Shown: piece after piece, positions 1-64,000 of the stretch
How the letters are laid out: each line of letters begins with the position of its first letter
Position numbering within the stretch: position 1 is the first letter of the stretch
Assembly: GCA_964503955.1 (NCBI GenBank)
Contig: CAZDCG010000001.1
Location: forward strand, 109,804-173,803
Length of the DNA: 64,000 bases
Origin: an uncultured Gammaproteobacteria bacterium
Lineage (GTDB): Bacteria; Patescibacteriota; Patescibacteriia; VMEV01; CAYQCH01
Direction of reading: 5' to 3'
Notes under the pieces: generated by a model
Databases searched by the model: none
Told to the model about the DNA's origin: nothing
What the model saw: only the letters and a program-made list of their open reading frames with translations
Program-made: the position numbers and the translations under genes

Positions 1-322
1 TCCCTTCACCGGTTCTCATTTCAGCGATTTCACCGCGATGCAAGGTGATTCCGCCAATCAGCTGCACGTCATAATGACGCTGGCCAAGCGTTCGCTTGGA
101 TGCTTCGCGCACGGCGGCAAAAGCTTCCGGCAACAAGTCATCAAGTGTTTCTCCTTTGGCCAGACGCTCTTTAAATTCCTGCGTCTTTCCTTTCAATTGT
201 TCGGCGGAAAGTTTTTCAAATTCTGGTTCAAGCGCATTGATTTTATCTACCAGCGGCTGCAGCTTTTTAATGTACTTCTTATTTGCGTCACCGATCAGCA
301 GCTTTTCAAGAAATTTTTTCAT
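1..322 (-). CDS. secA: Preprotein translocase SecA, N-terminal ~107 aa only (gene continues past window start)
   Basis: Reverse translation from ATG at 322 gives [91 protein letters not shown], the canonical SecA N-terminus. It is absent from the ORF track because there is no in-window stop. Confidence 0.8.
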
Positions 323-403
323 AGATTCAACAAAATTGCCTTCTTTCAAGTATTTATGGGCTGATTTACCTTAGCAGAAAGCATGCAATGTGTCATGCGA
401 ACA

Positions 404-438
404 CTTGACAAAATACCTCAAGCTTATTATAAAAAAGT
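404..438 (+). promoter_or_regulatory. Candidate sigma70-type promoter (TTGACA-17-TATAAA) for ORF 478..768
   Basis: cacTTGACAaaatacctcaagcttatTATAAAaaag lies in the divergent secA/ORF intergenic region. Confidence 0.35.
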
Positions 439-477
439 CCGTTCTTCTCCCTCTCTTTCTCCAAAAGGTTCTTTGTC

Positions 478-768
478 ATGAAAACCCCGCAGCTGCCTCG
501 TTCAGGATTTGACGGCAGGAACACAACCCTGAAGCCGGGCGACCTCATCCACTATCACGAAGGCATGCCTTACTTGGAGATCATCCGCGACGGGATCAAC
601 CTGCTGAACGCGCATGGTACCCCCGAATTCAGTCTTCCTCTGATCCCCACGCAAGACGAGATGTCCGATTTCGTCCGCCTGCTCTGCGAGATCACCAGCA
701 CAACCTTCGAGCAGCTTCCGTCTGAGCTGATTGGCAGCCGCGAACGGCACCGCTTCCAGATCAGATGA
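478..768 (+). CDS. Hypothetical protein, 96 aa, in GC-rich islet
   Basis: ORF with an AAAAGG RBS-like stretch and its own promoter and terminator hairpin. There is no recognisable domain. GC is clearly above the flanking genes. Confidence 0.4.
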   Translation: MKTPQLPRSGFDGRNTTLKPGDLIHYHEGMPYLEIIRDGINLLNAHGTPEFSLPLIPTQDEMSDFVRLLCEITSTTFEQLPSELIGSRERHRFQIR

Positions 769-772
769 GCAC

Positions 773-830
773 AACCCCGCCTCTACTGGCATCTTCGACG
801 GATGTCACGAGGCGGGGTTCGCTAATTTCT
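773..830 (+). terminator. Hairpin AACCCCGCCTC/GAGGCGGGGTT followed by a T-rich tail
   Basis: An 11-bp perfect inverted repeat sits immediately after the stop of ORF 478..768. Confidence 0.4.
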
Positions 831-886
831 TCCCGCTTGAAATGGCATTATTTTCCCGTATTTCTAAGAAAACTTGACAAAGACTC

Positions 887-915
887 TTGACAATATTTTG
901 AAAAAATCCTATTGT
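887..915 (+). promoter_or_regulatory. Candidate promoter TTGACA-17-TATTGT (a second TTGACA lies 13 bp upstream)
   Basis: aaacTTGACAaagactcTTGACAatattttgaaaaaatccTATTGT lies upstream of ORF 954..1781. Confidence 0.4.
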
Positions 916-953
916 TTAGCGCGCACTAAACCCGATGAGAAGGGAATATCTGA

Positions 954-1781
954 GTGGATCATAAGACGTATCTGTCGCAGCTGCGTCGTCTTCCTATCAC
1001 CAATCCGGCCAGCGAGGACCTGACTCTTGTCTGTCCTCATCTCCCTCCTGATCAGGCCGTCGAGTCGTTCAACGAGCGAGGATTGATCGCATGCCCTCCC
1101 GTAAGGGTTTCCAATGTCGTTCAGGTGGTCGCCCTGCGGCCAGCTGAAGAGATGTTCCGGGACGAGTACAAGGACAACCAGAGAATCCGGGTCAGCGAAG
1201 GCATCATCCCTCCGAGGCTCGAGATCGCCTTCGTGTCCACCATGAACCTGCTGCTCCCCCACGCGGAGGAGGCCAGCCGATACGCGAAATCATGCTGGCC
1301 GGACCAGCTCGTACCGTCCGGCCCGAGGGGATCAACAATCCGCATCCGGATCGATGACCCAGCTGAGATGAACGAGTGGGGTCTGCCAAAGACGGTAAGA
1401 ACCGTCTTTCTCGCGCTGAACAGAAGCGTTGAGGAACTTACACAGCTAAAGACCCAGCCGCTTAGCGGGCTGGTGAACAGCGCGATCAATGGCATGACCG
1501 TCTGCGAGATCATTGGCAGTGAGTATGCCAAGGATCGCAAGACGCTTTTTGCCAGCAACTGCGCTCGCTGTGGTTCGGGGCTGCACGCGGATAGCTGCCT
1601 CGGCTGCAAGCGAACGTTTGCGCGCTGCCCCGGCAAGCCGGACTGGAACATGCCTCTGCCCCAGAAGGTTTGCGATCTGCTGGCAAGACTGGGCCATGTG
1701 TTCGAGGTGAACCCGCAGATCGCGCATGCAAAGGAGATCGAGAACTTCGAGCAATCCAGGCTCGTCCATATCCGGCTCTAA
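954..1781 (+). CDS. Hypothetical Cys-rich protein, 275 aa (GTG start), in GC-rich islet
   Basis: GTG start preceded by gaGAAGGGAAtatctgaGTG. The C-terminus has CxxC...CxxC...C spacing (CARCGSGLHADSCLGCKRTFARC). It is followed by a strong hairpin terminator. Overlapping ORFs in other frames are treated as GC artefacts. Confidence 0.45.
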   Translation: MDHKTYLSQLRRLPITNPASEDLTLVCPHLPPDQAVESFNERGLIACPPVRVSNVVQVVALRPAEEMFRDEYKDNQRIRVSEGIIPPRLEIAFVSTMNLLLPHAEEASRYAKSCWPDQLVPSGPRGSTIRIRIDDPAEMNEWGLPKTVRTVFLALNRSVEELTQLKTQPLSGLVNSAINGMTVCEIIGSEYAKDRKTLFASNCARCGSGLHADSCLGCKRTFARCPGKPDWNMPLPQKVCDLLARLGHVFEVNPQIAHAKEIENFEQSRLVHIRL

Positions 1782-1786
1782 TGCCA

Positions 1787-1835
1787 GAGGGGCCGCCGTC
1801 CATTCCCGGACAGGCGGCCCCTCATTCGTTTCATC
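1787..1835. terminator. Bidirectional hairpin GAGGGGCCGCC...GGCGGCCCCTC between convergent ORF 954..1781 and murB
   Basis: An 11-bp perfect inverted repeat with an internally palindromic loop and a T-rich downstream tract on the plus strand. Confidence 0.5.
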
Positions 1836-1844
1836 TGGATTTGA

Positions 1845-2849
1845 TTAAACCATTTCAACCTCTTCTTCAAGCTCTACACCGTACACGTCTTTTACTTTTT
1901 GTTTGATCATTTCCGCGTATTCTTTTACCGCCGCGGCATTTCCTGTTCCGGTATTCACCAGAAAATTGGCGTGCTTTTCAGAAACCATAATGCCTTTATG
2001 CGGATCACGCTGCTTAAAGCCGAGTTGTTCGATAATCCAACCGGCAGGCACTTTGCCGTTTTGAATAAACTCAGGGTGATGCCTTTCAATATCCGCAAAA
2101 AACTGCTCGGTCGGCTCGCCCGTGCTTGCGGCTGCCAAAGCCTTTTCGCCGGGAACAAGCTCGATATTCTTGAATAAACAACCCGCGCAAAGCTCGCCCA
2201 TGGGCTGGTCTGTTGTTTTCTTTTTGAGCATATCTTTCATCCGCTGGGTAGCTTCATTGGCCAGTGCAGGTGTTAATGTGAACACCGCGTCTAAAACAAT
2301 TTCTTTGCCGCCGTGTTTTTTTACGCGGCTTGAACGATAGGAAAATTCCAATGCTTCATTGGACAACGTTTTCATTTCTTTGCCGTCAAAAATACGCGCT
2401 GAAACAAGGGTATCTTTGATCTCACCACCAAAAGCACCGGCATTTCCCCGAACCGCGCCCCCCACGCTGCCAGGAACAGCAATACACCATTCAAGGCCGG
2501 TCAACCCCGCCTTGGCCGTTTCTCCGGCAAGCTTGGCCAGCGGCAAACCGGCTTCAACCCTGACGGTTGTTCCTTCAATGTGAATACCTCGGTTTTTAGG
2601 ATGCAGCACAATGCCCCGGAAACCGTCATCCGGCAAAAGCACATTTGCCCCTCCGCCGAGAATAAAATACGGGAGTTTGTTTTCAACGATAAATCGAAAA
2701 GCCTCGACAAGGGCATTGGTTGTATTCGGCATTAAAAAGATATCAGCCGTTCCACCGATCTTAAACGTGGAATGCTTAGAAAGCGGTTCGTCGAATTTGA
2801 CCTGGCCGGGGAATTTCTCTTCAAGTTGTTGTTTGATCTGAGGTGTCAT
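1845..2849 (-). CDS. murB: UDP-N-acetylenolpyruvoylglucosamine reductase
   Basis: MTPQIKQQLEEKFPGQVKFDEPLSKHSTFKIGGTADIFLMP... with the FAD-binding MurB fold. The ORF-track start at 2906 runs through the upstream hairpin repeat. The internal ATG at 2849 is the more likely start. Confidence 0.85.
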   Translation of the reverse strand: MTPQIKQQLEEKFPGQVKFDEPLSKHSTFKIGGTADIFLMPNTTNALVEAFRFIVENKLPYFILGGGANVLLPDDGFRGIVLHPKNRGIHIEGTTVRVEAGLPLAKLAGETAKAGLTGLEWCIAVPGSVGGAVRGNAGAFGGEIKDTLVSARIFDGKEMKTLSNEALEFSYRSSRVKKHGGKEIVLDAVFTLTPALANEATQRMKDMLKKKTTDQPMGELCAGCLFKNIELVPGEKALAAASTGEPTEQFFADIERHHPEFIQNGKVPAGWIIEQLGFKQRDPHKGIMVSEKHANFLVNTGTGNAAAVKEYAEMIKQKVKDVYGVELEEEVEMV

Positions 2850-2855
2850 AATTGT

Positions 2856-2890
2856 TGTCGGGCGCAGGGCTCTGTCCCCGCCCGGTCGCG
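2856..2890. repeat. GC-rich hairpin repeat copy 1 (TGTCGGGCGCAGGGCTCTGTCCCCGCCCGGTCGCG)
   Basis: Near-identical copies occur at 15815..15846 and, reverse-complemented, at 57776..57812. The GCGGGG/CCCCGC stem has a CTCTGT loop. This copy sits 6 nt 5' of the murB start between murC and murB. Confidence 0.6.
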
Positions 2891-2939
2891 CCCTACGACC
2901 GTTCATTGTCTGGCCAATCTAGCTAGTCTAGCAAATCTG

Positions 2940-4331
2940 TCAGGCCAGCTCCTCCGCCAATCGGTAAATGTCGCCAGCTCCCATAAAGAGAAGCACGTCA
3001 TCTTTTCTAACGATTTGGCTGAGCTTGTCTTTCAATTCAGCAAGATTCCCGCCATACATGACCTTTCTTTGCTGTTCGCGGCGAAGGTCGCGTTCTTTGA
3101 TTGCGTCAACCAGCATATGCGCATTCATTTCCTTGTCGGAAAGGACTTCGCGCCCGGCAACATCATAGATATCAGGAATGATAACCAGATCCGCTTCATC
3201 AAAGGAAGCGACAAAATCATTGAAAAGAGCTTTTGTTCGATGACGGGTATGCGGCTGAAAAATGGCGATAAGGCGGCGATCTCCGTAAAAATCTCTCGCC
3301 GCTTCAAGCGTGGCATGCACCGCTGAGGGATGATGCGCGTAGTCGCTGATCACCGCAGCCATATTGTACAGCCCAAGAATCTGAAAGCGGCGCCAGGTGC
3401 CTTTAAAGTGTGCAAACCCCATGGCGATTTGCTCAGGCGATACGCCAAGATGCAGGGCAACGGAGGTAGCGGCAAGCGCATTATAGACATTAAAGCGGCC
3501 GGGAAATGGAAAATGCCATTCGCCTAATTCCTGTCCATGCGCGGAAATATCGACCACCTGCTTGCCTTTGATGGCGCGCCGGTTTCTTCCCAAGACATCC
3601 GCCGTCGTGCGCATGCCAAATGTCTTGACCTGGCAATTTGGCAACGTGAGTTTTTTTACCCCCTCGTCATCATGGTTGTAGACAAGAAGCCCGTCATTTG
3701 GCAGCTTATCAACGAGTTTTTGAAATGCACTATAGTAAGCTTCTTCCGTGCCGAAATAATCAAGGTGATCCGGCTGCATATTGGTAATCACCACGATTTG
3801 CGGATTGAATTCCAAAAAATGTTCTTTAAACTCATCCCCTTCAATGACCAAATACTCCGAAGCCCCTCCGCGGAAATTGCATCGCCATTCATTAACGATG
3901 CTTCCAACCATGACGGTTGGATCACAACCCGCATTGGCCAATACATGCCCAAGCATTGCCGTTGTAGTTGTTTTCCCTTTGTTTCCGGCAATGACAATGG
4001 TCTTGTACTTCTTTGAAAGTTCCCCCACCGCTTGAAAATTTGTCATGGTCGCAATATCAAGCTCCTTAGCCCTGACTAGCTCGGGGTTATCCTGCGGGAT
4101 GGCGTCATTGTAGATGACAAGTTCAATATCTTCTGAAACAGTTGATGCCTCATGTCCCGCAAAGACCGAAGCCCCTTTTTCAGCCAGTTGATCTGTCACA
4201 ATATTGGAATGCAAGTCTGAACCGGAGACCACAGCTCCGCGCGCAAGAAAAAAATGTGCGACGTAGGAAATCCCAATGCCGCCAATTCCGACAAAATGCA
4301 CGCGTTTTTTCTCTTCAATGCGCATAATCAA
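2940..4331 (-). CDS. murC: UDP-N-acetylmuramate--L-alanine ligase
   Basis: VHFVGIGGIGISYVAHFFLARGAVVSGSDL... Mur ligase N-terminal, central and C-terminal signature. Confidence 0.9.
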   Translation of the reverse strand: MIMRIEEKKRVHFVGIGGIGISYVAHFFLARGAVVSGSDLHSNIVTDQLAEKGASVFAGHEASTVSEDIELVIYNDAIPQDNPELVRAKELDIATMTNFQAVGELSKKYKTIVIAGNKGKTTTTAMLGHVLANAGCDPTVMVGSIVNEWRCNFRGGASEYLVIEGDEFKEHFLEFNPQIVVITNMQPDHLDYFGTEEAYYSAFQKLVDKLPNDGLLVYNHDDEGVKKLTLPNCQVKTFGMRTTADVLGRNRRAIKGKQVVDISAHGQELGEWHFPFPGRFNVYNALAATSVALHLGVSPEQIAMGFAHFKGTWRRFQILGLYNMAAVISDYAHHPSAVHATLEAARDFYGDRRLIAIFQPHTRHRTKALFNDFVASFDEADLVIIPDIYDVAGREVLSDKEMNAHMLVDAIKERDLRREQQRKVMYGGNLAELKDKLSQIVRKDDVLLFMGAGDIYRLAEELA

Positions 4332-5407
4332 GAAGCCTCACCATACAGCATTTTATTGATTTCTTCAACCATATGGTCAAGCGCGCTTTCTCGATAAAAT
4401 TGCGCTATCGAAATAGAATACGCACGCTTGCGTTCTTCATCTTTCACCAGCTTGAGCAATTCAGCAGCAAAAAGTTGAGGGCTGAGCGTCCGCTGGTCAA
4501 GAATGAGGGCGCCATCCGCTTTCTTCAGCATGTCCGTATTATCTTCCTGATGGCTGCCGGGGATGGGTATAATCACGGCCGGTTTTTTTAGCGCCGCTAA
4601 TTCAAGCAGAGTTCCAATCCCCCCTCTGGTCACCACGATATCCGCGCGATGATACGCTTCTGCCATTTCTTCAGTCAAAAATTCCTTGGCGAGATACCGG
4701 CTTGCCACGACTCCACCAGCTTTGCCTATTCCCGTAACATGCAAAATATCCGCGCGGGCAACCAGCTCGTCAAGCGCACCCCAGACAAGTTCGTTGATGG
4801 CCTGCGCGCCCGTCCCGCCGCCAAAGATAAAAATAAGCGGACGCTTCCGAACGAATAAACCGAATGCATTGGTTTTGGGCGAAAAGATTTCTTCTCTCAC
4901 GGGCGCGCCGGTAAGAACCGTTTTCTCCGCCGGGTAATCCTCTAGCGAGGGTTCAAATGTTAAAAAAATTTTTTTGCTGAAAGGCGCCATCAGCTTATTG
5001 GCAAGCCCCGGACGGATATCAAGCTGATGGATAATAGAAGGAATGCCCATCAGTCGGCCCATCCAGACCAAAGGAACGGCCACAAATCCTCCGGCACCAA
5101 GAATGAGATCAGGCTTGACTTGGCGCAAAATCTTTCGAGCCTGCAAACAAGCCAGGAGCAGCCGAAAGGGCAAAAATAGATTTCGCAAACTGAAAAATCG
5201 ATCGAATTTTGCCATGGTCAAATCGCTGAACGGAATATGGCGGTTGGCAATCAGTTTGCGTTCGGGCCCCTCTTTTGTCCCCACCCAGGAAAAAGAAAGA
5301 TCCGGATCTTTTTTCAGCGCGTCATAAAGCGCGAGCAACGGAACAACGGGGCCCATCGTCCCGCCGCCGGCAAAAAGGATTGTTTTTCTTTTTTTGTCCA
5401 TATGCAC
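4328..5407 (-). CDS. murG: Undecaprenyldiphospho-muramoylpentapeptide beta-N-acetylglucosaminyltransferase
   Basis: ILFAGGGTMGPVVPLLAL... and HQLDIRPGLANKLM motifs. There is a 4-bp overlap with murC. Confidence 0.9.
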   Translation of the reverse strand: MHMDKKRKTILFAGGGTMGPVVPLLALYDALKKDPDLSFSWVGTKEGPERKLIANRHIPFSDLTMAKFDRFFSLRNLFLPFRLLLACLQARKILRQVKPDLILGAGGFVAVPLVWMGRLMGIPSIIHQLDIRPGLANKLMAPFSKKIFLTFEPSLEDYPAEKTVLTGAPVREEIFSPKTNAFGLFVRKRPLIFIFGGGTGAQAINELVWGALDELVARADILHVTGIGKAGGVVASRYLAKEFLTEEMAEAYHRADIVVTRGGIGTLLELAALKKPAVIIPIPGSHQEDNTDMLKKADGALILDQRTLSPQLFAAELLKLVKDEERKRAYSISIAQFYRESALDHMVEEINKMLYGEAS

Positions 5408-6574
5408 TTACGCGCGACGCAGCCCGCGCACCGCCCGGCGGACAACCTGCTTGCTGCCTTCAGTCGTTTGCCGCGAAATATTAATAACAATGCCCATGGC
5501 CGCGAAAAGGACGATTAAAGAAGAACTTCCATAACTGACGAATGGCAGCGGCAAACCGGTGATCGGCAGCAGCCCCACCATGGCCGAAATATTCACAAAG
5601 CTTTGAAAGCCGATCCAGCTCATAATCCCCGCCACCAAAAGTTTGGCAAAGACATCAGGAGCATGCCGAGCGATATGATAGCCGCGGAAAATCAATCCAA
5701 ACAAGACAAGCAAAAACATGGTGACAGCCAGAAAACCAAGTTCTTCAGCGATAATGGCAAAAATGGAGTCGCCGATCACTTCAGGAAGGTACAAATGCTT
5801 TTGACGGGAATAGCCAAACCCAAGCCCTAGCAAGCCGCCGGATCCGATGGCGAGCAGCGCCTGGTTGATGTGATAGCCGATTCCCTGCGGATCAAGTTCC
5901 GGATGCAAAAATACGGTAAACCGCGCCGCACGGTAAGGAGCGGCTTTGATCAGAATCCAAAGGAACGCCAAACCAAGCGCGCCCAATGCGGCAAGATGCT
6001 TCATATTCGCGCCGGCCACAAAATAAACCATCAGCGCGATCATCACGATAATCGACATGGTTCCCACATCCGGCTGCAGAAAAATCAAACCGATGACGAT
6101 TCCCAAAGAGATCAAAAAGGGCATTAATCCGTCGGAAAAATCTTTGATGACTTTTTTGTCGCGTTTCTCAAGCCAGGCGGCAAGATAAATAATGAACGCC
6201 AGTTTTGCGACTTCAGAGGGTTGAAAGGTAATCGGCCCAAGGCTCAGCCAGCTTTTTGCTCCGCCATAGGTCGCGCCAAGCCCGGGAATAAAGACGGCTA
6301 AGAGAAGGATAATGGCACCGACAAAGATCGGAAAAGCGAATTTCTTCCAGAGACGGTAATCAATCAAAGCCATGGCGATGCAAACAAAGATGCCGGGAAT
6401 AAATCCGTTAAAGAGCTGATGCTTTACATAGTAGAGACTGTCGCCGAAACGCTGAAATGCCACCGCCGTGGAAACGGATGAGAGCATGACAATGCCAAAA
6501 AGCGCGACAAAGGCAAATAGGCCAAGGAAAAGATAATCAGGCGCGCGATGATTTGATGCTTTGCGTAAACTCAC
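5408..6574 (-). CDS. ftsW: SEDS-family peptidoglycan glycosyltransferase FtsW
   Basis: A 10-TM SEDS protein inside the mur operon, directly abutting murG and overlapping murD. Confidence 0.85.
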   Translation of the reverse strand: MSLRKASNHRAPDYLFLGLFAFVALFGIVMLSSVSTAVAFQRFGDSLYYVKHQLFNGFIPGIFVCIAMALIDYRLWKKFAFPIFVGAIILLLAVFIPGLGATYGGAKSWLSLGPITFQPSEVAKLAFIIYLAAWLEKRDKKVIKDFSDGLMPFLISLGIVIGLIFLQPDVGTMSIIVMIALMVYFVAGANMKHLAALGALGLAFLWILIKAAPYRAARFTVFLHPELDPQGIGYHINQALLAIGSGGLLGLGFGYSRQKHLYLPEVIGDSIFAIIAEELGFLAVTMFLLVLFGLIFRGYHIARHAPDVFAKLLVAGIMSWIGFQSFVNISAMVGLLPITGLPLPFVSYGSSSLIVLFAAMGIVINISRQTTEGSKQVVRRAVRGLRRA

Positions 6575-7977
6575 ATGCTTGATCTTAGCTGCTGTACGGC
6601 TTGGTTGAACTGATCTCCGCGGTCAAATTCATTCTTGAACAGCCCGAAGCTGGCGCAGCCGGGAGAAAGCAGGATTACCGTTCCCTCACCCGCCAGAAGA
6701 TAAGCCTGCTTGACGGCATCCTGCATATTGGCTGCCTGAACCTGTTCAATTGATTCTGAAACAACCTGCCTGAAGCGATCCGTTCCCTCGCCAGGGAGCC
6801 AGACAATTGCTTTGACGCGCTCTACCTCTTGAGCGGCCTGCTCAAAATCAAGTCCTTTATCCGATCCGCCGGCAATCAGCACGATCGGACGGCCCTGCAT
6901 GGCCTTTAATCCGGCAACCAGCGCCACGGGAGTAGTTGATGTGGTGTCATTGATGAAGGTGCGTCCTTTCAGCTCATCGATGAATTGCAGACGCCCTTCA
7001 AGAGAACGGAATGAACCGATTTGCTCCTGCAGCGGCTTGAGTTCGGATTCCACCTGCCGCACGGCAGCGACCGCGGCAAGGATATTGTCGTAATTATGCT
7101 CGCCGCGAAGCGGAACCTGATTCACGTCAACAAGCTCGGTTTCTTTACCGTTCAGCCGCTCTATGACTTTGGACCCGCGCAGGAAATAACCTTCGAGCTC
7201 CTGCGAACGGTCATACCACCGGACCTTCGCTTGCGTTCTCTCGCCGATCTCTTTTGTAAAATCATTCGTATGGTTGATGATGGCCACCTGTTCAGGCGTT
7301 TGGTGCTTGGTGATCACTTCTTTTACCGCCGCGTAAGCATTCATATCGCCGTTATAACGATTGAGATGATCAGGGTAGACATTGAGCAAGACCGCTATAT
7401 CCGGACTTTGCTGCTTGCGGTCAAGATATTCGAGCATGAAGTTGGACAATTCAAGCACCACATAGTCATCTTCCTTTACACCGTCAAGAAATTCCAGCGG
7501 TGATTGCTTGGCGATATTGCCCCCAAGCCAGACTTTTTTCGGATAGGCTTTCAGCAAATGGGCGATCAAAGCCGTAGTCGTGCTCTTCCCCCTTGTTCCC
7601 GTAATCCCGATGATTTTGGACGGACATTGCGAGAAAAAAAGATTCATTTCCGTTTCAACGGGAATATCATGCTCAATAGCGAGCTGTACAAAACGAGATG
7701 TTACCGGCACGCCTGGGTTTGGCACGACCAGATCAGCTTTGAGAATATCCGCTTCATCATGGCCGCCAAGCTTCCATTCGATCGTGCCTTCATAGTTGAT
7801 TTTTCGCGCGTACACCTTCACGCGCTCCACCTGCCGAGCAAGCTCCTCCTCCCTCTTTAAATCTGTAATCACCACATGCGCGCCTTGGCGTAAAAAAAAG
7901 CATGCCGCGGCATAACCGCTGCCGTGCTCGTACTGGCCAAGCCCCAGGATCAAGATGGTTTTTCCTTTATAGTTCAT
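6571..7977 (-). CDS. murD: UDP-N-acetylmuramoylalanine--D-glutamate ligase
   Basis: KTILILGLGQYEHGSGYAAACFFLRQGAHVVITDLK... MurD N-terminal Rossmann plus Mur ligase core. Confidence 0.9.
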   Translation of the reverse strand: MNYKGKTILILGLGQYEHGSGYAAACFFLRQGAHVVITDLKREEELARQVERVKVYARKINYEGTIEWKLGGHDEADILKADLVVPNPGVPVTSRFVQLAIEHDIPVETEMNLFFSQCPSKIIGITGTRGKSTTTALIAHLLKAYPKKVWLGGNIAKQSPLEFLDGVKEDDYVVLELSNFMLEYLDRKQQSPDIAVLLNVYPDHLNRYNGDMNAYAAVKEVITKHQTPEQVAIINHTNDFTKEIGERTQAKVRWYDRSQELEGYFLRGSKVIERLNGKETELVDVNQVPLRGEHNYDNILAAVAAVRQVESELKPLQEQIGSFRSLEGRLQFIDELKGRTFINDTTSTTPVALVAGLKAMQGRPIVLIAGGSDKGLDFEQAAQEVERVKAIVWLPGEGTDRFRQVVSESIEQVQAANMQDAVKQAYLLAGEGTVILLSPGCASFGLFKNEFDRGDQFNQAVQQLRSSM

Positions 7978-8099
7978 ACTCCCATCATTTTAGCAGATTC
8001 ATCAACCATTGCACGGTTTAAAAGACACACAGACTCTTCAGATTTTACAGACACACAGACAAGGACATCTCCTCCATAATTGGTTTTTGTCTGTAAGTC

Positions 8100-8831
8100 T
8101 TAGAAGTCTGTGGATCTGTGATTCTTTATCCCTATAAAATTCCTAATCTCCACCCTCAACTCTTCCGGATCCCGGCGGTATGATGCCCAGGCAGGATCCT
8201 CAAATGTGCAGATACCGCTTAGCTCAATCTGGTGTTCAGGCACCCCCATCTCTAGGCAAAGCAGCTTATTGGCCAGCGGCAGATCAAGCCCGTTCCCCGC
8301 TTTTGTGTCCGTTATGACGGAAGTCCCTGGAAATAAACGCTTAAATTGGCTAAGTCTGTCATCCTGGACATTAGAAATGTCGTAGCAATTCCCGCAAATA
8401 GACGGCCCCGTCGCCATGAAAATTTCGGATGGATCAATATGGTATTCATGCTGAAAGGCTTTGACGGCCTCCTGAACAATTTTTTGGCTCGTCCCTTTCC
8501 AGCCGGCATGAACGACCGCGCAAGCCCTCTTTTGTGGAGCATAAAAAAAGACCGGTACACAGTCGGCTGTTCTGACGGCCAAAAGACAGCCGGGGACGTT
8601 TGTAATCAACGCGTCCGCGTCTTGCTCATCTGTTGGTTTTTGTCCGGATGAAATCGATATAACCGCTTTTCCATGCACCTGCCGCGCGGCGTAGATCGAT
8701 GTATTTGAAACACCTGTCTCTGCCGCCAGACAATCCCGCCAGTCCTGTGTGCAAGCTTGTTTCCACCTCTTGGAGGTACTGCCATGAATCAGCTCGGGGA
8801 ATTGAGAGAGTAGTTTTGAGGTCCAGACCAT
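8100..8831 (-). CDS. pgeF: Peptidoglycan editing factor PgeF / YfiH (DUF152 laccase-domain purine nucleoside phosphorylase family)
   Basis: LIHGSTSK...DADALITNVPGCLLAVRTADCVPVFFYAP...VVHAGWKGT signature. The ORF-track start at 8906 is inside the upstream repeat element. ATG at 8831 is preferred. Confidence 0.8.
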   Translation of the reverse strand: MVWTSKLLSQFPELIHGSTSKRWKQACTQDWRDCLAAETGVSNTSIYAARQVHGKAVISISSGQKPTDEQDADALITNVPGCLLAVRTADCVPVFFYAPQKRACAVVHAGWKGTSQKIVQEAVKAFQHEYHIDPSEIFMATGPSICGNCYDISNVQDDRLSQFKRLFPGTSVITDTKAGNGLDLPLANKLLCLEMGVPEHQIELSGICTFEDPAWASYRRDPEELRVEIRNFIGIKNHRSTDF

Positions 8832-8895
8832 ATGGGGTAAACGTACCAAATGTTTCCAAACGAGCCAAACGTTTCCAGAGCCGTCTAAATCAAGA
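8832..8895 (-). repeat. 5'-UTR periodic-unit element (copy upstream of pgeF), ending ...TTTGGTACGTTTACCCC-ATG in gene orientation
   Basis: Gene-orientation sequence is ctctGGAAACGTTTGGCTCGTTTGGAAACATTTGGTACGTTTACCCCATG. The same unit array and junction are found upstream of rplK (49411..49507) and yidC (50741..50835). Confidence 0.55.
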
Positions 8896-8928
8896 ACAAG
8901 TTCCACAAAAATCCACCCGTTAACAATA

Positions 8929-10143
8929 TCATCGAAATTGATGCGGTTCCTTAAATCCCCCGATTTTGGTTTTCAAGCGTGTTTTTAGTACAACGGCTCT
9001 TCTAACCGTTTGTTCTCCATAACGGTCATTGAGGATATCTTGCGCACGCACAAGACGGTCGCGCCGGCGCTCCTCTTCAAGAATCGGAAGCTGCTTTCCA
9101 CCTTTCTTCAACAAAGTTGTTCCAACTCCAACCAGGCGCACAGCTCGATTGATTGTCCATCGTTCTAGCATGGCCTGCGCGATGCAATAAACATCGTAGC
9201 CGTCGTCAATAAACCGCTTTAGTGTTTTTCCCTCATGCGAACCGGAAAAATCATCCCAGCGCAAATAGACCCACACATGGCGTGCCTGGTAGCCATCGCG
9301 GCGGAGACGGCGGCCGACTTTCTCAGCCAGACGCAGCAAGATACGATAAACTTCGTCGCGGTCGTAGGTGTCTTTTTCAAGCGTATAGGTATGCCCGATG
9401 GATTTTGCCTCTTCGCTTTCATTCACGTAAGGAATTTCGCTATGGTCGATTCCCCTGCCCATTTCCGAAAGCATAAGCCCGTTATTTGGACCAAAGACTC
9501 TTTGCAATTCCTGCACAGGATAATCGCCAAGCTGGCGCAAGGTACGGATTCCCATATCAAATAAACGCACCTGCAAACGACGGCCAATACCGGGAATATC
9601 GGTCAATTCCACCCAGTCAAGCACTTCTCGGACCTGGGCGGGGGGAATCATAGTGAGCCCGTCCGGCTTTTGCATGCTTGAAGCTAGCTTGGCCAGCATG
9701 CGGTTTGGCGCGATCCCAACAGAACAAGTGAGGTAATCTCCGACTTCGCGGTGCAGATCCGATTTGAGTTTTCTTGCCACAAGACAAGCTTGCGCGTAGG
9801 TTTTCACCCAACCGGTCAGATCCATAAACAACTCATCGATGCTGTACACTTCGATCCGGTCGGTAAAGCGTTTCCCAATATCGATGAATTTTTGCGTAAG
9901 CTCCTGATACTTAACCGGATCTCCGTCAATGAACATGAGGTGCGGGCAGAGCCTGAGCGCCTCAGAGGTAGGCATGGCTGTTTTTACGCCGAATGCTTTC
10001 GCCTCCTTTGAAGCGGCTACAATAACACTTCGTGATCCAGGCGATCCGCCAATTGCGATGGCTTTTCCGCGCAAAAAAGGATTGCACTGCTGCTCAGCAG
10101 TTGCAAAGTAAGAATTGAAGTCGATGTGGAGAATGATGCTCAT
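8929..10143 (-). CDS. dinB: DNA polymerase IV (Y-family)
   Basis: MSIILHIDFNSYFATAEQQCNPFLRGKAIAIGGS... the IMS/UmuC N-terminus, with palm, fingers and little-finger domains. Confidence 0.9.
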   Translation of the reverse strand: MSIILHIDFNSYFATAEQQCNPFLRGKAIAIGGSPGSRSVIVAASKEAKAFGVKTAMPTSEALRLCPHLMFIDGDPVKYQELTQKFIDIGKRFTDRIEVYSIDELFMDLTGWVKTYAQACLVARKLKSDLHREVGDYLTCSVGIAPNRMLAKLASSMQKPDGLTMIPPAQVREVLDWVELTDIPGIGRRLQVRLFDMGIRTLRQLGDYPVQELQRVFGPNNGLMLSEMGRGIDHSEIPYVNESEEAKSIGHTYTLEKDTYDRDEVYRILLRLAEKVGRRLRRDGYQARHVWVYLRWDDFSGSHEGKTLKRFIDDGYDVYCIAQAMLERWTINRAVRLVGVGTTLLKKGGKQLPILEEERRRDRLVRAQDILNDRYGEQTVRRAVVLKTRLKTKIGGFKEPHQFR

Positions 10144-10256
10144 TCACTACGAATTACAAATGGCTACAAATCTACAAATGAACAGCTACTCAATTTACAG
10201 ATTTGTAATGATTCGTCATTTGTAGTGTTTTCAAGGATTGACCCAATGAATAAAAG
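10144..10256. promoter_or_regulatory. Divergent dinB / islet-ORF control region carrying two copies of an ATTTGTAA-N(0-3)-(G)ATTCGT motif (candidate SOS operator)
   Basis: 10148-10161 is tacgaattacaaat (the motif on the minus strand, 5 bp from the dinB start). 10201-10222 is atttgtaatgattcgtcatttg. Equivalent motifs sit upstream of lexA and tatD. Confidence 0.5.
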
Positions 10257-10315
10257 ATGCTATTTATAAGTGTCGGTTTATCGTTAGAACCTACAACAAA
10301 GAGAAGGGAACTAAC

Positions 10316-11111
10316 CGTGTCCGACAAGAGGCTCCGTGGGCTTGAGCGTCGGTGGAAGGAAAGCGGCAGTATCGAGGATGAGGTTAAACTGCTACAGGAA
10401 CGTGTAAGAATGGGGGATCTCACCCAAGAGCGACTCAGGCTGGCGTCCTATTGCGGCCACCCTGCGTCCCTTGCTGCCCTAAACATGATTGGACCCACCT
10501 CCCCTGATTCTCTCGAAACGCTGGAGGAGTGGTTTAGAGGGCTTGAGGCCTGGGGAATCGAATCCCACTTAAGAGGCAGCCTAGCTGTTACAAAGCTCGT
10601 GTTGCCCTACTTTGAGAGAAGCACCCCGGAAGATCTCCGCCCCCGACAAGCTATCCAGTCTGCTATAGATTGGATCGCCTGTCCGTGTGAAGAGCATGTA
10701 GAGAAGACAAATTCAGCATCCGGAAGGCTGATGAATGATGATTTCTGCGATAGCTGGATTGGCGCCCCACCCCGCTCCAGGCCAGTCGGCATGCAACCTG
10801 GCGAACTGATGCTGATGGCGATATCGGTCAACTGGGAAAACAACATTCCACAAGAGGTCGCTTGTATCGTTTGGGATGTCTCTTATAGCTTTTGTGATGA
10901 CGAGAATCCGCTTGAACGGGTCATCCAAGCCATTAGAAACACACTTCAACTGCTGAACAGGATCAGCAACGAGACCCAAACGGACGCATCATGCAATGTA
11001 CCCATGATTCATGACTCCATCACGCAAGTCCTGACCCCCTGGGCCCTGGGATATCGGGATCCGGTTTTCGAACCAGACTTCCTTCCTCCCCTGCCAAGAG
11101 AAGGGACCTAG
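10316..11111 (+). CDS. Hypothetical protein, about 265 aa (GTG start; alternative ATG at 10257), in GC-rich SOS-linked islet
   Basis: aaGAGAAGGGAActaaccGTG RBS and GTG are analogous to ORF 954. There is no recognisable domain. It contains IDWIACPCEEH and FCDSWIG cysteine pairs. Its stop codon lies inside a 32-bp hairpin repeat. Confidence 0.45.
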
Positions 11112-11132
11112 CCGCGAGGCGATGGTCCCTTC
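11100..11132. repeat. 32-bp perfect hairpin GAAGGGACC-tagccgcgaggcgat-GGTCCCTTC, copy 1
   Basis: A 9-bp stem and 15-nt loop overlapping the stop of ORF 10316..11111. A near-identical copy (one loop substitution) is at 11523..11556. Confidence 0.6.
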
Positions 11133-11201
11133 CCGACACGAAGCATCAAAGCTGTTTGATGTCTCGTGTCGGACAACGAACAGAGAAAAGGAAGGTAAAT
11201 C

Positions 11202-11513
11202 GTGACAAAAGAACCCGAATTCCACGAAGGACGCCTTGTCCTTGACTTCGATCACTTCTGCCTGGGGCACACCCCTGAACCGCCGGGTTGCTGCCTCAAC
11301 AGCTTTCGGGGTGAAAGGGACGTAGACAAGGTCCTTGGCGTGAAGCAGGAGAACGAGCGGCTTGGACAAGAACTCAAGGCCAAGTACCGTGATTACGAGG
11401 GGACGCTGTTTGACGTGATCATCCGCCCTCATCTCGATGAGCGGACCGGATCAATCCGTTACGCCGTCTATTACGAACACAAGGAGGATAAGCCTGATGT
11501 GGATGATGAGTGA
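11202..11513 (+). CDS. Hypothetical protein, 103 aa (GTG start), flanked by the two 32-bp hairpin repeats
   Basis: aaGGAAGGtaaatcGTG start. The sequence MTKEPEFHEGRLVLDFDHFCLGHTPEPPGCCLNSF... has no recognisable family. It is GC-rich. Confidence 0.4.
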   Translation: MTKEPEFHEGRLVLDFDHFCLGHTPEPPGCCLNSFRGERDVDKVLGVKQENERLGQELKAKYRDYEGTLFDVIIRPHLDERTGSIRYAVYYEHKEDKPDVDDE

Positions 11514-11522
11514 CCCCCTTGC

Positions 11523-11556
11523 GAAGGGACCTAGCCGCAAGGCGATGGTCCCTTTC
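11523..11556. repeat. 32-bp hairpin repeat, copy 2 (GAAGGGACC-tagccgcaaggcgat-GGTCCCTTT), followed by a T-rich tract
   Basis: It lies between convergent ORFs 11202..11513 and 11558..11806 and is a likely bidirectional terminator. Confidence 0.55.
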
Positions 11557-11557
11557 T

Positions 11558-11806
11558 TCATTCCTGATAATGTTCAACAAGCAGCCACGTCAGGGTTTCC
11601 GTGTGGAATTCAATTCGGAAAAATTCTGTTTCCGTTGCCAAGGAAAAAAAGAAAATGCGTTCACGGCCGTCAAAGGTAGAATGCACATTGGTCACTTTTG
11701 CAATCGTGTAGGTATGCGCTCCCCACTTGAAGGCCTTTGGCTGAACACGCTCTCCATCAAACACGGCCAGCACCTTCACAGGATCGTGATAATGTTCGTG
11801 AAGCAT
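11558..11806 (-). CDS. Hypothetical protein, 82 aa
   Basis: ORF MLHEHYHDPVKVLAVFDGERVQPKAFKWGAHTYTIAKV... is convergent with the islet genes. There is no family assignment. Confidence 0.35.
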   Translation of the reverse strand: MLHEHYHDPVKVLAVFDGERVQPKAFKWGAHTYTIAKVTNVHSTFDGRERIFFFSLATETEFFRIEFHTETLTWLLVEHYQE

Positions 11807-12417
11807 AATTATTCAACAAAAAACACCCAATAATCCTCGACGAAAATTGGATGTTTTTTGTTTTACCTGTCGGAAAAGCAGGGTACAGATCTAAACGAGA
11901 AAAGAACACACTTTGAAGGGAAAGGAATTCCACTGGTTCTTAAAAGAACCTTATTCGCCCGGGAAGGGCGAGCCGGCATAACCAGACGACACTGTATTCC
12001 ATACCCATGCACCGATGTGACCGGATATGAGAATCAATAAATGTCTTTGGATATCATCTCATCTTAGCCGTCCCCGCATAAGAAAAGACGATGTTTTTAC
12101 GCCAGCACAGAGCAATTTTGATGTGAAGGATCTGTAACCCTGCCCTGCCGGCAGGAAGCAGGAATTAGTGCGACAGAGCGTAGACCATGACGCGATCAAG
12201 CATACGTCCCATTACACGACGATAGAGCGACTTTCTTTTTCTTCGTGACATATTTGTTTTTGCGCCCGCAGAGGCAAGGAAGCATCATTTCCACGCCGCA
12301 CAGTCGTATGACTCTAGTGCTGGCGGGTCACCCCCTATTTTGTGAAATAAGGATGGCGAAATCAGGACCTGCTTACCTCTGACAGGCTTTTTATTTAATA
12401 AGAGTTAATAAGTTGTG

Positions 12418-13038
12418 TTAGATACCCAGCGGAGAAAATGTACGGATCAGTCCTTTGACCACGCCTTGGATAATCGGATCTTTGACGTAAATAGGCTGCA
12501 TGGTGGAATTGGCTGGCTGTAAACGGATTTTGTTCTGTTCCCGGTAAAATCGTTTCAATGTGGCGTAGGTATTATCAAGCAGGGCAACAACAATATCTCC
12601 GTTTCGAGGACTTGGATTGCGCTGGACGATGACATAATCGCCGTCAAGAATTCCGTCTTCAATCATGGACTCTCCTTTCACCTTCAGGACATACGAATTC
12701 GCAGGATCGTCAACCAGAGTAATTGGCACACCAATTGTTTCTCTGGTTTCAACCGCTTCAATAGGTGAACCGGCAGTAATCAAACCGACAAGAGGAAGAG
12801 TAACCGCCTGAGGAGCAGGAAGACATTTCGCTGTTAATTCGATAGAACGAGCTTCATTGCTGGTTGTGATATACCCTTTCTCTTCAAGCGCCTTCATGTA
12901 CTGATGGATGCTGGCTGGTGAAGAAAGATCAAAAGCGTCAGCGATTTCTCGATAAGACGGCATATAGCCGTAGTCTGCAGAGAACTGCATGAGAAAGTCG
13001 AGAATCTGCTTTTGCTTTTTGGTTAAACTTTCGTTCAT
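12418..13038 (-). CDS. lexA: SOS transcriptional repressor LexA
   Basis: N-terminal winged HTH (LTKKQKQILDFLMQFSADYGYMPSYREIADAF) and C-terminal S24 peptidase with the GESM serine and the Lys in TLKRF. Confidence 0.9.
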   Translation of the reverse strand: MNESLTKKQKQILDFLMQFSADYGYMPSYREIADAFDLSSPASIHQYMKALEEKGYITTSNEARSIELTAKCLPAPQAVTLPLVGLITAGSPIEAVETRETIGVPITLVDDPANSYVLKVKGESMIEDGILDGDYVIVQRNPSPRNGDIVVALLDNTYATLKRFYREQNKIRLQPANSTMQPIYVKDPIIQGVVKGLIRTFSPLGI

Positions 13039-13185
13039 ATGAGAAGTTGTAAATGATGGTGGGTACGAATTACGAATTTACAAATTTCTTTTTAGTATCT
13101 TTTCGTTTAATAAGAAGCTTGTCTTATTTGTAAATTTGTATCAGATTTGTAATTTGCACCTTCTGCGATTCGTGATGTTTGTATT
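13039..13185. promoter_or_regulatory. lexA upstream region with a candidate promoter and repeated ATTTGTAA / ATTCGT motifs (candidate LexA autoregulatory operator)
   Basis: 13064-13087 is tacgaattacgaatttacaaattt (the motif on the gene strand, 26 bp from the start). 13145-13153 is atttgtaat and 13167-13181 is gattcgtgatgtttg. ATTTGTA is repeated several times between 13125 and 13153. Confidence 0.5.
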
Positions 13186-13361
13186 GTATACGAACAAAAC
13201 ACGAACGTCAAGTGTTGCCATAATTAGCTAAAATCGGAGATTTGTTCATATCTTGTTCGCTTTATCCACAGGTTAAGATCTTTTCCTTTTAAGGGCCAAG
13301 AGAGGTACGGCAAATCTGGCCATCGAGAACTCCCCCAAGAACATCTATCCTTTATCCAAAT

Positions 13362-13422
13362 CCTTCTCCCCCCTCTTTTCTAGAGGGGGTGGAGGAACAA
13401 ACTCCTTCCCCCTAGAAAAGGG
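13362..13422. repeat. Pair of inverted CCCCTCTTTTCTAGAGGGGG / CCTTCCCCCTAGAAAAGGGG elements
   Basis: A related copy, gcttttctagggggaagaag, is at 21161..21182 in the divergent sufB promoter region. Confidence 0.4.
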
Positions 13423-13539
13423 GACTGAATAAAGCGTGGAGTAAGAGAAAACATAGCAAGGGGGTTCTTGCGAACGTCCATACCCGTCGTCTGAAAATCT
13501 GTGCGTCTTAAACGTCTAACAAGTTTGTGCGTCTATAAA

Positions 13540-13575
13540 ACAAAACGCCCTGGTTTTTGCCAAGGGCGTTTTTCA
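13540..13575. terminator. Bidirectional rho-independent terminator AAAACGCCCT-ggtttttgcca-AGGGCGTTTTT
   Basis: A perfect 8-bp stem flanked by an A-run and a T-run, immediately 3' of the DUF378 gene. Confidence 0.7.
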
Positions 13576-13588
13576 TAGGTGTTTTGTG

Positions 13589-13852
13589 TTACATCTGCTG
13601 CCCCATGCTCTCTTCTTTCTTTTCCGGACCGCAGCAGCTTGCCATGCACTTCTTACATTTGCAGCCGAAAATAGACAGGATACCAGCCAAACCAACGAGA
13701 ACGTAGACAACACGTTCTACAGCCGGCCAGGAACCGAGCAGCCACATAACGGCGTTAAATTCGAAGGCTCCAACAAGCCCCCAGTTGAGCGCACCAATGA
13801 TTACCAACGTCATGGCAATCATATGAACCGTGCATCCTTTTCTCATCATCAT
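13589..13852 (-). CDS. DUF378-family small membrane protein with Cys-rich C-terminal tail
   Basis: VIIGALNWGLVGAFEFNAVMWLLGSWPAVERVVYVLVGLAGI matches the DUF378 hallmark. The C-terminus is CKCKKCMASCC. The start may be an internal Met. Confidence 0.6.
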   Translation of the reverse strand: MMMRKGCTVHMIAMTLVIIGALNWGLVGAFEFNAVMWLLGSWPAVERVVYVLVGLAGILSIFGCKCKKCMASCCGPEKKEESMGQQM

Positions 13853-14021
13853 AGGATTGAAAATGAATTTAATAGTAAAAGGATTCTTCCCTAAGTATAG
13901 AGGAAATCCAGGAGCGAGGGCAATAAATTTGTCAATAATTGTGTTAAACGTCAGCGAGCCGGCAGAACAGACAGACCTGTTGGGTCTGAACGTCCTGCCG
14001 GCTCGGCATGGAACTTGTGCC

Positions 14022-15650
14022 CTACTGCATGTAGGGCGTGAACTTGTCGAGCCAGGGATTGGCTCCGAAGTTCACACGCACCCACATCCCCTCATTACCA
14101 CCGTTGGAACCGTACCAGACGGACTGGTTGATGTCCTGTGGGTAAACCCAGTTGGACCTGTTCGTGGTTCCGTCATGGAACCCGACCCACTGAAACACGG
14201 GGATGTTGAAACTGCCCGTGTACTCGACTAGGTGCAGCCCCCACATGTCACCGAACTCATCGGGGAACACCTTCATTGTGGACGTACTGCCTGGGCTGTT
14301 GTACAGGGTGTACGGTGCCCCGGCCCAGGTAGGCTTGCTGATATCCAGCTGGTTCGTGCCGTTGCGGATGCAGTACCGCAGAGCCACGAGGACGGGCACG
14401 ACTCGCTTGCCCGTAGCCGCATCGAGGTAAGGTTCGCCCAGCCGCGTATGCGTATCCACGAACATCCGGGTGGTCCCATTGTCCGTGAATTCGCTCTGCA
14501 GCGGGTTGCCCATCACCACACGTCCCTGGAAGTCCACCGAGTTGCCGTTGTAGGTGGCCACCACGGTGAACGGACCTTCGATGCTAGCCGCCTTGTTCTC
14601 CGGAACCACGAGACGCCACAGCTGCCCGGCTTGGTTATTCACGAGCAGAACCCGATCCGTTCCGCTGGTGATCTGCAGGCTCAGATTGCCGTTGGCCGTG
14701 ACCTCGGTGAAGTCCGTGCCGTTGTAGGCCCAGACCCGGATCTCGCTCCACTCGCCCGGGCTCATGAACGCCCGCATCGAGATGAAGAGGGCGTTGGCCG
14801 GCGGGTCGTCCCCAGTCGAGGCGATCGACACGTCCGAAGACATGGTCACCCCGTTGGGCCGCTCATTGGTGTCGGTGAGGCCGATGATCATCGGTCCGGG
14901 AGCCCAGGCGCGGATGTTGGTCGAGATGTTCTTGTCACGGAACATCACGCGACCGATGGCATCGACCACAACCTTGCCGTCCTCGAACATCTGCCGATCG
15001 GCAACCAGGAAGCGGATCAGGTTCACGTCATTCGTGTTCCCGCCCGTCGCCAGGTTGATCGACCGGTCGAGCTGGTTGGACCAGACACCGACATCCACGT
15101 TGCCGCCGCTATTGGTCAGCGTGATCGATGTGGCCAACTGGTTGCTCGCGTACTTGTTCCCTCCCGTCTGACCGGGATTGGATCCGGACGGAGGAGGAGG
15201 CGGAGGTGTGCCCACGACTTCGATGGCGTCGGCGAAGGTCTTCGTCACGGTCGCGCCGTTCTTGGTCGCCTGCACCGTCAGGTCGGACTTGCCCGTATTC
15301 CCGGTATTCGCCGAGAACAGGCCGTTCTGAGTGATGGAACCGATACCCGTATTGACGAGCGTGTAGACCACCTCGCTGGCCTCGAAGGTGACGAACGTGC
15401 CGTCCTTGAGCTTACCACGCGCGTTGATCTGCTGCTGGTTGCCCTTCACCACCACGGTGTTGGCCACCACGAGCTCGACGGAGTCGAGAGGGCTCTTGCT
15501 GCCCGTATTGGTGTTGTTGCTCCCCGAGTTGTTCGGGGGCGTCATGGGCTGCAGATCGCCCTTGCGGCGCTTGGAGCAGCCGGCGACGAGCATGCCCGCC
15601 ATCAACAGGATCGCGGCACTCACCACGAGGTTGAATCTGAAGAACTGCAT
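14022..15650 (-). CDS. Surface lipoprotein with Big_2-like Ig domain, poly-Pro linker and large C-terminal domain (GC-rich, likely acquired)
   Basis: ATG at 15650 with a GGAGGG SD 6 nt upstream. Signal peptide plus lipobox LVAGC. PPPPPP linker. The ORF-track N-terminal extension to 15854 is rejected. The 538-aa antisense ORF is rejected. Confidence 0.6.
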   Translation of the reverse strand: MQFFRFNLVVSAAILLMAGMLVAGCSKRRKGDLQPMTPPNNSGSNNTNTGSKSPLDSVELVVANTVVVKGNQQQINARGKLKDGTFVTFEASEVVYTLVNTGIGSITQNGLFSANTGNTGKSDLTVQATKNGATVTKTFADAIEVVGTPPPPPPSGSNPGQTGGNKYASNQLATSITLTNSGGNVDVGVWSNQLDRSINLATGGNTNDVNLIRFLVADRQMFEDGKVVVDAIGRVMFRDKNISTNIRAWAPGPMIIGLTDTNERPNGVTMSSDVSIASTGDDPPANALFISMRAFMSPGEWSEIRVWAYNGTDFTEVTANGNLSLQITSGTDRVLLVNNQAGQLWRLVVPENKAASIEGPFTVVATYNGNSVDFQGRVVMGNPLQSEFTDNGTTRMFVDTHTRLGEPYLDAATGKRVVPVLVALRYCIRNGTNQLDISKPTWAGAPYTLYNSPGSTSTMKVFPDEFGDMWGLHLVEYTGSFNIPVFQWVGFHDGTTNRSNWVYPQDINQSVWYGSNGGNEGMWVRVNFGANPWLDKFTPYMQ

Positions 15651-15814
15651 ACATCCCTCCTGGAAGCGGGCCGAACGAAAAATCCCCCGGCCGGACCGGC
15701 CGAAAGGATTTCCCCTGAGATATCCATACCACCCTCTGCCCCACAAATGGCAAAGCTGATGGATGGAACATGGCAAATTAGCAAAAAAGAGAGATTTTGT
15801 CAAGAGACTAAAAA

Positions 15815-15846
15815 TGTCGGGCGCGGGGCTCTGTCCCCGCCCGACT
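15815..15846. repeat. GC-rich hairpin repeat copy 2 (TGTCGGGCGCGGGGCTCTGTCCCCGCCCGAC)
   Basis: Read on the minus strand it is followed by ATTTTT, so it is the likely intrinsic terminator of the malic-enzyme gene. The family is also at 2856 and 57776. Confidence 0.6.
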
Positions 15847-15896
15847 GATCGCAAACAGAGCCTGCGACCGACACTATTTTAATGTTTGGAGCCAGT

Positions 15897-17045
15897 CTAA
15901 CCCCTAGCCGCTTTCATCACAGCCTTAGCTACTTTTTCGGCAATCCCCTTTTGGAGCGGGTTTGGAATGATCAGCGACGGACTCGGCTTTTTCACCGCCT
16001 TTGCCAAAGCATGCGCGGCAGCGACTTTCATCTCTTCCGTGATCTGCTTGGCCCTGATATCTAGAGCACCGCGGAAAATCCCTGGAAATGCCAGTACATT
16101 GTTTACCTGATTAGGAAAATCGCTGCGGCCTGTTGCCACCACTCTGGCTCCGGCCTTTTTGGCCAGATCTGGCATAATTTCAGGAATCGGGTTTGCAAGA
16201 GCAAAGATAATCGAATTCTTATTCATGGAGCGCACCATGGTTTGCGACAGAATATTTCCTTTGCTGACACCAATAAACACGTCGCGTCCAGCCAGCGCCT
16301 CGGCCAGCCCCCCTTTGATATCTTCGTTATTTGTTATATTGAGCAGTTGTTTTTTCACAGCAGAAAGATCTTTGCGTCCGCGATGAATGATCCCCTGGCT
16401 GTCGACAAGCACAATATCTCTGGCTCCCTGGCTATGCAGCAATCTGGTAATCGCCACGCCGGCGGCTCCAACGCCATTGATCACAAAGCGCGTCTCTTCC
16501 ATTCTCCGTTTTGTGATCTTAAGCGCATTGATCAGCCCGGCATATACCACAATAGCCGTTCCATGCTGGTCATCATGAAAGACGGGAATATCAAGCTGCT
16601 TTTTCAACTCTTCTTCAATGTAAAAACAATTTGGCGCGCCGATATCCTCCAGGTTAATGCCGCCAAAGGTTGGGGCGAGCGCTTTGACGATCGCGATGAC
16701 TTCGTCTGGGTTCTGGGTATTTAAGCAAAGGGGAAACGCGTCCACGTCTGCAAATTCCTTAAACAAAACGGCTTTCCCTTCCATCACCGGCAAAGCAGCT
16801 TCGGGCCCGATATTGCCAAGTCCAAGCACCGAAGAACCGTCGCTGACAACGGCAACCCAGTTCCGGCGAGAGGTATACTGCCATACATCCTCTTTTTTTT
16901 CGGCGATGGCTGAAGAAACAGCTCCCACGCCGGGAGTGTACATGAGAGACAAATCCTTTTTCGTCTTGATCGGTGCTTTCGGCGCAAGAGCGATTTTTCC
17001 CTTAAGCTTCTTATGCAGCTTCTTGGATTCTGAAGCAAAGTTCAT
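15897..17045 (-). CDS. maeB: NAD(P)-dependent malic enzyme (small MaeB-type)
   Basis: LSLMYTPGVGAVSSAIAEKKEDVWQYTSRRNWVAVVSDGSSVLGLGNIGPEAALPVMEGKAVLFKEFADVDAFPL. The start is taken at MNFASE (ATG 17045) rather than the track start. Confidence 0.8.
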   Translation of the reverse strand: MNFASESKKLHKKLKGKIALAPKAPIKTKKDLSLMYTPGVGAVSSAIAEKKEDVWQYTSRRNWVAVVSDGSSVLGLGNIGPEAALPVMEGKAVLFKEFADVDAFPLCLNTQNPDEVIAIVKALAPTFGGINLEDIGAPNCFYIEEELKKQLDIPVFHDDQHGTAIVVYAGLINALKITKRRMEETRFVINGVGAAGVAITRLLHSQGARDIVLVDSQGIIHRGRKDLSAVKKQLLNITNNEDIKGGLAEALAGRDVFIGVSKGNILSQTMVRSMNKNSIIFALANPIPEIMPDLAKKAGARVVATGRSDFPNQVNNVLAFPGIFRGALDIRAKQITEEMKVAAAHALAKAVKKPSPSLIIPNPLQKGIAEKVAKAVMKAARG

Positions 17046-17118
17046 ACAGCAAATGTTTTTCAGTGGATAAAAAAACTGCCCACAGCATAGCACAGTTAAA
17101 AAATAATGCACTTAGCGT

Positions 17119-17580
17119 CTATCGATTCTGCGGACGATTATAGCGGCCCATGAGCTCAGCCCTCGCAAGCACCTTGCCTTGCATTGCAATTTCCACGTCT
17201 TTTTTCGACGCGGTTGGCGGTAGATCAAGCTCTTCGCTGAGAGCATAGAGCCTGAAATAGTAGCGATGCTCACGATCCGGCGGGCAAGGACCAACATAGC
17301 CGCGGCTGCCTGAAGTATTCTTACCAATAACGCCTTGCGGTTCTTTCCCCTCTTCAATAAAGGTTGTTGATGGTGGAATATTCCAGACAAGCCAATGATC
17401 AAACATCTGATCGGCACGAACATGCGCGGGAACATCCGGATCATCCATGATCAAAATCAGCGATTTTGCCCCTTCGGGAATCCCTTGAATCCGCAGCGGC
17501 GGATTGATATTCTGCCCGTCGCAGGTAAATCGCTCCGGAATCTCTCCTTCATGCTGAAAAAACTCGCAGGTCAACTGCAT
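17119..17580 (-). CDS. YbhB/YbcL-family PEBP (Raf kinase inhibitor-like) protein
   Basis: YVGPCPPDREHRYYFRLYAL motif typical of bacterial PEBP. Confidence 0.75.
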   Translation of the reverse strand: MQLTCEFFQHEGEIPERFTCDGQNINPPLRIQGIPEGAKSLILIMDDPDVPAHVRADQMFDHWLVWNIPPSTTFIEEGKEPQGVIGKNTSGSRGYVGPCPPDREHRYYFRLYALSEELDLPPTASKKDVEIAMQGKVLARAELMGRYNRPQNR

Positions 17581-17586
17581 AAAGCC

Positions 17587-17650
17587 GGTTAACGAGTTAA
17601 CGGGTTCACGGCCTAACGCATTAACAAGACAACTCGTTAACCCGTGAACA
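17587..17650. repeat. GTTAAC / AACTCGTTAAC / CCGTGAAC repeat cluster (two units in opposite orientation)
   Basis: ggttaacgagttaacgggttcacgg ... aactcgttaacccgtgaaca. The 14-mer ttaacccgtgaaca recurs exactly at 25591. The core AACTCGTTAAC is also at 25605, 44015 and 58419 (variant). Confidence 0.6.
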
Positions 17651-17660
17651 TGTATTCATA

Positions 17661-18200
17661 CTAGTACACCACCGGCGGCCTTTCGATTACCGGAAGCTGA
17701 TCCTTTTTCATGCGCTCGAATTCTTCTTCATCAATTTTCCAAGTGAAACACTGATCCCCCCCCTCATGCGAGAAATTGTCCCCTTTCGCCAGATAGTGCG
17801 GGTAGCCGTAATATTCCCTATTCTCTTCTGATGGCAAAGCAAAGGTGGCGCAGAGTTGAAACTCAAGCCGGCCAAGCGGCTTATATTCGTAGAGTTCGTC
17901 TGTGAGCGGATCTTTTGGCAGCTCCCTGAAATACTCCTCTTCAAGCGATGCAAGCTGCTCAGGCAATGCCCCTTCTTTCTGCCAATAATTGACAATTTGG
18001 TTTTGCAGCTGCGACAAATCCTCCACGCGATGATTGTCGATGCGGCGCAGCCTTTGCTGAGCCGGCGAACCGATTACCGTAAAAGCAACCACGGCAAAGC
18101 CTGCGATAACAAGCACAATGAGAGCAATAAAGAGTTGGAGTTTTTTATGCCGCATATGCTTTTTCATCCCAAAGATAATAACCAAAGATGGAACCGGCAA
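17661..18200 (-). CDS. Hypothetical membrane-anchored protein
   Basis: N-terminal TM helix then a soluble domain. The start is uncertain (alternative MKKHMRHKK). Confidence 0.4.
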   Translation of the reverse strand: MPVPSLVIIFGMKKHMRHKKLQLFIALIVLVIAGFAVVAFTVIGSPAQQRLRRIDNHRVEDLSQLQNQIVNYWQKEGALPEQLASLEEEYFRELPKDPLTDELYEYKPLGRLEFQLCATFALPSEENREYYGYPHYLAKGDNFSHEGGDQCFTWKIDEEEFERMKKDQLPVIERPPVVY

Positions 18201-18621
18201 CGAACAGAACCGTCAGCAGCTTGAGAATGAAGCGCAAAGTCACTTCACCATTCAAAAACGTATTTACCAACACCACAAGACTTCCGATAATAATCACCGC
18301 CGCGACAAAGAGTGTGAAATACACAAGCCAGCGGCGAATCCATAGCTTGCGGCGTTCTTTATCTTTTTTATAAGACTTGGCAAGCGCCCAGGCGGTAAAA
18401 AGGTACACAGGAAAAACAATAATTAGAAAAGAAAGCCCGCCTCGAATCAGCCCTCTGGCGGATTCTTCCGAATAATAGCGCTCAAGAACATCCGGAATCC
18501 ACAAATTTACCAGCTGGAAAATAATCACTGTAAAACTGATCGCGCTCGCGTAAAGCGTGAGCATGGAAAGCAAATGCAGAAAAAAATCCTTGGGCGTCAC
18601 TCTTGGGCTATTATCCGCCAT
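18145..18621 (-). CDS. Hypothetical integral membrane protein (4 TM)
   Basis: A hydrophobic 158-aa ORF with no antisense competitor of similar quality. Confidence 0.45.
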   Translation of the reverse strand: MADNSPRVTPKDFFLHLLSMLTLYASAISFTVIIFQLVNLWIPDVLERYYSEESARGLIRGGLSFLIIVFPVYLFTAWALAKSYKKDKERRKLWIRRWLVYFTLFVAAVIIIGSLVVLVNTFLNGEVTLRFILKLLTVLFVAGSIFGYYLWDEKAYAA

Positions 18622-18645
18622 ACAAAAAAGTTTAAAGATTAAACC

Positions 18646-19548
18646 CTAAAAAAGCTCGTATCTTCCTCTATTGTGCTTGAGAAAGCCTTCCCTGGTCAAA
18701 CGGGATAGCATGCCCTCAAACCAGCCCCCGTCTTTCGACTCCACATAACTGTGATCTACCAATGGAATAAGCTGTTCTTTTCTCAAAGGGCGTTCCGCAT
18801 TCTTAACCGCCTTCAGGATTCTGCCACGATAGATACGATCCGGATACGTTTTACCGGAGTGAATACGTTCTTTGCCTTTTTGGATGGAACGCTTTGGGAT
18901 AGGCACCTTACCGCCTAAAAAGCGCGGAGCCATTTTGCATGATCTTCTCAAAGGACACCGCGCGCAATCCGGCTCCTTTTTGCAGACCAGAGTCGCGAGG
19001 TCAAAGATCGCCTGCGGAATATCCTGATAGCGCTTTGTGCGGCTCAATATGGCAAGACCTGCCTGTTCAATACGCGCGTCATCCTTTGCGGTTGCAAACG
19101 GCTTTCCCAAAGAAAAACGCCCGATGACCCTGCGAATAATACTGTCGACAGGGAAAACCTTCTCACCTTGCGCAAAAAGTGCCACCGCGGCTGATGTATA
19201 CGGACCAACTCCCTTAAGCGCAAGCCACGCTTCCCTGCTTTTTGGAACACCGTGGTCCGCCACTTGCTTGGCAATATCGCGCAAAGCAAGCGCGCGGCGA
19301 TTATAGCCAAGCCCAGACCAGGCATGGATCACTTGTGCATTAGATGCTTTCGCAAGCACTCTCCAATTTGGAAATGTTTTTAACCACGATCGATAAAAGC
19401 CTCTCACGCGGTCAACCTGGGTCTGCTGCAGCATCATTTCGCTGACAAGAATTTTGTACGGATCGGTTGTTTTCCGCCAAGGCAGATCGCGTTTATATTT
19501 GTCATACCAACGGATCAGCAGGGTTGGCTCGGAGAGCGGCATACTCAC
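18646..19548 (-). CDS. mutY: HhH-GPD DNA glycosylase, MutY/Nth family, with 4Fe-4S cluster loop
   Basis: RWYDKYKRDLPWRKTTDPYKILVSEMMLQQTQV plus CKKEPDCARCPLRRSC (a C-X6-C-X2-C-X5-C motif). At 300 aa it lacks the MutY C-terminal domain, so the MutY versus Nth call is uncertain. Confidence 0.7.
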   Translation of the reverse strand: MSMPLSEPTLLIRWYDKYKRDLPWRKTTDPYKILVSEMMLQQTQVDRVRGFYRSWLKTFPNWRVLAKASNAQVIHAWSGLGYNRRALALRDIAKQVADHGVPKSREAWLALKGVGPYTSAAVALFAQGEKVFPVDSIIRRVIGRFSLGKPFATAKDDARIEQAGLAILSRTKRYQDIPQAIFDLATLVCKKEPDCARCPLRRSCKMAPRFLGGKVPIPKRSIQKGKERIHSGKTYPDRIYRGRILKAVKNAERPLRKEQLIPLVDHSYVESKDGGWFEGMLSRLTREGFLKHNRGRYELF

Positions 19549-20663
19549 TTTGAAACGACAATCATGGCTGTCGCCCGCTTTTGAGGCAAAGGAACATAAT
19601 CGCCGGAGGGATAATCCATCAGCGAATCGCGCATAACCTCGTATGAATAGCGGTAATCCTCTCCCTGCCTTGTACCCGGCTCATGCGTGATAAATTCCCC
19701 GGTTGACCAATCAAACCCCGTTACAACGATCATATGGCGAAGCGGACCGCCCGCGGTGAAGTACGGATTTTTCAATGTTCTGCCATTCACGTTCACCACA
19801 ACCAGATTCCCTTTTCTTAATTCCTCTCTGATATCTTTGGGCGAGATATCGTTTACCACGCGGACATTTTGATAATTGAGATATTCTTTAAATAAACGAT
19901 TTGCCGTGTCTTTTGCCGACGTATCGATGAAACTTCCGTACCGTTCTTTTTCCCAGTCGGACATGGCAACGATCTGCTCTCTTGCTGACTCTGGAGAAAG
20001 TGCTTCGCTCTTTGCCCAGGCAACCGCCATGAGAACGGAGGATTCTTCGCATCCTTCTTGCTGGCGCAAATCATCCCATTCTCCAAGCGGCGCTTGCGCG
20101 ACAAAAGGAACCGACTGGCGGGAAATCATCTCAACTCTTCCCCCGTCCTCAATTTCAAGCAATTGCCGACGAGAGATGCCAAGCCCAAAGGATTGCATAA
20201 TCGCAAACGCGTCAGCAGGACGGCCAAGATAGGTGCGTTTGAGTGAAACGGGATCTACATACCACGCTTCCCCATGCGACTGGACCTGCAATAAAATGCG
20301 GCCGGATAATCGCCGTCTCAATGCAAGATCCCCCTCAAATGACTGCTTTGCTTCAGGAATCAGCGCGAGATTGGCATTGTTGATACCAAGTCCCATCACC
20401 CGCATCATGGCAAGCGCGTCTTGCGGGCGGCCAAGGTAATAACGCTCAAGCGTGAGTGGATGTACATACCAGGCTTCTCCGTTTTGTTCAACGTTAAGCA
20501 AAATCCTACCCGCAACAGAGGCTGCCATATCATTGGCGGCATAGGCTGAAAAGATCATTCCGCTTGAAAAGAGAATTGCGGCCACGGCGAGGAGGAGAAA
20601 AAAAATCTGTTTCATCATATTCAGCCATTGTAACACAGCCGCCCCGCCGGCTTTCTTCCACAC
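19545..20663 (-). CDS. Secreted/membrane-anchored protein with two GRILLxVxxxGEAWYVxP repeats and a C-terminal papain-like (C39-like) peptidase domain
   Basis: N-terminal TM/signal, then duplicated about 50-aa repeats, then a Cys-containing GCEESSVLMAVAWAK region. The peptidase assignment is tentative. Confidence 0.45.
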   Translation of the reverse strand: MWKKAGGAAVLQWLNMMKQIFFLLLAVAAILFSSGMIFSAYAANDMAASVAGRILLNVEQNGEAWYVHPLTLERYYLGRPQDALAMMRVMGLGINNANLALIPEAKQSFEGDLALRRRLSGRILLQVQSHGEAWYVDPVSLKRTYLGRPADAFAIMQSFGLGISRRQLLEIEDGGRVEMISRQSVPFVAQAPLGEWDDLRQQEGCEESSVLMAVAWAKSEALSPESAREQIVAMSDWEKERYGSFIDTSAKDTANRLFKEYLNYQNVRVVNDISPKDIREELRKGNLVVVNVNGRTLKNPYFTAGGPLRHMIVVTGFDWSTGEFITHEPGTRQGEDYRYSYEVMRDSLMDYPSGDYVPLPQKRATAMIVVSK

Positions 20664-20666
20664 CCC

Positions 20667-21053
20667 TTACGCGAAAAATCCCTGCATGGTTAAATATGCG
20701 CCGACCAACAAAGAAGAAACAACGGAGACATAGTAGAAATTTCTATTGATATATTTTTTGAACAAGCTATACATCTGGTCAGGAAAAGCAAGATACGCCG
20801 CCCCTTCAAGCACAGCTCCCCATCCGAGAAGAGAGATAATGACCTCAAGCGGTGTATCCCATTCGTGATGCAGCAAAACAATCACAAGCCCCAAAGCAAA
20901 GATGAAAGCTCCCGCAACAAAGAGCAGCGCATCGTTCTTATAAAAATGTTTGAAGGCTTTACGATAATGCGCGCGTTGCAGCGCCATCGTGATACCGACA
21001 AAGAGGCCAAGTGTTCCAAATAATTGCGCGAAGAACATGGTGAAAGGATTCAT
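20667..21053 (-). CDS. Hypothetical membrane protein (4 TM)
   Basis: Hydrophobic ORF divergent from sufB. Confidence 0.4.
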   Translation of the reverse strand: MNPFTMFFAQLFGTLGLFVGITMALQRAHYRKAFKHFYKNDALLFVAGAFIFALGLVIVLLHHEWDTPLEVIISLLGWGAVLEGAAYLAFPDQMYSLFKKYINRNFYYVSVVSSLLVGAYLTMQGFFA

Positions 21054-21263
21054 AGAGGATTGTTAATGTTTGTTTTGATTCATTTTAGCCTGATATCGTG
21101 GAAAATACGAGATCCGAACAAGAACCCCCTTTCCAACTTTTATTTTCATGCACGCTTTATGTAGTCCCGCTTTTCTAGGGGGAAGAAGTTCGTCTATTTA
21201 GCGTACGAAGGGACCGCCTTAGCTGAATCAGCCGAAGCGGTAACGGGCAGCCCCCTGACACTC

Positions 21264-21292
21264 TTGCCAAAATCGCTATTTTCTGTTAAAGT
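21264..21292 (+). promoter_or_regulatory. Candidate suf promoter TTGCCA-17-TAAAGT
   Basis: ctcTTGCCAaaatcgctattttctgtTAAAGTct about 50 bp upstream of sufB. Confidence 0.3.
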
Positions 21293-21339
21293 CTGGCCAA
21301 GCAAAAACTAATTTGAGAAAGGTTCTCAATTTTACGAAA

Positions 21340-22782
21340 ATGGCGAAAAATAAGGCCTTAAACGAAATTGTCGCTGAAGACTATAAATACGGGTTTAGCT
21401 CGGATATTGAAACCGACTATGCCCCCAAAGGACTCAGCGAAGACATTATCCGGCTGACTTCAAAGAAGAAGAATGAGCCTGATTTCATGCTGGAATTCCG
21501 CCTGAAAGCCTATCGCCATTGGCTGACCATGAAAGAGCCTGCTTGGCAGAATGTGTCCTACCCTCCCATCAACTACCAGGACATCATCTACTACGCGGCT
21601 CCCAAGAAAAAGAAGGAGCTAAAAAGCCTTGACGAAGTTGATCCTGAAATCCGCCGGACATTTGAGAAGCTTGGCATTCCAATTGACGAACAAAAGAAAC
21701 TGAGCGGCGTGGCTGTTGACGCGGTGCTAGACAGCGTGTCGGTTGTTACAACCTTTAAGAAAAAGCTAGAGGAACACGGAGTGATTTTCTGCCCGATCAG
21801 CGAAGCGATTCAGAAATACCCGGAGCTTGTGAAAAAGTATCTGGGCACCGTTGTCCCCTATCATGATCATTTTTTCGCGGCACTCAACTCGGCCGTTTTT
21901 ACCGACGGTTCATTTGTGTATATTCCAAAAGGCGTGCATTGCCCGATGGAACTTTCAACATACTTTCGCATCAACGCGCAAAATACCGGCCAGTTTGAAC
22001 GCACGTTGATTATCGCCGAAGAAGATTCCTACGTTTCGTATCTTGAAGGCTGCACCGCACCTCAGCGCGACGAAAATCAGCTGCACGCGGCCATTGTAGA
22101 AATTATCGCTCTTGACAATGCGGAAGTAAAATACTCAACCGTACAGAACTGGTATCCAGGCGACAAAGACGGCAAAGGCGGCATTTACAATTTCGTGACC
22201 AAGCGCGGACTTTGCTACGGCGATGATTCAAAAATTTCCTGGACGCAGGTGGAAACAGGTTCCGCGATTACTTGGAAATACCCAAGCTGCATTTTGCGGG
22301 GCAATAATTCCATCGGAGAATTTTTTTCCATCGCTCTGACGAACCACAAGCAACAGGCCGACACCGGTTCAAAAATGATTCATATCGGAAAGAACACCAA
22401 GAGCAGCATCATTTCCAAGGCCATCACCGCCGGACAAAGCAAGAATACGTATCGAGGCCTGGTGAAAATGTCTAAACGTGCGGAGGGCGCGAGAAACTAC
22501 ACCCAATGCGACTCCCTGCTGATCGGACATGAAGCCAAAGCCGATACGTTCCCGTACATGGACATGAAAAACAGCAAGACGACCGTTGAACATGAAGCAA
22601 CTACCTCGCGCATCAGCGAAGATCAGCTCTTCTACCTGCAACAGCGCGGCATGACACCCGAGCAAGCGGCCGGCATGATCGTGAACGGCTATTGCCGCGA
22701 AGTGCTCGACCAGCTCCCGCTTGAATTCGCCGCCGAAGCGCATAAACTCCTCGAATTAAAACTTGAAGGCACAATCGGATAA
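21340..22782 (+). CDS. sufB: Fe-S cluster assembly scaffold SufB
   Basis: Start at [11 protein letters not shown]. Conserved SufB core throughout. Confidence 0.9.
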
Positions 22783-22830
22783 CCGCCGCCCGCTTCTCCC
22801 CTCCCTGCCCAGGAAGGGGCTGCAATCAAT

Positions 22831-23598
22831 ATGCTCACTATCAACAATCTTCACGCAAATAAAGACGGCAAAGAAATCCTGAAAGGGATCAACCTTGAAA
22901 TTGGCGCGGGCGAAATCCATGCCATTATGGGACCAAACGGCTCAGGTAAAAGTACGCTTGCTTCGCTGATCACCGGCATGGAAGGCTATGACATCACGCA
23001 AGGAGAGATCCTCTTTGAAGGAAAAAACTTGCTTGACATCTCCGCGCAGGACCGCGCGCATGCGGGCATCTTTTTAGCCTTTCAGCATCCCGTTGAGATC
23101 CCCGGTATCAATAATGAAACGTTTTTGCGCACGATCGTGAATGAACAGCGAAAAATGCAGGGACTTGAGCCGCTCGATATCATGGCATTCAAAAAAGTAT
23201 TGAAGGAAAAAGCCGGTCTTGTGGGACTAAGAGAATCGTTTTTGAAACGCTCGCTCAATGAGGGATTTTCAGGCGGAGAAAAGAAGCGCAATGAAATGCT
23301 GCAAATGTCTTTGCTTGAGCCAAAACTGAAAGTGCTTGATGAAATCGATTCGGGTCTTGATATTGACGCGCTGCAAGCGGTGGCGCAAAGCATCAAGCGC
23401 TTGCATTCCAAAGACTCTTCAACCCTTGTCATCACGCACTATCAGCGTATTTTAGAGCATCTGGATGTGGATTTTGTGCATGTGCTGGCAGATGGCAAAA
23501 TCATCAAATCCGGCGGCAAGGAACTTGCGCAGGAATTGGAAGAAAAAGGCTATGACTGGCTGCTGCCAAAAGCACCTTTGCGCGTCATGAATAAGTAA
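22831..23598 (+). CDS. sufC: Fe-S cluster assembly ATPase SufC
   Basis: Walker A GPNGSGKST, ABC signature LNEGFSGGEKKR, Walker B LLEPKLKVLDEIDSGLD. Confidence 0.9.
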   Translation: MLTINNLHANKDGKEILKGINLEIGAGEIHAIMGPNGSGKSTLASLITGMEGYDITQGEILFEGKNLLDISAQDRAHAGIFLAFQHPVEIPGINNETFLRTIVNEQRKMQGLEPLDIMAFKKVLKEKAGLVGLRESFLKRSLNEGFSGGEKKRNEMLQMSLLEPKLKVLDEIDSGLDIDALQAVAQSIKRLHSKDSSTLVITHYQRILEHLDVDFVHVLADGKIIKSGGKELAQELEEKGYDWLLPKAPLRVMNK

Positions 23599-23602
23599 AA
23601 AT

Positions 23603-24376
23603 ATGAAACCTGAGCAATTTGATGGAATCATTCTTCAAGAGTCTACCATTCGCGTCACAGAGGATACGAAGCAGCCTCTGATTCTTGCTCATGGTGGAAA
23701 AATGACCGTGCACGTGCTTTCCGGCATTGAATGCGAATTGATCCAATTGGCACCAGCCGAGCTTGAAATCAATCTTGGCTGCCAGGCGCGGTTAACGCAT
23801 TACGCGGCGCAAGGAGGATCCGTCAAAGTCACACAGCAGCAGGATTCGTCCTATTCCGCCGTTCTTGTAAATACCAACACCCCCATGTCTCAGGATCTGG
23901 AAGTGAAACTGCAGGAAGAAGGAAGCGAGGCTGATATCATCGGTCTGCTGACAGCAGACGGAACAGACAAAGTGCGCCAGCAGATTCGCATTGAGCATGC
24001 CGCTTCTCATACCCGCAGCAATCAATACGTCAAAAGCATTGCCAATGAACGCGGAGAAATCACCATGCACGCCCGCATTGTGGTGAACAAAAACGTCAAA
24101 CAGGTACAGGCAACCCAGCTGAATAAAAATATGCTCCTTTCAGATCAGGCGCTTGTACACGCGGAGCCGTGGCTTGAAATCGATTCAGACGATGTTCAGG
24201 TGGCGCATGGTTCGGCCACGGGCCAACTTGACCAGGAACAGCTTGCCTATCTGACAAGCCGCGGTATTGAAACCGAACAGGCGCAAACCATGCTTAAGCA
24301 GGCTTTTATTATCGAGCTGGCTGAGCTGATCGCCAATGATCGCTTCAGATCCCTTGTTCTGGAACAAACTGTATGA
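23603..24376 (+). CDS. sufD: SufD-like Fe-S assembly protein (short, 257 aa)
   Basis: C-terminal SufBD beta-helix motif and its position between sufC and sufS. Confidence 0.7.
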   Translation: MKPEQFDGIILQESTIRVTEDTKQPLILAHGGKMTVHVLSGIECELIQLAPAELEINLGCQARLTHYAAQGGSVKVTQQQDSSYSAVLVNTNTPMSQDLEVKLQEEGSEADIIGLLTADGTDKVRQQIRIEHAASHTRSNQYVKSIANERGEITMHARIVVNKNVKQVQATQLNKNMLLSDQALVHAEPWLEIDSDDVQVAHGSATGQLDQEQLAYLTSRGIETEQAQTMLKQAFIIELAELIANDRFRSLVLEQTV

Positions 24377-25575
24377 AACAAGATGACGTAAAAAATGATT
24401 TTCCCCTTTTTCAAAACGAGCCAAACCTCGTGTACCTTGACAGTGCGGCAACAGCGCAGAAACCGCAGGTTGTTCTTGATGCCATGAACGCGTTTTATAC
24501 GCGCGACAATGCAAATATACACCGCGGAGTGTATCAGCTCAGCCAGCGTGCAACGCATGCTTACGAAATAGCCCGCAGCAAAGTCGCCAAACTGATCAAT
24601 GCGAATACCAATGAAATGATTTTTGTGCGCTCCACCACGGAAGCAATTAATCTTGTAGCTTCCTCTTTTGGCCAAGAGTATGTCCATGAAGGCGATGAAA
24701 TCCTGATCAGCGGGATGGAACATCATGCCAATCTTGTGCCCTGGCAGCTGCTCGCCGCCAGCAAAAAGGCAAGGCTCTGCGTCATCCCGATTCAAGACGA
24801 CGGATCCATCAGCCTTGAAGACGTAAAACGATCGCTTTCAGACAAAACCAAATTGCTTGCGATCACGCATGTTTCAAATACGCTGGGGACCATCAACCCG
24901 GTAAAAGATATCATCCGCCTGGCGCATGAAAAAGGCATTCCGGTTCTTATTGACGGCGCGCAAGCCGTGCCGCATATGCGCGTGGATATTAAAGACCTCG
25001 ACGCGGATTTTTATGCCTTTTCAGGGCACAAAATGTACGGCCCGACCGGTATTGGCGCGCTATACATGAAAGAACAATGGATGGAAACTCTGCCTCCGTA
25101 TCAAAGCGGCGGAGATATGATTGAGTCGGTTACCTTTGAATCAACAACCTTTGCCAAAGGCCCGCAAAAATTTGAAGCCGGCACACCCGCTATTGCCGGA
25201 GCGATCGGGCTTGGCGCGGCTGCGGATTATCTCATGCGGCTTGGATTAAACAATATCGCGTCCCATGAACAGGCATTAACCGCGTACGCCAAGCAGGAAC
25301 TTTCTAATATCCCCGGTCTGCGCTTCATCGGCAATGCGCCAAAGCAAGCAGGAATTATCTCTTTTGTCATTGAAGGCATCCATCCGCATGATATCGGCAC
25401 CATTCTTGATCAGCATCAGATCGCCATTCGTACAGGACATCACTGCACGCAGCCGCTGATGGAGCGATTCAATGTACCGGCCACATCCCGCTTCTCATTT
25501 GGTGTTTACAATATGATGGAAGATATCGATAAGGCAGTGGACGCACTGAAAGAAGCCATCAAGCTCCTTGGCTAA
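24373..25575 (+). CDS. sufS: Cysteine desulfurase SufS (class V aminotransferase)
   Basis: YLDSAATAQKPQVV..., FSGHKMYGPTGIGALY PLP-lysine region and active-site loop HHCTQPL. Confidence 0.9.
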   Translation: MKQDDVKNDFPLFQNEPNLVYLDSAATAQKPQVVLDAMNAFYTRDNANIHRGVYQLSQRATHAYEIARSKVAKLINANTNEMIFVRSTTEAINLVASSFGQEYVHEGDEILISGMEHHANLVPWQLLAASKKARLCVIPIQDDGSISLEDVKRSLSDKTKLLAITHVSNTLGTINPVKDIIRLAHEKGIPVLIDGAQAVPHMRVDIKDLDADFYAFSGHKMYGPTGIGALYMKEQWMETLPPYQSGGDMIESVTFESTTFAKGPQKFEAGTPAIAGAIGLGAAADYLMRLGLNNIASHEQALTAYAKQELSNIPGLRFIGNAPKQAGIISFVIEGIHPHDIGTILDQHQIAIRTGHHCTQPLMERFNVPATSRFSFGVYNMMEDIDKAVDALKEAIKLLG

Positions 25576-25588
25576 CTGCCCTGCCACA

Positions 25589-25620
25589 CCTTAACCCGTG
25601 AACACATTAACTCGTTAACC
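25589..25620. repeat. GTTAAC-family repeat abutting the sufU start codon
   Basis: ccTTAACCCGTGAACAcATTAACTCGTTAACC-ATG. It shares a 14-mer with 17637 and a 16-mer with 44012. Confidence 0.6.
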
Positions 25621-26052
25621 ATGCTTGCTGATCTATATAAAGAACTTGTCCTTGAACACAATAAAAACCCGCGGAACAAGCGGAAGCTTTCTGCTGCCTC
25701 GCATACAGCCGAGGGATACAATCCGCTTTGCGGAGATCATCTCTGGGTGGAAATGCACATCAAAGATGATCAGATTGATGAAATCGCCTTTCAGGGAGAA
25801 GGCTGCGCGCTCTCAACCGCGTCGGCATCTATCATGACAACCTATTTGCAAAAAAAATCGGCAAGTGAAGCAGAAGCTAGCTGCAAACAAGTCACCAATG
25901 CATTTACGGGAGAAGGAACCTTGCCCGAAGAGCTTGAAGCGCTCTCAGGAGTGAATGCCTTTCCCATGCGGGTTAAATGCGTAACTTTGCCATGGCATAC
26001 AGCCAAGGCCGCATTGAACAAATCCCAGCAACCCGTGAAAACGGAAGAATAA
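25621..26052 (+). CDS. sufU: SufU/IscU-like zinc-dependent sulfurtransferase
   Basis: NPLCGDHLWVEM and QGEGCALSTASASIM motifs. Confidence 0.85.
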   Translation: MLADLYKELVLEHNKNPRNKRKLSAASHTAEGYNPLCGDHLWVEMHIKDDQIDEIAFQGEGCALSTASASIMTTYLQKKSASEAEASCKQVTNAFTGEGTLPEELEALSGVNAFPMRVKCVTLPWHTAKAALNKSQQPVKTEE

Positions 26053-26143
26053 CCTTTTTACCTCATCCTTATCCTTTGCCTAACAGAGCCGAGGCAAGCA
26101 AAAAGAGGAGAATTGACACCCCTTTCTTTGAGCGGTAAGGTCC

Positions 26144-27013
26144 GTGCCACTGGAGGACATCGTGCATGAGATCACCCTTATCGGGGAAGCCGGCGGCATG
26201 CGTAATGCATTTGCTTCCGGCCTTAAAAATGGATTTATCCAAAAAGGGCTGCACCCTGACATGATCAGCCGCGCCTATGGCTGCTCATCGGCAGTTCCGC
26301 AGCTCGCCTACTTCCTTACCGGCGATTGCGCGCAGACGCGCCGGATCTGGCTGAGGCTTACGGATCGAGCGCTTCTCAATCCGCGGCGAGTTTTCAGCGC
26401 CAAGCACGTGGGCGATATTGACCGGCTGGTCGACCATCACTGCGCGACCCTGAAGATACCCAAGCTTGACGAGGTGCGCCTCTTCGCCGTCCTGGCACAT
26501 CACAAATCCGCCGAGCCGCATTACCTGCGCGTGACCAGCACGAACGCACGCGAGGTACTGAAAGCGGGCTGCGTGGTCCCCACGCTTGGCCGTCCAATCT
26601 ATGTCAGCGGAGAACGCTACATTGACGGAGGGGTTCTAGACCCGCTCCCCGTCATTCACGCTTATAAAGAGGGCGCGCGCAGGATCATCGTTATCAGCAA
26701 CCGGCCGGCAGGCTATGCGCCTCGAGGAGCCATAAGAGAGCTGATCCTTCCCTGGCTGCTGTTTTGCAACCACCCAAAGCTGCTTGCGCGCTTCTCCCGC
26801 CTTTGGGAACACTACAATCAAACCATCGAGTTCATGAAGCGGCCTCCAGCCGATCTCGACCTGCTTGTGATACGGCCCGACCACCCGCTTCCACCCATGC
26901 TCACACGCAATCCGCGGCTCGTCCGCCAGGCCTACAACGCAGGCCGGCAGATCGCAAGCCGAGAATGGCCGAGAGTGGAGCAATTCCTCTCGCCGAAAAA
27001 GAGCCCCGCCTGA
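26144..27013 (+). CDS. Patatin-like phospholipase family protein (GC-rich, about 60%)
   Basis: Oxyanion-hole-like LIGEAGGMRNAFASG, nucleophile elbow YGCSSA (G-x-S-x-A instead of G-x-S-x-G) and the DGG motif IDGGVLDPLPV. Confidence 0.6.
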   Translation: MPLEDIVHEITLIGEAGGMRNAFASGLKNGFIQKGLHPDMISRAYGCSSAVPQLAYFLTGDCAQTRRIWLRLTDRALLNPRRVFSAKHVGDIDRLVDHHCATLKIPKLDEVRLFAVLAHHKSAEPHYLRVTSTNAREVLKAGCVVPTLGRPIYVSGERYIDGGVLDPLPVIHAYKEGARRIIVISNRPAGYAPRGAIRELILPWLLFCNHPKLLARFSRLWEHYNQTIEFMKRPPADLDLLVIRPDHPLPPMLTRNPRLVRQAYNAGRQIASREWPRVEQFLSPKKSPA

Positions 27014-27035
27014 CGGCCCGGGGCTCTTTGATTTT
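26996..27035 (+). terminator. Rho-independent terminator GAGCCCCG-cctgacggcc-CGGGGCTC + TTTGATTTTG
   Basis: An 8-bp perfect stem overlapping the patatin stop codon, with a T-rich tail. Confidence 0.6.
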
Positions 27036-27089
27036 GTACACAAGATATGACAAACCGCCCTGCGAAAACAGAAAAGAAGCTCTCGGCGT

Positions 27090-27103
27090 ATGCTATACTG
27101 TAA
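27090..27103 (+). promoter_or_regulatory. Candidate extended -10 element TGcTATACT upstream of the 27125-33614 operon
   Basis: gcgtaTGCTATACTgtaa lies 22 nt before the ATG at 27125. No good -35. Confidence 0.3.
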
Positions 27104-27124
27104 GCGGCCGGGAAGAGGTCAACT

Positions 27125-28156
27125 ATGGAAGGCAATTACTCAGCATGGGATATCAATATCCCGGATTTTTATGGTTTGGAACACGATCGCGACAAGCGTT
27201 TGTTCCTGATCCGTTTTGCTGTTCTCGCCCCCTCAAGTCATAATAGCCAGCCTTGGAAATTTCGTGTTTCCGATCAGACAATCGAAATCCGCCCTGAATC
27301 AAGCCGAGCCCTGCCGGACAGCGACGCAGACAACCGGCAGCTATTTATCAGCCTCGGATGCGCCATGGCCAATCTCCTCATTGCAGCTGAGCATTATGGA
27401 TATGCAACTGAAACTTTCATACAAGAGGCGGGGGCAGCTAGTTTCATACAAATCACCTTGCAACAACAAGACGACCGCCATTCGCGCGCATCGCAGCTGG
27501 AGCTGATCTACGCAATCTCTGAGCGCGTCACAAGCCGCGATAAATTCACGGAAACGATCATACCGGATTCGCTGCAGCGGTTCTTGCAAACAGCCAAAGA
27601 ACAGGATCTTTCCATCTTTTTAATCGATGAGCAAAACGTCAAGGAACAGATCGCGGATTGCGTCATGCGGGCGACCGATCAAGCCATGGCAGATAAACAA
27701 TTCCGTACCGAGCTTTCTCAATACGTTAAACCCAATACGACGAAGGATTTTCTCGGAATGCCTGCTTTTGGGATGGGCATTCCCACCCCTCTGTCACTGA
27801 TAGCCCCTCGAATCATCAAACATTTCGATGTAGGCAAACTCTCCCGCAAAACGGAAATGAATCTGCTGAAATCACATACGCCGTTTATGGGGATCATTGC
27901 CTCTGAGCAGGATACGCCAAAGGCATGGATCAAAACCGGAGCATTCTATCAGCAAATAGCACTGCGGGCGCATGCAAACGGGCTCGCCACGCACCCGCTG
28001 GCCGCGGCCATTCAAATTGGCGACCACTATAAAAATCTGCAGACAATTCTTCAGACAACCGCGCGCCCGCAATTCTTCTTCAGGCTTGGTATTGCCAAAT
28101 CCTTCCCCCATCACAGCCCGCGCATACCCGCAAAGGATGTAATCGAATCCGTATGA
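27125..28156 (+). CDS. Acg-family nitroreductase-like FMN-binding protein (double nitroreductase fold)
   Basis: VLAPSSHNSQPWKF motif near the N-terminus and 343-aa length typical of the Acg/Rv2032 family rather than SagB (no PSAGxLYP). Confidence 0.6.
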   Translation: MEGNYSAWDINIPDFYGLEHDRDKRLFLIRFAVLAPSSHNSQPWKFRVSDQTIEIRPESSRALPDSDADNRQLFISLGCAMANLLIAAEHYGYATETFIQEAGAASFIQITLQQQDDRHSRASQLELIYAISERVTSRDKFTETIIPDSLQRFLQTAKEQDLSIFLIDEQNVKEQIADCVMRATDQAMADKQFRTELSQYVKPNTTKDFLGMPAFGMGIPTPLSLIAPRIIKHFDVGKLSRKTEMNLLKSHTPFMGIIASEQDTPKAWIKTGAFYQQIALRAHANGLATHPLAAAIQIGDHYKNLQTILQTTARPQFFFRLGIAKSFPHHSPRIPAKDVIESV

Positions 28157-29208
28157 ACAGTTTAACCGCTTTACCTGAATACGACGGACATAAATATGTT
28201 CTGCGCTTCCAGGAGCCGCAATCCCAGCTGGTCGGCTATATTGCCATTCACCGAAGCGATGCCTTGCGCCCCGCTTTTGGCGCTACCCGCTTATGGCATT
28301 ATGAAACCGAAGAAGAAGCCCTGGCGGACGTTCTCCGGCTTTCAAAAGGCATGTCCAAAAAATCGGCATTGGCAGGATTGCGCTATGGAGGCGCCAAGGC
28401 GGTTATTATCGAACCGAAAGGAGCATATAATAGGAACAGACTCCTAAAAGCATATGCGCATGTTGTCAACGATCTTCACGGCCAATTTATTACCGGAACG
28501 GATGCAGGCATGACCAGAGATGATGTCATTGAAATGCGTAAATATTCGCGCTATTTCGTGGGGGTAAACGTGGATCCGACAAATTATACGGTGTTGGGCA
28601 TTTTATCAGCAATAAAAACAACGCTGAAATTCCTCTATCAGGACGGATCGCTTCAGCAACGTAGTTTTGCGATCCAAGGAGCAGGAAAAATCGGGGGGGA
28701 ACTCATCCGCCTCCTTTACCCCCAAACAAAGGCAATCTACGTAAGCGAAATTGACAAAACAAAGGTTTCAACATTAAAGGATCGTTACCCGGAAATTCAG
28801 TTTTGCGAGCCAGACGATATTCACAAAATGCCCGTTGATATTTTTTCCCCTTGTGCGCTGGCATACGCCATCAATAGAAAAACCGTTGCGGAAATCCAAA
28901 GCAAAGCTGTCGTAGGAGGAGCGAATAATCAGCTTGAAAATACCACATTAGCGGATGAACTCAGACTTCGAGGCATTCTCTACGCGCCTGATTATGTCGT
29001 AAATGCGGGAGGATTGATCAGCGTAGCGAGCGAATACGAATCGCATCACCTGTCTCCGCCTATCCTTGAAGAAAAGATTGGAAAAATCAGCTCTCTGCTG
29101 GAGCAGCTCTTCCGCGAAAGCTCCACCCTCAGAGCTTCAACGGTAGCAATCGCGGAACAGATAGCTCATCAACAGATAAATAGTTTTGAACCTTATCGAT
29201 ATAACTGA
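28153..29208 (+). CDS. Glu/Leu/Phe/Val dehydrogenase family protein (leucine/phenylalanine dehydrogenase-like)
   Basis: GATRLWHYETEEEALADVLRLSKGMSKKSALAGLRYGGAKAVII (catalytic Lys region), NAD Rossmann GAGKIGG, C-terminal NAGGLI. There is a 4-bp overlap with the upstream gene. Confidence 0.75.
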   Translation: MNSLTALPEYDGHKYVLRFQEPQSQLVGYIAIHRSDALRPAFGATRLWHYETEEEALADVLRLSKGMSKKSALAGLRYGGAKAVIIEPKGAYNRNRLLKAYAHVVNDLHGQFITGTDAGMTRDDVIEMRKYSRYFVGVNVDPTNYTVLGILSAIKTTLKFLYQDGSLQQRSFAIQGAGKIGGELIRLLYPQTKAIYVSEIDKTKVSTLKDRYPEIQFCEPDDIHKMPVDIFSPCALAYAINRKTVAEIQSKAVVGGANNQLENTTLADELRLRGILYAPDYVVNAGGLISVASEYESHHLSPPILEEKIGKISSLLEQLFRESSTLRASTVAIAEQIAHQQINSFEPYRYN

Positions 29209-29211
29209 CCT

Positions 29212-30024
29212 ATGAACAATATCCCAGATTCGATCGCTCCTGATTGGTGGAAAAGCGAAGGAGGATTCTTCGGAAAACTGTACGCGCAAGCCGATGACTC
29301 ATTGGAAGGATTTCTCAACCAGCCGCTCAGCATGAATCAACGCTTAATGGATGAAGTTGAAGGAGTCATGCGGCTGACAAATACCCAACCCGCTTCCCGG
29401 TTGATGGATTGTCCATCCGGCTACGGGCGCCACTCCCTCGGGCTTGCCCAAAAAGGGCTTGAGGTCACAGGCGTTGACATCAACGATGAACACCTTGAAC
29501 TCGCCGAACAGTCCCGTCAAAAAAGAGGAATCAAGAATGTTCGTTGGATAAAGCGCGACATGCGCGATCTTGATTTCGCAGAGGAATTCGACGCGGCCAT
29601 CAACATGTTCTATTCTTTTGGATTCTTTCAAGACGAAGCCGACGACCAGAAATCAATCGAGAATTTCTACCGCGCACTCAAACCGGGCGGGAAATGGCTG
29701 ATGCACACGTTTATCACGATTCCCAAAATCCGAGCCGGCAATTACAAAAAGCATGATGTCAGAACGCTCACATCTGGAAATAAGCTTGAGCTATACCGTG
29801 ATTTTGATGAGACGACCAAGAGAGAGATTGGCACCTGGTCTATTGTGAAACCGGATGGCAGCCGGGAAGAACTCGCGCCGTATTCAATGAGAATCTACGA
29901 CACAACGGAATATGAAGCGATGACGAAAAAAGCAGGTTTTAGCAAATGTGAGGCATTTGGTGACTGGAAAGGCACTCCGTATACCCCAGAATCCGAATTG
30001 CTGATTTTCGTCGCGACAAAATAA
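29212..30024 (+). CDS. Class I SAM-dependent methyltransferase
   Basis: Motif I LMDCPSGYGRHSLGLAQKG-LEVTGVDIN, with acidic residues at the ends of beta2 and beta4. Confidence 0.7.
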   Translation: MNNIPDSIAPDWWKSEGGFFGKLYAQADDSLEGFLNQPLSMNQRLMDEVEGVMRLTNTQPASRLMDCPSGYGRHSLGLAQKGLEVTGVDINDEHLELAEQSRQKRGIKNVRWIKRDMRDLDFAEEFDAAINMFYSFGFFQDEADDQKSIENFYRALKPGGKWLMHTFITIPKIRAGNYKKHDVRTLTSGNKLELYRDFDETTKREIGTWSIVKPDGSREELAPYSMRIYDTTEYEAMTKKAGFSKCEAFGDWKGTPYTPESELLIFVATK

Positions 30025-30026
30025 GT

Positions 30027-31550
30027 ATGGATTTTACGAAATCCTCAACCCAGCTTGATACAAAACAAGGATGGGAAGAATTTTTCAAGGAAAAAATTAT
30101 TGATTTTCCTGATCTTTCTGATACAAACGCTTTTTCACAAAACGCGTTGATGCTGTTCCGAAAAATGGCAACCAGTGTACCTGCTTATAAGGATTTCCTT
30201 AAAAAGCAGAGGGTCGCTCCAGAAAAAATCAAAACGGTTTCCGACCTAAAACAAGTTCCGTGTATCGACAAAGCAAATTATCTGAACCGGTATCCCCTCG
30301 AAGCCTTGTGCTGGAACGGCGATCTTCGCGCCCCCATTATCTCATCAAGCTCGGGTTCATCTGGCACCCCGACCTTCTGGCCTCGATCAGAGGAAATCGA
30401 ACTTGAAACAAGCATTATTTACGAGCTGTTTCTTACCCAGATTTACAAAATTCACGAAAAAAAAACCCTTTTGATCAATGGGTTTGCAATGGGAATCTAC
30501 ATTGGAGGAAGTTTCACATTAAACGCCTGCATGCGTTTAAGCAAAAAAGGCTACCCACTCTCCATAGTCACCCCTGGGATCAACAAGAAAGATTTCCTGA
30601 ACAGCCTTGAGCGCCTTCATCCCTACTTCGATCAAGTTATCCTTGGAGGGTACCCACCCTTTATTAAAGATATCCTCGATGATTGCAAGCAACAGGGCTT
30701 GGAGATCCCCTCAGGAAAACTGAAACTCTTTCTCGCAGCGGAAATGATCAGCGAAACTTTCCGTTCTTATTTGTATAAGCACGCATGCATAGACAATGAC
30801 GCATACTACTTCAATTCAATGAATCTGTACGGAACGGCTGACGCGGCCATTGCTGGACATGAAACCCCACTCACCATTTTCCTGAGCCGCCTTCTAGCAA
30901 ACAACGCAGAACTTTGCAGAAAAATTTTTGATGTTTCGTATGTTCCGTCTTTGAATATGGCCTACCCATTCTTCAAACACATGGATCTGCTTGAAAATGA
31001 GTTGCTTATCTCAACGTGGAATAATGCTATTCCCCTATGCCGGTATAACATTCACGACAAGGGGAAACTTTTCACCTTGGAGGACATGCTGCAAATCCTA
31101 GATCAAGCACAGATTTCCAAAGCAGAATTGGAACAAAGTATTGGAAACACGTTCCTTCTTCCTTACCAGTATGTGGCGGTTTATGGAAAAAGTGATAATA
31201 CCGCATCTCTGTACGGCCTGCTGATCTACCCCGAGACAATTAAAAAAGCTCTTTTTTCTCCAGAGTTAAATGATACCATCACGGGGAAATTTACGATGCA
31301 AACAAAACTTGACGCAAAGCAGAACCAATTCCTGGAAATCCACATTGAATTGCTTCCAAACGCGACAAGATCTCAAGAAATGGAAGAAAAAATTGTCGCC
31401 GCAATCGTGCGCACATTAATCGAAGATAATGCGGAATATCGATTCCTTCAAAAAGATCACCCGGAGCGATACAAACCCATCATTCGCCTCCACCCTTACG
31501 GAGAGCCGGAATATTTCCCGGAAGGAATTAAACAAAAATGGACGAGATAA
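30027..31550 (+). CDS. PaaK-like adenylate-forming enzyme (phenylacetate-CoA ligase / coenzyme F390 synthetase family, ANL superfamily)
   Basis: Phosphate-binding loop SSSGSSGTPTFWP and overall about 500-aa PaaK-like architecture. Confidence 0.65.
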   Translation: MDFTKSSTQLDTKQGWEEFFKEKIIDFPDLSDTNAFSQNALMLFRKMATSVPAYKDFLKKQRVAPEKIKTVSDLKQVPCIDKANYLNRYPLEALCWNGDLRAPIISSSSGSSGTPTFWPRSEEIELETSIIYELFLTQIYKIHEKKTLLINGFAMGIYIGGSFTLNACMRLSKKGYPLSIVTPGINKKDFLNSLERLHPYFDQVILGGYPPFIKDILDDCKQQGLEIPSGKLKLFLAAEMISETFRSYLYKHACIDNDAYYFNSMNLYGTADAAIAGHETPLTIFLSRLLANNAELCRKIFDVSYVPSLNMAYPFFKHMDLLENELLISTWNNAIPLCRYNIHDKGKLFTLEDMLQILDQAQISKAELEQSIGNTFLLPYQYVAVYGKSDNTASLYGLLIYPETIKKALFSPELNDTITGKFTMQTKLDAKQNQFLEIHIELLPNATRSQEMEEKIVAAIVRTLIEDNAEYRFLQKDHPERYKPIIRLHPYGEPEYFPEGIKQKWTR

Positions 31551-31551
31551 T

Positions 31552-32724
31552 ATGACTCTAGAGCAGCACCTCAAACGTTTCACGCAAGATCAGCGATTTA
31601 CTCCAGAATTTTTCGACTTGTCCAAAAGCATAGACCGAAAGAGATTGGCAGCATACTTTGACCAAAACTTGATTGTCGAAGTAAACGATTCTTATACGGA
31701 CCAATTAGAGGAATTATTTCAAATAGACAATCCCAGATTAGTTCATGCACAAGCGTATGAAACCTCATTGGCTGAATTTCTTGAGGAAATAGAATCGCGA
31801 GCCCCGCTTTACCAACAAGGTAAATGGGTCTATTTCCCATGGAACAGAAAATTGATCCATATTCTTGATGAACCATTTTTTCAAAAAGTCCGGTTCTCAA
31901 GAAACCGTAATTATATCAGCCGTGACGAACAAGCAAATTTCTACCACAGCTCTATCGGTATAGCAGGCTTGAGTGTTGGAAACAGCATCGCAACGACCAT
32001 CGTAATGCTCGGGGGAGCAAAACATATCCGATTGGCTGATTTTGATGAGCTTAGCTTATCAAACTGCAATAGGATCCGCACGAGCATTGAAAACCTTGGA
32101 ATTCCAAAAATTATTATCACGGCCAGACAAATCTACGAACTCAACCCGTACGCAAACGTGCAGATATTCCCTGAGGGGATCACCGAAGAAAATATTGAAG
32201 CATTCTTGAGTTCATCGCCCCCCCTCGATATCGTTATCGACGAGCTTGATAACCTCGCCATGAAATACTTGTTAAGAATGAAAGCGAAGGAAAACAGAAT
32301 TCCCGTACTTATGGGGACAGATAACGGTGACGACTGCATTATCGATTTGGAACGATACGATCTTGACCCCACACGGGAGATTTTTCACGGCCGCCTAAAC
32401 GGTGTAGAATTCAATGATCTAAAAAATCTCACAAAAGCACAAATAGGAAAAATCGCGGGGCGCCTTATCGGCATTGAAAATATTTCCTCGAGAATGATGG
32501 AATCTCTTCCCGAAATCGGAACATCGCTCATTTCATGGCCCCAGCTTGGAAGCGCGGCTCTTATGAATGGAGCTGCTCTGGCCTACTGTGCTCGCAGAAT
32601 TCTCAACAAGCAGCCAATTGCAGACGGCAGATGTTTCCTTTCCGTTGAAAAAGAGCTTTTGCCAGCCAAATCATATGATGCAGAACTGCAGAAAAGGAAA
32701 AAACTAGCTAGCCAATTAATGTGA
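31552..32724 (+). CDS. E1/ThiF/MoeB-family adenylyltransferase with about 170-aa N-terminal extension
   Basis: Rossmann nucleotide loop SIGIAGLSVGNSIATTIVMLGGAKHIRLADFDELSLSNCNRI matches the ThiF family. There are no C-terminal CxxC pairs. ATG at 31552 is 1 nt after the PaaK-like stop, so the ORF-track start at 31429 is rejected. Confidence 0.7.
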   Translation: MTLEQHLKRFTQDQRFTPEFFDLSKSIDRKRLAAYFDQNLIVEVNDSYTDQLEELFQIDNPRLVHAQAYETSLAEFLEEIESRAPLYQQGKWVYFPWNRKLIHILDEPFFQKVRFSRNRNYISRDEQANFYHSSIGIAGLSVGNSIATTIVMLGGAKHIRLADFDELSLSNCNRIRTSIENLGIPKIIITARQIYELNPYANVQIFPEGITEENIEAFLSSSPPLDIVIDELDNLAMKYLLRMKAKENRIPVLMGTDNGDDCIIDLERYDLDPTREIFHGRLNGVEFNDLKNLTKAQIGKIAGRLIGIENISSRMMESLPEIGTSLISWPQLGSAALMNGAALAYCARRILNKQPIADGRCFLSVEKELLPAKSYDAELQKRKKLASQLM

Positions 32725-33614
32725 TTTTTGTGACAGATGCCACATCAAAGCTATTACAAAAATGGGTAACATCTCCTGTGAAAGAATCTACTTTCAGCTC
32801 GGGGGGGACCATCATCAAGTATATAAAAACAGGGAACGGTCCTGCGGTATTGATGCTGCACGGAGCCAATATGGGGTGGAAGCAATGGTTTCCAAACATT
32901 GATCATTTAGCGAAATCTTGCACCATTTATGCTATCGATCTTCCAGGGGCGGGCGAATCATCTCCTATAAATTACGATGAAGTATGCTTTGAAAAAAACT
33001 ATGTACAACCCGTTTCATTTTTCATGAAGAATGTTCTCCCTCCTGATTTTTCAATGATTGCGCATTCTTTCTCAGGATGGTTATCTATGCGTCTCATTGA
33101 ACGGGAGCATATACCACAAAGCCTCGTCCTCATAAATCCGGTCGGCTTCACCAGGAAAATCCCTAAAAAACACCTCGCTTTATCATCCCGGGCGTTAACA
33201 CAGCTTCTTGTGAGGACGGTAATGAAACCGACTCAGAAAAATATCCGGAAGTTTTGCCGCGATGTTTGCTATAATAGTAGTACCATCCCCCCCGAGTTTA
33301 TCAATGCTTATACGGCAGATCTTCGTTTCGACAACCACCCCTTTTGCTTCATTCACAGCTTGATAGGATCAATGAAACTAAAAGAGGAACTGCTGATTCA
33401 GCCAAGCAACTATCTCCCACAAGTACCAATCTTACTTATCCATGGCAAATATGATCCGTTGGTTTTGGAAGAAACGATGACGAGAGCCAAAGAACTCCTT
33501 CGTCCACGGCGCTTTTACCAGTTTCAAAAATCAGGCCATGTCCCCTCAATTGAAGAATATCAACTCTTCAATTCTCTTGCATCGAGCTTCATAAGACAAA
33601 CATGCAGTTCATAA
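32721..33614 (+). CDS. Alpha/beta-hydrolase fold protein
   Basis: HGANMGWKQW oxyanion region and nucleophile elbow AHSFSGW. It overlaps the E1-like stop. Confidence 0.65.
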   Translation: MIFVTDATSKLLQKWVTSPVKESTFSSGGTIIKYIKTGNGPAVLMLHGANMGWKQWFPNIDHLAKSCTIYAIDLPGAGESSPINYDEVCFEKNYVQPVSFFMKNVLPPDFSMIAHSFSGWLSMRLIEREHIPQSLVLINPVGFTRKIPKKHLALSSRALTQLLVRTVMKPTQKNIRKFCRDVCYNSSTIPPEFINAYTADLRFDNHPFCFIHSLIGSMKLKEELLIQPSNYLPQVPILLIHGKYDPLVLEETMTRAKELLRPRRFYQFQKSGHVPSIEEYQLFNSLASSFIRQTCSS

Positions 33615-35227
33615 CGGAAATAATCTCTCTTCCTTCCTTTAGCCTGAGTTTTCTTGTCATTTCGGTATGCATAAACTTTATCCTAGCAATATTGGTCTTA
33701 AAGAATGATTATCGCAGCGACACAAACAGGTTGTACGGCATCCTTTCCATTTTTCTGTCGATTTGGCTCGTAGTAATTTTTGGCTCATCACGTTCAGATT
33801 TATCCCCCCAGAATGCTCTTTTCCTTGCAAGATTGAGTCTGTTCATTGCAGCTCCAATGACGCTGACATTCTTTATATTCGCCCATACTATCCCTTCGGA
33901 TCGAATACAGCTCAAGAAAAAATGGCTGGCAACAAGCGTACTAGTCACTCTTTTTATCATGGCAGCATGCTTTACGCCGTTTCTGATGATTCTAGGAGAA
34001 CAGAATGGAATAGAGCCATCGTGGGGAATGGCCGGCTTTGGTACATTAACTATTTTCTACAGTTTAAGCGCTGTTTTTCTCCTCACAAAAAAGCTCCTCA
34101 CATCTCAAGGGATCTTACGAAAGCAGTACCAATACATCATGCTTGGGCTGCTCCTTATGACCGGATTTATCACATCCACGATTTTTTTCCCCGTCCTGCT
34201 TGAAAACAATCAGACATACCTGCCCTTAGCCCCGCTTTACGCGCTGTTTTTCTTAGGCGCTACCGCGTATTCCATCATTCATCATCAACTCTTTGATTTA
34301 AAAATCATCGCGACTAAATTTTTTGTTGCGATTCTGTCAATCATCTTTTTTGCAAGGCTCTTCGCGACAAGTGACGTCGACACATTTCTATTTGAACTCT
34401 CCATCTTCCTCTCTACCGTCTTCTTCGGCTATCTCCTGATAAAGAGCGTAAATAAGGAAGTCGAGCAGCGCGAGCAGCTGGCAAAGCTCAACCGCCGCCT
34501 AAAGCGCTCCAATATCCGCTTAGAAGAATTATTAAAACTCAAATCAGAATTTGTGGGTATTGCTTCCCATCAGCTGCGAACTCCCCTGACCGTTCTTCGA
34601 GGACTGCTTGATATGCAGGTAAACGGCGATTTCAACAACCTCCCGGAAGCAAAAGTAAAATCCCTTCAAATGGACATGCTTAAAAGCGCGGTTCGTCTCA
34701 ACAGTCTCATCAGCGATCTGATGGATATGACGAAAATGGAAGGCGGCATCACTTTGCAGATTAAAGAAGTCAATCTATGTGATTTGCTGTCTGAAATCAC
34801 GCAGCAGCTCTCGTCAAATTTCAAGCAAAAAAATCTAGAAACCAGCATGGTTTGCGTCAATGAAATCCCGCCAATTGAAGGCGATCCTAAATACCTGCAT
34901 GAAGCCTTCTCAAACCTCATCGACAATGCCGAAAAGTACACTCAAAAAGGAGGCATTTCTATCCGCGTGCGGAGAGTGGGGCCGGAAGTCGTGGTTAAAA
35001 TTGTCGATACCGGTATCGGTTTAACCGCGGAAGACAAAGCCAAACTGTTTAAAAAATTCACGCGCGGCGAACGATCCACGACCATCCACACCGAAGGAAC
35101 CGGACTTGGACTCTATATCGTCAAACGCGTGATCGACGCGCATAACGGCCAGATCAGCTTCGACAGCGAGGGAGCCGGGAAAGGAACGACCGTAACGGTC
35201 ACCTTGCCGATCAAATACGAAAACTAG
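33602..35227 (+). CDS. Sensor histidine kinase with N-terminal 6-7 TM sensing domain (orphan, no adjacent response regulator)
   Basis: H-box FVGIASHQLRTPL, N/G boxes LIDNAEKYT and GTGLGLYIVKRVIDAHNG. Confidence 0.8.
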   Translation: MQFITEIISLPSFSLSFLVISVCINFILAILVLKNDYRSDTNRLYGILSIFLSIWLVVIFGSSRSDLSPQNALFLARLSLFIAAPMTLTFFIFAHTIPSDRIQLKKKWLATSVLVTLFIMAACFTPFLMILGEQNGIEPSWGMAGFGTLTIFYSLSAVFLLTKKLLTSQGILRKQYQYIMLGLLLMTGFITSTIFFPVLLENNQTYLPLAPLYALFFLGATAYSIIHHQLFDLKIIATKFFVAILSIIFFARLFATSDVDTFLFELSIFLSTVFFGYLLIKSVNKEVEQREQLAKLNRRLKRSNIRLEELLKLKSEFVGIASHQLRTPLTVLRGLLDMQVNGDFNNLPEAKVKSLQMDMLKSAVRLNSLISDLMDMTKMEGGITLQIKEVNLCDLLSEITQQLSSNFKQKNLETSMVCVNEIPPIEGDPKYLHEAFSNLIDNAEKYTQKGGISIRVRRVGPEVVVKIVDTGIGLTAEDKAKLFKKFTRGERSTTIHTEGTGLGLYIVKRVIDAHNGQISFDSEGAGKGTTVTVTLPIKYEN

Positions 35228-35423
35228 GTTCCGTTTTCGTAGGGAATTACCCTTTGCACGTCTTCGCGCAAATTATCGCTTCTGTCAAGATCCCGCTCCG
35301 GCAAAGACGCGTCTTTATACGCGATTGCCTGAACCAGCAGAACAAGAATGACAAGCAATCCAATCACAAGCACAATAGACCAGCAAGTAACCCATTTGAG
35401 TTTATCGCGTTCTCCTTGGCGCA
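35224..35423 (-). CDS. Small single-TM protein (66 aa)
   Basis: ATG at 35423 is preceded by GGAGGTGG 7 nt upstream. The track start at 35454 is less likely. Confidence 0.45.
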
Positions 35424-35493
35424 TAGTTGACCACCTCCAAGGATAGAACCACAACCTGCGGCCTTTTCTTGCAAAAGCAAAATCCCCACACTG

Positions 35494-35564
35494 CTCGGAG
35501 ACTAGGATTCGAACCTAGATTACCAGGGCCAGAACCTGGCGTCCTACCATTAGACGATCTCCGA
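35494..35564 (-). tRNA. tRNA-Gln (anticodon CUG)
   Basis: Manual fold gives a 7-bp acceptor stem with a U1-A72 pair (as in tRNA-Gln), D-arm GTC/AATGGTAG/GAC, anticodon stem CCAGG/CCTGG with loop UUCUGGC, T-arm CTAGG-TTCGAAT-CCTAG and discriminator G. CCA is not encoded. Confidence 0.8.
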
Positions 35565-35659
35565 ACAGCAAGGGGATTCTTGTTTGTACAAAAAGCGGCC
35601 TTTTCAAAAGCCGCAGATTGATCCTGCAAGGGCTAATGTACCAAGAAAAGGGCTCAGCG

Positions 35660-37321
35660 TCAATCCATGACCGATCCGCCAAAAGCGGCGGCCAATTCGC
35701 TTAGTTCCTGCCCCAACTCCTCTTTTTCTTCTTCTTTCAATTCAGTAACTTCATCATTTGTCTGGATCAGATCCGCATCAACAGCAAGGCGGAAGTACAC
35801 CTGCTTGCTTAGAAGCTTCTGCGCGACTTCATTGAGAGAAGAACGATGGCGCAAGACATGATCATGATGCATTTGAAATCGGAAAGCTATTTCAGGTTCT
35901 CCCTGCTCCCCTTTTCGCAGCATCGCGGTGCGCAAAACGATGAAAACGGAATGGAAATGATCCGCCATCTCTCGAAGAAATGCAGGCCAAATTGCTTCCA
36001 CTTCTTCATACAAAGCCGCGTCCTTCATCTCAACCGGCGGCTGCTCTTCTATAAGAGGAGTTTTTTTCTCCTGTACAGGCTTGCTTTCTGTTTTTTTCGG
36101 CGCGGCTGCAGGCTGCTTTGCCGCTGGTTTCACCGGCTGCTGTGGTGATGCCGGACGCGGAGCAGGCTGATGAGCGCTTGGCAGAGGGGCTGGCGACGAG
36201 CTTGCCGGCTTGGCTGACGGCTCGCTGAGAACCGTGCTGATTTCAACCGCGGCCAGTTCAAGCGGTATCTTGCCATGGTCATAATCTTTCAATTGAAGAT
36301 GCCGCTTCATTAAGATATCAAGTATTTTTAACAAATCAGCTGGCCGTACGCGGGAAACAATCTGCTGAATCTGCTCAAGCTGATGCGCCCCCACCTCGCC
36401 TGCGAACGCGTCAGGATCGCTTTGAGTGCTCACAAGCAGCAGCTTATGGCCAAACTCAATCAAATCTTGGCAAAACTGGCGCGGCCTGAATCCTTTGGTT
36501 TCAAGCTCCGCCAGCTGCTGCAGGGCCTGCGTGATTTCGCCGTTTGTAGTCGCCTCAAAAAAACTGATGATCTGCTCAGCATTGCTCATCGGCAGAATGA
36601 GAGCAGCCTTTTCAGGGGTAATCTCCCCCTCAAGGCTTAACACCTGCCCAAGCAAGCTGATGGCATCGCGGACATGTCCTGAACTTTTCTTAACAATGCT
36701 TAACAACACCTCATCCGCTACGTTTCGTTTTTCTTTCTTTGCAAGAAGAGCGAGGTGTTCCTTAAGCAGCTGCGCATCCACGGGATGAAAGTCAAAACGC
36801 TGGCAACGAGAGAGAATGGTCGCCGGTATCTTATGAATTTCCGTTGTCGCCAGAATGAATACGACGCGCTGAGGCGGCTCTTCCAATGTCTTTAACAGCG
36901 CGTTGAAAGATGAAGTGGAAAGCATATGCACTTCATCGATGATAAACACCTTAACCTCGTCTCCCTTCACCGCGACTCTGGCATTGGCAATGATATTTTC
37001 CCGGACATTATCAACGCCCGTTTGCGATGCCGCGTCCACCTCCACAAGATTCAAAAAAGCTCCTTCCTGAATCGATACGCAGGCTTCGCATTCGCCGCAA
37101 GGGTCCGGTTCCTTCTCCTTTCGTTTTTTGCAATTCAACGCCTTGGCAATTACGCGCGCCATGGTTGTTTTCCCTACCCCTCGCGGTCCGTGAAACAAAA
37201 AAGCGTGCGGCATTTGCCCCGTGCTTATTTCATGACGGATCGTTGTTTTTACATGGTCCTGATTGACAATCTCATCAAAAGATTGCGGCCGGTATTTGCG
37301 ATAAAGCGTGACAGAAGACAT
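35660..37321 (-). CDS. dnaX: DNA polymerase III subunits gamma/tau
   Basis: YRPQSFDEIVNQDHV...LFHGPRGVGKTTMARVIAKALNC, Zn module CGECEAC and Walker B FIIDEVHMLS. Confidence 0.9.
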   Translation of the reverse strand: MSSVTLYRKYRPQSFDEIVNQDHVKTTIRHEISTGQMPHAFLFHGPRGVGKTTMARVIAKALNCKKRKEKEPDPCGECEACVSIQEGAFLNLVEVDAASQTGVDNVRENIIANARVAVKGDEVKVFIIDEVHMLSTSSFNALLKTLEEPPQRVVFILATTEIHKIPATILSRCQRFDFHPVDAQLLKEHLALLAKKEKRNVADEVLLSIVKKSSGHVRDAISLLGQVLSLEGEITPEKAALILPMSNAEQIISFFEATTNGEITQALQQLAELETKGFRPRQFCQDLIEFGHKLLLVSTQSDPDAFAGEVGAHQLEQIQQIVSRVRPADLLKILDILMKRHLQLKDYDHGKIPLELAAVEISTVLSEPSAKPASSSPAPLPSAHQPAPRPASPQQPVKPAAKQPAAAPKKTESKPVQEKKTPLIEEQPPVEMKDAALYEEVEAIWPAFLREMADHFHSVFIVLRTAMLRKGEQGEPEIAFRFQMHHDHVLRHRSSLNEVAQKLLSKQVYFRLAVDADLIQTNDEVTELKEEEKEELGQELSELAAAFGGSVMD

Positions 37322-37471
37322 GGTTGCGATCCTTAAAGTGCCCTAAGTATAGGGGACTCATTGACGAGAATCAAGCAGCAAAAATCCCCTGTATCCTCAG
37401 ACATAAAAGACCAATAGACTGTCCGCATGTCTATTGGCCTTTAGGGTCTATTCAGTCTGATACGTCTGCAC

Positions 37472-38023
37472 CTAAAATTCTCCACCGCCTGAAATAATAT
37501 TATCCACGGCCGCCCAGGTGCTTTGTCCGCCCTGAGGGACAAGGATGATCGCCTCATCACCGACGGAACCGCGATAGTAGGTGACCGAAGCAAGCAAGAC
37601 TTTATACAGCCGATTTTCCACCAGTACCCGGTACTCGCCGGTTTCTTTGTCTTTTACCAGCTTGCCGCGCAAGCGCTCCCTGTCAATTGGTTTGATTTGT
37701 TTGTAAATAAACGCACCATCTGAAGAAATAGTGAGCTTAAGGATATCACCCTCCACCAGCTTGGATTTTGAAGCGTAATTTGCCGGCACGGAATACCGTC
37801 TTCCATCAGGCCCGATCATCTGGTAGCCGTCAAACACCCCTTCAATGATATTTCCCTCTTCGCCCGTTTCGCTTTCCGGAGTCAGCTGCAGGCGGTCTCG
37901 ATCTTCGTCGGAAATTTCAAGATTGCCGCCTTCAATTTCCCGGACCATGGTTTCAACCTGTTCCAGACTTTTCTTGATATTGGCAAGAATTTTGTGCACG
38001 GCTTTTAATTTCGCGTCTTCCAT
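37472..38023 (-). CDS. Hypothetical protein (183 aa)
   Basis: A clean ORF with no family assignment. Confidence 0.4.
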   Translation of the reverse strand: MEDAKLKAVHKILANIKKSLEQVETMVREIEGGNLEISDEDRDRLQLTPESETGEEGNIIEGVFDGYQMIGPDGRRYSVPANYASKSKLVEGDILKLTISSDGAFIYKQIKPIDRERLRGKLVKDKETGEYRVLVENRLYKVLLASVTYYRGSVGDEAIILVPQGGQSTWAAVDNIISGGGEF

Positions 38024-38119
38024 ACGTTGTTTTTGCTGTTTGTTTTGTTCTGCAAGTCTGCTATTTCAAGAAAACTATACCACAAAACAAATACAGTGCG
38101 CGAGTGGAAAAGTTTTCAA

Positions 38120-40681
38120 TTACAGATTTTCAAATGGCGACGGTCTTTTCGCCCCCTGCTTTGCCGCATGCACGCGGTCTAAAATTTCCTGTTCAACTTC
38201 CAAGCGGGACCGGCCGTATTTAAGACGCGATAATTCCGCCATGGCATTCTTAATGGCAAAACCATGCCCCTCTTCCCAGGCAGCGCTCTTCATGGAAAAT
38301 GGCCTGAGCGTCTGATTATTCACCAGCAATTTCACGTAGAACGAGAATTGCTCCATATTCAGCAAATCATATTCGTTAAAGACAGGCGCCAATTCTTTTG
38401 CAAAAATCTCCGCGTCTTCCACGCCGACTTTGCTGACTACCATTGTTCCGACATTTCCAAAAACCGCGTCTTTGATTTCTGAATCCCCCCCCTCAACAAG
38501 CTGGCCAACATATTGATGAGCAATGACCAGATTAAGCAAATACTTGCGTGCCTCTGAAAGAATGATGGCAATACTGTCGGTCGTAAAGTTTTGGAATTCA
38601 TCGATATACAAGTAAAAATCCTTTCGCTGCGATTTGGGTTGATCCGTGCGGCTCAAGGCCGCCATGAGAATTTTACCCACAATCACCATGCCAAGCAGAT
38701 GCGCGTTCAGCTCACCAATCTTTCCTTTGGACAGCTTTACCAACAAAATCTTTTGCTGGTCCATGAGTTCGCGGAAATTAAAGGCGCTCTTCTGCTGGCC
38801 GATAATCGGGCGCATAACATCGTTTGAGACGAATTGCGTCAGCTTGCTGGTGATATAGGGCACCATATTGGCCAGCGCCGCTTCCCCGCCCGCTTTTTCA
38901 GCTTCATTACGCCAGAAATCCACCACCACCTGGTTGCGGCATTTGGAAAGTTTATATGCCCTGAATTGTTCGTCTGAAAGCACGCGGGAAATCTCCATCA
39001 AGGTCGATCCGGATTCAGGATCATCCATGATCAGCAGCATGGCATTACGCATATACTGCTCAAACATCGGACCGCCCGTTGATTTCAGGTCGTATAGCTT
39101 GTCAAAGATTTTGAGCATTTCATTAATCACGAACGTTTTCTGCTCAGGGTATTTGGGATCATAATCAAGCAAATTCATGCCAAGCGGATACTCAATATCG
39201 GCAGGATCAAAAATCACCACGTCTTCCACGCGATGTTTGGGGATCCCCCCCAGCACATCGTCGATAAGGTCTCCATGCGGATCAATCACGCAAACGCCTT
39301 CGCCGGCCTCGATGTCGCGCCTTGCCATTGAGGTAATGAAGTATGTTTTCCCCGCCCCGGATTTACCAATCACGTACATGTGGCGGCGGCGGTCTTCACG
39401 CAGCATATGCACGGCCGTCTTTTTTCCTCGATATTCGTTATAGCCAAGCAATATCCCTTCCTGCGGCACATTAAGCGAAACAGGCGCGCGCTTTGCTTCA
39501 AGCCATTGGATATTCGTTGTTTCCGTTTGCGGCAAAGGGAAATGATAGAGGCTGGCCAGCTCCTCCGTATTAAAGATCATTTTATTTTTCGGATTGAAAT
39601 TGCGAAAAATAAAATCTTCGATCAGACGCTTCTGATTCTTTGGCTTGCGCTGACGGAAACTATTGCCGTATTCATAAATATTGTACTGGGCAAAAGCACC
39701 TGTGATCGAATCCAAATAGGCCTGCGCTTGAAAAGACTGGCCGGCGGAAACAACCACGCGGATATTCGCTTCAACGCCTCCCTTGCTGGCTTTTGTTTCG
39801 AGCCGTTTGATCATTTCCTCTTCAAGCGGTGAAAGCTGATACGGCTGATCATCTTTTTTGCCGGATGAAAACATGCTTGAAATAAAGCCGGAAAATCCGC
39901 CGGAAACCGCTTTTTTCGCTTCTTTCAAAGGCTTGCCTTGCCGCATGGCAGACGCAATTTTTCTCCCCCACTGATGCCATTGCCTTGGAGCGGAACGAAC
40001 AATGATTTGAATCGCCGCGCCGTCAAGCCCCTGGATTTGCGACAAAGGATGCGTGAGCGCGTTTAATGGATCCGATTCAAGCTCCTGATACGTTTTTATC
40101 GGGAAATACGGCTCGCGCTCAAAGGTGAGCGATGTCCCCATGGCATATCCCTGCGGATGAAAGATATTGTAATCTTCCGCTTCCTCGATATGCGCCTGCG
40201 GCCACTGCGCCTGAATCTGCTGCTCAATAAACTTATGCAGATATTGCGGCGCGGCCACATAGAAGGAAACGCGCTCATTGTGAACGACAATTTCAAACGA
40301 AATGGTATCTTCGCGGCCAAAGAACCAGGCTTTCAATCCGCTTTGCGGTTTCAGTCCGCCAATCGCGCTGAAAAATGTTTCCGCCACCGAAATGGATTCG
40401 CGCACGCCTTGCTGCGAATCCTGGGATTTCGCCTCCCCTTCCTGCTTAAGGCTTTCTTTTGGCACGAGAATCTGTAAAACCCGTTTTTCGTACTGAGCCG
40501 GCAAAGACCTTCCTTTGCGGGCAAGCGATCTAAGGACGAGGAGAACGATGATGCCAAACGCAACAAGGAGCGCGATGAGCAGAATAAGCAATACCGTGGG
40601 ATCACGGAAAAATTGCTCGGCATTTGCCTGCGAAGCCTGTGTATTGACCGACACAGGCAATTGGAAGAGAAACGAGAACAT
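38120..40681 (-). CDS. TraD/VirD4-like (type IV coupling protein / DUF87 AAA-like) membrane ATPase, 853 aa
   Basis: Two N-terminal TM helices, Walker A GKSGAGKT, Walker B YLYIDEFQNF and IAHQ motif. The family-level call is tentative. Confidence 0.5.
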   Translation of the reverse strand: MFSFLFQLPVSVNTQASQANAEQFFRDPTVLLILLIALLVAFGIIVLLVLRSLARKGRSLPAQYEKRVLQILVPKESLKQEGEAKSQDSQQGVRESISVAETFFSAIGGLKPQSGLKAWFFGREDTISFEIVVHNERVSFYVAAPQYLHKFIEQQIQAQWPQAHIEEAEDYNIFHPQGYAMGTSLTFEREPYFPIKTYQELESDPLNALTHPLSQIQGLDGAAIQIIVRSAPRQWHQWGRKIASAMRQGKPLKEAKKAVSGGFSGFISSMFSSGKKDDQPYQLSPLEEEMIKRLETKASKGGVEANIRVVVSAGQSFQAQAYLDSITGAFAQYNIYEYGNSFRQRKPKNQKRLIEDFIFRNFNPKNKMIFNTEELASLYHFPLPQTETTNIQWLEAKRAPVSLNVPQEGILLGYNEYRGKKTAVHMLREDRRRHMYVIGKSGAGKTYFITSMARRDIEAGEGVCVIDPHGDLIDDVLGGIPKHRVEDVVIFDPADIEYPLGMNLLDYDPKYPEQKTFVINEMLKIFDKLYDLKSTGGPMFEQYMRNAMLLIMDDPESGSTLMEISRVLSDEQFRAYKLSKCRNQVVVDFWRNEAEKAGGEAALANMVPYITSKLTQFVSNDVMRPIIGQQKSAFNFRELMDQQKILLVKLSKGKIGELNAHLLGMVIVGKILMAALSRTDQPKSQRKDFYLYIDEFQNFTTDSIAIILSEARKYLLNLVIAHQYVGQLVEGGDSEIKDAVFGNVGTMVVSKVGVEDAEIFAKELAPVFNEYDLLNMEQFSFYVKLLVNNQTLRPFSMKSAAWEEGHGFAIKNAMAELSRLKYGRSRLEVEQEILDRVHAAKQGAKRPSPFENL

Positions 40682-40687
40682 GTGTTT

Positions 40688-41194
40688 TTATAATTGATTT
40701 CTGCGAGACTGATCCAGCTCTTTTTTCAATGCGAGAATTTCATCGGCTTTCAGCTTGGCTTCTTGTTTTAGAAAATACTTATTCACGCCTGGAATCACTT
40801 TGAGCCATCCGAACAGGAGCTTGAAGACTTTTCTTGATCTGAGGCGAACCTTGTAGATCATGCTCTCAAGCTCTGCTGCCGTTGCTTCGCCGCGTTCTTT
40901 AAATTGCTTTTGCACGTCAGGAGGAAGCTGAGCATATACATCATCCAGATCATCTTCCATAATATCTTCAATTCGCTCAAGCGTCTCACTTTTTACATGC
41001 TCACGTCCGGGCACCGTGGCCTGTGTTAAAGGCAATGGCGCAGACGGCTGCGGTGCAGGCTGTTCATCTTGTTTGCTTGCCGGCTGTTCCGTCGGAGTTT
41101 TTGGCTGCTCCGAGCGCAGACCACGCTCAACAGGTGAAGAAGGTTCATTCTTCATGTCTTCCGGTCGATTTGTCAGAGGCACTTTTTCAACCAT
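40688..41194 (-). CDS. Hypothetical Pro/Gln-rich protein
   Basis: An ORF between the pilin and the ATPase genes with a low-complexity N-terminus. Confidence 0.35.
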   Translation of the reverse strand: MVEKVPLTNRPEDMKNEPSSPVERGLRSEQPKTPTEQPASKQDEQPAPQPSAPLPLTQATVPGREHVKSETLERIEDIMEDDLDDVYAQLPPDVQKQFKERGEATAAELESMIYKVRLRSRKVFKLLFGWLKVIPGVNKYFLKQEAKLKADEILALKKELDQSRRNQL

Positions 41195-41218
41195 AAAACG
41201 GCGAACAAAAGCAGATAA

Positions 41219-41626
41219 CTACGGGCGCGTATTCATCCCTTTTTGGCCGACGGAACCGGTTTCAAGATAGAAACGGAAGGCAAACTCGGTTCCCGCCTCA
41301 TTGGTTGTATAGAATAAACATTCTGCCCCCGTCTGATTCACGGGGTCGGTGATCGGAGTGCTGATCAAATTGGCTCCAAGCAAGGCAGTATTAACCGCGT
41401 CGGTTCCTGTCAAGCAAAATCCTGCCGGAGCCATTGGATAGGAAGCGCCGGTCTGATTGATGTATAAATCAAGCGCCTTGACCAATTGATCAACATCGGC
41501 TGAACGTTTCGCGTCTCTGGCTCGCGCCTGTACATTCGTAATCGTAAAGAGGACAGCCGCCGACAAGAGCGCGACAATGGAAATCGTAATAAGCAATTCC
41601 ATCAACGTAAAGCCCTTCTGATGCAT
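41219..41626 (-). CDS. Type IV pilin / pseudopilin
   Basis: Class III signal MHQKG-FTLMELLITISIVALL (a G|FTLxE prepilin peptidase site). Confidence 0.85.
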   Translation of the reverse strand: MHQKGFTLMELLITISIVALLSAAVLFTITNVQARARDAKRSADVDQLVKALDLYINQTGASYPMAPAGFCLTGTDAVNTALLGANLISTPITDPVNQTGAECLFYTTNEAGTEFAFRFYLETGSVGQKGMNTRP

Positions 41627-41628
41627 AT

Positions 41629-42690
41629 TTATTGTTGATTATGGATAGTGATTTGCGTTCCCTCCGGCACAACCTCAATCCAGGTAGCACCAGGCGCCAG
41701 CGCAACCGGCTGGCCGTCTTCCGTGGCGAAAAGAAGCGGAGACGATTGGGATGCTTTCTCCCATTCTACCTCAAATTGGCGGCCAAAGCGAAATAAGGAG
41801 GCCTTCCCTTTGCCAGATGTTCGAACGGAACGGCGGCTTTCTTCATCAATCACCTGGATATCGGTATAAAGAACGAAGACATTCGCCGCCTCCACCGCTC
41901 TTTGGTCCGCATCAAATTGCTGTTCCTGTCCCTGGTGGCGGATAAACACGTTTTTGGATTTGTCATACACCCATCGCGCCAAATACAGATTTGATGGGCC
42001 GGAAAACGGAATATCTACCGATGCAACCTCCGGCTCCCGCGTATCAGGCTCGTCCATATAACTGAAAACAGGAAATGTTTGCTGATCAAATTTACGATGA
42101 GCAAAGGCCTGATCCAGATTTTCAATTGACGTATACACATTGTGAGGAGCGTAACGGTCGGATGATCTCCAAAAGAAGCTGCCAAAATAAAATTCATTCA
42201 GCGACGGAACAATAAAGGCATTCAGCATGGACAATGCCTGGGGACTGCCGCCCACATGCGCGTACATCACGCCAAGCCCTGCCGCCCAGTCCACGTAATA
42301 TGGCCGGGCTGAACGCACTGGACCGATCTTTTCTGTCGTTTGCTTATTGTCATAAACCGCCATAAAGCGCGGAATCGATCCTTCCACTGGCGCCTCAAAC
42401 ACCAACCGGGCATCAGCCAAGCCGCTTAATGGCCAGGCTTCGGCGCTGTTTTCGATCATCACGGCGAAAAAGCGGTCAGGTTGTTCCTCTTCAGGAATAA
42501 AGATGCCGTCGGTCAACCGGCGGACGCCCCCTTCCGGGATGACGGAAGCAGCGGAAACTTCCTGTTCAATCCGCTGATATGTTTGCGAAGAGTCCGGATT
42601 CTGATGAAAAATAAAACTGAACGCGAGCAATCCGCCAAGAGCCAAAAGCCCGCCAAAGAGCATAAAACGTTTATCTTGTAATTGATGCAT
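41629..42690 (-). CDS. DUF3048-domain (YerB-like) secreted protein
   Basis: N-terminal TM/signal and about 330-aa DUF3048-type body. Assigned from recalled family features, with moderate confidence. Confidence 0.45.
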   Translation of the reverse strand: MHQLQDKRFMLFGGLLALGGLLAFSFIFHQNPDSSQTYQRIEQEVSAASVIPEGGVRRLTDGIFIPEEEQPDRFFAVMIENSAEAWPLSGLADARLVFEAPVEGSIPRFMAVYDNKQTTEKIGPVRSARPYYVDWAAGLGVMYAHVGGSPQALSMLNAFIVPSLNEFYFGSFFWRSSDRYAPHNVYTSIENLDQAFAHRKFDQQTFPVFSYMDEPDTREPEVASVDIPFSGPSNLYLARWVYDKSKNVFIRHQGQEQQFDADQRAVEAANVFVLYTDIQVIDEESRRSVRTSGKGKASLFRFGRQFEVEWEKASQSSPLLFATEDGQPVALAPGATWIEVVPEGTQITIHNQQ

Positions 42691-42768
42691 AGTAATGCTC
42701 AGTATAAACTAGAAGCGCCCGCAAGAACAATGCGGGCGCTTTTTGCGATAATAGATTGAGACCAAGCT

Positions 42769-43437
42769 TTATTCTTTAGAGGTTTCCGCAGCCGGAGCAG
42801 CAGGTGCAGCCCCTTCAGCGGGAGCTGCTTCCGCAGCTGGCGCAACAGGCTCAACCTCGAGTTTTGGCATGCTCACCGTGGCAATCAATTCCTCCGGATC
42901 ATTGAGCACTTTCAATGTTTCAGGAATCTCGATATCGCTGACAAGGATGACATCCTCGATGGTTTTAAGCTTGTCGAGGGGCACAGCAAGGGATTTTACC
43001 AAGTTTTTAGGCAAACAACTTACTGCCAATGTCGTAAGGCTTTTCACCAGAGAACCGCCTGATGTTTTAACAGCAGGAGCTTCCCCAATAAATTCGAGAG
43101 GAACTTCAACTTCAACTTCGGTATTGACATCGATCGCCTGAAAATCGGTGTGGATATAATCTCTTGTAACGGGGTGGATCTGAACTTCGCGGATAAGCAC
43201 ATCAACTTGTTTTCCTCCTTCAAGACCCAATTCCACAACCTGGCTTTCACCGGCTTCGTTATAGACTTTTTCAAATGCCTGATAATTTACTGCAATATTC
43301 TGACTCTCTTTTTGGCCGAAACCATAGAGAATAGCAGGAATCATGCTTTCCTGGCGCAGAGAGGCAACTTTCTTGCCTGAAACAGTTCTTGGTTGAGCTT
43401 GCAACGTGATTGCCATAGATTTACTTATCTCGTTCAA
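42769..43437 (-). CDS. rplY: 50S ribosomal protein L25 (Ctc-type, with acidic/Ala-Pro-rich C-terminal tail)
   Basis: RTVSGKKVASLRQESMIPAILYGFGQKESQNIAVNYQAFEKV and two L25 domains. The start is probably MAITLQ. Confidence 0.8.
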   Translation of the reverse strand: MNEISKSMAITLQAQPRTVSGKKVASLRQESMIPAILYGFGQKESQNIAVNYQAFEKVYNEAGESQVVELGLEGGKQVDVLIREVQIHPVTRDYIHTDFQAIDVNTEVEVEVPLEFIGEAPAVKTSGGSLVKSLTTLAVSCLPKNLVKSLAVPLDKLKTIEDVILVSDIEIPETLKVLNDPEELIATVSMPKLEVEPVAPAAEAAPAEGAAPAAPAAETSKE

Positions 43438-43786
43438 ACAATTCGTTTAGGAATGTTTTCGGTTTGTTCGTAAGCGTTTCAAAAGCTTCAAATACTTGAG
43501 CTTCTGAAATAGCCGGAGCGTCTTTGAATTTTTCGACATCCGCGGAATTCAGATCAGTGATGAGCCCTACGGATGTAAGCCCGATCTGGCCTTTGACGAT
43601 CAATGCGACAATGGCGCTTTGACATTTATGACATTGAATATGCACCAGCTGCGCTTCCGCTTTTTCCTCAACAATATTGGCCTGAAACGGCTGATATTGT
43701 TCCGAGCACAGTGGACATTTGGAGATCAGACGCAATCCTTCCGGAGAAAAATGGTACGAACCTGAAGGAAGATCGATTGAATCCAT
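43421..43786 (-). CDS. Hypothetical Zn-ribbon protein (CPLC...CHKC)
   Basis: A 121-aa ORF with paired Cys motifs. It overlaps the rplY ORF-track start by 17 nt. Confidence 0.35.
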   Translation of the reverse strand: MDSIDLPSGSYHFSPEGLRLISKCPLCSEQYQPFQANIVEEKAEAQLVHIQCHKCQSAIVALIVKGQIGLTSVGLITDLNSADVEKFKDAPAISEAQVFEAFETLTNKPKTFLNELFERDK

Positions 43787-44010
43787 AGGTCAAAAGGCAA
43801 TCCCTGCTTTAATGGCAGGGAAACATCATCTTTCGATGAAGTGCGCTCATTATACAGGTGAGAAAAGAATTGTCAATAATACCCCGTCTGTGGTCTATTA
43901 TACCACGGCTTGCCAGACGGACCAGAGGTTGTGCCAAGCGTTCCCGGACCAGGCTGGCACTGAATGCTGATTGCTAAAGCCCAAGCTAGCGCTAGCTTCC
44001 GTGCCCCCCT

Positions 44011-44048
44011 ACAACTCATTAACTCGTTAACCGCAACTCATTAACTAT
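44011..44048. repeat. GTTAAC-family repeat (acaactcattaactcgttaaccgcaactcattaact) overlapping the rodA stop
   Basis: The 16-mer cattaactcgttaacc is identical to 25605..25620. Confidence 0.55.
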
Positions 44049-45135
44049 ATATATGCACACTCTGCGCCAAACCAAGCATCATGAACACAGCCACAAGATA
44101 GGATCCTCCGGCACTGATAAGCGGCAATGAAATACCCGTGACGGGTATCAAGGCAAGATTCATTGCCATATGCAACATGGCCTGCCCTACGACCGCAAGC
44201 AAGACTCCGATCGCGATCAGCTGGCCAAAGTCGCTTCTGGTATTTCTTGCAATATGAATGAGCCGCCAGGAAATAATCACCAGCAAAGCGACAAAGACAA
44301 AAATGCCGGCAAATCCAAGTTCTTCGCCAATCACTGCAAAAATGAAATCGGTTTGCCGTTCAGGCAAAAATTGCAGTTGGCTTTGCGACCCAGAACCGAT
44401 TCCGCGCCCGAGAAGACGCCCGGATCCAATGGCGATCAGCGATTGCGTCACATTATAACCGGTACCAAGCGGGTCTGCTGCCGGATCAAGAAAGCTCACC
44501 AAGCGGCTTTTCTGGTATGGCTGCAAAAAGGTCGTCCAACCGACTAAAACAATCCCGAGAAAACCAAAGAACATCAAGCCGATCTGCCATTTGGATAATC
44601 CAAGCAAAAGCACAAATCCAAGCCAGATCAGAAAAAGAATCACGGCAGATCCCAAATCCGGCTGCGCAATCGTTAAAAAACCAAGAAGACCGACCGACAA
44701 GCCGGATACAATGAGCGGCTTCCATGTTTTCAGATGTCTCCCCTGCTTGCTGAAATACGCCGCGAGAATCAGAATGAGTAAAAATTTCACCAGCTCGACA
44801 GGTTGCCAAACGAAAAAACCGAAATCAAGCCAGGCGCGAATACCTCGAATAACTTCGCCCAAGGGCGTAAAGAGCAAGACAAGAAAAAAGATACAGAGAA
44901 GATACAGCCAGGGATAAAACGGCTGCCAGGTACGGTAATCAACCGTCATGAAAAAGAGAAATGCCCCCATGCCAAGCACCCCGTAAAAGAGTTGCTTGTA
45001 CAGCAGCGAAATCTGCTGCTCCTGAGAAGCCAGCCCCACGCTGTAGAGAATGGTCGCTCCGATTGAAAAAATCAGCAGCATGCTCACGAGCAGAATTTTA
45101 TCCGAACGCCGAAGCGCGGCCAAAACCTTTTGCAT
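44041..45135 (-). CDS. rodA: SEDS-family protein, second copy (RodA-like)
   Basis: A 10-TM SEDS protein outside the dcw cluster (ftsW is at 5408). No adjacent mrdA/mreB, so the RodA assignment is by exclusion. Confidence 0.6.
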   Translation of the reverse strand: MQKVLAALRRSDKILLVSMLLIFSIGATILYSVGLASQEQQISLLYKQLFYGVLGMGAFLFFMTVDYRTWQPFYPWLYLLCIFFLVLLFTPLGEVIRGIRAWLDFGFFVWQPVELVKFLLILILAAYFSKQGRHLKTWKPLIVSGLSVGLLGFLTIAQPDLGSAVILFLIWLGFVLLLGLSKWQIGLMFFGFLGIVLVGWTTFLQPYQKSRLVSFLDPAADPLGTGYNVTQSLIAIGSGRLLGRGIGSGSQSQLQFLPERQTDFIFAVIGEELGFAGIFVFVALLVIISWRLIHIARNTRSDFGQLIAIGVLLAVVGQAMLHMAMNLALIPVTGISLPLISAGGSYLVAVFMMLGLAQSVHIYS

Positions 45136-45162
45136 ACGAGAAGATAAACTGCTCCTGTTTTA

Positions 45163-46152
45163 CTAGAATCTGCGCCGTTGATCAAACTCCCGGAACCCCG
45201 GATCAAATTCCCCCTGAAACGAACTGAATGATGCGCGGTCAAGAATATTCACGCTTGGAATGATTTGCACGGTTGTAATCGCCGAAAGATTCTGCGTGAA
45301 ACGCACAGAAAGCGGCTTGCTCACGCCTGAAGGAAAATCCGGAATGACCACGGAATCAATCGCCGCGAGTCGATTTCCCGTAAAGAGCGCCACCTGTACT
45401 TCCATGCTGACGTAATTATACGCTGTCGCATTCGCAATGGTTGCGGTGACCTCGCTTACCGGCAGCTGATCGCTGAGCTCGGATTGCCTTGAGGAAAGGA
45501 AGCGTTTATTGGTGATCAAAAAATTCAGATAATCGGGCGCCCATTGCTCATAATTGGTCACGCGCTGCCACTCTTCATTCTCAAAGAAGACCTGAGGCGT
45601 GCCGGTCACAATGCCTTCTTGATTGAGCGCGAGAAGATATTTCTCTTCTCCAGGCAAAAAATACGTTTCCTGCGCCTGCAGAAACCGCCCGCCGATAGAA
45701 AACTGGTAGCTCACCCGTTCAAGCGCCCACTTGGTATTAGGGTTGCGCACAAGAACAGCGATATCCGAAGATTGCCCGCGCCCTGAAATGACCTGGCGGG
45801 ATACAACCTCAAGAGGTTGTATCGCATAACTTTGATGAACCTCTTCAATGTTGATATAGGTCTGTCCGGCTGTTTCTGCCCCTCGCCGGTATGATTCATA
45901 CTCAAAACCATAAAAACGGATCAATGCGAATAACGCATATCCGTATGTGATAGCGCAAAATGCGACCAGAAAACCAATAAGAAGCCTCCTGAGCTGCTCT
46001 CGATGCGTGACAAACCAATACCCAAATTTGAGCTCCTGCTCTGTCAGCTGCTGCACGTCAACGGATTTTGTATTGAACCCTTCTGATTGATTTGGCATAC
46101 ATCTTTGATAATCAGTCTGGCATGTCTGGCAACGTCTTTGAATGTCCGACAC
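45163..46152 (-). CDS. Hypothetical membrane-anchored protein (329 aa)
   Basis: N-terminal CxxC pair, one TM, and a large extracytoplasmic domain. Confidence 0.4.
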   Translation of the reverse strand: MSDIQRRCQTCQTDYQRCMPNQSEGFNTKSVDVQQLTEQELKFGYWFVTHREQLRRLLIGFLVAFCAITYGYALFALIRFYGFEYESYRRGAETAGQTYINIEEVHQSYAIQPLEVVSRQVISGRGQSSDIAVLVRNPNTKWALERVSYQFSIGGRFLQAQETYFLPGEEKYLLALNQEGIVTGTPQVFFENEEWQRVTNYEQWAPDYLNFLITNKRFLSSRQSELSDQLPVSEVTATIANATAYNYVSMEVQVALFTGNRLAAIDSVVIPDFPSGVSKPLSVRFTQNLSAITTVQIIPSVNILDRASFSSFQGEFDPGFREFDQRRRF

Positions 46153-46281
46153 GTCTGCGCAGCTATTGTATCACAGAGCTGATTTAGCCCCAATGTGTCA
46201 AGGTGCCTGTTTCGCGCTTCTATGCTACAATCTTGGTATCAATAGCTCCTCTGAAAAAGGGGAATTTCTCTTTATAAAGGT

Positions 46282-48315
46282 ATGGCAAAATCACCAGTGA
46301 AACCCAAGGAAAAAGCATACGACTCATCCGCAATCACCGTCCTTGAGGGACTCGACCCGGTTCGCAAACGCCCCGGAATGTATATCGGCAATACCGGCGA
46401 GGGCGGTTTGCACCATCTCGTCTGGGAAATCGTGGATAACTCCATCGACGAAGCCATGGCCGGCCATGGGAACCTGATCCAGGTATCGCTTCTGCCGGGA
46501 AATGAAGTCGAAGTTATCGACCATGGCCGCGGTATTCCGGTTGATAAGCATAAGACCACCAAGAAATCCACGCTTGAAACGGTTTTAACAACGCTGCATG
46601 CCGGAGGAAAATTCGGCGGCGGAGGGTATAAAGTCTCCGGCGGTCTGCATGGTGTGGGAGCTTCGGTTGTAAACGCGCTTTCCACCCACATGGTGGCGCA
46701 AGTACGCAGAGACGGCAAACTCTATGAGCAGGAATTCGTCGCCGGAAAACCGAAAAAAGATGTTAAGGTTGTGGGCAAAGCAAAAGATACCGGAACAACA
46801 ATCCGCTTCGCGCCGGATCCAAGTATTTTCAGCACCGTTGAATTCAAGCTGCAGACGATTCTGAACCGTTTGCGCCAGCAGGCATATCTAACCAAAGGCA
46901 TCCGCATTATTGTTCATGATAAACGGATCAAGTCAGACGAAAAGTCATACGGCTTTTACTTTGAAGGAGGTATCCGCTCCTATGTCCGCCACCTCAACCG
47001 TGATGAAACCGTGCAGCATCCGGAAATCTTCTACGTTGAAAAAGAGGAAGACAATGTTAAAGCGGAAATTGCTTTGCAATACACCGATAATATCAACGAA
47101 AACGTAAACGGATTTGCCAACAACATTCTCACTCCTGGAGGCGGGACGCATATTGTCGGCTTTGCCAAGGCGCTCACCAGGGTGTTGAATAATTACGGAC
47201 GCAAGAAAAACATTCTCAAAGAAAAAGATGAAAACCTGACGGGAGACGATACCCGCGAAGGGCTGACCGCCGTTATCAGCGTGAAGATTTCCGAGCCGCA
47301 ATTTGAAGGACAAACCAAAGACAAACTTGGAAACCCTGAAGTGAAAGGAATTGTCGAATCCATTTTTGCTACGGCATTTGGCGACTGGCTTGAAGAGCAT
47401 CCACGCGACGCGGAAAAAATGATCGGCAAATGCCTCTTAGCTGCACAGGCTCGCCGGGCGGCGAAATCCGCGCGCGAATCCGTTCTGCGAAAAGGCGCGC
47501 TGGACAGCTTCAACCTGCCCGGGAAATTGGCGGACTGTTCCTCAAAGAAAGCGGAAAACTGCGAACTCTTCATTGTGGAGGGTGATTCTGCAGGCGGTTC
47601 GGCAAAACAAGCTCGCAATCGTGAATTCCAGGCGATTCTTCCCTTGCGCGGAAAGCTGTTGAACGTTGAACGCGCGCGCCTCGACCGTATCATCAAATCC
47701 GAAACCATTTTGCCGATGATTATCGCGCTTGGCACCAATATCGGCGAAATGTTTGATCAGAGCAAATTACGCTATCACCGCATTATCCTCATGGCCGATG
47801 CTGACGTGGACGGATCGCATATCCGCACCTTGCTGCTGACCTTCTTCTATCGCCATTTCCGCAGTCTGGTGGAAGCGGGTCATTTGTATATCGCGCAGCC
47901 GCCGCTCTATAAAATCGCCAAAGGCAAAGAAGTCCATTATGCGTACACGGACGAAGACAAACAGAACATCCTTGACCGGATCATGAAAACGGTTGATGCC
48001 AAAACCAAAGAGAAGCTTAAAGAAGCGCTCGCGCAATCTGAAGAAGGTGAAGAACAGGAAGGCGAAGAAACGTCAACCCCGGAAAAGAATATTGCCGGTA
48101 TCAGCATCCAACGCTACAAAGGTCTTGGTGAAATGAATCCGGATCAGCTTTGGGAAACAACGCTCGACCCGGAGCGCCGCGTGATCAAACAGGTAACCAT
48201 TGACGACGCGGAACAGGCTGATGAATATATGCGCATTCTTATGGGCTCTGAAGTCGCTCCCCGCAAACGCTTTATTCAGACGCATGCGAAGAATGTGCAG
48301 AATCTTGATATTTAG
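46282..48315 (+). CDS. gyrB: DNA gyrase subunit B
   Basis: YDSSAITVLEGLDPVRKRPGMYIG, GHKL ATPase, Toprim EGDSAGG and PLRGKLLNVE. Confidence 0.9.
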   Translation: MAKSPVKPKEKAYDSSAITVLEGLDPVRKRPGMYIGNTGEGGLHHLVWEIVDNSIDEAMAGHGNLIQVSLLPGNEVEVIDHGRGIPVDKHKTTKKSTLETVLTTLHAGGKFGGGGYKVSGGLHGVGASVVNALSTHMVAQVRRDGKLYEQEFVAGKPKKDVKVVGKAKDTGTTIRFAPDPSIFSTVEFKLQTILNRLRQQAYLTKGIRIIVHDKRIKSDEKSYGFYFEGGIRSYVRHLNRDETVQHPEIFYVEKEEDNVKAEIALQYTDNINENVNGFANNILTPGGGTHIVGFAKALTRVLNNYGRKKNILKEKDENLTGDDTREGLTAVISVKISEPQFEGQTKDKLGNPEVKGIVESIFATAFGDWLEEHPRDAEKMIGKCLLAAQARRAAKSARESVLRKGALDSFNLPGKLADCSSKKAENCELFIVEGDSAGGSAKQARNREFQAILPLRGKLLNVERARLDRIIKSETILPMIIALGTNIGEMFDQSKLRYHRIILMADADVDGSHIRTLLLTFFYRHFRSLVEAGHLYIAQPPLYKIAKGKEVHYAYTDEDKQNILDRIMKTVDAKTKEKLKEALAQSEEGEEQEGEETSTPEKNIAGISIQRYKGLGEMNPDQLWETTLDPERRVIKQVTIDDAEQADEYMRILMGSEVAPRKRFIQTHAKNVQNLDI

Positions 48316-48340
48316 AAACGGTTAACGGGTTAAAAAGATG

Positions 48341-48370
48341 CAGCCTGGGATGTCCAGGCTGTTTTGTTTT
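48341..48370 (+). terminator. gyrB rho-independent terminator CAGCCTGG-gatgt-CCAGGCTG + TTTTGTTTT
   Basis: A perfect 8-bp stem with a T-run. Confidence 0.7.
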
Positions 48371-48437
48371 CACTGAACAGGGATTTTTTGATGCGTTTGT
48401 CTGTGAGTCTTAGGATCCAGGTCTGTGGCCCGCCAAC

Positions 48438-48466
48438 TTGCCCAAAAAGCCGTTCTCCGTTATACT
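48438..48466 (+). promoter_or_regulatory. Candidate promoter TTGCCC-17-TATACT for secE-nusG
   Basis: aacTTGCCCaaaaagccgttctccgtTATACTttg. Confidence 0.4.
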
Positions 48467-48482
48467 TTGCGCATAGATCAAA

Positions 48483-48505
48483 TAACCCCGCCGGGGTTGT
48501 TTTTA
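48483..48505 (+). other. GC hairpin AACCCCGCCGGGGTT + TTTTT between the promoter and secE (attenuator-like)
   Basis: A stem-loop plus T-run lying downstream of the candidate promoter and 35 nt before the secE ATG. Confidence 0.35.
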
Positions 48506-48540
48506 GATAAAATAGATTGTCGCTAATCTCAGCCTAAAAT

Positions 48541-48735
48541 ATGGCAAAAATGAAGACCCCGTGGATTGTCCGGTATTTCCGTGAGTCCTTTATTGAGCTT
48601 CAAAAGGTTGTCTGGCCTTCGCAGGAAACCGTGCGCAAGCATACTATTCTGGTTATCGCGATCAGCTTATTCGTGGCTGTGTATTTTGCGGCTTCCGACT
48701 ACGTTCTTAACTTCGCATTGGAATCTCTCATCTAA
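48541..48735 (+). CDS. secE: Preprotein translocase subunit SecE
   Basis: A 64-aa protein with a single C-terminal TM and a conserved amphipathic N-terminus (REVKKVVWPS-type: QKVVWPSQETVRKHT). Confidence 0.85.
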   Translation: MAKMKTPWIVRYFRESFIELQKVVWPSQETVRKHTILVIAISLFVAVYFAASDYVLNFALESLI

Positions 48736-48789
48736 GTCTCGTCTCTCCTAGCCTGGCTAATCTAGCCAGTCTAGCTGGTCTAAACAACT

Positions 48790-49335
48790 ATGGCTAAACA
48801 AACAGCAAATTACGGCCGAAGATGGTATGTGCTCCACACCTATTCAGGCTATGAAGAAAACGTTGAACGCAATCTGCGCCAGCGTATTGATTCCATGGAC
48901 ATGCAGGATAAGATCTTTGACATCATGATTCCAAAGGAAAAGAAGATCAAAATCAAGAACGGAAAACGCAAAGTCGTGGAAGAAAAAATCTTTCCCGGAT
49001 ATGTGCTCGTGAACATGATCGTAAACGATGATTCCTGGTATGTGGTGCGCAATACGCCGAATGTGACGGGATTCGTCGGCACAGGAACAACGCCGACTCC
49101 GATTTCTGAAGAGGAAGTAAAAACACTGCAGAAGAAAATGGGCATTGAAGAGCCGAAATACGAAATCGACGTTTCTGTTGGAACTCCCGTTAAAATTGTT
49201 GACGGTCCGTTCAAGAACTTTGAAGGCAAGATCTCTGAAGTGGACGCGGAACGAGGCAAGGTCAAAGTGCTTGTATCTATGTTCGGCCGCGAAACTCCGG
49301 TGGAACTCGACTTCTTGCAGGTGAAAAAGATCTAG
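48790..49335 (+). CDS. nusG: Transcription termination/antitermination factor NusG
   Basis: [19 protein letters not shown] (NGN) and C-terminal [21 protein letters not shown]. Confidence 0.9.
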
Positions 49336-49338
49336 ACC

Positions 49339-49368
49339 CTTAAAGACGGGTCTTCGGGTATGCCTCTT
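49339..49368 (+). terminator. Weak hairpin AGACCC-ttaaaga-CGGGTCT + TCGGGT after nusG
   Basis: A 6-bp stem. The T-tract is poor. Confidence 0.3.
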
Positions 49369-49410
49369 TCAGGCAGCTTCTTACTCGAATCCCCCATCTT
49401 TAAAAGACGC

Positions 49411-49507
49411 TGCCAAATGTGCCAAACGAGCCAAACGTTTCCAAATTTTCTCTAAGAATCTGGTAACGTTTGGGAACGTCTGGTGACGTTTGGTACGTTT
49501 ATCCCCT
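49411..49507 (+). repeat. 5'-UTR periodic-unit element (copy upstream of rplK)
   Basis: Left array tgCCAAATGTGCCAAACGAGCCAAACGTTTCCAAA. Spacer ttttctctaagaa. Right array TCTGGTAACG TTTGGGAACG TCTGGTGACG TTTGGTACG (exact 10-bp period) then TTTATCCCCT-ATG. The arrays are mutually inverted. Confidence 0.6.
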
Positions 49508-49933
49508 ATGGCAAAACCACTCAAAACCATCATCAAATTGCAAATCATGGGCGGAGCGGCTAACCCGGCTCCTCCAGTAGGTCCTGCGCTTGGTCAGCAT
49601 GGACTCAACATCGCTGAATTTTGTCAGAAATTCAACGAAGCAACGCAAGACAAGCGCGGACAGGTCGTTCCTGTTGAAATCTCGGTTTATGAAGACCGAA
49701 CCTATGATTTCAAGATGAAAACACCTCCGGCGGCCGAACTGCTCAAGCAGGCTGCCAAGGCGAAGAAGGGCTCTGGAAAACCAAATACCGATAAGATCGG
49801 AACCGTTACCAAAGCTCAGATTCGTGAAATCGCCGAAATCAAAATGCCCGATCTGAACACGCATAATGTGGAATCAGCGATGCGGACCATTGAAGGTACC
49901 GCTCGCCAGATGGGTATCATTGTTACTGAATAA
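49508..49933 (+). CDS. rplK: 50S ribosomal protein L11
   Basis: [35 protein letters not shown]... The start is set at MAKP (the element abuts it). Confidence 0.9.
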
Positions 49934-49985
49934 CAACCTTAATTCCGTGGGACCCGCCTCTAGCGGGGTTTGAACCACAAAATCT

Positions 49986-50663
49986 ATGTCTCGATCAAAA
50001 CGTTACCAGGCAGTTGCCGAGAAAGTCGATCCGTCAAAAACCTATACCATCGATGAAGCTGTAGCTTTGTTGAAAGAAACCGTGAAGACAAAATTTGATC
50101 CGTCTGTTGAGCTGCATGCCCGCTTAGGCATCGATGTTTCCAAAAGCGATCAGCAGGTCCGCAGCACCATTGACCTTCCTCACGGAAGCGGCAAGCAGGT
50201 CCGCATCGCGGTATTTGCCGAAGAGGAAAAGCAGGCCGATGCCGCAGCTGCCGATGTGGTTGGCGGCGAAGACTTGATCGAAAAAATCCAGAAATCAGGA
50301 AAAATTGACTTTGATGTGGCGGTTGCCACGCCAGGCATGATGAAGCATATGGCGAAAGTCGCAAAAGTGCTTGGACCAAAGGGATTGATGCCTTCTCCAA
50401 AGAATGAAACTGTTACGCCAAACGTCAAAGAAGCTATTGAAGCTCTGAAGAAAGGAAAAATCGCTTTCAAGAACGACGCTACAGGCAATGTGCATGTGAT
50501 TGTCGGCAAGGCCAGCTTCGCTGAGCAGCAGCTCAAAGAAAATCTGGTTGAAGCAATTGACGCAATCAGAAAAGCAAAGCCGTCTTCTAGCAAAGGAACC
50601 TACCTCAAGACACTCTCCGTGAATGTTACCATGGGGCCGGGTATCCGCATTACCACCGCGTAA
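49986..50663 (+). CDS. rplA: 50S ribosomal protein L1
   Basis: KRYQAVAEKVDPSKTYTIDEAVALLKE...FDPSVELHARLGIDVSKSDQQVR. Confidence 0.9.
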   Translation: MSRSKRYQAVAEKVDPSKTYTIDEAVALLKETVKTKFDPSVELHARLGIDVSKSDQQVRSTIDLPHGSGKQVRIAVFAEEEKQADAAAADVVGGEDLIEKIQKSGKIDFDVAVATPGMMKHMAKVAKVLGPKGLMPSPKNETVTPNVKEAIEALKKGKIAFKNDATGNVHVIVGKASFAEQQLKENLVEAIDAIRKAKPSSSKGTYLKTLSVNVTMGPGIRITTA

Positions 50664-50674
50664 ATAAGGCAAGC

Positions 50675-50705
50675 AAGAGGGCCCCGCAGGGGCTCTTTTG
50701 ATTTA
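50675..50705 (+). terminator. Hairpin AAGAGGGCCCC-gca-GGGGCTCTT + TTTGATTT after rplA
   Basis: A GC stem with a T-rich tail. Confidence 0.5.
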
Positions 50706-50740
50706 TAGGCAGTAGCCTTGGAAAAATGGTATAATATTTT

Positions 50741-50835
50741 AAACGTTGCCAAATCCGCCAAACGGGCCAAATGTTCCCAGACTTTCTTTCAAAGATGCTT
50801 GGTAACGTTTGAGAACGCTTGGTACGTTTATCTCT
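50741..50835 (+). repeat. 5'-UTR periodic-unit element (copy upstream of yidC)
   Basis: aaaCGTTGCCAAATCCGCCAAACGGGCCAAATGTTCCCAGA then ctttctttcaaagat then GCTTGGTAACGTTTGAGAACGCTTGGTACGTTTATCTCT-ATG. It is preceded by an extended -10 TGGTATAAT at 50727-50735. Confidence 0.6.
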
Positions 50836-51606
50836 ATGGCTTTTCTCTGGCATGAAATCTTCTTCAGGCCGCTATTGAACGTCCTTATCGGTCTTTACAA
50901 TACAGTCGGGTTTGAAAACCTTGGAATTGCCATCATTGTCTTAACCATTCTTGTCCGCCTCCTGCTTTTGCCTTTCTCTCTCAAAGATTCCGCGGCCAAG
51001 AGAAAACGGGAATTGCTGGAAAAGGAGCTTGCAGAAGTAGCCAGGCATTATGCCAATACGCCAAGCATTCTGCGTGAGGAACAGAAACGGCTTTTCAAGG
51101 AATATCGTTTCCGGCGCTGGCCAAGAATCGTTAGTTTAGCCTCCCAGGGTTTTGTGCTCTTGATCCTCTATCAGGTTTTTATCGGAGGAATCAAGCTCAG
51201 CGCGATTGTCGACGAGCTGTACGCATTCGTGCAGGTTCCCCGCACAATAGATACGATGCTGCTTGGAATCGACATTGCAAAACCAAGCTTCTCCCTCACG
51301 CTGGTGACGGTTCTGGTTCTATTCGCCAGCATTGTCTATGAACATGGCGGCATCCGGACCCGATGGACGGCACGGGATCTGCTCTATGCAGTAGGCTTGC
51401 CGGCTGGAACCTATCTTTTTCTCATCATGCTGCCGGCCGTAAAAGCCTTATTCGTCCTTTCTTCGTTGATCTTTAGTATTTTGCTTCGAGCCCTTACAGA
51501 TTTCTTTGCAGGAATTGCTGAACAGGACCGCCTTATGGCTGAAAAGGCCGCAGCAAAAGCCAAACTGAAGCCTTCGCTCCCTCATCCTAAAGAACGTTTT
51601 AAGTAA
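50836..51606 (+). CDS. yidC: YidC/Oxa1-family membrane protein insertase (short form)
   Basis: LGIAIIVLTILVRLLLLPFSLK signature, 5 TM. The start is at MAFLWHE. Confidence 0.8.
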   Translation: MAFLWHEIFFRPLLNVLIGLYNTVGFENLGIAIIVLTILVRLLLLPFSLKDSAAKRKRELLEKELAEVARHYANTPSILREEQKRLFKEYRFRRWPRIVSLASQGFVLLILYQVFIGGIKLSAIVDELYAFVQVPRTIDTMLLGIDIAKPSFSLTLVTVLVLFASIVYEHGGIRTRWTARDLLYAVGLPAGTYLFLIMLPAVKALFVLSSLIFSILLRALTDFFAGIAEQDRLMAEKAAAKAKLKPSLPHPKERFK

Positions 51607-51607
51607 T

Positions 51608-52180
51608 ATGAAAGACGATAATTCATTAGACAAACTGGTCTACTCATTCGTCGTAGAAGATGTTTTGGGCGGATTTTTCATCTCTGTTCCGCCCGGACAT
51701 GTCGCTTGCGTCTACGACCGCGGCAAAGGCGTTCTACGCAAGGTGTATACGCCTGGTCTCCACCTTAAACTTCCCTTTTGGCAGAAAGCCAAACTGTTCA
51801 ATACACAGACGCTTGAATATTCCATCCACCATGAGTTTGACCTGAAACATGCCAGAGCGCTTGGTGACCAGCCAATCCGCACGGTCACGTCAGACCGCCG
51901 CGAAGTGGAAATTGAAGGAACAATTTTGCTGCGGCTGGACGCGAAACTGCTGCCGTCTATTTGGCAGAATATCGGCGAGGATTTTGTCCCGAAAGTGATC
52001 CGCCCGTCCATCCGCAGCCGATTACGCCAGGTTTCTTCCCGTTATAGCGCGGACGAAATTATTTCCACCAAGCGCGACCAGGTCGAGAACGATATGGTAG
52101 AAGCGCTCAAAGAAGTTCTCTACCCGCGCGGGATCTATATCGAAAATGTTTTGCTTGGACAGATCCGGCAAGTCAGCTAA
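51608..52180 (+). CDS. SPFH/Band-7 domain protein
   Basis: A prohibitin-like core, about 190 aa. The family-level call is tentative. Confidence 0.5.
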   Translation: MKDDNSLDKLVYSFVVEDVLGGFFISVPPGHVACVYDRGKGVLRKVYTPGLHLKLPFWQKAKLFNTQTLEYSIHHEFDLKHARALGDQPIRTVTSDRREVEIEGTILLRLDAKLLPSIWQNIGEDFVPKVIRPSIRSRLRQVSSRYSADEIISTKRDQVENDMVEALKEVLYPRGIYIENVLLGQIRQVS

Positions 52181-52698
52181 AGCTCGGAATCTGAGACAGA
52201 TTGAGCGATGAATGACGGTTCCCCTTCCGCCTGAGGCAGAGGGGGAATTTGTTTTCGCTCGAAAATAGGTTCGTAACCGGCAGAAGGCGATTCCTGATCG
52301 ATTGTCTGCGTATGCGTACTGAGCCGTCTTTCCCGTAGCAGCTGAGTCATTTCAAGGCCGAAGACAACGGCGAAAAGCCCCAAGAGGATCCACCACCGCA
52401 ATAAACGCTGCCCCTGCAGAAAAAGCGTGATCAGGAAAAAAATCGACATGGCCACGGATTGCCGGACGGCAAGCGTGACCAGACGGTAGAGAGCCTGTTC
52501 ATGAACCCATTTTCTGCGCAGAAAAATCCCGATCAGCGAAAAGGTTCCAAGCAGCGCCAGAAACAAAGTGAAATAGAAGAGCACATGGCCAATCCAGTTT
52601 GTTTGAAGCGGATTGATGGCATAGACCGTCCAGAAAAATCCCGCCCAAAGCAGCAGGGTCATGCATGCCATGACAAACATGAATTGGCGAAATGTCAT
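52177..52698 (-). CDS. Hypothetical membrane protein (4 TM)
   Basis: Hydrophobic ORF. Confidence 0.4.
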   Translation of the reverse strand: MTFRQFMFVMACMTLLLWAGFFWTVYAINPLQTNWIGHVLFYFTLFLALLGTFSLIGIFLRRKWVHEQALYRLVTLAVRQSVAMSIFFLITLFLQGQRLLRWWILLGLFAVVFGLEMTQLLRERRLSTHTQTIDQESPSAGYEPIFERKQIPPLPQAEGEPSFIAQSVSDSEL

Positions 52699-52701
52699 AG
52701 A

Positions 52702-53001
52702 CTAAATGATAATCTGAATCTGCTTAATCTGGTTTTTTCCAGCCTGTTGATTGACCGCGTCTTTTATTTCCTCCGCGTGCATACTGATAGCATGGCGCAA
52801 GGAGGCATCCACCGAGGCAATCTGCAGCCGGCCGAATTTCACCGCGACCGCCCGCGCATGATGGCGCACCATGTCGGCACCAAATAGTTCTTCGAGTTTC
52901 TTATTGGCCGTTTCAAGCATTAAGGCAGCTTGAACCGGCTGGGAAAGTCCGGCCTGCTGCAAATGCCGTGGAAGAAGGTTTCCAAGCTTCTTGAATGCCA
53001 T
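52702..53001 (-). CDS. DUF721 (DciA-like) small protein
   Basis: About 100 aa. LETANKKLEELFGADMVRHHARAVAVKFGRLQIASVDA resembles the DUF721 core. Confidence 0.45.
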   Translation of the reverse strand: MAFKKLGNLLPRHLQQAGLSQPVQAALMLETANKKLEELFGADMVRHHARAVAVKFGRLQIASVDASLRHAISMHAEEIKDAVNQQAGKNQIKQIQIII

Positions 53002-53015
53002 AGATAGGTATTATA

Positions 53016-56015
53016 TCAAACAAGACTGTACGGACAGATGCTTCTAAAATCGCAGTTTTGACAGGCCTTCTTGTCTTTGCTTGTTTCTTCAAAGGTGCTT
53101 TGCGTCAATTCGTCCAATGTTTCGATGATATCGTTCTTTAACTTTTCTTTCTGCTTGTCCGTTGCGATGAATGACTTGCCTTCATTTTCTTTCAGATAGT
53201 AGTACGTCAGCTCTTCAACCTCTTTGCCAAGCACTTCTTCGGCAGCAATTTGATACAGTGTGAGCTGATGTTTATCTAATGATCGATCGTTTTTGGGCAT
53301 TTTACCCGTTTTATAATCAACCAGTTTCAAGCCTGAACGCCCCTGATCCACGCGGTCGATGGAGCCCCGTAATTTGTATTTGCCGATTTGAATCGTAAAT
53401 GCCTGCTCGGTGGCAATAACATTCGGCCATTCATGTTCATGACGGTCGTAGAAAGCAGACAAAGCCTCCTTCCCTTTTTCATAATTTTCCTTTTTCTCTT
53501 TCTCATTGGCATACCATTCATCAATCCAATGTTCTTCATAGAGAGCAAGGAGATCTTCTTTTGAAGGAGCTTTGGGATTTCCCTGCGCCATGATTTTGAA
53601 AAATTCCTCAAGCGCCTTATGCATGGATTTGCCAAAGCTTGCGGCATGCGTGCTGCGCACGGGAATTTTGAGAATATAATTGTAACGGTACTGCCAGGGA
53701 CAGGTTTCAAAGGCTTTGAGCTGGGAATAACTGAAGATTTTTGGCAAATATGGACGATAATCCATGGAGCGGGCGCGCAGCCGCTCAGGATTTTTTACCT
53801 GCATGGCAAGGAATGGCGCGGCCGCTTTGGTTTGTTTTGGCTCGGTTTGTTCAAAGCCAAGCTCAAAGAGAAAGCGTGATAATTTTTTCTTCCTCGCTCC
53901 GCCATAATCCTGCGCCGAGGTAAGAAAGAGTCCTTCTTTAGCACGGGTTAACGCCACATAGAATAAACGGCGCTCTTCTTCCAAATGCGGATTATCGCCA
54001 GGTGTCACCTCATTGACAAATGCTTCCGGCAAAGGGATGGCATCTTTGCGCTCGCTGGTTGGAAAGCGTCGATCCACCAGGCTGACAACAAAGACATGCT
54101 TGAATTCCAAGCCTTTTGATCCATGGATCGTCATGACTTTGACCGTTTCAGGCCCGATTTCCACATCCGCCGGCAAAGCACCATTGTCCCCGGCCTGTTT
54201 GACAAGCTCAAGATACGCCAGAAATTCTCGCGTGGTTTTTACTTCCGCCTGGCGCTCGAATTCCTGCATATGGCGCCAAAATTGATTCAGCAATCCATAG
54301 GTTTCGCGCTGGGTTTGCGGATCAAGCGATTCATAGTAGGTTTTCAGACCATAGTCGTCGATAAAGGCCATCGCCACTTCGCTCACCCGCTTGTCGCGTG
54401 CAAAATGCGCGTGCTTTTCCAGATGATCAAGAATGATGCGGCAAATACTCTGCCCCGCTTCACTGACATTGATTTCTGAAGCATGTTTAACGGCTTCTCT
54501 CAAAGAAACCGCGTTCTTCTTTGCATAATGCAGCAAGGCCATGAGATCCTCATTGGAGAGATTGGTCGTGGGAAGAATAAGAATGCGGTACAGCGCGGTG
54601 CTTTCGGCATAGTCGTCGAGCAGCCGCAAATACGAAAGAATATCAAGCACCGCGGGCGTGGAGAATAATCCCTGCGATGCAAGAAATTGAAACGGGATCT
54701 CCGCCATCGTAAGCTGCTGAATGAACGGTTCGGCCGAGCTATGGGCGCGCACAAGAATCGCAAAATCTCCCCAGGTAAGCTCTGGGTCTTCCTGTTTGAG
54801 GGCAAGCATCTTTTCAACTACCCCGGCAGCTTCATCGTCTAAACGTTCGTAATGAAGATGCTCAATGATTCCTTTCTTTTGCGATGAGGCGATCAATTCC
54901 TTTTTGATCGGCGCAAAACCCGCTAAATCAAGCTGCTTCTTTTCCGCTTTGTCGGTAAGCTCCTTATCTACAGAGAGCTGAAATTCCAGGCGGTGCGGAT
55001 TATTATGCTGAATAAACGCGTATGCCAGGTCAAGAATATTCTGTGAAGAGCGGTAATTGTGTGTAAGGACAACCTGCTGCGCTTCAGGAAAATCGCTTTT
55101 AAAACCGAGAATATTGCTTAATGAAGCGCCGCGGAATTTATAAATGCTCTGATCATCATCCCCCACGACATTGATATTTTTCTGATCGGAAGCAAGGAGC
55201 TTAATCAGATCATACTGCGCCCAATTGGTGTCTTGGAATTCATCCACCAGAATAAATTTGAATTGATGGCGGTACTTTTCAAGAATGAGTGCGCGTTCCT
55301 GAAAGAGGCGGCGTAACGAAAGAATCAAATCGCCGAAATCAAGCGCATCCTGTTCATGCAGCAGCTGCTGATAGACAGCGTATGCATGCGCTACTTCCTT
55401 GATTTTTTCCATCTCCTCTCTCCATAGCTGCGCTAATTTTTCATCTTCATATTTGCGGCCGGCCAGTCTTGAAGCGAATTCCTTAAAGGCTTCACTCTCC
55501 GGGTCATCTGCCAATGCATCCGCATAAGAAAGATATTGCTGAGGCGTGACCCCTTCGTCTTTTGCCCGGGAAAAATGCGTTAAGAGCTCTGAAAGGAATT
55601 TTGTCGGTTTGCCCAGAGGACGGTAATAATCCAGAGCAAATCGGTCCAGATTCGTTTTCATGAGCATCCACTGATTGGTTTGATCAAGCACGCGAAAATC
55701 CGGGGAGATGCCAATCGCGATTCCTTCCTGGCGGAGAATGCGCTCGGCAAAGGCGTGAAAAGTCATGACCCAGAGATTAACGTATCCAAACGGGAGAAGA
55801 TGATCAATACGCTCTTCCATCTCCCCGGCGGCTTTATCCGTGAAGGTGAGGCAAAGAATCTCTTCGGGTTTGGCAAGCCCCTGATCAATCAGCCAGCCGA
55901 CGCGATGCGTGAGCACCGTCGTTTTTCCCGTACCGGCTCCCGCCACAATCAGCAAAGGCCCTTCCCCGTGGGTAACGGCTTGTTTTTGCTCTTCATTTAG
56001 TCGGGAGAGATCCAT
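53016..56015 (-). CDS. UvrD/PcrA-family SF1 helicase fused to C-terminal RecB-family (PD-(D/E)xK, Cas4-like 4-Cys) nuclease; AddA-like
   Basis: Walker A LIVAGAGTGKTTVL, helicase motifs throughout, and a C-terminus ETCPWQYRYNYILK...DYKTGK...CQNCDFRSICPY. No addB partner is adjacent. Confidence 0.8.
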   Translation of the reverse strand: MDLSRLNEEQKQAVTHGEGPLLIVAGAGTGKTTVLTHRVGWLIDQGLAKPEEILCLTFTDKAAGEMEERIDHLLPFGYVNLWVMTFHAFAERILRQEGIAIGISPDFRVLDQTNQWMLMKTNLDRFALDYYRPLGKPTKFLSELLTHFSRAKDEGVTPQQYLSYADALADDPESEAFKEFASRLAGRKYEDEKLAQLWREEMEKIKEVAHAYAVYQQLLHEQDALDFGDLILSLRRLFQERALILEKYRHQFKFILVDEFQDTNWAQYDLIKLLASDQKNINVVGDDDQSIYKFRGASLSNILGFKSDFPEAQQVVLTHNYRSSQNILDLAYAFIQHNNPHRLEFQLSVDKELTDKAEKKQLDLAGFAPIKKELIASSQKKGIIEHLHYERLDDEAAGVVEKMLALKQEDPELTWGDFAILVRAHSSAEPFIQQLTMAEIPFQFLASQGLFSTPAVLDILSYLRLLDDYAESTALYRILILPTTNLSNEDLMALLHYAKKNAVSLREAVKHASEINVSEAGQSICRIILDHLEKHAHFARDKRVSEVAMAFIDDYGLKTYYESLDPQTQRETYGLLNQFWRHMQEFERQAEVKTTREFLAYLELVKQAGDNGALPADVEIGPETVKVMTIHGSKGLEFKHVFVVSLVDRRFPTSERKDAIPLPEAFVNEVTPGDNPHLEEERRLFYVALTRAKEGLFLTSAQDYGGARKKKLSRFLFELGFEQTEPKQTKAAAPFLAMQVKNPERLRARSMDYRPYLPKIFSYSQLKAFETCPWQYRYNYILKIPVRSTHAASFGKSMHKALEEFFKIMAQGNPKAPSKEDLLALYEEHWIDEWYANEKEKKENYEKGKEALSAFYDRHEHEWPNVIATEQAFTIQIGKYKLRGSIDRVDQGRSGLKLVDYKTGKMPKNDRSLDKHQLTLYQIAAEEVLGKEVEELTYYYLKENEGKSFIATDKQKEKLKNDIIETLDELTQSTFEETSKDKKACQNCDFRSICPYSLV

Positions 56016-56039
56016 AGTTCAGGTATCTTAACATATGAG

Positions 56040-56500
56040 ACTCAAGCAGCAATGAGATACACTGCGGATGAAATGTGTACATAGGCGGACTCTGGACAAG
56101 TCTGAGCTTTTCTGCTATAGTCGGTGCAAAGGTTTCACCGGGGCCGGCGGTCGTAAGGTCTCGCCTTCCCCCTGGGCCCCATACACCCAAGCCCCGGTGA
56201 AACTCTACATTTAGGGAGAGAAGCTCGGCGAGGCGGACCTCGACCGAAGCTGAATGGATAGGGGTTACCTATGCCCCGCGCCAATTGGATTACGGCATGG
56301 TTCGCGCTAACCGTGCTTCTCCCCCTTTCAAACTAGTTCTTGACAGTCCGGCATGGCTGGACTATAGTGCGACAGTCTACGAATGTCCATTCGGACAGAC
56401 GACTAACGAGGTGTGGCTCTACCGTTTTCCCCACTTTCCCCCTTTTCGGTACGTGACACACCAGGGGGCAGCACGCGATTCCCCGTTGCGAGCTGCCCCC
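56040..56500. ncRNA. ORF-poor, highly structured about 460-nt region (candidate structured RNA of unknown class)
   Basis: Nested perfect inverted repeats TTCACCGGGGC/GCCCCGGTGAA (56135/56190), AGGGAGAGAAGC/GCTTCTCCCCCT (56212/56315), GGGGGCAGC/GCTGCCCCC (56464/56491), plus local hairpins. I could not match it to RNase P, tmRNA or SRP consensus by eye. Confidence 0.25.
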
Positions 56501-56503
56501 ACT

Positions 56504-56537
56504 AAAAAAGCTCTCTTCAATCGAAGAGAGCTTTTTG
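56504..56537. terminator. Bidirectional terminator AAAAAAGCTCTCTTC-aatc-GAAGAGAGCTTTTT (rmuC 3' end)
   Basis: A perfect 10-bp stem flanked by A6 and T5. Confidence 0.75.
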
Positions 56538-56554
56538 GTTTTTCAAGATACTGT

Positions 56555-57673
56555 TTATGCTTCAAGCTGCGGTTTGTCGATGAGTTCGGTTTCAATACTT
56601 CCTCCGATAGCGCCGTCCGTAATCTTGACCACGTCTTTGTCGATCTTCTTCAGCTCTTTAGAAGAAGCATTATAGGCATTGACCATGGTTGTCATATGAT
56701 TGCCTACCTTCTTGTGGTATTCCTCAAACACGGCCATATGCTTGCCAAGCTCTCCGACGCGCTTAATCACTTCTTTGACAGAAGCCTCCATCTTCAAGGC
56801 TTTTAATCCTTGTAAAACGGTTTGCAGATACGCGAAGAACGATGTTGGAGAAACGATGATCACCCGCTTCTTGAATGCGTATTCAATCAAGTCTTCTGAG
56901 CGGACGTCAGTGCTCCCTACTTTATAAATCAATAGATTGTAATAAATCCCTTCAGCAGGAATGAACATAAAGGCGAAGTCCGTCGTATCCTCGTTGGGGC
57001 GGATATATTTAGCTGTTTCATCAATACGGTTTTTCACGTCCATTTTAAACTCTTTGCTAAGCTTCTCCCGCTTGGCCGCGTCTTGTGCCTCCATCAGCTG
57101 ATTATACTTTTCAAGCGAGAATTTCGCGTCGATCGGAATAATTTTGTCATTCATGAAAATCGCCGCATCAACGATTTCACCGTTATCAAACTTGTACTGG
57201 ATTTTGTATTGGTTCGGTTGCAGAACATGCGACAAAAGCGTTTCCAGAAAATATTCTCCAAGGATTCCGCGCTGTTTTGGATTCTTCAGGATATTTTCCA
57301 GGCTCTGCAGCTGCTCGGAAAAGCCCAGAATCTGCTTATTGGTCCCTTCGACCTGGGTGAGCTTGCGGGTGATTTCTTCAATGATTTTGCCGGTATTCTC
57401 AAAATGCGCCTGGATATTTTGCGCCTGGGACTGATGGGACTTATGCAGAATGGCATTCATCTGATCAAGACGGGCCTGGATTTCCTGCCGATTCTGCGCG
57501 CCGCTTTGTGAAACTTCTTTGCGCAGCCCTTCAACCATCTCAAAGAGCATTTTTTGAACAGGGTCATCCGACGAATCAGCTGTCATGGATGACAATTTCT
57601 TAAACAGCAGAAAAACAACTCCCAGCAAAACGATGAGAAGCAAGAAGACAAGGATGAGAACGATATCGCTCAT
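56555..57673 (-). CDS. rmuC: DNA recombination protein RmuC
   Basis: N-terminal TM, long coiled-coil, and a C-terminal RmuC nuclease-like domain (FAFMFIPAEGIYYN...IIVSPTSFFAYLQTV). Confidence 0.8.
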   Translation of the reverse strand: MSDIVLILVFLLLIVLLGVVFLLFKKLSSMTADSSDDPVQKMLFEMVEGLRKEVSQSGAQNRQEIQARLDQMNAILHKSHQSQAQNIQAHFENTGKIIEEITRKLTQVEGTNKQILGFSEQLQSLENILKNPKQRGILGEYFLETLLSHVLQPNQYKIQYKFDNGEIVDAAIFMNDKIIPIDAKFSLEKYNQLMEAQDAAKREKLSKEFKMDVKNRIDETAKYIRPNEDTTDFAFMFIPAEGIYYNLLIYKVGSTDVRSEDLIEYAFKKRVIIVSPTSFFAYLQTVLQGLKALKMEASVKEVIKRVGELGKHMAVFEEYHKKVGNHMTTMVNAYNASSKELKKIDKDVVKITDGAIGGSIETELIDKPQLEA

Positions 57674-57775
57674 AAAGCTGTAAAGCTAAAAATCTTAAAA
57701 GCTGAAAACGGGACAGTTGGTTTTTTTCAGCTTTTGAGTTTTTTAGGTTTCCTACAATTCGGTCACAGGCTGTGT

Positions 57776-57812
57776 CTGCGACCGGGCGGGGTCGGAGCCC
57801 CACGCCCGACAG
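57776..57812. repeat. GC-rich hairpin repeat copy 3 (reverse orientation: TGTCGGGCGTGGGGCTCCGACCCCGCCCGGTCGCA)
   Basis: It lies downstream of the idi-like gene on the minus strand. An A/T hairpin terminator (agctgaaaa...ttttcagct) follows at about 57690..57730. Confidence 0.55.
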
Positions 57813-57852
57813 GTATCTGTTTAACTAAAACCTAAAAACTGCAACCTATAAC

Positions 57853-58398
57853 CTACCCCAGCTGCTCTTTCACATTCTTCATCACATGATCGTGGTGTTT
57901 TTCCCACCAGGTCAGCACGACTTCGCAGGATGGTGTCAACAGATACCCTGCTTTTGCTTCTGCAGGCTTGATCCAGCGGACTTCGGAGACTTTTTCCGGA
58001 TTTGGCTGCACAAGATCAGCATTGCTGACGTATCCGACGAACACAGCGATAAAGCGATCCGCTTTGCCGGGGATATGGTAGCGGTTTTTATGCTCATGGA
58101 AAAGCGGCACGCGCATATTCAGCTCATCCGGCAGCTTTCGATTGGCCGCGTCAACATACCCTTCCCCCGGCCAGACCGCACCCGACGCGGAGATTTCCCA
58201 ATGATTCGGGAATCGCTCGATATCGGGATTGCGGCGCTGCAAGAGTACTTCGCCTTCATCATTGAACAGAAGGACATAGACATAGCGGATCAGCTTTGAT
58301 TCATCAGCTTCAGCAACTTTGCGAGGCAGAATTTCAACCTGGTTGTCTTGGTCGTCGACAACAATGACAGGCTCCTCGCTTTGATCAAATTCTTTCAT
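57853..58398 (-). CDS. idi: NUDIX hydrolase, isopentenyl-diphosphate delta-isomerase (type 1)-like
   Basis: YVYVLLFNDEGEVLLQRRNPDIERFPNHWEISASGAVWPGEGYVDAANRKLPDELNM parallels the IDI-1 core and Nudix box. Confidence 0.6.
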   Translation of the reverse strand: MKEFDQSEEPVIVVDDQDNQVEILPRKVAEADESKLIRYVYVLLFNDEGEVLLQRRNPDIERFPNHWEISASGAVWPGEGYVDAANRKLPDELNMRVPLFHEHKNRYHIPGKADRFIAVFVGYVSNADLVQPNPEKVSEVRWIKPAEAKAGYLLTPSCEVVLTWWEKHHDHVMKNVKEQLG

Positions 58399-58405
58399 AG
58401 ACAGT

Positions 58406-58438
58406 GGTTACGAGTTCACAGATTAACGAGTTAGCGCG
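58406..58438. repeat. Degenerate GTTAAC-family repeat (ggttacgagttcacagattaacgagttagcgcg)
   Basis: It contains a TTAACGAGTTA variant of the core. It lies between tatD and the idi-like gene. Confidence 0.4.
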
Positions 58439-58447
58439 TTTGTTCAT

Positions 58448-59293
58448 TTACCTCGCGTCATCTTTGATTCCAAAAAAAGCGAGTGCGTTTTGGAATGTCT
58501 GCTCGGCAACATGTTCCTCTGAAAGCCCTTTTCTTCTGGCAATATCCTGTACGATGTATTTCACATGAGCCGGCTCATTACGTTTACCACGAAACGGCGG
58601 AGGTGTTAAGTACGGTGCATCCGTTTCAACGAGCATCTGCTCTAATGGAAGTTTGGCCGCCACCTGTCCTACTGCGTCGGCAAAAACGGCAATGCCTGAA
58701 AATGAAATATACCAGCCAATGTCAATGTATTTTTTCGCCTCCTCGTAGGTTCCCGTAAAGCAATGGATAACACCCCGCTTCCCTTCTCCCCATTGCTGTG
58801 CGGCTTCCTGAATAGCCGCAAACTGATCGTCATGCGCTTCACGGCAATGAATAATCAGCGGCAAGGTGTTTTTGCGGGCGAATTCCGCCTGCGCCATGAA
58901 TGCGGCATACTGCGTCTGTTTCATGGTCTTCGCATCACCTTCGGGCAGGCGGTAATAATCAAGCCCGCATTCGCCAACAGCCACGACTTTGGATGAAGCA
59001 TCTTTAAGAGATTGATAGTAGGCAGGATCAAAGGCTTCCGCTCTGGGTTTGAAGTCAAGCTCCTGCGTATCATTAAAGCCATGCGCGATGGTATGCGTGG
59101 GATGCAGTCCGATGGACGCATAAACACCTTTTTCAAACTTCTCGGCCGTCTCAATTGCCGTTTTGCTTGTGTCCCGCTGAGTGCCAACCGTTACCATCCA
59201 GACTTCGTCAGCCAAGGCACGCTCAATCACCTCCCGAGCATCATCTTCATAAGCTTTGAAATGAACATGAGCATGACTATCAAATAATCTCAT
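58448..59293 (-). CDS. tatD: TatD-family metal-dependent DNase
   Basis: MRLFDSHAHVHF..., GLHP and DAPY motifs of the TatD TIM-barrel hydrolases. Confidence 0.85.
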   Translation of the reverse strand: MRLFDSHAHVHFKAYEDDAREVIERALADEVWMVTVGTQRDTSKTAIETAEKFEKGVYASIGLHPTHTIAHGFNDTQELDFKPRAEAFDPAYYQSLKDASSKVVAVGECGLDYYRLPEGDAKTMKQTQYAAFMAQAEFARKNTLPLIIHCREAHDDQFAAIQEAAQQWGEGKRGVIHCFTGTYEEAKKYIDIGWYISFSGIAVFADAVGQVAAKLPLEQMLVETDAPYLTPPPFRGKRNEPAHVKYIVQDIARRKGLSEEHVAEQTFQNALAFFGIKDDAR

Positions 59294-59316
59294 ATCGATT
59301 GGTGATGTAAATCCTG

Positions 59317-59341
59317 CAAATGACGAATCCGTTACAAATCT
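59317..59341 (-). promoter_or_regulatory. Third locus carrying the ATTTGTAA-N-GATTCGTCATTTG motif (upstream of tatD)
   Basis: Gene-strand reading is agATTTGTAAcgGATTCGTCATTTGcagg. It is almost identical to the dinB distal site agATTTGTAAtGATTCGTCATTTGtag. Confidence 0.5.
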
Positions 59342-59372
59342 ATAAAAGACTGAATATGGAATTTGTAGTGAG

Positions 59373-59897
59373 TCAAAGACTCAGTACTTCCTGTGCTCTT
59401 TGCACAACGGTTGGGAGAAAAGGCGCCACCTGGTCAGCGACGTCAAGCAAGTAGTCGACCACCATGGATTGCGACAAGGCATTGGTCAAGGTATCGCTGA
59501 GCGGATAGCGAGCCAGCATGAATAAGGCAAGAGACATGAGCACCACGCCTTCAATTAATCCAAGTAATGCTCCGCCTAAACGGTTGAAGGTTTTTAGAAA
59601 CGGCAGCACGGCAATCAAATTGAAGAGTTTATTGATCAGCCAAAAAACAAAGCCGACCAGGCGCGTCACAAGCAGGAAAAGGAGAATAAAGGTTACAACG
59701 CGGCCGAGATTATCTCTTCCCCCGAACAAGAAAGAAAGCTTTTCCGCCACAAACTCAAAATAATTGCCGCTGATCACCGCGGCAACCACAATGCTGACAA
59801 AAGAACCGACCATGTGAATAAGCCCGAACCAAAATCCTGTAAAAGCAAATCCGGCGATGATCAGGATCAAAACCGCGTCGGTAATGGTAAGCAGCAT
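59373..59897 (-). CDS. cvpA: CvpA-family membrane protein
   Basis: 4-TM CvpA fold (ILIIAGFAFTGFWFG...). Confidence 0.7.
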   Translation of the reverse strand: MLLTITDAVLILIIAGFAFTGFWFGLIHMVGSFVSIVVAAVISGNYFEFVAEKLSFLFGGRDNLGRVVTFILLFLLVTRLVGFVFWLINKLFNLIAVLPFLKTFNRLGGALLGLIEGVVLMSLALFMLARYPLSDTLTNALSQSMVVDYLLDVADQVAPFLPTVVQRAQEVLSL

Positions 59898-59900
59898 AAT

Positions 59901-61346
59901 TTACTCCTCAAGGCGAGGAAATAAAGGCTGAAGCTTCTTTATTGTATCAGCATTAAAGGCCTGTTCCAACTGATCCGCCGTTGCAGGCAGATAGGGGTTG
60001 AGCAGATATGCGACAAGCCGGATTTGCGCGACAAGTTTGCCAAGAACAGTTTGCAATCGCTCAGGGTCGGATTTCGCTAATTCCCAAGGTTTTTCAGCAT
60101 CAATAAGCCGGTTTCCTTCATTGACGACCTCCCAGATGCGACCCAGAGCTTTGTCGAAGCGGAATTGTTCGGTGTACGAATACACTTCCTGTTTAATGAT
60201 CGCTGTTTCAGCTAGTTCCTGAACAACAATATTGCCCGCGAGATATTTCTCTACCATATTGGACAAACGGCTCGCCAGATTCCCTAAGTCATTAGCTAGA
60301 TCGGCTGTATAACGTTCACGGAAGCGCTGGTCGGAAAAATCGCCGTCCGCGCCGAACGGGATTTCGCGCAGGAGAAAATAGCGGACCGCATCCGCGCCGT
60401 ATTGCTCAACCAGAGCAAGCGGATCAACGGTATTGCCAAGCGATTTGCTGATTTTCTGCCCGTCTTTGGTGATAAATCCATGAATAAAAATTTGCTTTGA
60501 AGCGGGCAAACCAGCGGAAAAAAGCATGGCCTGCCACATAGCTGATTGCTGGCGAAGATTGTCTTTGCCGGCCACCTGCACGCCGGGCCAGAATGCTTCA
60601 AAGTTTTCCTGCTGATCAGGCCAACCTAAAGTGGAAATATAGTTTACCAAGGCGTCAAACCACACATACATGACATGCTCTTCATCATCTGGAACCGGCA
60701 CGCCCCATGGCATTTTTTCCTTCAGACGCGACACGCTGAAATCTTCAAGCCCTCCGGCAACAAAGTTCCGGATTTCTGTCAGACGGAAATCAGGTACGAC
60801 AAAATCAGGACGCTGTTCGTATAAATCCAATAAAGCCTGCTGGTATTTGGAAAAACGAAAGAAGTAATTTTCTTCATCGATCAGCTCCAGCTCAAGATTT
60901 GGATGGATCTGGCAATGTCCGCTTTCAAGCTCCGAATCGGTTTTTTCAAGCTCGCAACCGATGCAATATTTTACCTGGTACTGTTTTTTATAAATATCGC
61001 CGTTCTCTTTGCAGCGTCGCCAGAATTCCTGAGCAGCTTTTTTGTGATCAGCGTCGGTGGTGCGGATAAAATTGGTATAGCTGAGATTCAGTGCTTCTTT
61101 AAGCGCATGGAATTTGGCGGCATACCGGTCGACATAAGCTTGCGCGTCAATGCCTTCTTCCTGCGCCTTGCGGTAAATTTTAATGCCATGTTCGTCCGTT
61201 CCGGTATTAAAGACAACGTCATTTCCCTTCTGACGTTGATGGCGCGCCAACACATCGGCCTGGACAATCTCTAAAGCAAAGCCGATATGCGGATCGGCAT
61301 TCACGTACGGCAAGGTGGTCGTAATGTAGAAACGTTCGCTTTTCAT
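59901..61346 (-). CDS. metG: Methionyl-tRNA synthetase (short form)
   Basis: LPYVNADPHIGFALEIVQADVLARHQRQKGNDVVFNTGTDEHGIKI (HIGH region and MetRS-specific IQADV) and KISKSLGN (KMSKS). Confidence 0.85.
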   Translation of the reverse strand: MKSERFYITTTLPYVNADPHIGFALEIVQADVLARHQRQKGNDVVFNTGTDEHGIKIYRKAQEEGIDAQAYVDRYAAKFHALKEALNLSYTNFIRTTDADHKKAAQEFWRRCKENGDIYKKQYQVKYCIGCELEKTDSELESGHCQIHPNLELELIDEENYFFRFSKYQQALLDLYEQRPDFVVPDFRLTEIRNFVAGGLEDFSVSRLKEKMPWGVPVPDDEEHVMYVWFDALVNYISTLGWPDQQENFEAFWPGVQVAGKDNLRQQSAMWQAMLFSAGLPASKQIFIHGFITKDGQKISKSLGNTVDPLALVEQYGADAVRYFLLREIPFGADGDFSDQRFRERYTADLANDLGNLASRLSNMVEKYLAGNIVVQELAETAIIKQEVYSYTEQFRFDKALGRIWEVVNEGNRLIDAEKPWELAKSDPERLQTVLGKLVAQIRLVAYLLNPYLPATADQLEQAFNADTIKKLQPLFPRLEE

Positions 61347-61439
61347 AGTGCAAAAACCTTAGCAATTTGGACTTTAAATGGCAAGACTCACAGACAAATA
61401 GATTCTTCAGACATAACAGACAAGGATACTGAAATAAAT

Positions 61440-61495
61440 TGACACCAGTCTGTGATGTCTGAGAAGTCTGTGCGTCTGAAAAGTCAGTGAGCGAA
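61440..61495. repeat. TCTGTG/CGTCTGAA repeat (ctgtgatgtctgagaagtctgtgcgtctgaaaagtc) just 3' of mutL
   Basis: An about 40-bp near-identical copy lies inside mutL at 62229..62270. Related GTCTGTG motifs are at 8076-8110, 13490-13530 and 48394-48420. Confidence 0.55.
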
Positions 61496-61502
61496 GCGAA
61501 CC

Positions 61503-63284
61503 CTAGTGCCGATGAAACTTCTTATTCAGCTCCTCCACGCTTAAACCAAATATCGTTGGCCGTCCATGGCAGCAGGAAACTGCATTGTAGGTCTGGATAT
61601 CAGCCATAAGCTGCAACTGTTCCTCGCGCGTAAGCGGCTGGTGAAACGTAACCGCCGCCTTGCAGGCTGCCATCTGCGCGATTGCCATCCGGCGCTCTTC
61701 AACGCTTGAAGGACGGGATGTATCCTGTTCCATTTCTTCAAGCAGATTGAGAAAAAAGTGACGCAAGTCTTTAATGGTTAAATCCTGAGGCACGCCAGTA
61801 AGGCGGAATGTCCGCTCTCCAAATTCTTCGCCCTCAACCCCAAGGGAAGAGAGCATGTCCATTTGTTCCGTCAACAGGCTCCATTGTTTAGCCGAGAGTT
61901 CAAAAACTTCCGGCACAAGCAATTGCTGCACCTTAGGCTTGCTTCCCAGCGCAAGCAGTTTTTCAAGCAAAACACGTTCTGCCGCCGCATGCTGATCAAT
62001 CATCAGCAAGTCCTGACCGTCTTCAACAATGAGATAGCAATTATGGCTTTGACCGATGAGTTTCCACGTACCAAGCAGCCCCATCTCCTTATCCTCCTCT
62101 CTCACCTGCGACGGAAATGACTGTTTCTGCGTCTTAAAGGAGAAAGAAAGACCTCCCTGGATGGAATGCGGCCCATCATTTTTTGCAGACATGCCGCCGC
62201 CAAATTCAGGATAATGAGCAAGCTGTGGATTCGCCTGTGATGTCTGAGAAATCTGTGCGTCTGAATAGTCTGCGGTGCCACTTGACACCGATTCGGCAAC
62301 GAGCCTGCTTAAAACCTGCTTCACCGCATGATACACCTCTCTATATACCGCCGATGGATCCGCGAACTTCACTTCCGCCTTTCTTGGATGCACATTGACA
62401 TCGACAAGATCAGGTGCAATTGTCAGGTGCACGACAAAGGCAGGCTTGAATCCATTGGCGATGAGCGTTCCATACCCCTGCTGGATGGCTCTGGCAATGG
62501 TGTAATCTGATACCGCCCTTCCGTTCACGAAAAGATACTGCTCCGTCTGTCTCTCACGAGCCGATGAAGGATAACCAAGAAATCCGTTTAAGACTAAGGA
62601 GGCGCGCTGATAATGAAGCTCGACAAGTTCCTTGGACAGGTCCGGCCCAAGCACGTCCTGCACGCGGTGCTTCCAGTTATCGGTTTTCGCATAGGAAGCG
62701 ATTTGCTTGCCATTATGCGTCAGCTTGAATGAGATATTCGGCAAAAGCAGCGCCTGCCTCGTAAAAACATCCACGATTTGCCGAAACTCAGCATTGGCGG
62801 ATTTTAAAAATTTCTTTCTTGCCGGAACAGTATCAAATAAACCTTTCACCTCAATGATAGTTCCTGTCTGGCCCGCCGCTTCTTTTGATGTGATTTGTCC
62901 CTCGATAACATGAAGCTCGGTTGCGGCAAGACTTGTTTCCTCCTTGGTCAGCAGTCGAAATGATGAGACGGAAGAAATCGCCGCCAGAGCCTCTCCGCGA
63001 AAACCGAGTGTGCTGATTTTATGCAAATCATTGAGCTCGCGGATTTTACTGGTCGCATGCCGGCGCAAAGCCATCTGCGCATCGTCGGGCGACATCCCCG
63101 AACCATTGTCGATCACTTTGATCAATCGATGACCGCCCTCCTCAATCTCAACCGTAATCTGATCAGCACCTGCATCAATCGAATTCTCCACCAGCTCTTT
63201 GACAACCGAAGCGGGGCGTTCAACCACTTCGCCGGCTGAGATTTTGTTGATCAGATTTTGGTCTAATAAATGAATTTTAGCCAT
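61503..63284 (-). CDS. mutL: DNA mismatch repair protein MutL
   Basis: GHKL ATPase N-terminus (ISAGEVVERPASVVKELVENSIDAGA), a flexible linker, and a C-terminal dimerisation domain. Confidence 0.9.
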   Translation of the reverse strand: MAKIHLLDQNLINKISAGEVVERPASVVKELVENSIDAGADQITVEIEEGGHRLIKVIDNGSGMSPDDAQMALRRHATSKIRELNDLHKISTLGFRGEALAAISSVSSFRLLTKEETSLAATELHVIEGQITSKEAAGQTGTIIEVKGLFDTVPARKKFLKSANAEFRQIVDVFTRQALLLPNISFKLTHNGKQIASYAKTDNWKHRVQDVLGPDLSKELVELHYQRASLVLNGFLGYPSSARERQTEQYLFVNGRAVSDYTIARAIQQGYGTLIANGFKPAFVVHLTIAPDLVDVNVHPRKAEVKFADPSAVYREVYHAVKQVLSRLVAESVSSGTADYSDAQISQTSQANPQLAHYPEFGGGMSAKNDGPHSIQGGLSFSFKTQKQSFPSQVREEDKEMGLLGTWKLIGQSHNCYLIVEDGQDLLMIDQHAAAERVLLEKLLALGSKPKVQQLLVPEVFELSAKQWSLLTEQMDMLSSLGVEGEEFGERTFRLTGVPQDLTIKDLRHFFLNLLEEMEQDTSRPSSVEERRMAIAQMAACKAAVTFHQPLTREEQLQLMADIQTYNAVSCCHGRPTIFGLSVEELNKKFHRH

Positions 63285-63285
63285 A

Positions 63286-64000
63286 TCACTCAGCCTCCTC
63301 TTTCAACTCGAACAATAATTCCAGCGCCTTCATAGGCGTTATTTTATTGGGATCAATCTCTTTCAGTTTCTTTACAGCGGGATGGTCCGCCTGTTTCTGA
63401 ATCGGCATAAGGGGCAAGCTTTGTTGGCGCTGTTTTTTCTCGGCCTGATCCCAGGCATGCTGCTCCAAACGGGCGAGCAAATCCTTTGAACGGACAATGA
63501 GCTGATGCGGCAACCCCGCCAATTTAGCCACTTCAATGCCATAGCTTCGGCTGATTCCGCCTTCAATAACCTGATGCAAAAAGACAATGCCGTCTTCCTG
63601 CTCGGAAACCGCCACGGAAAAGTTTTTGGCTTTTTTCATGTCGGCAACCACTTCGATCAATTCATGGTAATGGGTCGCGAATAATGTTTTGGCACCGATG
63701 ATATCGTGCAGATACTCCGTGATTGCCCAGGCAAGACTTAAGCCGTCATACGTGCTCGTCCCTCGTCCAAGCTCATCAAGAATGACAAGGCTTTTTTCCG
63801 TGGCATGATGCAGGATATAGGATGCCTCCTGCATCTCAACCATGAAGGTGGATCGTCCTCGCGCGAGATTATCTGAAGCCCCTACGCGGGTAAAAATCCG
63901 GTCCATCACCGGCCAGGACATTTCTTTGGCCGGAACATAGCTGCCGATTTGCGAGAGCAGAACAATCAGCGCGTTCTGGCGCAAGTAGCTGGATTTTCCA
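63286..64000 (-). CDS. mutS: DNA mismatch repair protein MutS, C-terminal part (gene continues past window end)
   Basis: SLVILDELGRGTSTYDGLSLAWAITEYLHD (Walker B / ABC region) and a C-terminal HTH/dimerisation tail. The N-terminus is outside the window. Confidence 0.85.
   Translation of the reverse strand, partial: GKSSYLRQNALIVLLSQIGSYVPAKEMSWPVMDRIFTRVGASDNLARGRSTFMVEMQEASYILHHATEKSLVILDELGRGTSTYDGLSLAWAITEYLHDIIGAKTLFATHYHELIEVVADMKKAKNFSVAVSEQEDGIVFLHQVIEGGISRSYGIEVAKLAGLPHQLIVRSKDLLARLEQHAWDQAEKKQRQQSLPLMPIQKQADHPAVKKLKEIDPNKITPMKALELLFELKEEAE

Follow-up and report, generated by a model that had tools for sequence, protein, structure and literature searches.

A short non-coding repeat, here called family A, abuts the start codons of rplK, yidC and a pgeF-like gene in a 64,000-nt stretch of Parcubacteria DNA (the window, by which we mean the whole stretch that was analysed). 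Our preferred explanation, whose two parts taken jointly fall slightly short of an even call, is that family A is a MITE- or Correia-like dispersed repeat whose gene-side end would act as a portable leaderless promoter. A quasi-palindromic repeat, made of two arms of four 9-10-bp sub-repeats with a T-rich spacer between them, would have been copied into the few bases that separate the upstream signals of a gene from its ATG. The outermost gene-side sub-repeat, TTGGTACGTTTA, would double as an extended -10 promoter, TGGTACGTT, with a TTGGNN -35-like box 17-18 bp upstream. Placed 7-8 nt before the ATG, such a promoter would place the transcription start on the A of the ATG or beside it. The resulting mRNA would be leaderless, a normal way of expressing genes in this Parcubacteria lineage without Shine-Dalgarno (SD) sequences. 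At yidC, the element would restore a promoter at the spacing destroyed by its own insertion; at rplK and the pgeF-like gene, it would add one.

Copies and arm architecture of the repeat

We found two full family-A elements and one half element in the window, which together comprise five homologous arms. The original prediction had named these three places, and each copy does abut a start codon. The full element before rplK (49401-49501, plus strand, 101 nt, in our delimitation) has a left arm of four CCAAAYG-type units with a period of 9-10 (about 49411-49447), the spacer TTTCTCTAAGAAT (about 49448-49459) and a right arm of four YTGGNNACGT units with a period of 10 (49460-49501); its ends read TAAAAGACG...ACGTTTA. 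The full element before yidC (50740-50830, plus strand, 91 nt) has three left and three right units around the spacer TTTCTTTCAAAGATG, between the inverted ends TAAACGT...ACGTTTA. The half element before the pgeF-like gene (8838-8878, minus strand) is made of four left-type units without a partner arm, preceded by a spacer-like stretch (8879-8897, minus strand). The inverted upstream array and spacer predicted for the rplK and yidC copies are thus both present, and the spacer is T-rich. The two full elements are non-coding, and the only ORFs within them are spurious TTG-start extensions of rplK and yidC.

All arms are built of 9-10-bp YTGGNNACGT units, with TTGG and ACGT conserved in every unit, and they correspond unit by unit in the arm profile alignment. 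The arms of the full elements are ~40 nt long and 77-86% alike in inverted orientation. The arm before the pgeF-like gene is of the left type: it shares a stretch of 22/22 identical positions with the rplK left arm, and its identity to the two left arms is 93% and 89%. The element is therefore quasi-palindromic, and either of its ends can face a gene. An nhmmer search with the arm profile returned exactly five arms in the window (E-values from 4e-7 to 5e-13) and none in ~100 kb from seven relatives or in a 9-kb extension of the source genome (L133), which contains no further family-A copy. The 2.5 copies found in 73 kb lie at 8.8, 49.4 and 50.7 kb, and the number of units varies between them.

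The periodicity of the units was determined with Tandem Repeats Finder and by direct counting. YTGG starts are 10/10/10 nt apart in the rplK right arm and 10/10 nt apart in the yidC right arm, whereas the left arms are spaced 9/9/10 (rplK) and 9/9 (yidC) and the pgeF arm 10/9/10. An exactly 10-bp period, as originally claimed, therefore holds for the right arms and loosens to 9-10 bp in the left arms and the pgeF arm. Exact helical phasing is not explained by promoter function alone and suggests that several units along one face of the DNA are contacted by one protein. This could be a regulator or an element-copying enzyme, and the phased sub-repeats would presumably be its binding sites. If the protein were a regulator, family A could be an operator array: a multimeric regulator would bind the phased YTGGNNACGT units along one helix face, either block or activate the promoter contained in the last unit, and bring rplKA, yidC and pgeF under common control. 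The iteron-like binding array of the original prediction is an explanation of this kind, and the exact phasing keeps it alive as a rival. It also draws on the presence of TTGG and ACGT in every unit, on the overlap of the arrays with both putative promoter boxes, -35 as well as -10, of which the latter is contained in the last unit, and on the resemblance of direct and inverted sets around a spacer to known cooperative operators. We consider an operator array unlikely; the comparisons with relatives and strains described below count against it.

The start codons that follow the junction are ATG 49508 for rplK, ATG 50836 for yidC and ATG 8831-8829 (minus strand) for the pgeF-like gene, whose product carries a Cu-oxidase_4 domain (Pfam scan) and whose start codon is orthologous to that of the corresponding gene in a distant relative, L141. 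For yidC, ORF callers choose a TTG at 50809 inside the element, giving a protein of 265 aa. Translation from ATG 50836 gives 256 aa, which resembles the 255-258 aa of YidC in relatives, so we take ATG 50836 and not TTG 50809 as the start. Gene callers thus extend yidC into the element (265 versus 256 aa), a consequence to be kept in mind for annotation.

The gene-facing end and the start signals of the host

The junction 12-mer TTGGTACGTTTA is confined to three places in the 64 kb, each just 5' of a start codon (~0.01 exact occurrences expected); with up to two mismatches allowed, there are 10 matches versus a shuffle mean of 3.1. Within it, TGGTACGTT fits the extended -10 pattern TGnTAnnnT. 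The box lies at 49491-49499 (plus strand) before rplK, where its TACGTT ends 8 nt before the ATG, at 50820-50828 (plus strand) before yidC, 7 nt from the ATG, and at 8840-8848 (minus strand) before the pgeF-like gene, 8 nt from the ATG. No TGGTACGTT 9-mer in the window falls elsewhere: each of the three precedes an annotated ATG by 7-8 nt. Upstream of them stand the -35-like boxes TTGGGA (rplK, 18 bp), TTGGTA (yidC, 18 bp) and TTGGCT (pgeF-like, 17 bp). The hexamer is weak: TACGTT matches the -10 consensus at only 3/6 positions, and a generic promoter scan did not call it.

The two kinds of element ends differ in conservation. The gene-proximal ends are identical at 12/12 positions in the three copies, one of which is on a left-type arm, whereas at the two gene-distal ends (TTGGCAGCGTCTTTTA and TTGGCAACGTTTAA) the TA of the hexamer is gone. 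A conserved gene end combined with decayed distal ends is what selection for a gene-side promoter would leave. Two other promoter types were considered for the same end, an ECF-type (AAC...CGT) and a Bacteroidetes-type (TTTG...TAnnTTTG) promoter; by eye, both are less consistent than an extended -10 box, which matches the other promoters of this genome.

The junction had been described as replacing an SD sequence, being pyrimidine-rich and devoid of an SD motif. We found the SD core upstream of 9/56 starts, versus a background of 10.8% at random positions, and position -1 is a T in 43/56 starts. A subgroup of Parcubacteria without the anti-SD motif has been described (PMC9297842). By these counts, the host genome is one that does not use SD sequences. 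Because the whole genome is SD-less, the SD-free, pyrimidine-rich junction is a property of the genome and not of the element, and the proposed replacement loses its meaning.

What the genome uses at many starts is an extended -10 box close to the start codon. The pattern TGnTAnnnT followed after 5-9 nt by the ATG or GTG of an ORF of at least 60 codons has 10 matches in the window versus ~1.2 in shuffled sequences (8-fold). They belong to murD, metG, a UvrD/PDDEXK helicase, DciA, the gene starting at 20618, the three element copies and two unannotated ORFs. The shorter pattern TAnnnT is found 6-9 nt before 13/57 gene starts, versus 3.7% of all ATGs. In addition, the yidC orthologs of all four relatives that share the locus (L126, L128, L130 and L143) have TGnTATAaT 6-8 nt before the ATG. 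Canonical boxes at this distance, including those of yidC in the four relatives, indicate leaderless mRNAs, and about a quarter of the genes in the window, judged by such a box 6-9 nt 5' of the ATG, look leaderless. The boxes of the element share their 7-8-nt spacing with the canonical ones. Overall, we infer promoter activity and leaderless start sites at the three junctions: the gene-side end of family A is probably an extended -10 promoter of leaderless mRNA. It resembles the extended -10 leaderless promoters of Actinobacteria, Deinococcus and others in having TGnTAnnnT 6-9 nt before the ATG without an SD sequence, but differs from them in its weak hexamer and in being located within a repeated unit of a dispersed element.

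Relatives, strains and other word families

The locus is shared with four relatives, L126, L128 (GCA_964352335.1), L130 and L143, in the gene order gyrB-secE-nusG-rplK-rplA-yidC-band7. Searches with GyrB, YidC and LexA assign the window to the Patescibacteria/Parcubacteria, and the nearest other genomes are only ~80% (GyrB) and ~56% (YidC) identical to the host. At the sites orthologous to those of rplK and yidC, 4/4 relatives, all of them distant, lack family A. Upstream of rplK, and outside the element, lies a conserved structured leader (49350-49392, plus strand) of the form TTCGGGTAT-hairpin-GCTTCTTACTCGAA. In five genomes it reads TTCGRGTAT-hairpin-GCTTCTTRCYCGAA, with compensatory changes in 6/11 predicted pairs. 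The family-A element is placed between this leader and the ATG. The leader is separated from the ATG by 23-24 nt in L126, L130 and L143 and by 58 nt in L128, which has a different, shorter insert of 35 nt at this site; in the window, the distance is 17 nt plus the 101-nt element. The element had been said not to be the L1-binding leader, and this stands, given its absence in relatives, the lack of an Rfam match and the presence of a separate covarying leader. The same Rfam result disposes of other known RNAs.

At yidC, the predicted extended -10 box preceding the element was confirmed. This consensus box, TGGTATAAT, is intact at 50727-50735 (plus strand), immediately 5' of the element. It is separated from the ATG by 9 nt plus the 91-nt element, and would be 9 nt from the ATG if the element were removed. 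TGGTATAAT is presumed to be the ancestral leaderless promoter of yidC. The element, which separates it from the ATG, thus fills precisely the interval on which a leaderless promoter depends, and brings with it a substitute box at a suitable distance. Since TGGTATAAT is intact, a leadered transcript that includes the element may be the real yidC mRNA. Because the closest relatives are distant, the apparent insertion could also reflect growth in situ. Among the options raised originally, a promoter-carrying miniature mobile element fits best, given the -10 junction, the absence in four relatives and the split yidC promoter. We infer mobility and its mechanism from these comparisons, and lean somewhat towards regarding the element as a MITE/Correia-like repeat that has been copied and dispersed. 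The two full copies can each be read as having a TA at either junction, but this TA also belongs to the inverted ends, and no clear target-site duplication was seen. No transposase was found in a Pfam scan of ~30 window ORFs. A scan of a genome collection (596 Gb) with TTGGTACGTTTAYCYC, a pattern too short for a collection of this size, yielded 120 loci in unrelated genomes, every one of them a chance match, and a metagenome scan with the interior probe CCAAAYGNGCCAAAYGTTYCCA returned two matches, both by chance and inside coding regions.

Strain-level copies occur in Logan runs SRR118438xx and in one JGI sample, and the element is carried by all five strain-level contigs. In one strain variant (L005), we found 4 substitutions in the 97-nt element versus 4 in ~770 nt of flanking, mostly coding sequence. 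None of the four element substitutions touches TGGTACGTT, in line with selection at the gene end, and one falls in an ACGT core. Such fast evolution, including a change in the core, argues against an operator array, as do the absence of arrays at rplK and yidC in four relatives of the same gene order, the different unit numbers of the copies and the lack of a candidate regulator among the ~30 window ORFs scanned with Pfam. One observation speaks in its favour: the 30 nt upstream of pgeF in the distant relative L141 contain TTTGGCT...TACGTTTA (~1e-3 by chance, a post hoc estimate), possibly a retained site. From the same likeness, part of the pgeF arm may perhaps be old native sequence that seeded the family rather than an insertion.

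Family A belongs to a wider class of arrays. These were found by a word-cluster scan, as fixed-period autocorrelation failed to separate the arrays, whose periods vary between 8 and 10, from background. At least six further word families of the same architecture fill intergenic DNA in the window, and ~25 arrays were counted in 73 kb. GTTAAC/CGTTAAC words form arrays at 17581-17660, 25576-25620, 44005-44051 and 58399-58447; CAGAC/GTCTG words at 7978-8099, 13495-13540, 46098-46160 and 61347-61502, and also before mutS in L133; TACAAAT/ATTCGTA words at 10144-10256, 13039-13170 and 59294-59372. CTAGC-word arrays precede nusG and murB, AAAGCT-word arrays rmuC, and AACAAA-word arrays the gene ending at 38023. 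Most arrays consist of two inverted sets flanking a spacer and end no more than a dozen bases from an ATG. Family A is alone in offering a -10 box on the gene side; promoter donation therefore does not extend to the class as a whole.

For one of these families, a regulatory role was considered and rejected. The family that precedes lexA and dinB might be read as LexA operators; the lexA promoter with its GTTC-N7-GTTC box, however, is conserved in relatives, where it lies ~35 nt from the ATG, and in the window a ~100-nt TACAAAT-type array is wedged between this conserved promoter and the ATG. Located in the 5' UTR, downstream of the LexA-box promoter, the array is additional sequence. An arm of the CAGAC family has even been copied in-frame into the mutL linker (34/36 identical), a location within coding sequence that is hard to reconcile with operator arrays. 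L128 has arrays before nusG, TatD, ColV and rplK, and their words differ from those of the window at the same genes; for an operator array, the different words at orthologous nusG, TatD and rplK are a further difficulty. Arrays are absent from L126 (the closer relative of L128), L130, L143 and L141. Array position kept without sequence conservation argues against regulon-specific operators and favours tolerated insertion sites or structural roles. Judged by their sequence and placement, the arrays of the window behave like invasive repeats.

Hairpin potential, known systems and implications

The original prediction framed family A as a 5'-UTR leader, in which the whole element folds into a long hairpin. 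Structured RNA is indeed predicted for the rplK copy (-44.9 kcal/mol, z -6.6), but the yidC copy, which misses one right-arm unit, folds weakly (z -1.8) and the pgeF half copy does not (z +0.5). If family A were a structured leader, it would be transcribed from TGGTATAAT for yidC and by read-through from nusG for rplK, and its fold would serve mRNA stability or processing (5' stem-loop protection, RNase III cleavage) or translation; by folding on itself, it would also restore the proximity of the upstream leader and the ATG. In favour of a leader, a yidC transcript from TGGTATAAT would have its 5' end approximately at the first base of the element, the TAAACGT/ACGTTTA ends pair, and arrays of other families sit between an extended -10 box and an ATG (MutS in L133, the genes ending at 46098 and 38023, and lexA). 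Against this, the hairpin is not common to the copies: the three have kept the gene-side 12-mer and its spacing from the ATG rather than the pairing. In L005, 2/4 element substitutions break predicted pairs and none is compensatory. An Rfam search matched no family to the element and gave only generic, sub-threshold miRNA-like hairpin matches. An SD-less genome, a hairpin that is strong in one copy only and the lack of compensatory change weaken the leader framing, and we regard a structured leader as a rather improbable explanation. A role through base pairing was also rejected: the complementarity of the right arm to the start of rplA (AAACGTTACCAG, 12 nt) is at chance level, with 4 such 12-mer matches versus 1.7 expected. 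No rRNA gene lies within the window.

Less probable again is that family A is a functionless by-product, grown as a quasi-palindrome through slippage and template switching where intergenic DNA is tolerant, with a fortuitous likeness to a -10 box. Fast change, variable unit number and half copies would all follow from such growth, as would the same look of many unrelated word families and the presence of arrays in some lineages but not in close ones (L128 versus L126). It leaves unaccounted for the 12/12 identity of gene-proximal ends, one of them on a left-type arm, next to diverged distal ends, and an ATG spacing fixed at 7-8 nt as in the canonical extended -10 boxes of the genome. The yidC and rplK insertions also lie in control regions of essential genes, where lost promoter spacing should be costly.

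Among known systems, a MITE- or Correia-like element is the closest counterpart of family A. Correia elements (CREE/NEMIS) of Neisseria are promoter-bearing MITEs, non-coding and ~100-150 bp long, with long terminal inverted repeats and intergenic locations by gene starts. Boxes of the -10 type, present in or created by their ends, can drive the neighbouring gene, their transcripts fold into hairpins, and they insert at TA. Family A works most like them, as short inverted repeats by genes with promoter-like boxes at the ends and hairpin potential, and it is MITE-like in its size (101 and 91 nt), its non-coding nature and its terminal inverted repeats. It has, however, no sequence relation to Correia elements and occurs in another phylum (CPR), its arms are made of four phased 9-10-bp sub-repeats, and its putative promoter is positioned for leaderless mRNA; no transposase was seen among ~30 ORFs and no clear target duplication accompanies the copies. 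REP/REPIN and Rickettsia RPE sequences are likewise short, palindromic, dispersed repeats that fill intergenic space. A REPIN has two inverted arms and a spacer, as family A does, and RPE can sit in-frame within genes, like the arm in mutL. The arms of family A are tandem word arrays and not a single imperfect palindrome, no GTAG-type REP head was seen in them by eye, and a Pfam scan found no RAYT or Y1 transposase among ~30 window ORFs. Family A is not a member of the Correia, REP/REPIN or RPE groups, as its sequence, phylum and sub-repeat build differ.

Binding-site arrays offer a second set of counterparts. MraZ boxes are TGGGN words with 5-nt spacers, and the omega repressor binds heptad arrays. 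With the sites of MraZ (10-bp period), the omega heptads, CtsR and ParR/parC, family A shares 3-4 direct repeats in register with the helical turn, in direct and inverted sets that flank or overlap a promoter. It differs from arrays of the MraZ, RHH and CtsR types in not being conserved at orthologous genes and in being one of many word families in a single small genome. Short-period repeat arrays in CPR also bring to mind TIGR arrays. These have ~36-nt units with two alternating repeats, two 9-nt variable spacers and box C/D motifs, adjoin a Nop-domain tas gene, escape CRISPR finders and are common in CPR (TIGR-Tas; PMC12045711; bioRxiv 10.64898/2026.09.09.750476). Family A is not a TIGR array: its period is 9-10 nt, no copy contains RTGATGA or CUGA, and no Nop-domain match was found among the scanned ORFs. 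Nor is it a CRISPR array, as had been stated from the start; its units are 9-10 nt long and contiguous, versus repeats of 25-40 nt with unique spacers.

A broader possibility, which we consider improbable, is that ~100-bp phased-word cassettes of several families occur genome-wide in this lineage and in at least one relative, L128, and colonise the spaces from leaderless promoters to starts as exchangeable promoter/operator modules. Each family would then be recognised either by a dedicated multimeric DNA-binding protein or by its copying protein. If this were true, a genome with few regulators would wire its regulons by spreading cassettes and not by point evolution of operators. The preferred explanation, a dispersed repeat with a leaderless promoter at its gene-side end, would, if confirmed, provide a compact natural 'portable leaderless promoter' inserted in the critical spacer of the essential genes yidC and rplK. 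It would also mean that reduced genomes, too, can be heavily colonised by repeat families. CPR/Patescibacteria are uncultured, and transcription and translation initiation in them are almost uncharted; the window adds sequence-level evidence on both for an SD-less lineage.

Intergenic word arrays and other small repeats

Besides family A, the quasi-palindromic repeat of about 100 bp found before rplK and yidC, at least six further array families made of 8-10-nt words occupy intergenic regions of the window and of L133, its 9-kb extension. Their words are GTTAAC, CAGAC/GTCTG, TACAAAT/ATTCGTA, CTAGC, AAAGCT and AACAAA. In most cases a spacer is flanked by two inverted sets, and the array ends near a start codon. 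The count is about 25 arrays in 73 kb. Word arrays lie at window positions 7978-8099, 10144-10256, 13039-13170, 13495-13540, 17581-17660, 25576-25620, 37440-37471, 38024-38119, 44005-44051, 46098-46160, 48316-48335, 48390-48430, 48735-48789, 57674-57750, 58399-58447, 59294-59372 and 61347-61502, and in L133 at about 3590-3640 and 7000-7063.

Upstream of metG, the CAGAC-family array has a 36-nt arm (61450-61485) that recurs as a duplicate inside mutL (62235-62270, minus strand), identical at 34 of 36 positions. The duplicate is in-frame and encodes ...ADYSDAQISQTSQ... in the linker of MutL; it resembles palindromic elements inserted into protein-coding genes. In the distant relative L141, a 30-nt stretch (8666-8697; TTTTTTGGCTGGGTATTGTAAGCTACGTTT|ATG) precedes the pgeF ortholog; it has TTTGGCT and TACGTTTA in common with the window's single family-A arm before pgeF, and the order of the two motifs is the same in both.

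The window also holds two more families of small repeats. One is a GC-rich hairpin, GTCGGGCGNGGG...CCCCGCCCGAC, with three copies (2856-2889, 15815-15843 and 57778-57811), two of which lie at the 5' end of a called ORF. The other is a 32-nt hairpin, GAAGGGACCTAGCCGC.AGGCGATGGTCCCTT, with two copies (11100-11131 and 11523-11554). Separately, 820 nt at 31901-32720 lack a long ORF yet are coding-like, and may represent a disrupted gene.

Conserved noncoding regions at lexA, rplK and rmuC

The lexA promoter, TTGACG-N17-TATACAAT, is conserved in the window (about 13180-13215, minus strand), L140 and L141 (about 5935-5965 in both). It encloses GTTCGTGTTTTGTTCG, in which the direct repeat GTTC-N7-GTTC is a candidate LexA box. 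In the window, an inserted array parts lexA from this promoter.

Upstream of rplK, a leader (window 49350-49392) is conserved in the relatives L126, L128, L130 and L143. Its outer stem, TTCGRGTA/TRCYCGAA, carries compensatory changes at 6 of 11 pairs, and its inner hairpin is variable. The leader is not in Rfam; it is a candidate autoregulatory leader of the L1/L11 operon. The rplA start region, AAACGTTACCAG (49998-50009), is the exact reverse complement of CTGGTAACGTTT, the first unit in the right arm of the family-A element; matches this long occur at chance level (4 observed versus 1.7 expected).

The UvrD-like helicase gene and rmuC are separated by about 540 nt free of ORFs (56016-56554), a gap retained at the same position in L126, L128 and L130. 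It contains a strong plus-strand promoter, TTGACA-17-TATAGT (56340-56368), and a terminator hairpin (56505-56536). The locus is a candidate for a small RNA of about 170 nt, for which there was no Rfam match.

Gene starts and predicted leaderless mRNAs

Across all its gene starts the window shows no Shine-Dalgarno signal (an SD core precedes 9 of 56, versus a background of 10.8%). Position -1 shows a strong preference for T (43 of 56 starts), which extends to operon-internal genes. The extended -10 box TGnTAnnnT stands 6-9 nt upstream of the ATG of murD, metG, the UvrD/PDDEXK helicase gene, DciA and others (minus strand, at 7995-7977, 61364-61346, 56033-56015, 53018-53001 and 20635-20618). The same layout precedes yidC in four relatives (yidC at 10001 in L126, L128 and L130; layout at 6821 and 9028 in L143). 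This layout implies that leaderless mRNAs are widespread in this Parcubacteria group.

Follow-up and report, generated by a model that had tools for sequence, protein, structure and literature searches.

Introduction

Bacterial small RNAs that are common to several phyla are very few. The sX13 RNA and the RsaE/RoxS RNAs of the Bacillales have a sigma-70-type promoter and C-rich loops, the terminator loop included, and are presumed to pair with G-rich or Shine-Dalgarno-like sequences; each of them is confined to one order or phylum. For another such RNA, 6C, a family is listed in Rfam. The 6C RNA is reported to be a small stand-alone RNA that carries C-runs in its hairpin loops and pairs with G-rich targets without Hfq (PMC6486639), and sX13 of Xanthomonas is reported as a C-rich-loop small RNA (PMC3771888). 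The Pxr RNA of Myxococcus is an sRNA of ~100 nt with several stem-loops, the first loop of which is essential for function; its gene immediately follows pxrR and is transcribed from a sigma-54 promoter (PMC5684412).

In this study, we analysed an intergenic spacer in a 64,000-nt stretch of DNA (hereafter, the window), whose organism appears to be a Peregrinibacteria-like bacterium of the candidate phyla radiation (CPR), judging from its RmuC homologues and base composition. CPR genomes are small and tightly packed and, to our knowledge, no regulatory small RNAs have been described in CPR bacteria; our literature search for such RNAs found none. In such compact genomes, a spacer of 240-1000 nt dedicated to sRNA units would therefore be notable.

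Results

The spacer between the helicase-nuclease gene and rmuC has no conserved ORF

The spacer of 539 nt (56016-56554) lies between the start of a helicase-nuclease gene (53016-56015, minus strand, start at 56015; 999 aa with a UvrD-type helicase and a PD-(D/E)XK nuclease domain) and the stop of rmuC (56555-57673, minus strand, stop at 56555). A sequence-only reading of this region had found no credible ORF, and both the ORF list and a peptide comparison with relatives bear it out: the ORFs in the spacer are at most 65 aa long, except for a 173-aa ORF that runs antisense into rmuC, and the peptide comparison detected no conserved ORF in 56016-56554. Translations of the spacer match those of the relatives at one conserved hairpin only, in every frame and on both strands, indicating that the conservation is at the nucleotide level and not at the protein level. 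A small peptide, GTG...FPHFPPFR(stop), readable in a 13-codon frame in two high-GC contigs (L033 and L034), was rejected as coding because a third contig (L032) lacks the start and frame, the window lacks the stop and the conservation is seen in all frames.

Four other gaps in the window (11834-12417, 13039-13585, 31901-32720 and 48316-48789; 470-820 nt) have no ORF of at least 90 aa, which is unusual for a compact genome. In a simple scan, two of the four had one promoter-like site along with one or two terminator-like ones, and no RNA was matched in any of them when the window was searched against Rfam at the gathering thresholds. Elsewhere, at 43801-43876 on the minus strand, a perfect consensus promoter (TTGACA-16-TATAAT, 12/12) stands upstream of an ORF starting at 43786 and is followed after ~25 nt by a short hairpin and then a U-rich tract; this segment may be a leader or an attenuator.

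The spacer matches no RNA family in Rfam 15

The window was scanned as a whole against Rfam 15 at the gathering thresholds, and 55950-56620 was scanned on both strands at E <= 10. The gathering scan gave a single match, a tRNA-Gln far from the spacer, and the E <= 10 scan of 55950-56620 gave only noise centred on the terminator. ARAGORN found only the tRNA-Gln (35493-35564) and no tmRNA in the window, and a tmRNA scan of 16 related loci from CPR and high-GC genomes found none. No Rfam family was detected in the spacers of 15 related loci, nor by additional E-value scans of L032-L034; the Rfam matches in the related loci were tRNAs and one phage tmRNA only. Riboswitch families of Rfam were not matched, and the 6C, RsaE/RoxS and sX13 models were absent among the matches up to E = 10.

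The sequence-only reading had judged the size suitable for RNase P RNA or tmRNA without recognising the signatures of either, and the Rfam and ARAGORN checks, both negative, agree with it. RNase P RNA, tmRNA and 6S RNA resemble the whole spacer in size (about 200-400 nt), high GC and dense pairing. However, the spacer has neither a covariance-model match to RNase P RNA nor its P4 / CR-I signature, lacks the tRNA-like ends of tmRNA as well as any ARAGORN or Rfam match to it, and differs from 6S RNA, which is one long hairpin of ~180 nt with a central bubble, in consisting of separate hairpins, again with no Rfam match; no single helix closes its 5' and 3' ends. Judged by these searches, the spacer belongs to no Rfam 15 family, RNase P RNA and tmRNA included.

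The plus strand carries two putative RNA units

The dense pairing claimed in the sequence-only reading was confirmed by folding: the plus strand of 56125-56540 folds far better than shuffled sequences (-188.7 kcal/mol, z = -9.7, 0/100 dinucleotide shuffles as good), and the minus strand gives -183.1 kcal/mol with z = -5.6. Inverted repeats are located at 56132-56144 / 56191-56203 (13 bp, perfect), 56213-56228 / 56311-56326 (16 bp, 88% complementary) and 56464-56476 / 56488-56500 (13 bp, 92% complementary). The three perfect repeats reported earlier are all present, but AGGGAGAGAAGC / GCTTCTCCCCCT is not perfect, having one A.C mismatch, and the three long repeats run consecutively instead of nesting. 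The region was also said to end at a canonical bidirectional terminator, and indeed an intrinsic terminator with a 14-bp perfect stem, a 4-nt loop and T-runs on both strands is located at 56505-56536; it is predicted to end U2 (see below) on the plus strand and rmuC on the minus strand.

Promoters and terminators were called solely by their match to the consensus. Four sigma-70-like sites were found in 1 kb around the spacer versus 0.5 +/- 0.7 in shuffles. On the plus strand, P1 (56093..56121; TGGACA-17-TATAGT with TG before the -10, 10/12 consensus) is divergent from the helicase gene, and P2 (56340..56368; TTGACA-17-TATAGT, 11/12) is the best promoter match of the region. P2 had escaped the sequence-only reading, in which its spacer was taken for a local hairpin, GACAGTCCGG...CTGGACT; the other local hairpin proposed there, CGAATGGACATTCG, is the minus-strand reading of CGAATGTCCATTCG (56381-56394). 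One promoter-like site was found on the minus strand (56389 to 56361), which we consider a by-product of the palindromic ACTATAGT and which has no counterpart in the relatives. The two plus-strand promoters and the terminator divide the region into two units, U1 and U2, so that the single large structured RNA proposed at first does not fit well: there are two plus-strand promoter-like sites, and a pair of separate promoter-to-terminator units is present in most relatives. In the predicted fold, the region is a string of local hairpins in which long-range helices between U1 and U2 are absent.

U1 is a putative small RNA of ~200 nt with two hairpins on the plus strand (about 56128-56335), its ends being set from P1 and P2, and it folds with -99.4 kcal/mol and z = -5.5 (minus strand, z = -3.6). 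Hairpin 1 (56132..56203) is closed by a perfect stem of 13 bp, GTTTCACCGGGGC / GCCCCGGTGAAAC, and its apical loop is UCCCCCU (about 56166-56172). Hairpin 2 (56213..56326) is long and irregular, and its closing arms, AGGGAGAGAAGC... / ...GCUUCUCCCCCU, are rich in purines on the 5' side and in C/U on the 3' side. An analogous hairpin of ~117 nt, with GGGAGGAGCU / AGCUCCUCCC as its closing pair, is present in L025, the closest relative. We found no clear intrinsic (U-tract) terminator for U1 in the window, and U1 may therefore read through into U2. U1 did not behave as a conserved family, as five U1 units could be aligned only in the terminator and over ~20 nt of the 5' end.

U2 is a putative small RNA of ~165 nt on the plus strand (about 56375-56540), its ends being set from P2 and the terminator, and it folds with -73.4 kcal/mol and z = -7.4 (minus strand, z = -4.6). 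It consists, in order, of a small 5' hairpin, the conserved C/U-loop hairpin, the GGGGGCAGC hairpin and the terminator. The core of the proposed family (56398..56466, plus strand; 81.1 bits with model R1, a covariance model built from seven non-viral sequences) has an outer stem (56410-56415 / 56457-56462) and an inner stem (56420-56424 / 56447-56451) that closes a 22-nt loop (56425-56446), UUUUCCCCACUUUCCCCCUUUU, in which two C-runs are separated by ACUUU. The next hairpin, GGGGGCAGCACGC / GCGAGCUGCCCCC (56464..56500, plus strand), includes UCCCC in its apical loop and is colinear with ACCAGGGGG...CCCCCGACTAAAAAAGCT of L025. The predicted fold of the window thus contains three C-rich loops, UCCCCCU, UUUUCCCCACUUUCCCCCUUUU and UCCCC.

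Relatives keep the architecture and change the sequence

The nearest relatives, with 68-83% RmuC identity, keep the gene order NUDIX, rmuC, spacer, helicase. In 11 of the 12 syntenic relatives, the spacer (237-998 nt) contains one to three promoter-hairpin-terminator units on the same strand, and the spacer sequences are almost unalignable despite this common architecture. According to the sequence-only reading, absence of transcription together with a lack of conservation in relatives would have pointed to a mere GC-skewed spacer; in the comparison, the architecture is kept, as is the hairpin block in some relatives, and the spacer sequence is largely different. Counted over 13 syntenic spacers, the plus orientation of the window has 15 promoter-like and 12 terminator-like sites, versus five and one, respectively, for the other orientation, and the plus-orientation signals are ordered as promoter, hairpins and terminator. 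Three of the five opposite-strand promoter sites are within ~70 nt of the helicase start, the expected place for a promoter of that gene, which argues against a long helicase leader.

Unit-2 promoters matching the position of P2 were found in L002, L027 and L028, and a terminator after unit 1 in these three and in L029, whose unit-2 promoter is below the scan threshold. In L025, only one strong promoter precedes about 570 nt of hairpins before the first terminator, so that some genomes may make one long transcript. In the window and relatives, C-runs of at least four outnumber the corresponding G-runs (70 vs 42), and predicted hairpin loops are repeatedly C-rich and never G-rich; the C-rich loops in these units are UCCCCCU, AAUUCCCCCC, UUCCCCCC, AAUCCCCCCC and similar sequences. 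In L024, L028, L029 and L030, which are diverged positional equivalents, the C-runs of the loop are kept but the exact sequence is not. The rmuC-helicase spacer seems to behave as a fast-evolving small-RNA hotspot.

Spacer extremes among close relatives were seen in L025 (1161-2158, with a third unit), L030 (3614-3850) and L031 (3614-3877); the latter two have a distinct predicted RNA of ~190 nt with a long-range pair, CCGGGGGG / CCCCCCGG. Just ahead of its terminator, the single spacer RNA of L037 (about 3640-3700, reverse) has a sequence similar to a tRNA T-arm, CCCGGGTTCGATTCCCCCG, and neither ARAGORN nor Rfam gave a match at this site. In L002, the -35 element of the U1 promoter (TTGACA; 61-67 of the intergenic region, locus about 5609-5615) overlaps a -35 on the other strand (TTGTCA), and the -10 of that other-strand site ends 9 nt before the helicase ATG, suggesting that the two promoters stand back to back and that the helicase mRNA has little or no leader. 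In the window, only a weak counterpart was noticed by eye in 56016-56092 (TTGCTG-16-TAAGAT, 9 nt to the ATG). The records of L001, L002 and L004, the three closest relatives from the genome collection, are titled "uncultured Gammaproteobacteria bacterium"; these titles look unreliable, because the RmuC of all three, and the gene order of the two complete ones (L001 and L002), group with Peregrinibacteria/Patescibacteria MAGs.

A C/U-loop hairpin is shared by CPR, high-GC and phage contigs

All 33 nt of the block 56419-56451, CTACCGTTTTCCCCACTTTCCCCCTTTTCGGTA, recur unchanged in L002 (77% RmuC identity), in surroundings that cannot be aligned. L027 has the same 33-nt block with one extra T, and the stem of the L025 variant differs by a compensatory change from A-U to G-C. 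Three more copies, on the high-GC contigs L032, L033 and L034, came from a pattern scan of JGI metagenomes, and in all of them the block, its 22-nt loop included, is identical to that of the window. A TTGAC-type promoter-like site accompanies each of the three, and a plus-strand terminator, made of a GC hairpin and a U-run, was seen in L033 and L034; in these two, the U2 core alone forms a unit of about 105 nt. The best named homologues of a gene neighbouring the L034 copy are from Myxococcota (55-58% identity), and this contig is probably Myxococcota-like, L032-L034 being placed by protein similarity and base composition. L034 also has a 670-aa ORF that is, by eye, a candidate Ser/Thr kinase.

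Scans of IMG/VR gave two viral contigs, L038 and L039. In L039, 39 nt are identical to L034. In L038 (IMGVR_UViG_3300017971_000201, 160 kb, 5900-6600), the element fills a 158-nt gap between a tRNA-Lys and a tmRNA, and it is co-oriented with an array of 19 tRNAs and the tmRNA (126 bits), with HNH endonuclease genes interspersed. The loop of this copy is closed by a different long stem and differs in its last base, and the 3' end of the tmRNA resembles that of Mycobacterium phage Phabba. The loop is letter-perfect across the CPR, Myxococcota-like and phage copies, save for one base at its 3' end in the phage contigs.

Both viral copies, which are outside the training set of model R1, were found by the model with E = 1.6e-15 and 1.4e-07. 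It detected exactly one copy in the window and no repeats elsewhere in the window or the compared loci, and a search for diverged members with the same model returned exact-loop members only, L024, L028 and L029 being below threshold. With each of the two large collections scanned once, the family has at least nine sequences (the window, L002, L025, L027, L032-L034, L038 and L039). Eight of the nine share the loop GUUUUCCCCACUUUCCCCCUUU without change. The stems around the loop vary: pairing is 98% in the inner stem, where one compensatory change (A-U to G-C) was seen, and three pairs of the outer stem have changed on both sides. Read from the opposite strand, the G.U pairs of the outer stem would turn into A.C. 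The observed covariation score was reached by 12/500 shuffles and the paired-cell fraction by 15/500, and with nine sequences this covariation is suggestive only.

The flanks of the hairpin in the window agree with those of L034 at 28/35 positions versus 7-17/35 with those of the syntenic relatives, an incongruence that suggests lateral movement or unequal constraint. The genomic context of the element differs in every lineage, and L032-L034, L038 and L039 have it without the helicase gene.

No match to U2 was found by BLAST among annotated plasmids and phages, and the L038 region matched only the tmRNA of phage Phabba. In the literature, no match was found for a 14-mer of the loop, and 12-mers retrieved unrelated primers only. 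A looser loop pattern gave 17 matches in viral contigs, 15 of which were chance matches without a hairpin; L040 was also rejected as a chance match. A prophage attachment site at L039 was considered and rejected, as no PHROG family, and hence no integrase, was found on six of the larger ORFs within ~3 kb of the element. Short tandem repeats (units GCCGYTTTAG... and CACGGT/CACGGCC) directly follow the RNA terminator in L033 (780-900), L034 (175-300) and L032 (reverse, about 990-1100). L032 also has a tRNA-Ser ~150 nt upstream on the other strand and a terminal poly-C run that looks like an assembly artefact.

Discussion

We consider it somewhat probable that the spacer contains two tandem sRNA genes on the plus strand, that U2 belongs to a new C/U-loop family and that the C-rich loops pair in trans. 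Here, U1 would be transcribed from P1 and U2 from P2, both against the direction of rmuC and the helicase gene, and U2 would end at the shared bidirectional terminator; we infer transcription and the RNA ends from consensus matches to promoters and terminators. The U2 family, defined by an invariant 22-nt C/U loop on a stem, is uncatalogued in Rfam 15 and, as far as the contigs can be placed, spans CPR, phage contigs and high-GC bacteria, the last with one Myxococcota-like contig. The most likely mode of action, suggested by the analogy to 6C, sX13 and RsaE/RoxS, would be trans base-pairing, in which the exposed C-rich loops pair with G-rich, Shine-Dalgarno-like sites in target RNAs. No convincing candidate emerged when the 64-kb window was scanned for targets, and few Shine-Dalgarno motifs seem to precede the crudely called starts in this window.

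The likeness to 6C, RsaE and sX13 is a functional one, namely C-rich loops in a promoter-to-terminator unit, which are present here and in the relatives; with 6C, the stand-alone unit and the hairpin loops carrying C-runs are shared. However, 6C is an RNA of Actinobacteria, whereas the present element is found in CPR, Myxococcota-like and phage contigs and has a single 22-nt loop with two C-runs. Sequence similarity of U2 to sX13 and RsaE/RoxS is absent, and the U2 loop is identical across phyla and phage contigs, in contrast to the restriction of those RNAs to one order or phylum. Identity with Pxr, which was compared by description only, was rejected, since L033 and L034 have a sigma-70-like promoter and another neighbourhood. 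The complement of the loop resembles CR-I of RNase P RNA (11/14) and a 9-nt stretch of 16S rRNA. Complementarity to such universal RNAs was rejected as an explanation, because it is no better than expected for a 22-mer against several kilobases of RNA.

Conservation that extends into the stem and across phyla makes recognition by a protein or ribonucleoprotein a serious alternative; this cross-phylum identity could reflect either protein recognition or recent lateral transfer. The same RNA genes would then be present, and the loop and stem would bind a widely conserved protein or ribonucleoprotein, for which the RNA would be a decoy or cofactor; candidate partners would be KH-domain proteins (KhpA/B, for example), ribosomal protein S1, or the ribosome or RNase P itself. 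The (nearly) invariant loop and inner stem are stricter than typical seed conservation, and the L038 copy resides within a tRNA/tmRNA array, that is, among translation-related RNAs. However, gene neighbourhood links no candidate protein to the element, the contexts vary by lineage, and the retention of C-runs only in L024, L028, L029 and L030 fits flexible pairing better, so that we regard this alternative as possible but doubtful. Another thought, that P2 is fortuitous or secondary and that one large structured RNA of ~410 nt extends from P1 to the terminator at 56536, draws on the lack of a U-tract terminator for U1 in the window, the single strong promoter of L025 and the z of -9.7 for the whole stretch. 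It is unlikely in our view: P2 is the best promoter of the region, terminators after unit 1 (L002, L027, L028, L029) and promoters of unit 2 (L002, L027, L028) recur in relatives, the fold has local hairpins only with no helices linking U1 to U2, the U2 core stands alone in L033 and L034, and the U1 sequences are not conserved.

The sequence-only reading had also suggested a long 5' leader of the helicase gene, which runs against the signals, as these are on the opposite strand, and against the occurrence of the element without the helicase gene. More generally, the minus strand might be the functional one, as a helicase 5' leader or an rmuC 3' UTR whose GGGGGA loops act in cis or as a CsrA-type sponge. 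The minus-strand fold is also significant (z = -5.6), the site at 56389 to 56361 is promoter-like, and the A.C mismatch of hairpin 2 on the plus strand would be G.U on the minus strand; conversely, the outer-stem G.U pairs would become A.C. Across the relatives, terminator-like sites favour the plus orientation by 12 to 1, the 56389 site has no counterpart and the minus-strand sites of relatives are at most ~70 nt from the helicase start. L033 and L034 have no downstream gene on that strand and a U-run after the hairpin on the plus strand only, and the L038 element is co-oriented with the tRNAs. Minus-strand function is thus quite improbable. We give still less credence to a non-functional spacer, made of GC-rich palindromic debris or a mobile-element remnant with chance promoter matches. 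The rapid turnover of spacer length and content (237-998 nt, mostly unalignable) and the presence of the hairpin on phage contigs would suit such debris, but a 33-nt block has stayed identical while its surroundings diverged beyond alignment, the promoter-hairpin-terminator order recurs on one strand, and the element is not repeated elsewhere in the window or the compared loci.

Returning to two tandem sRNA genes with a C/U-loop U2, a bolder and rather unlikely version is that the hairpin is a mobile RNA module of CPR, Myxococcota-like bacteria and phages, which would have spread laterally and would act on a universal G-rich partner in translation or RNA processing rather than on lineage-specific mRNAs. 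The likeness of the flanks to the Myxococcota-like copies and the tRNA/tmRNA site in the phage hint at this. If it is true, phages and episymbiotic CPR bacteria could manipulate gene expression with the hairpin. If the C-rich loops merely pair with ribosome-binding sites, the units would be a solid, ordinary addition to the C-rich-loop class. A loop that is identical in CPR, Myxococcota-like and phage contigs and is absent from Rfam 15 would in itself make a useful new family, and the 22-nt loop offers a testable handle on translation regulation in organisms without Hfq and on the movement of small-RNA genes between lineages on phages.
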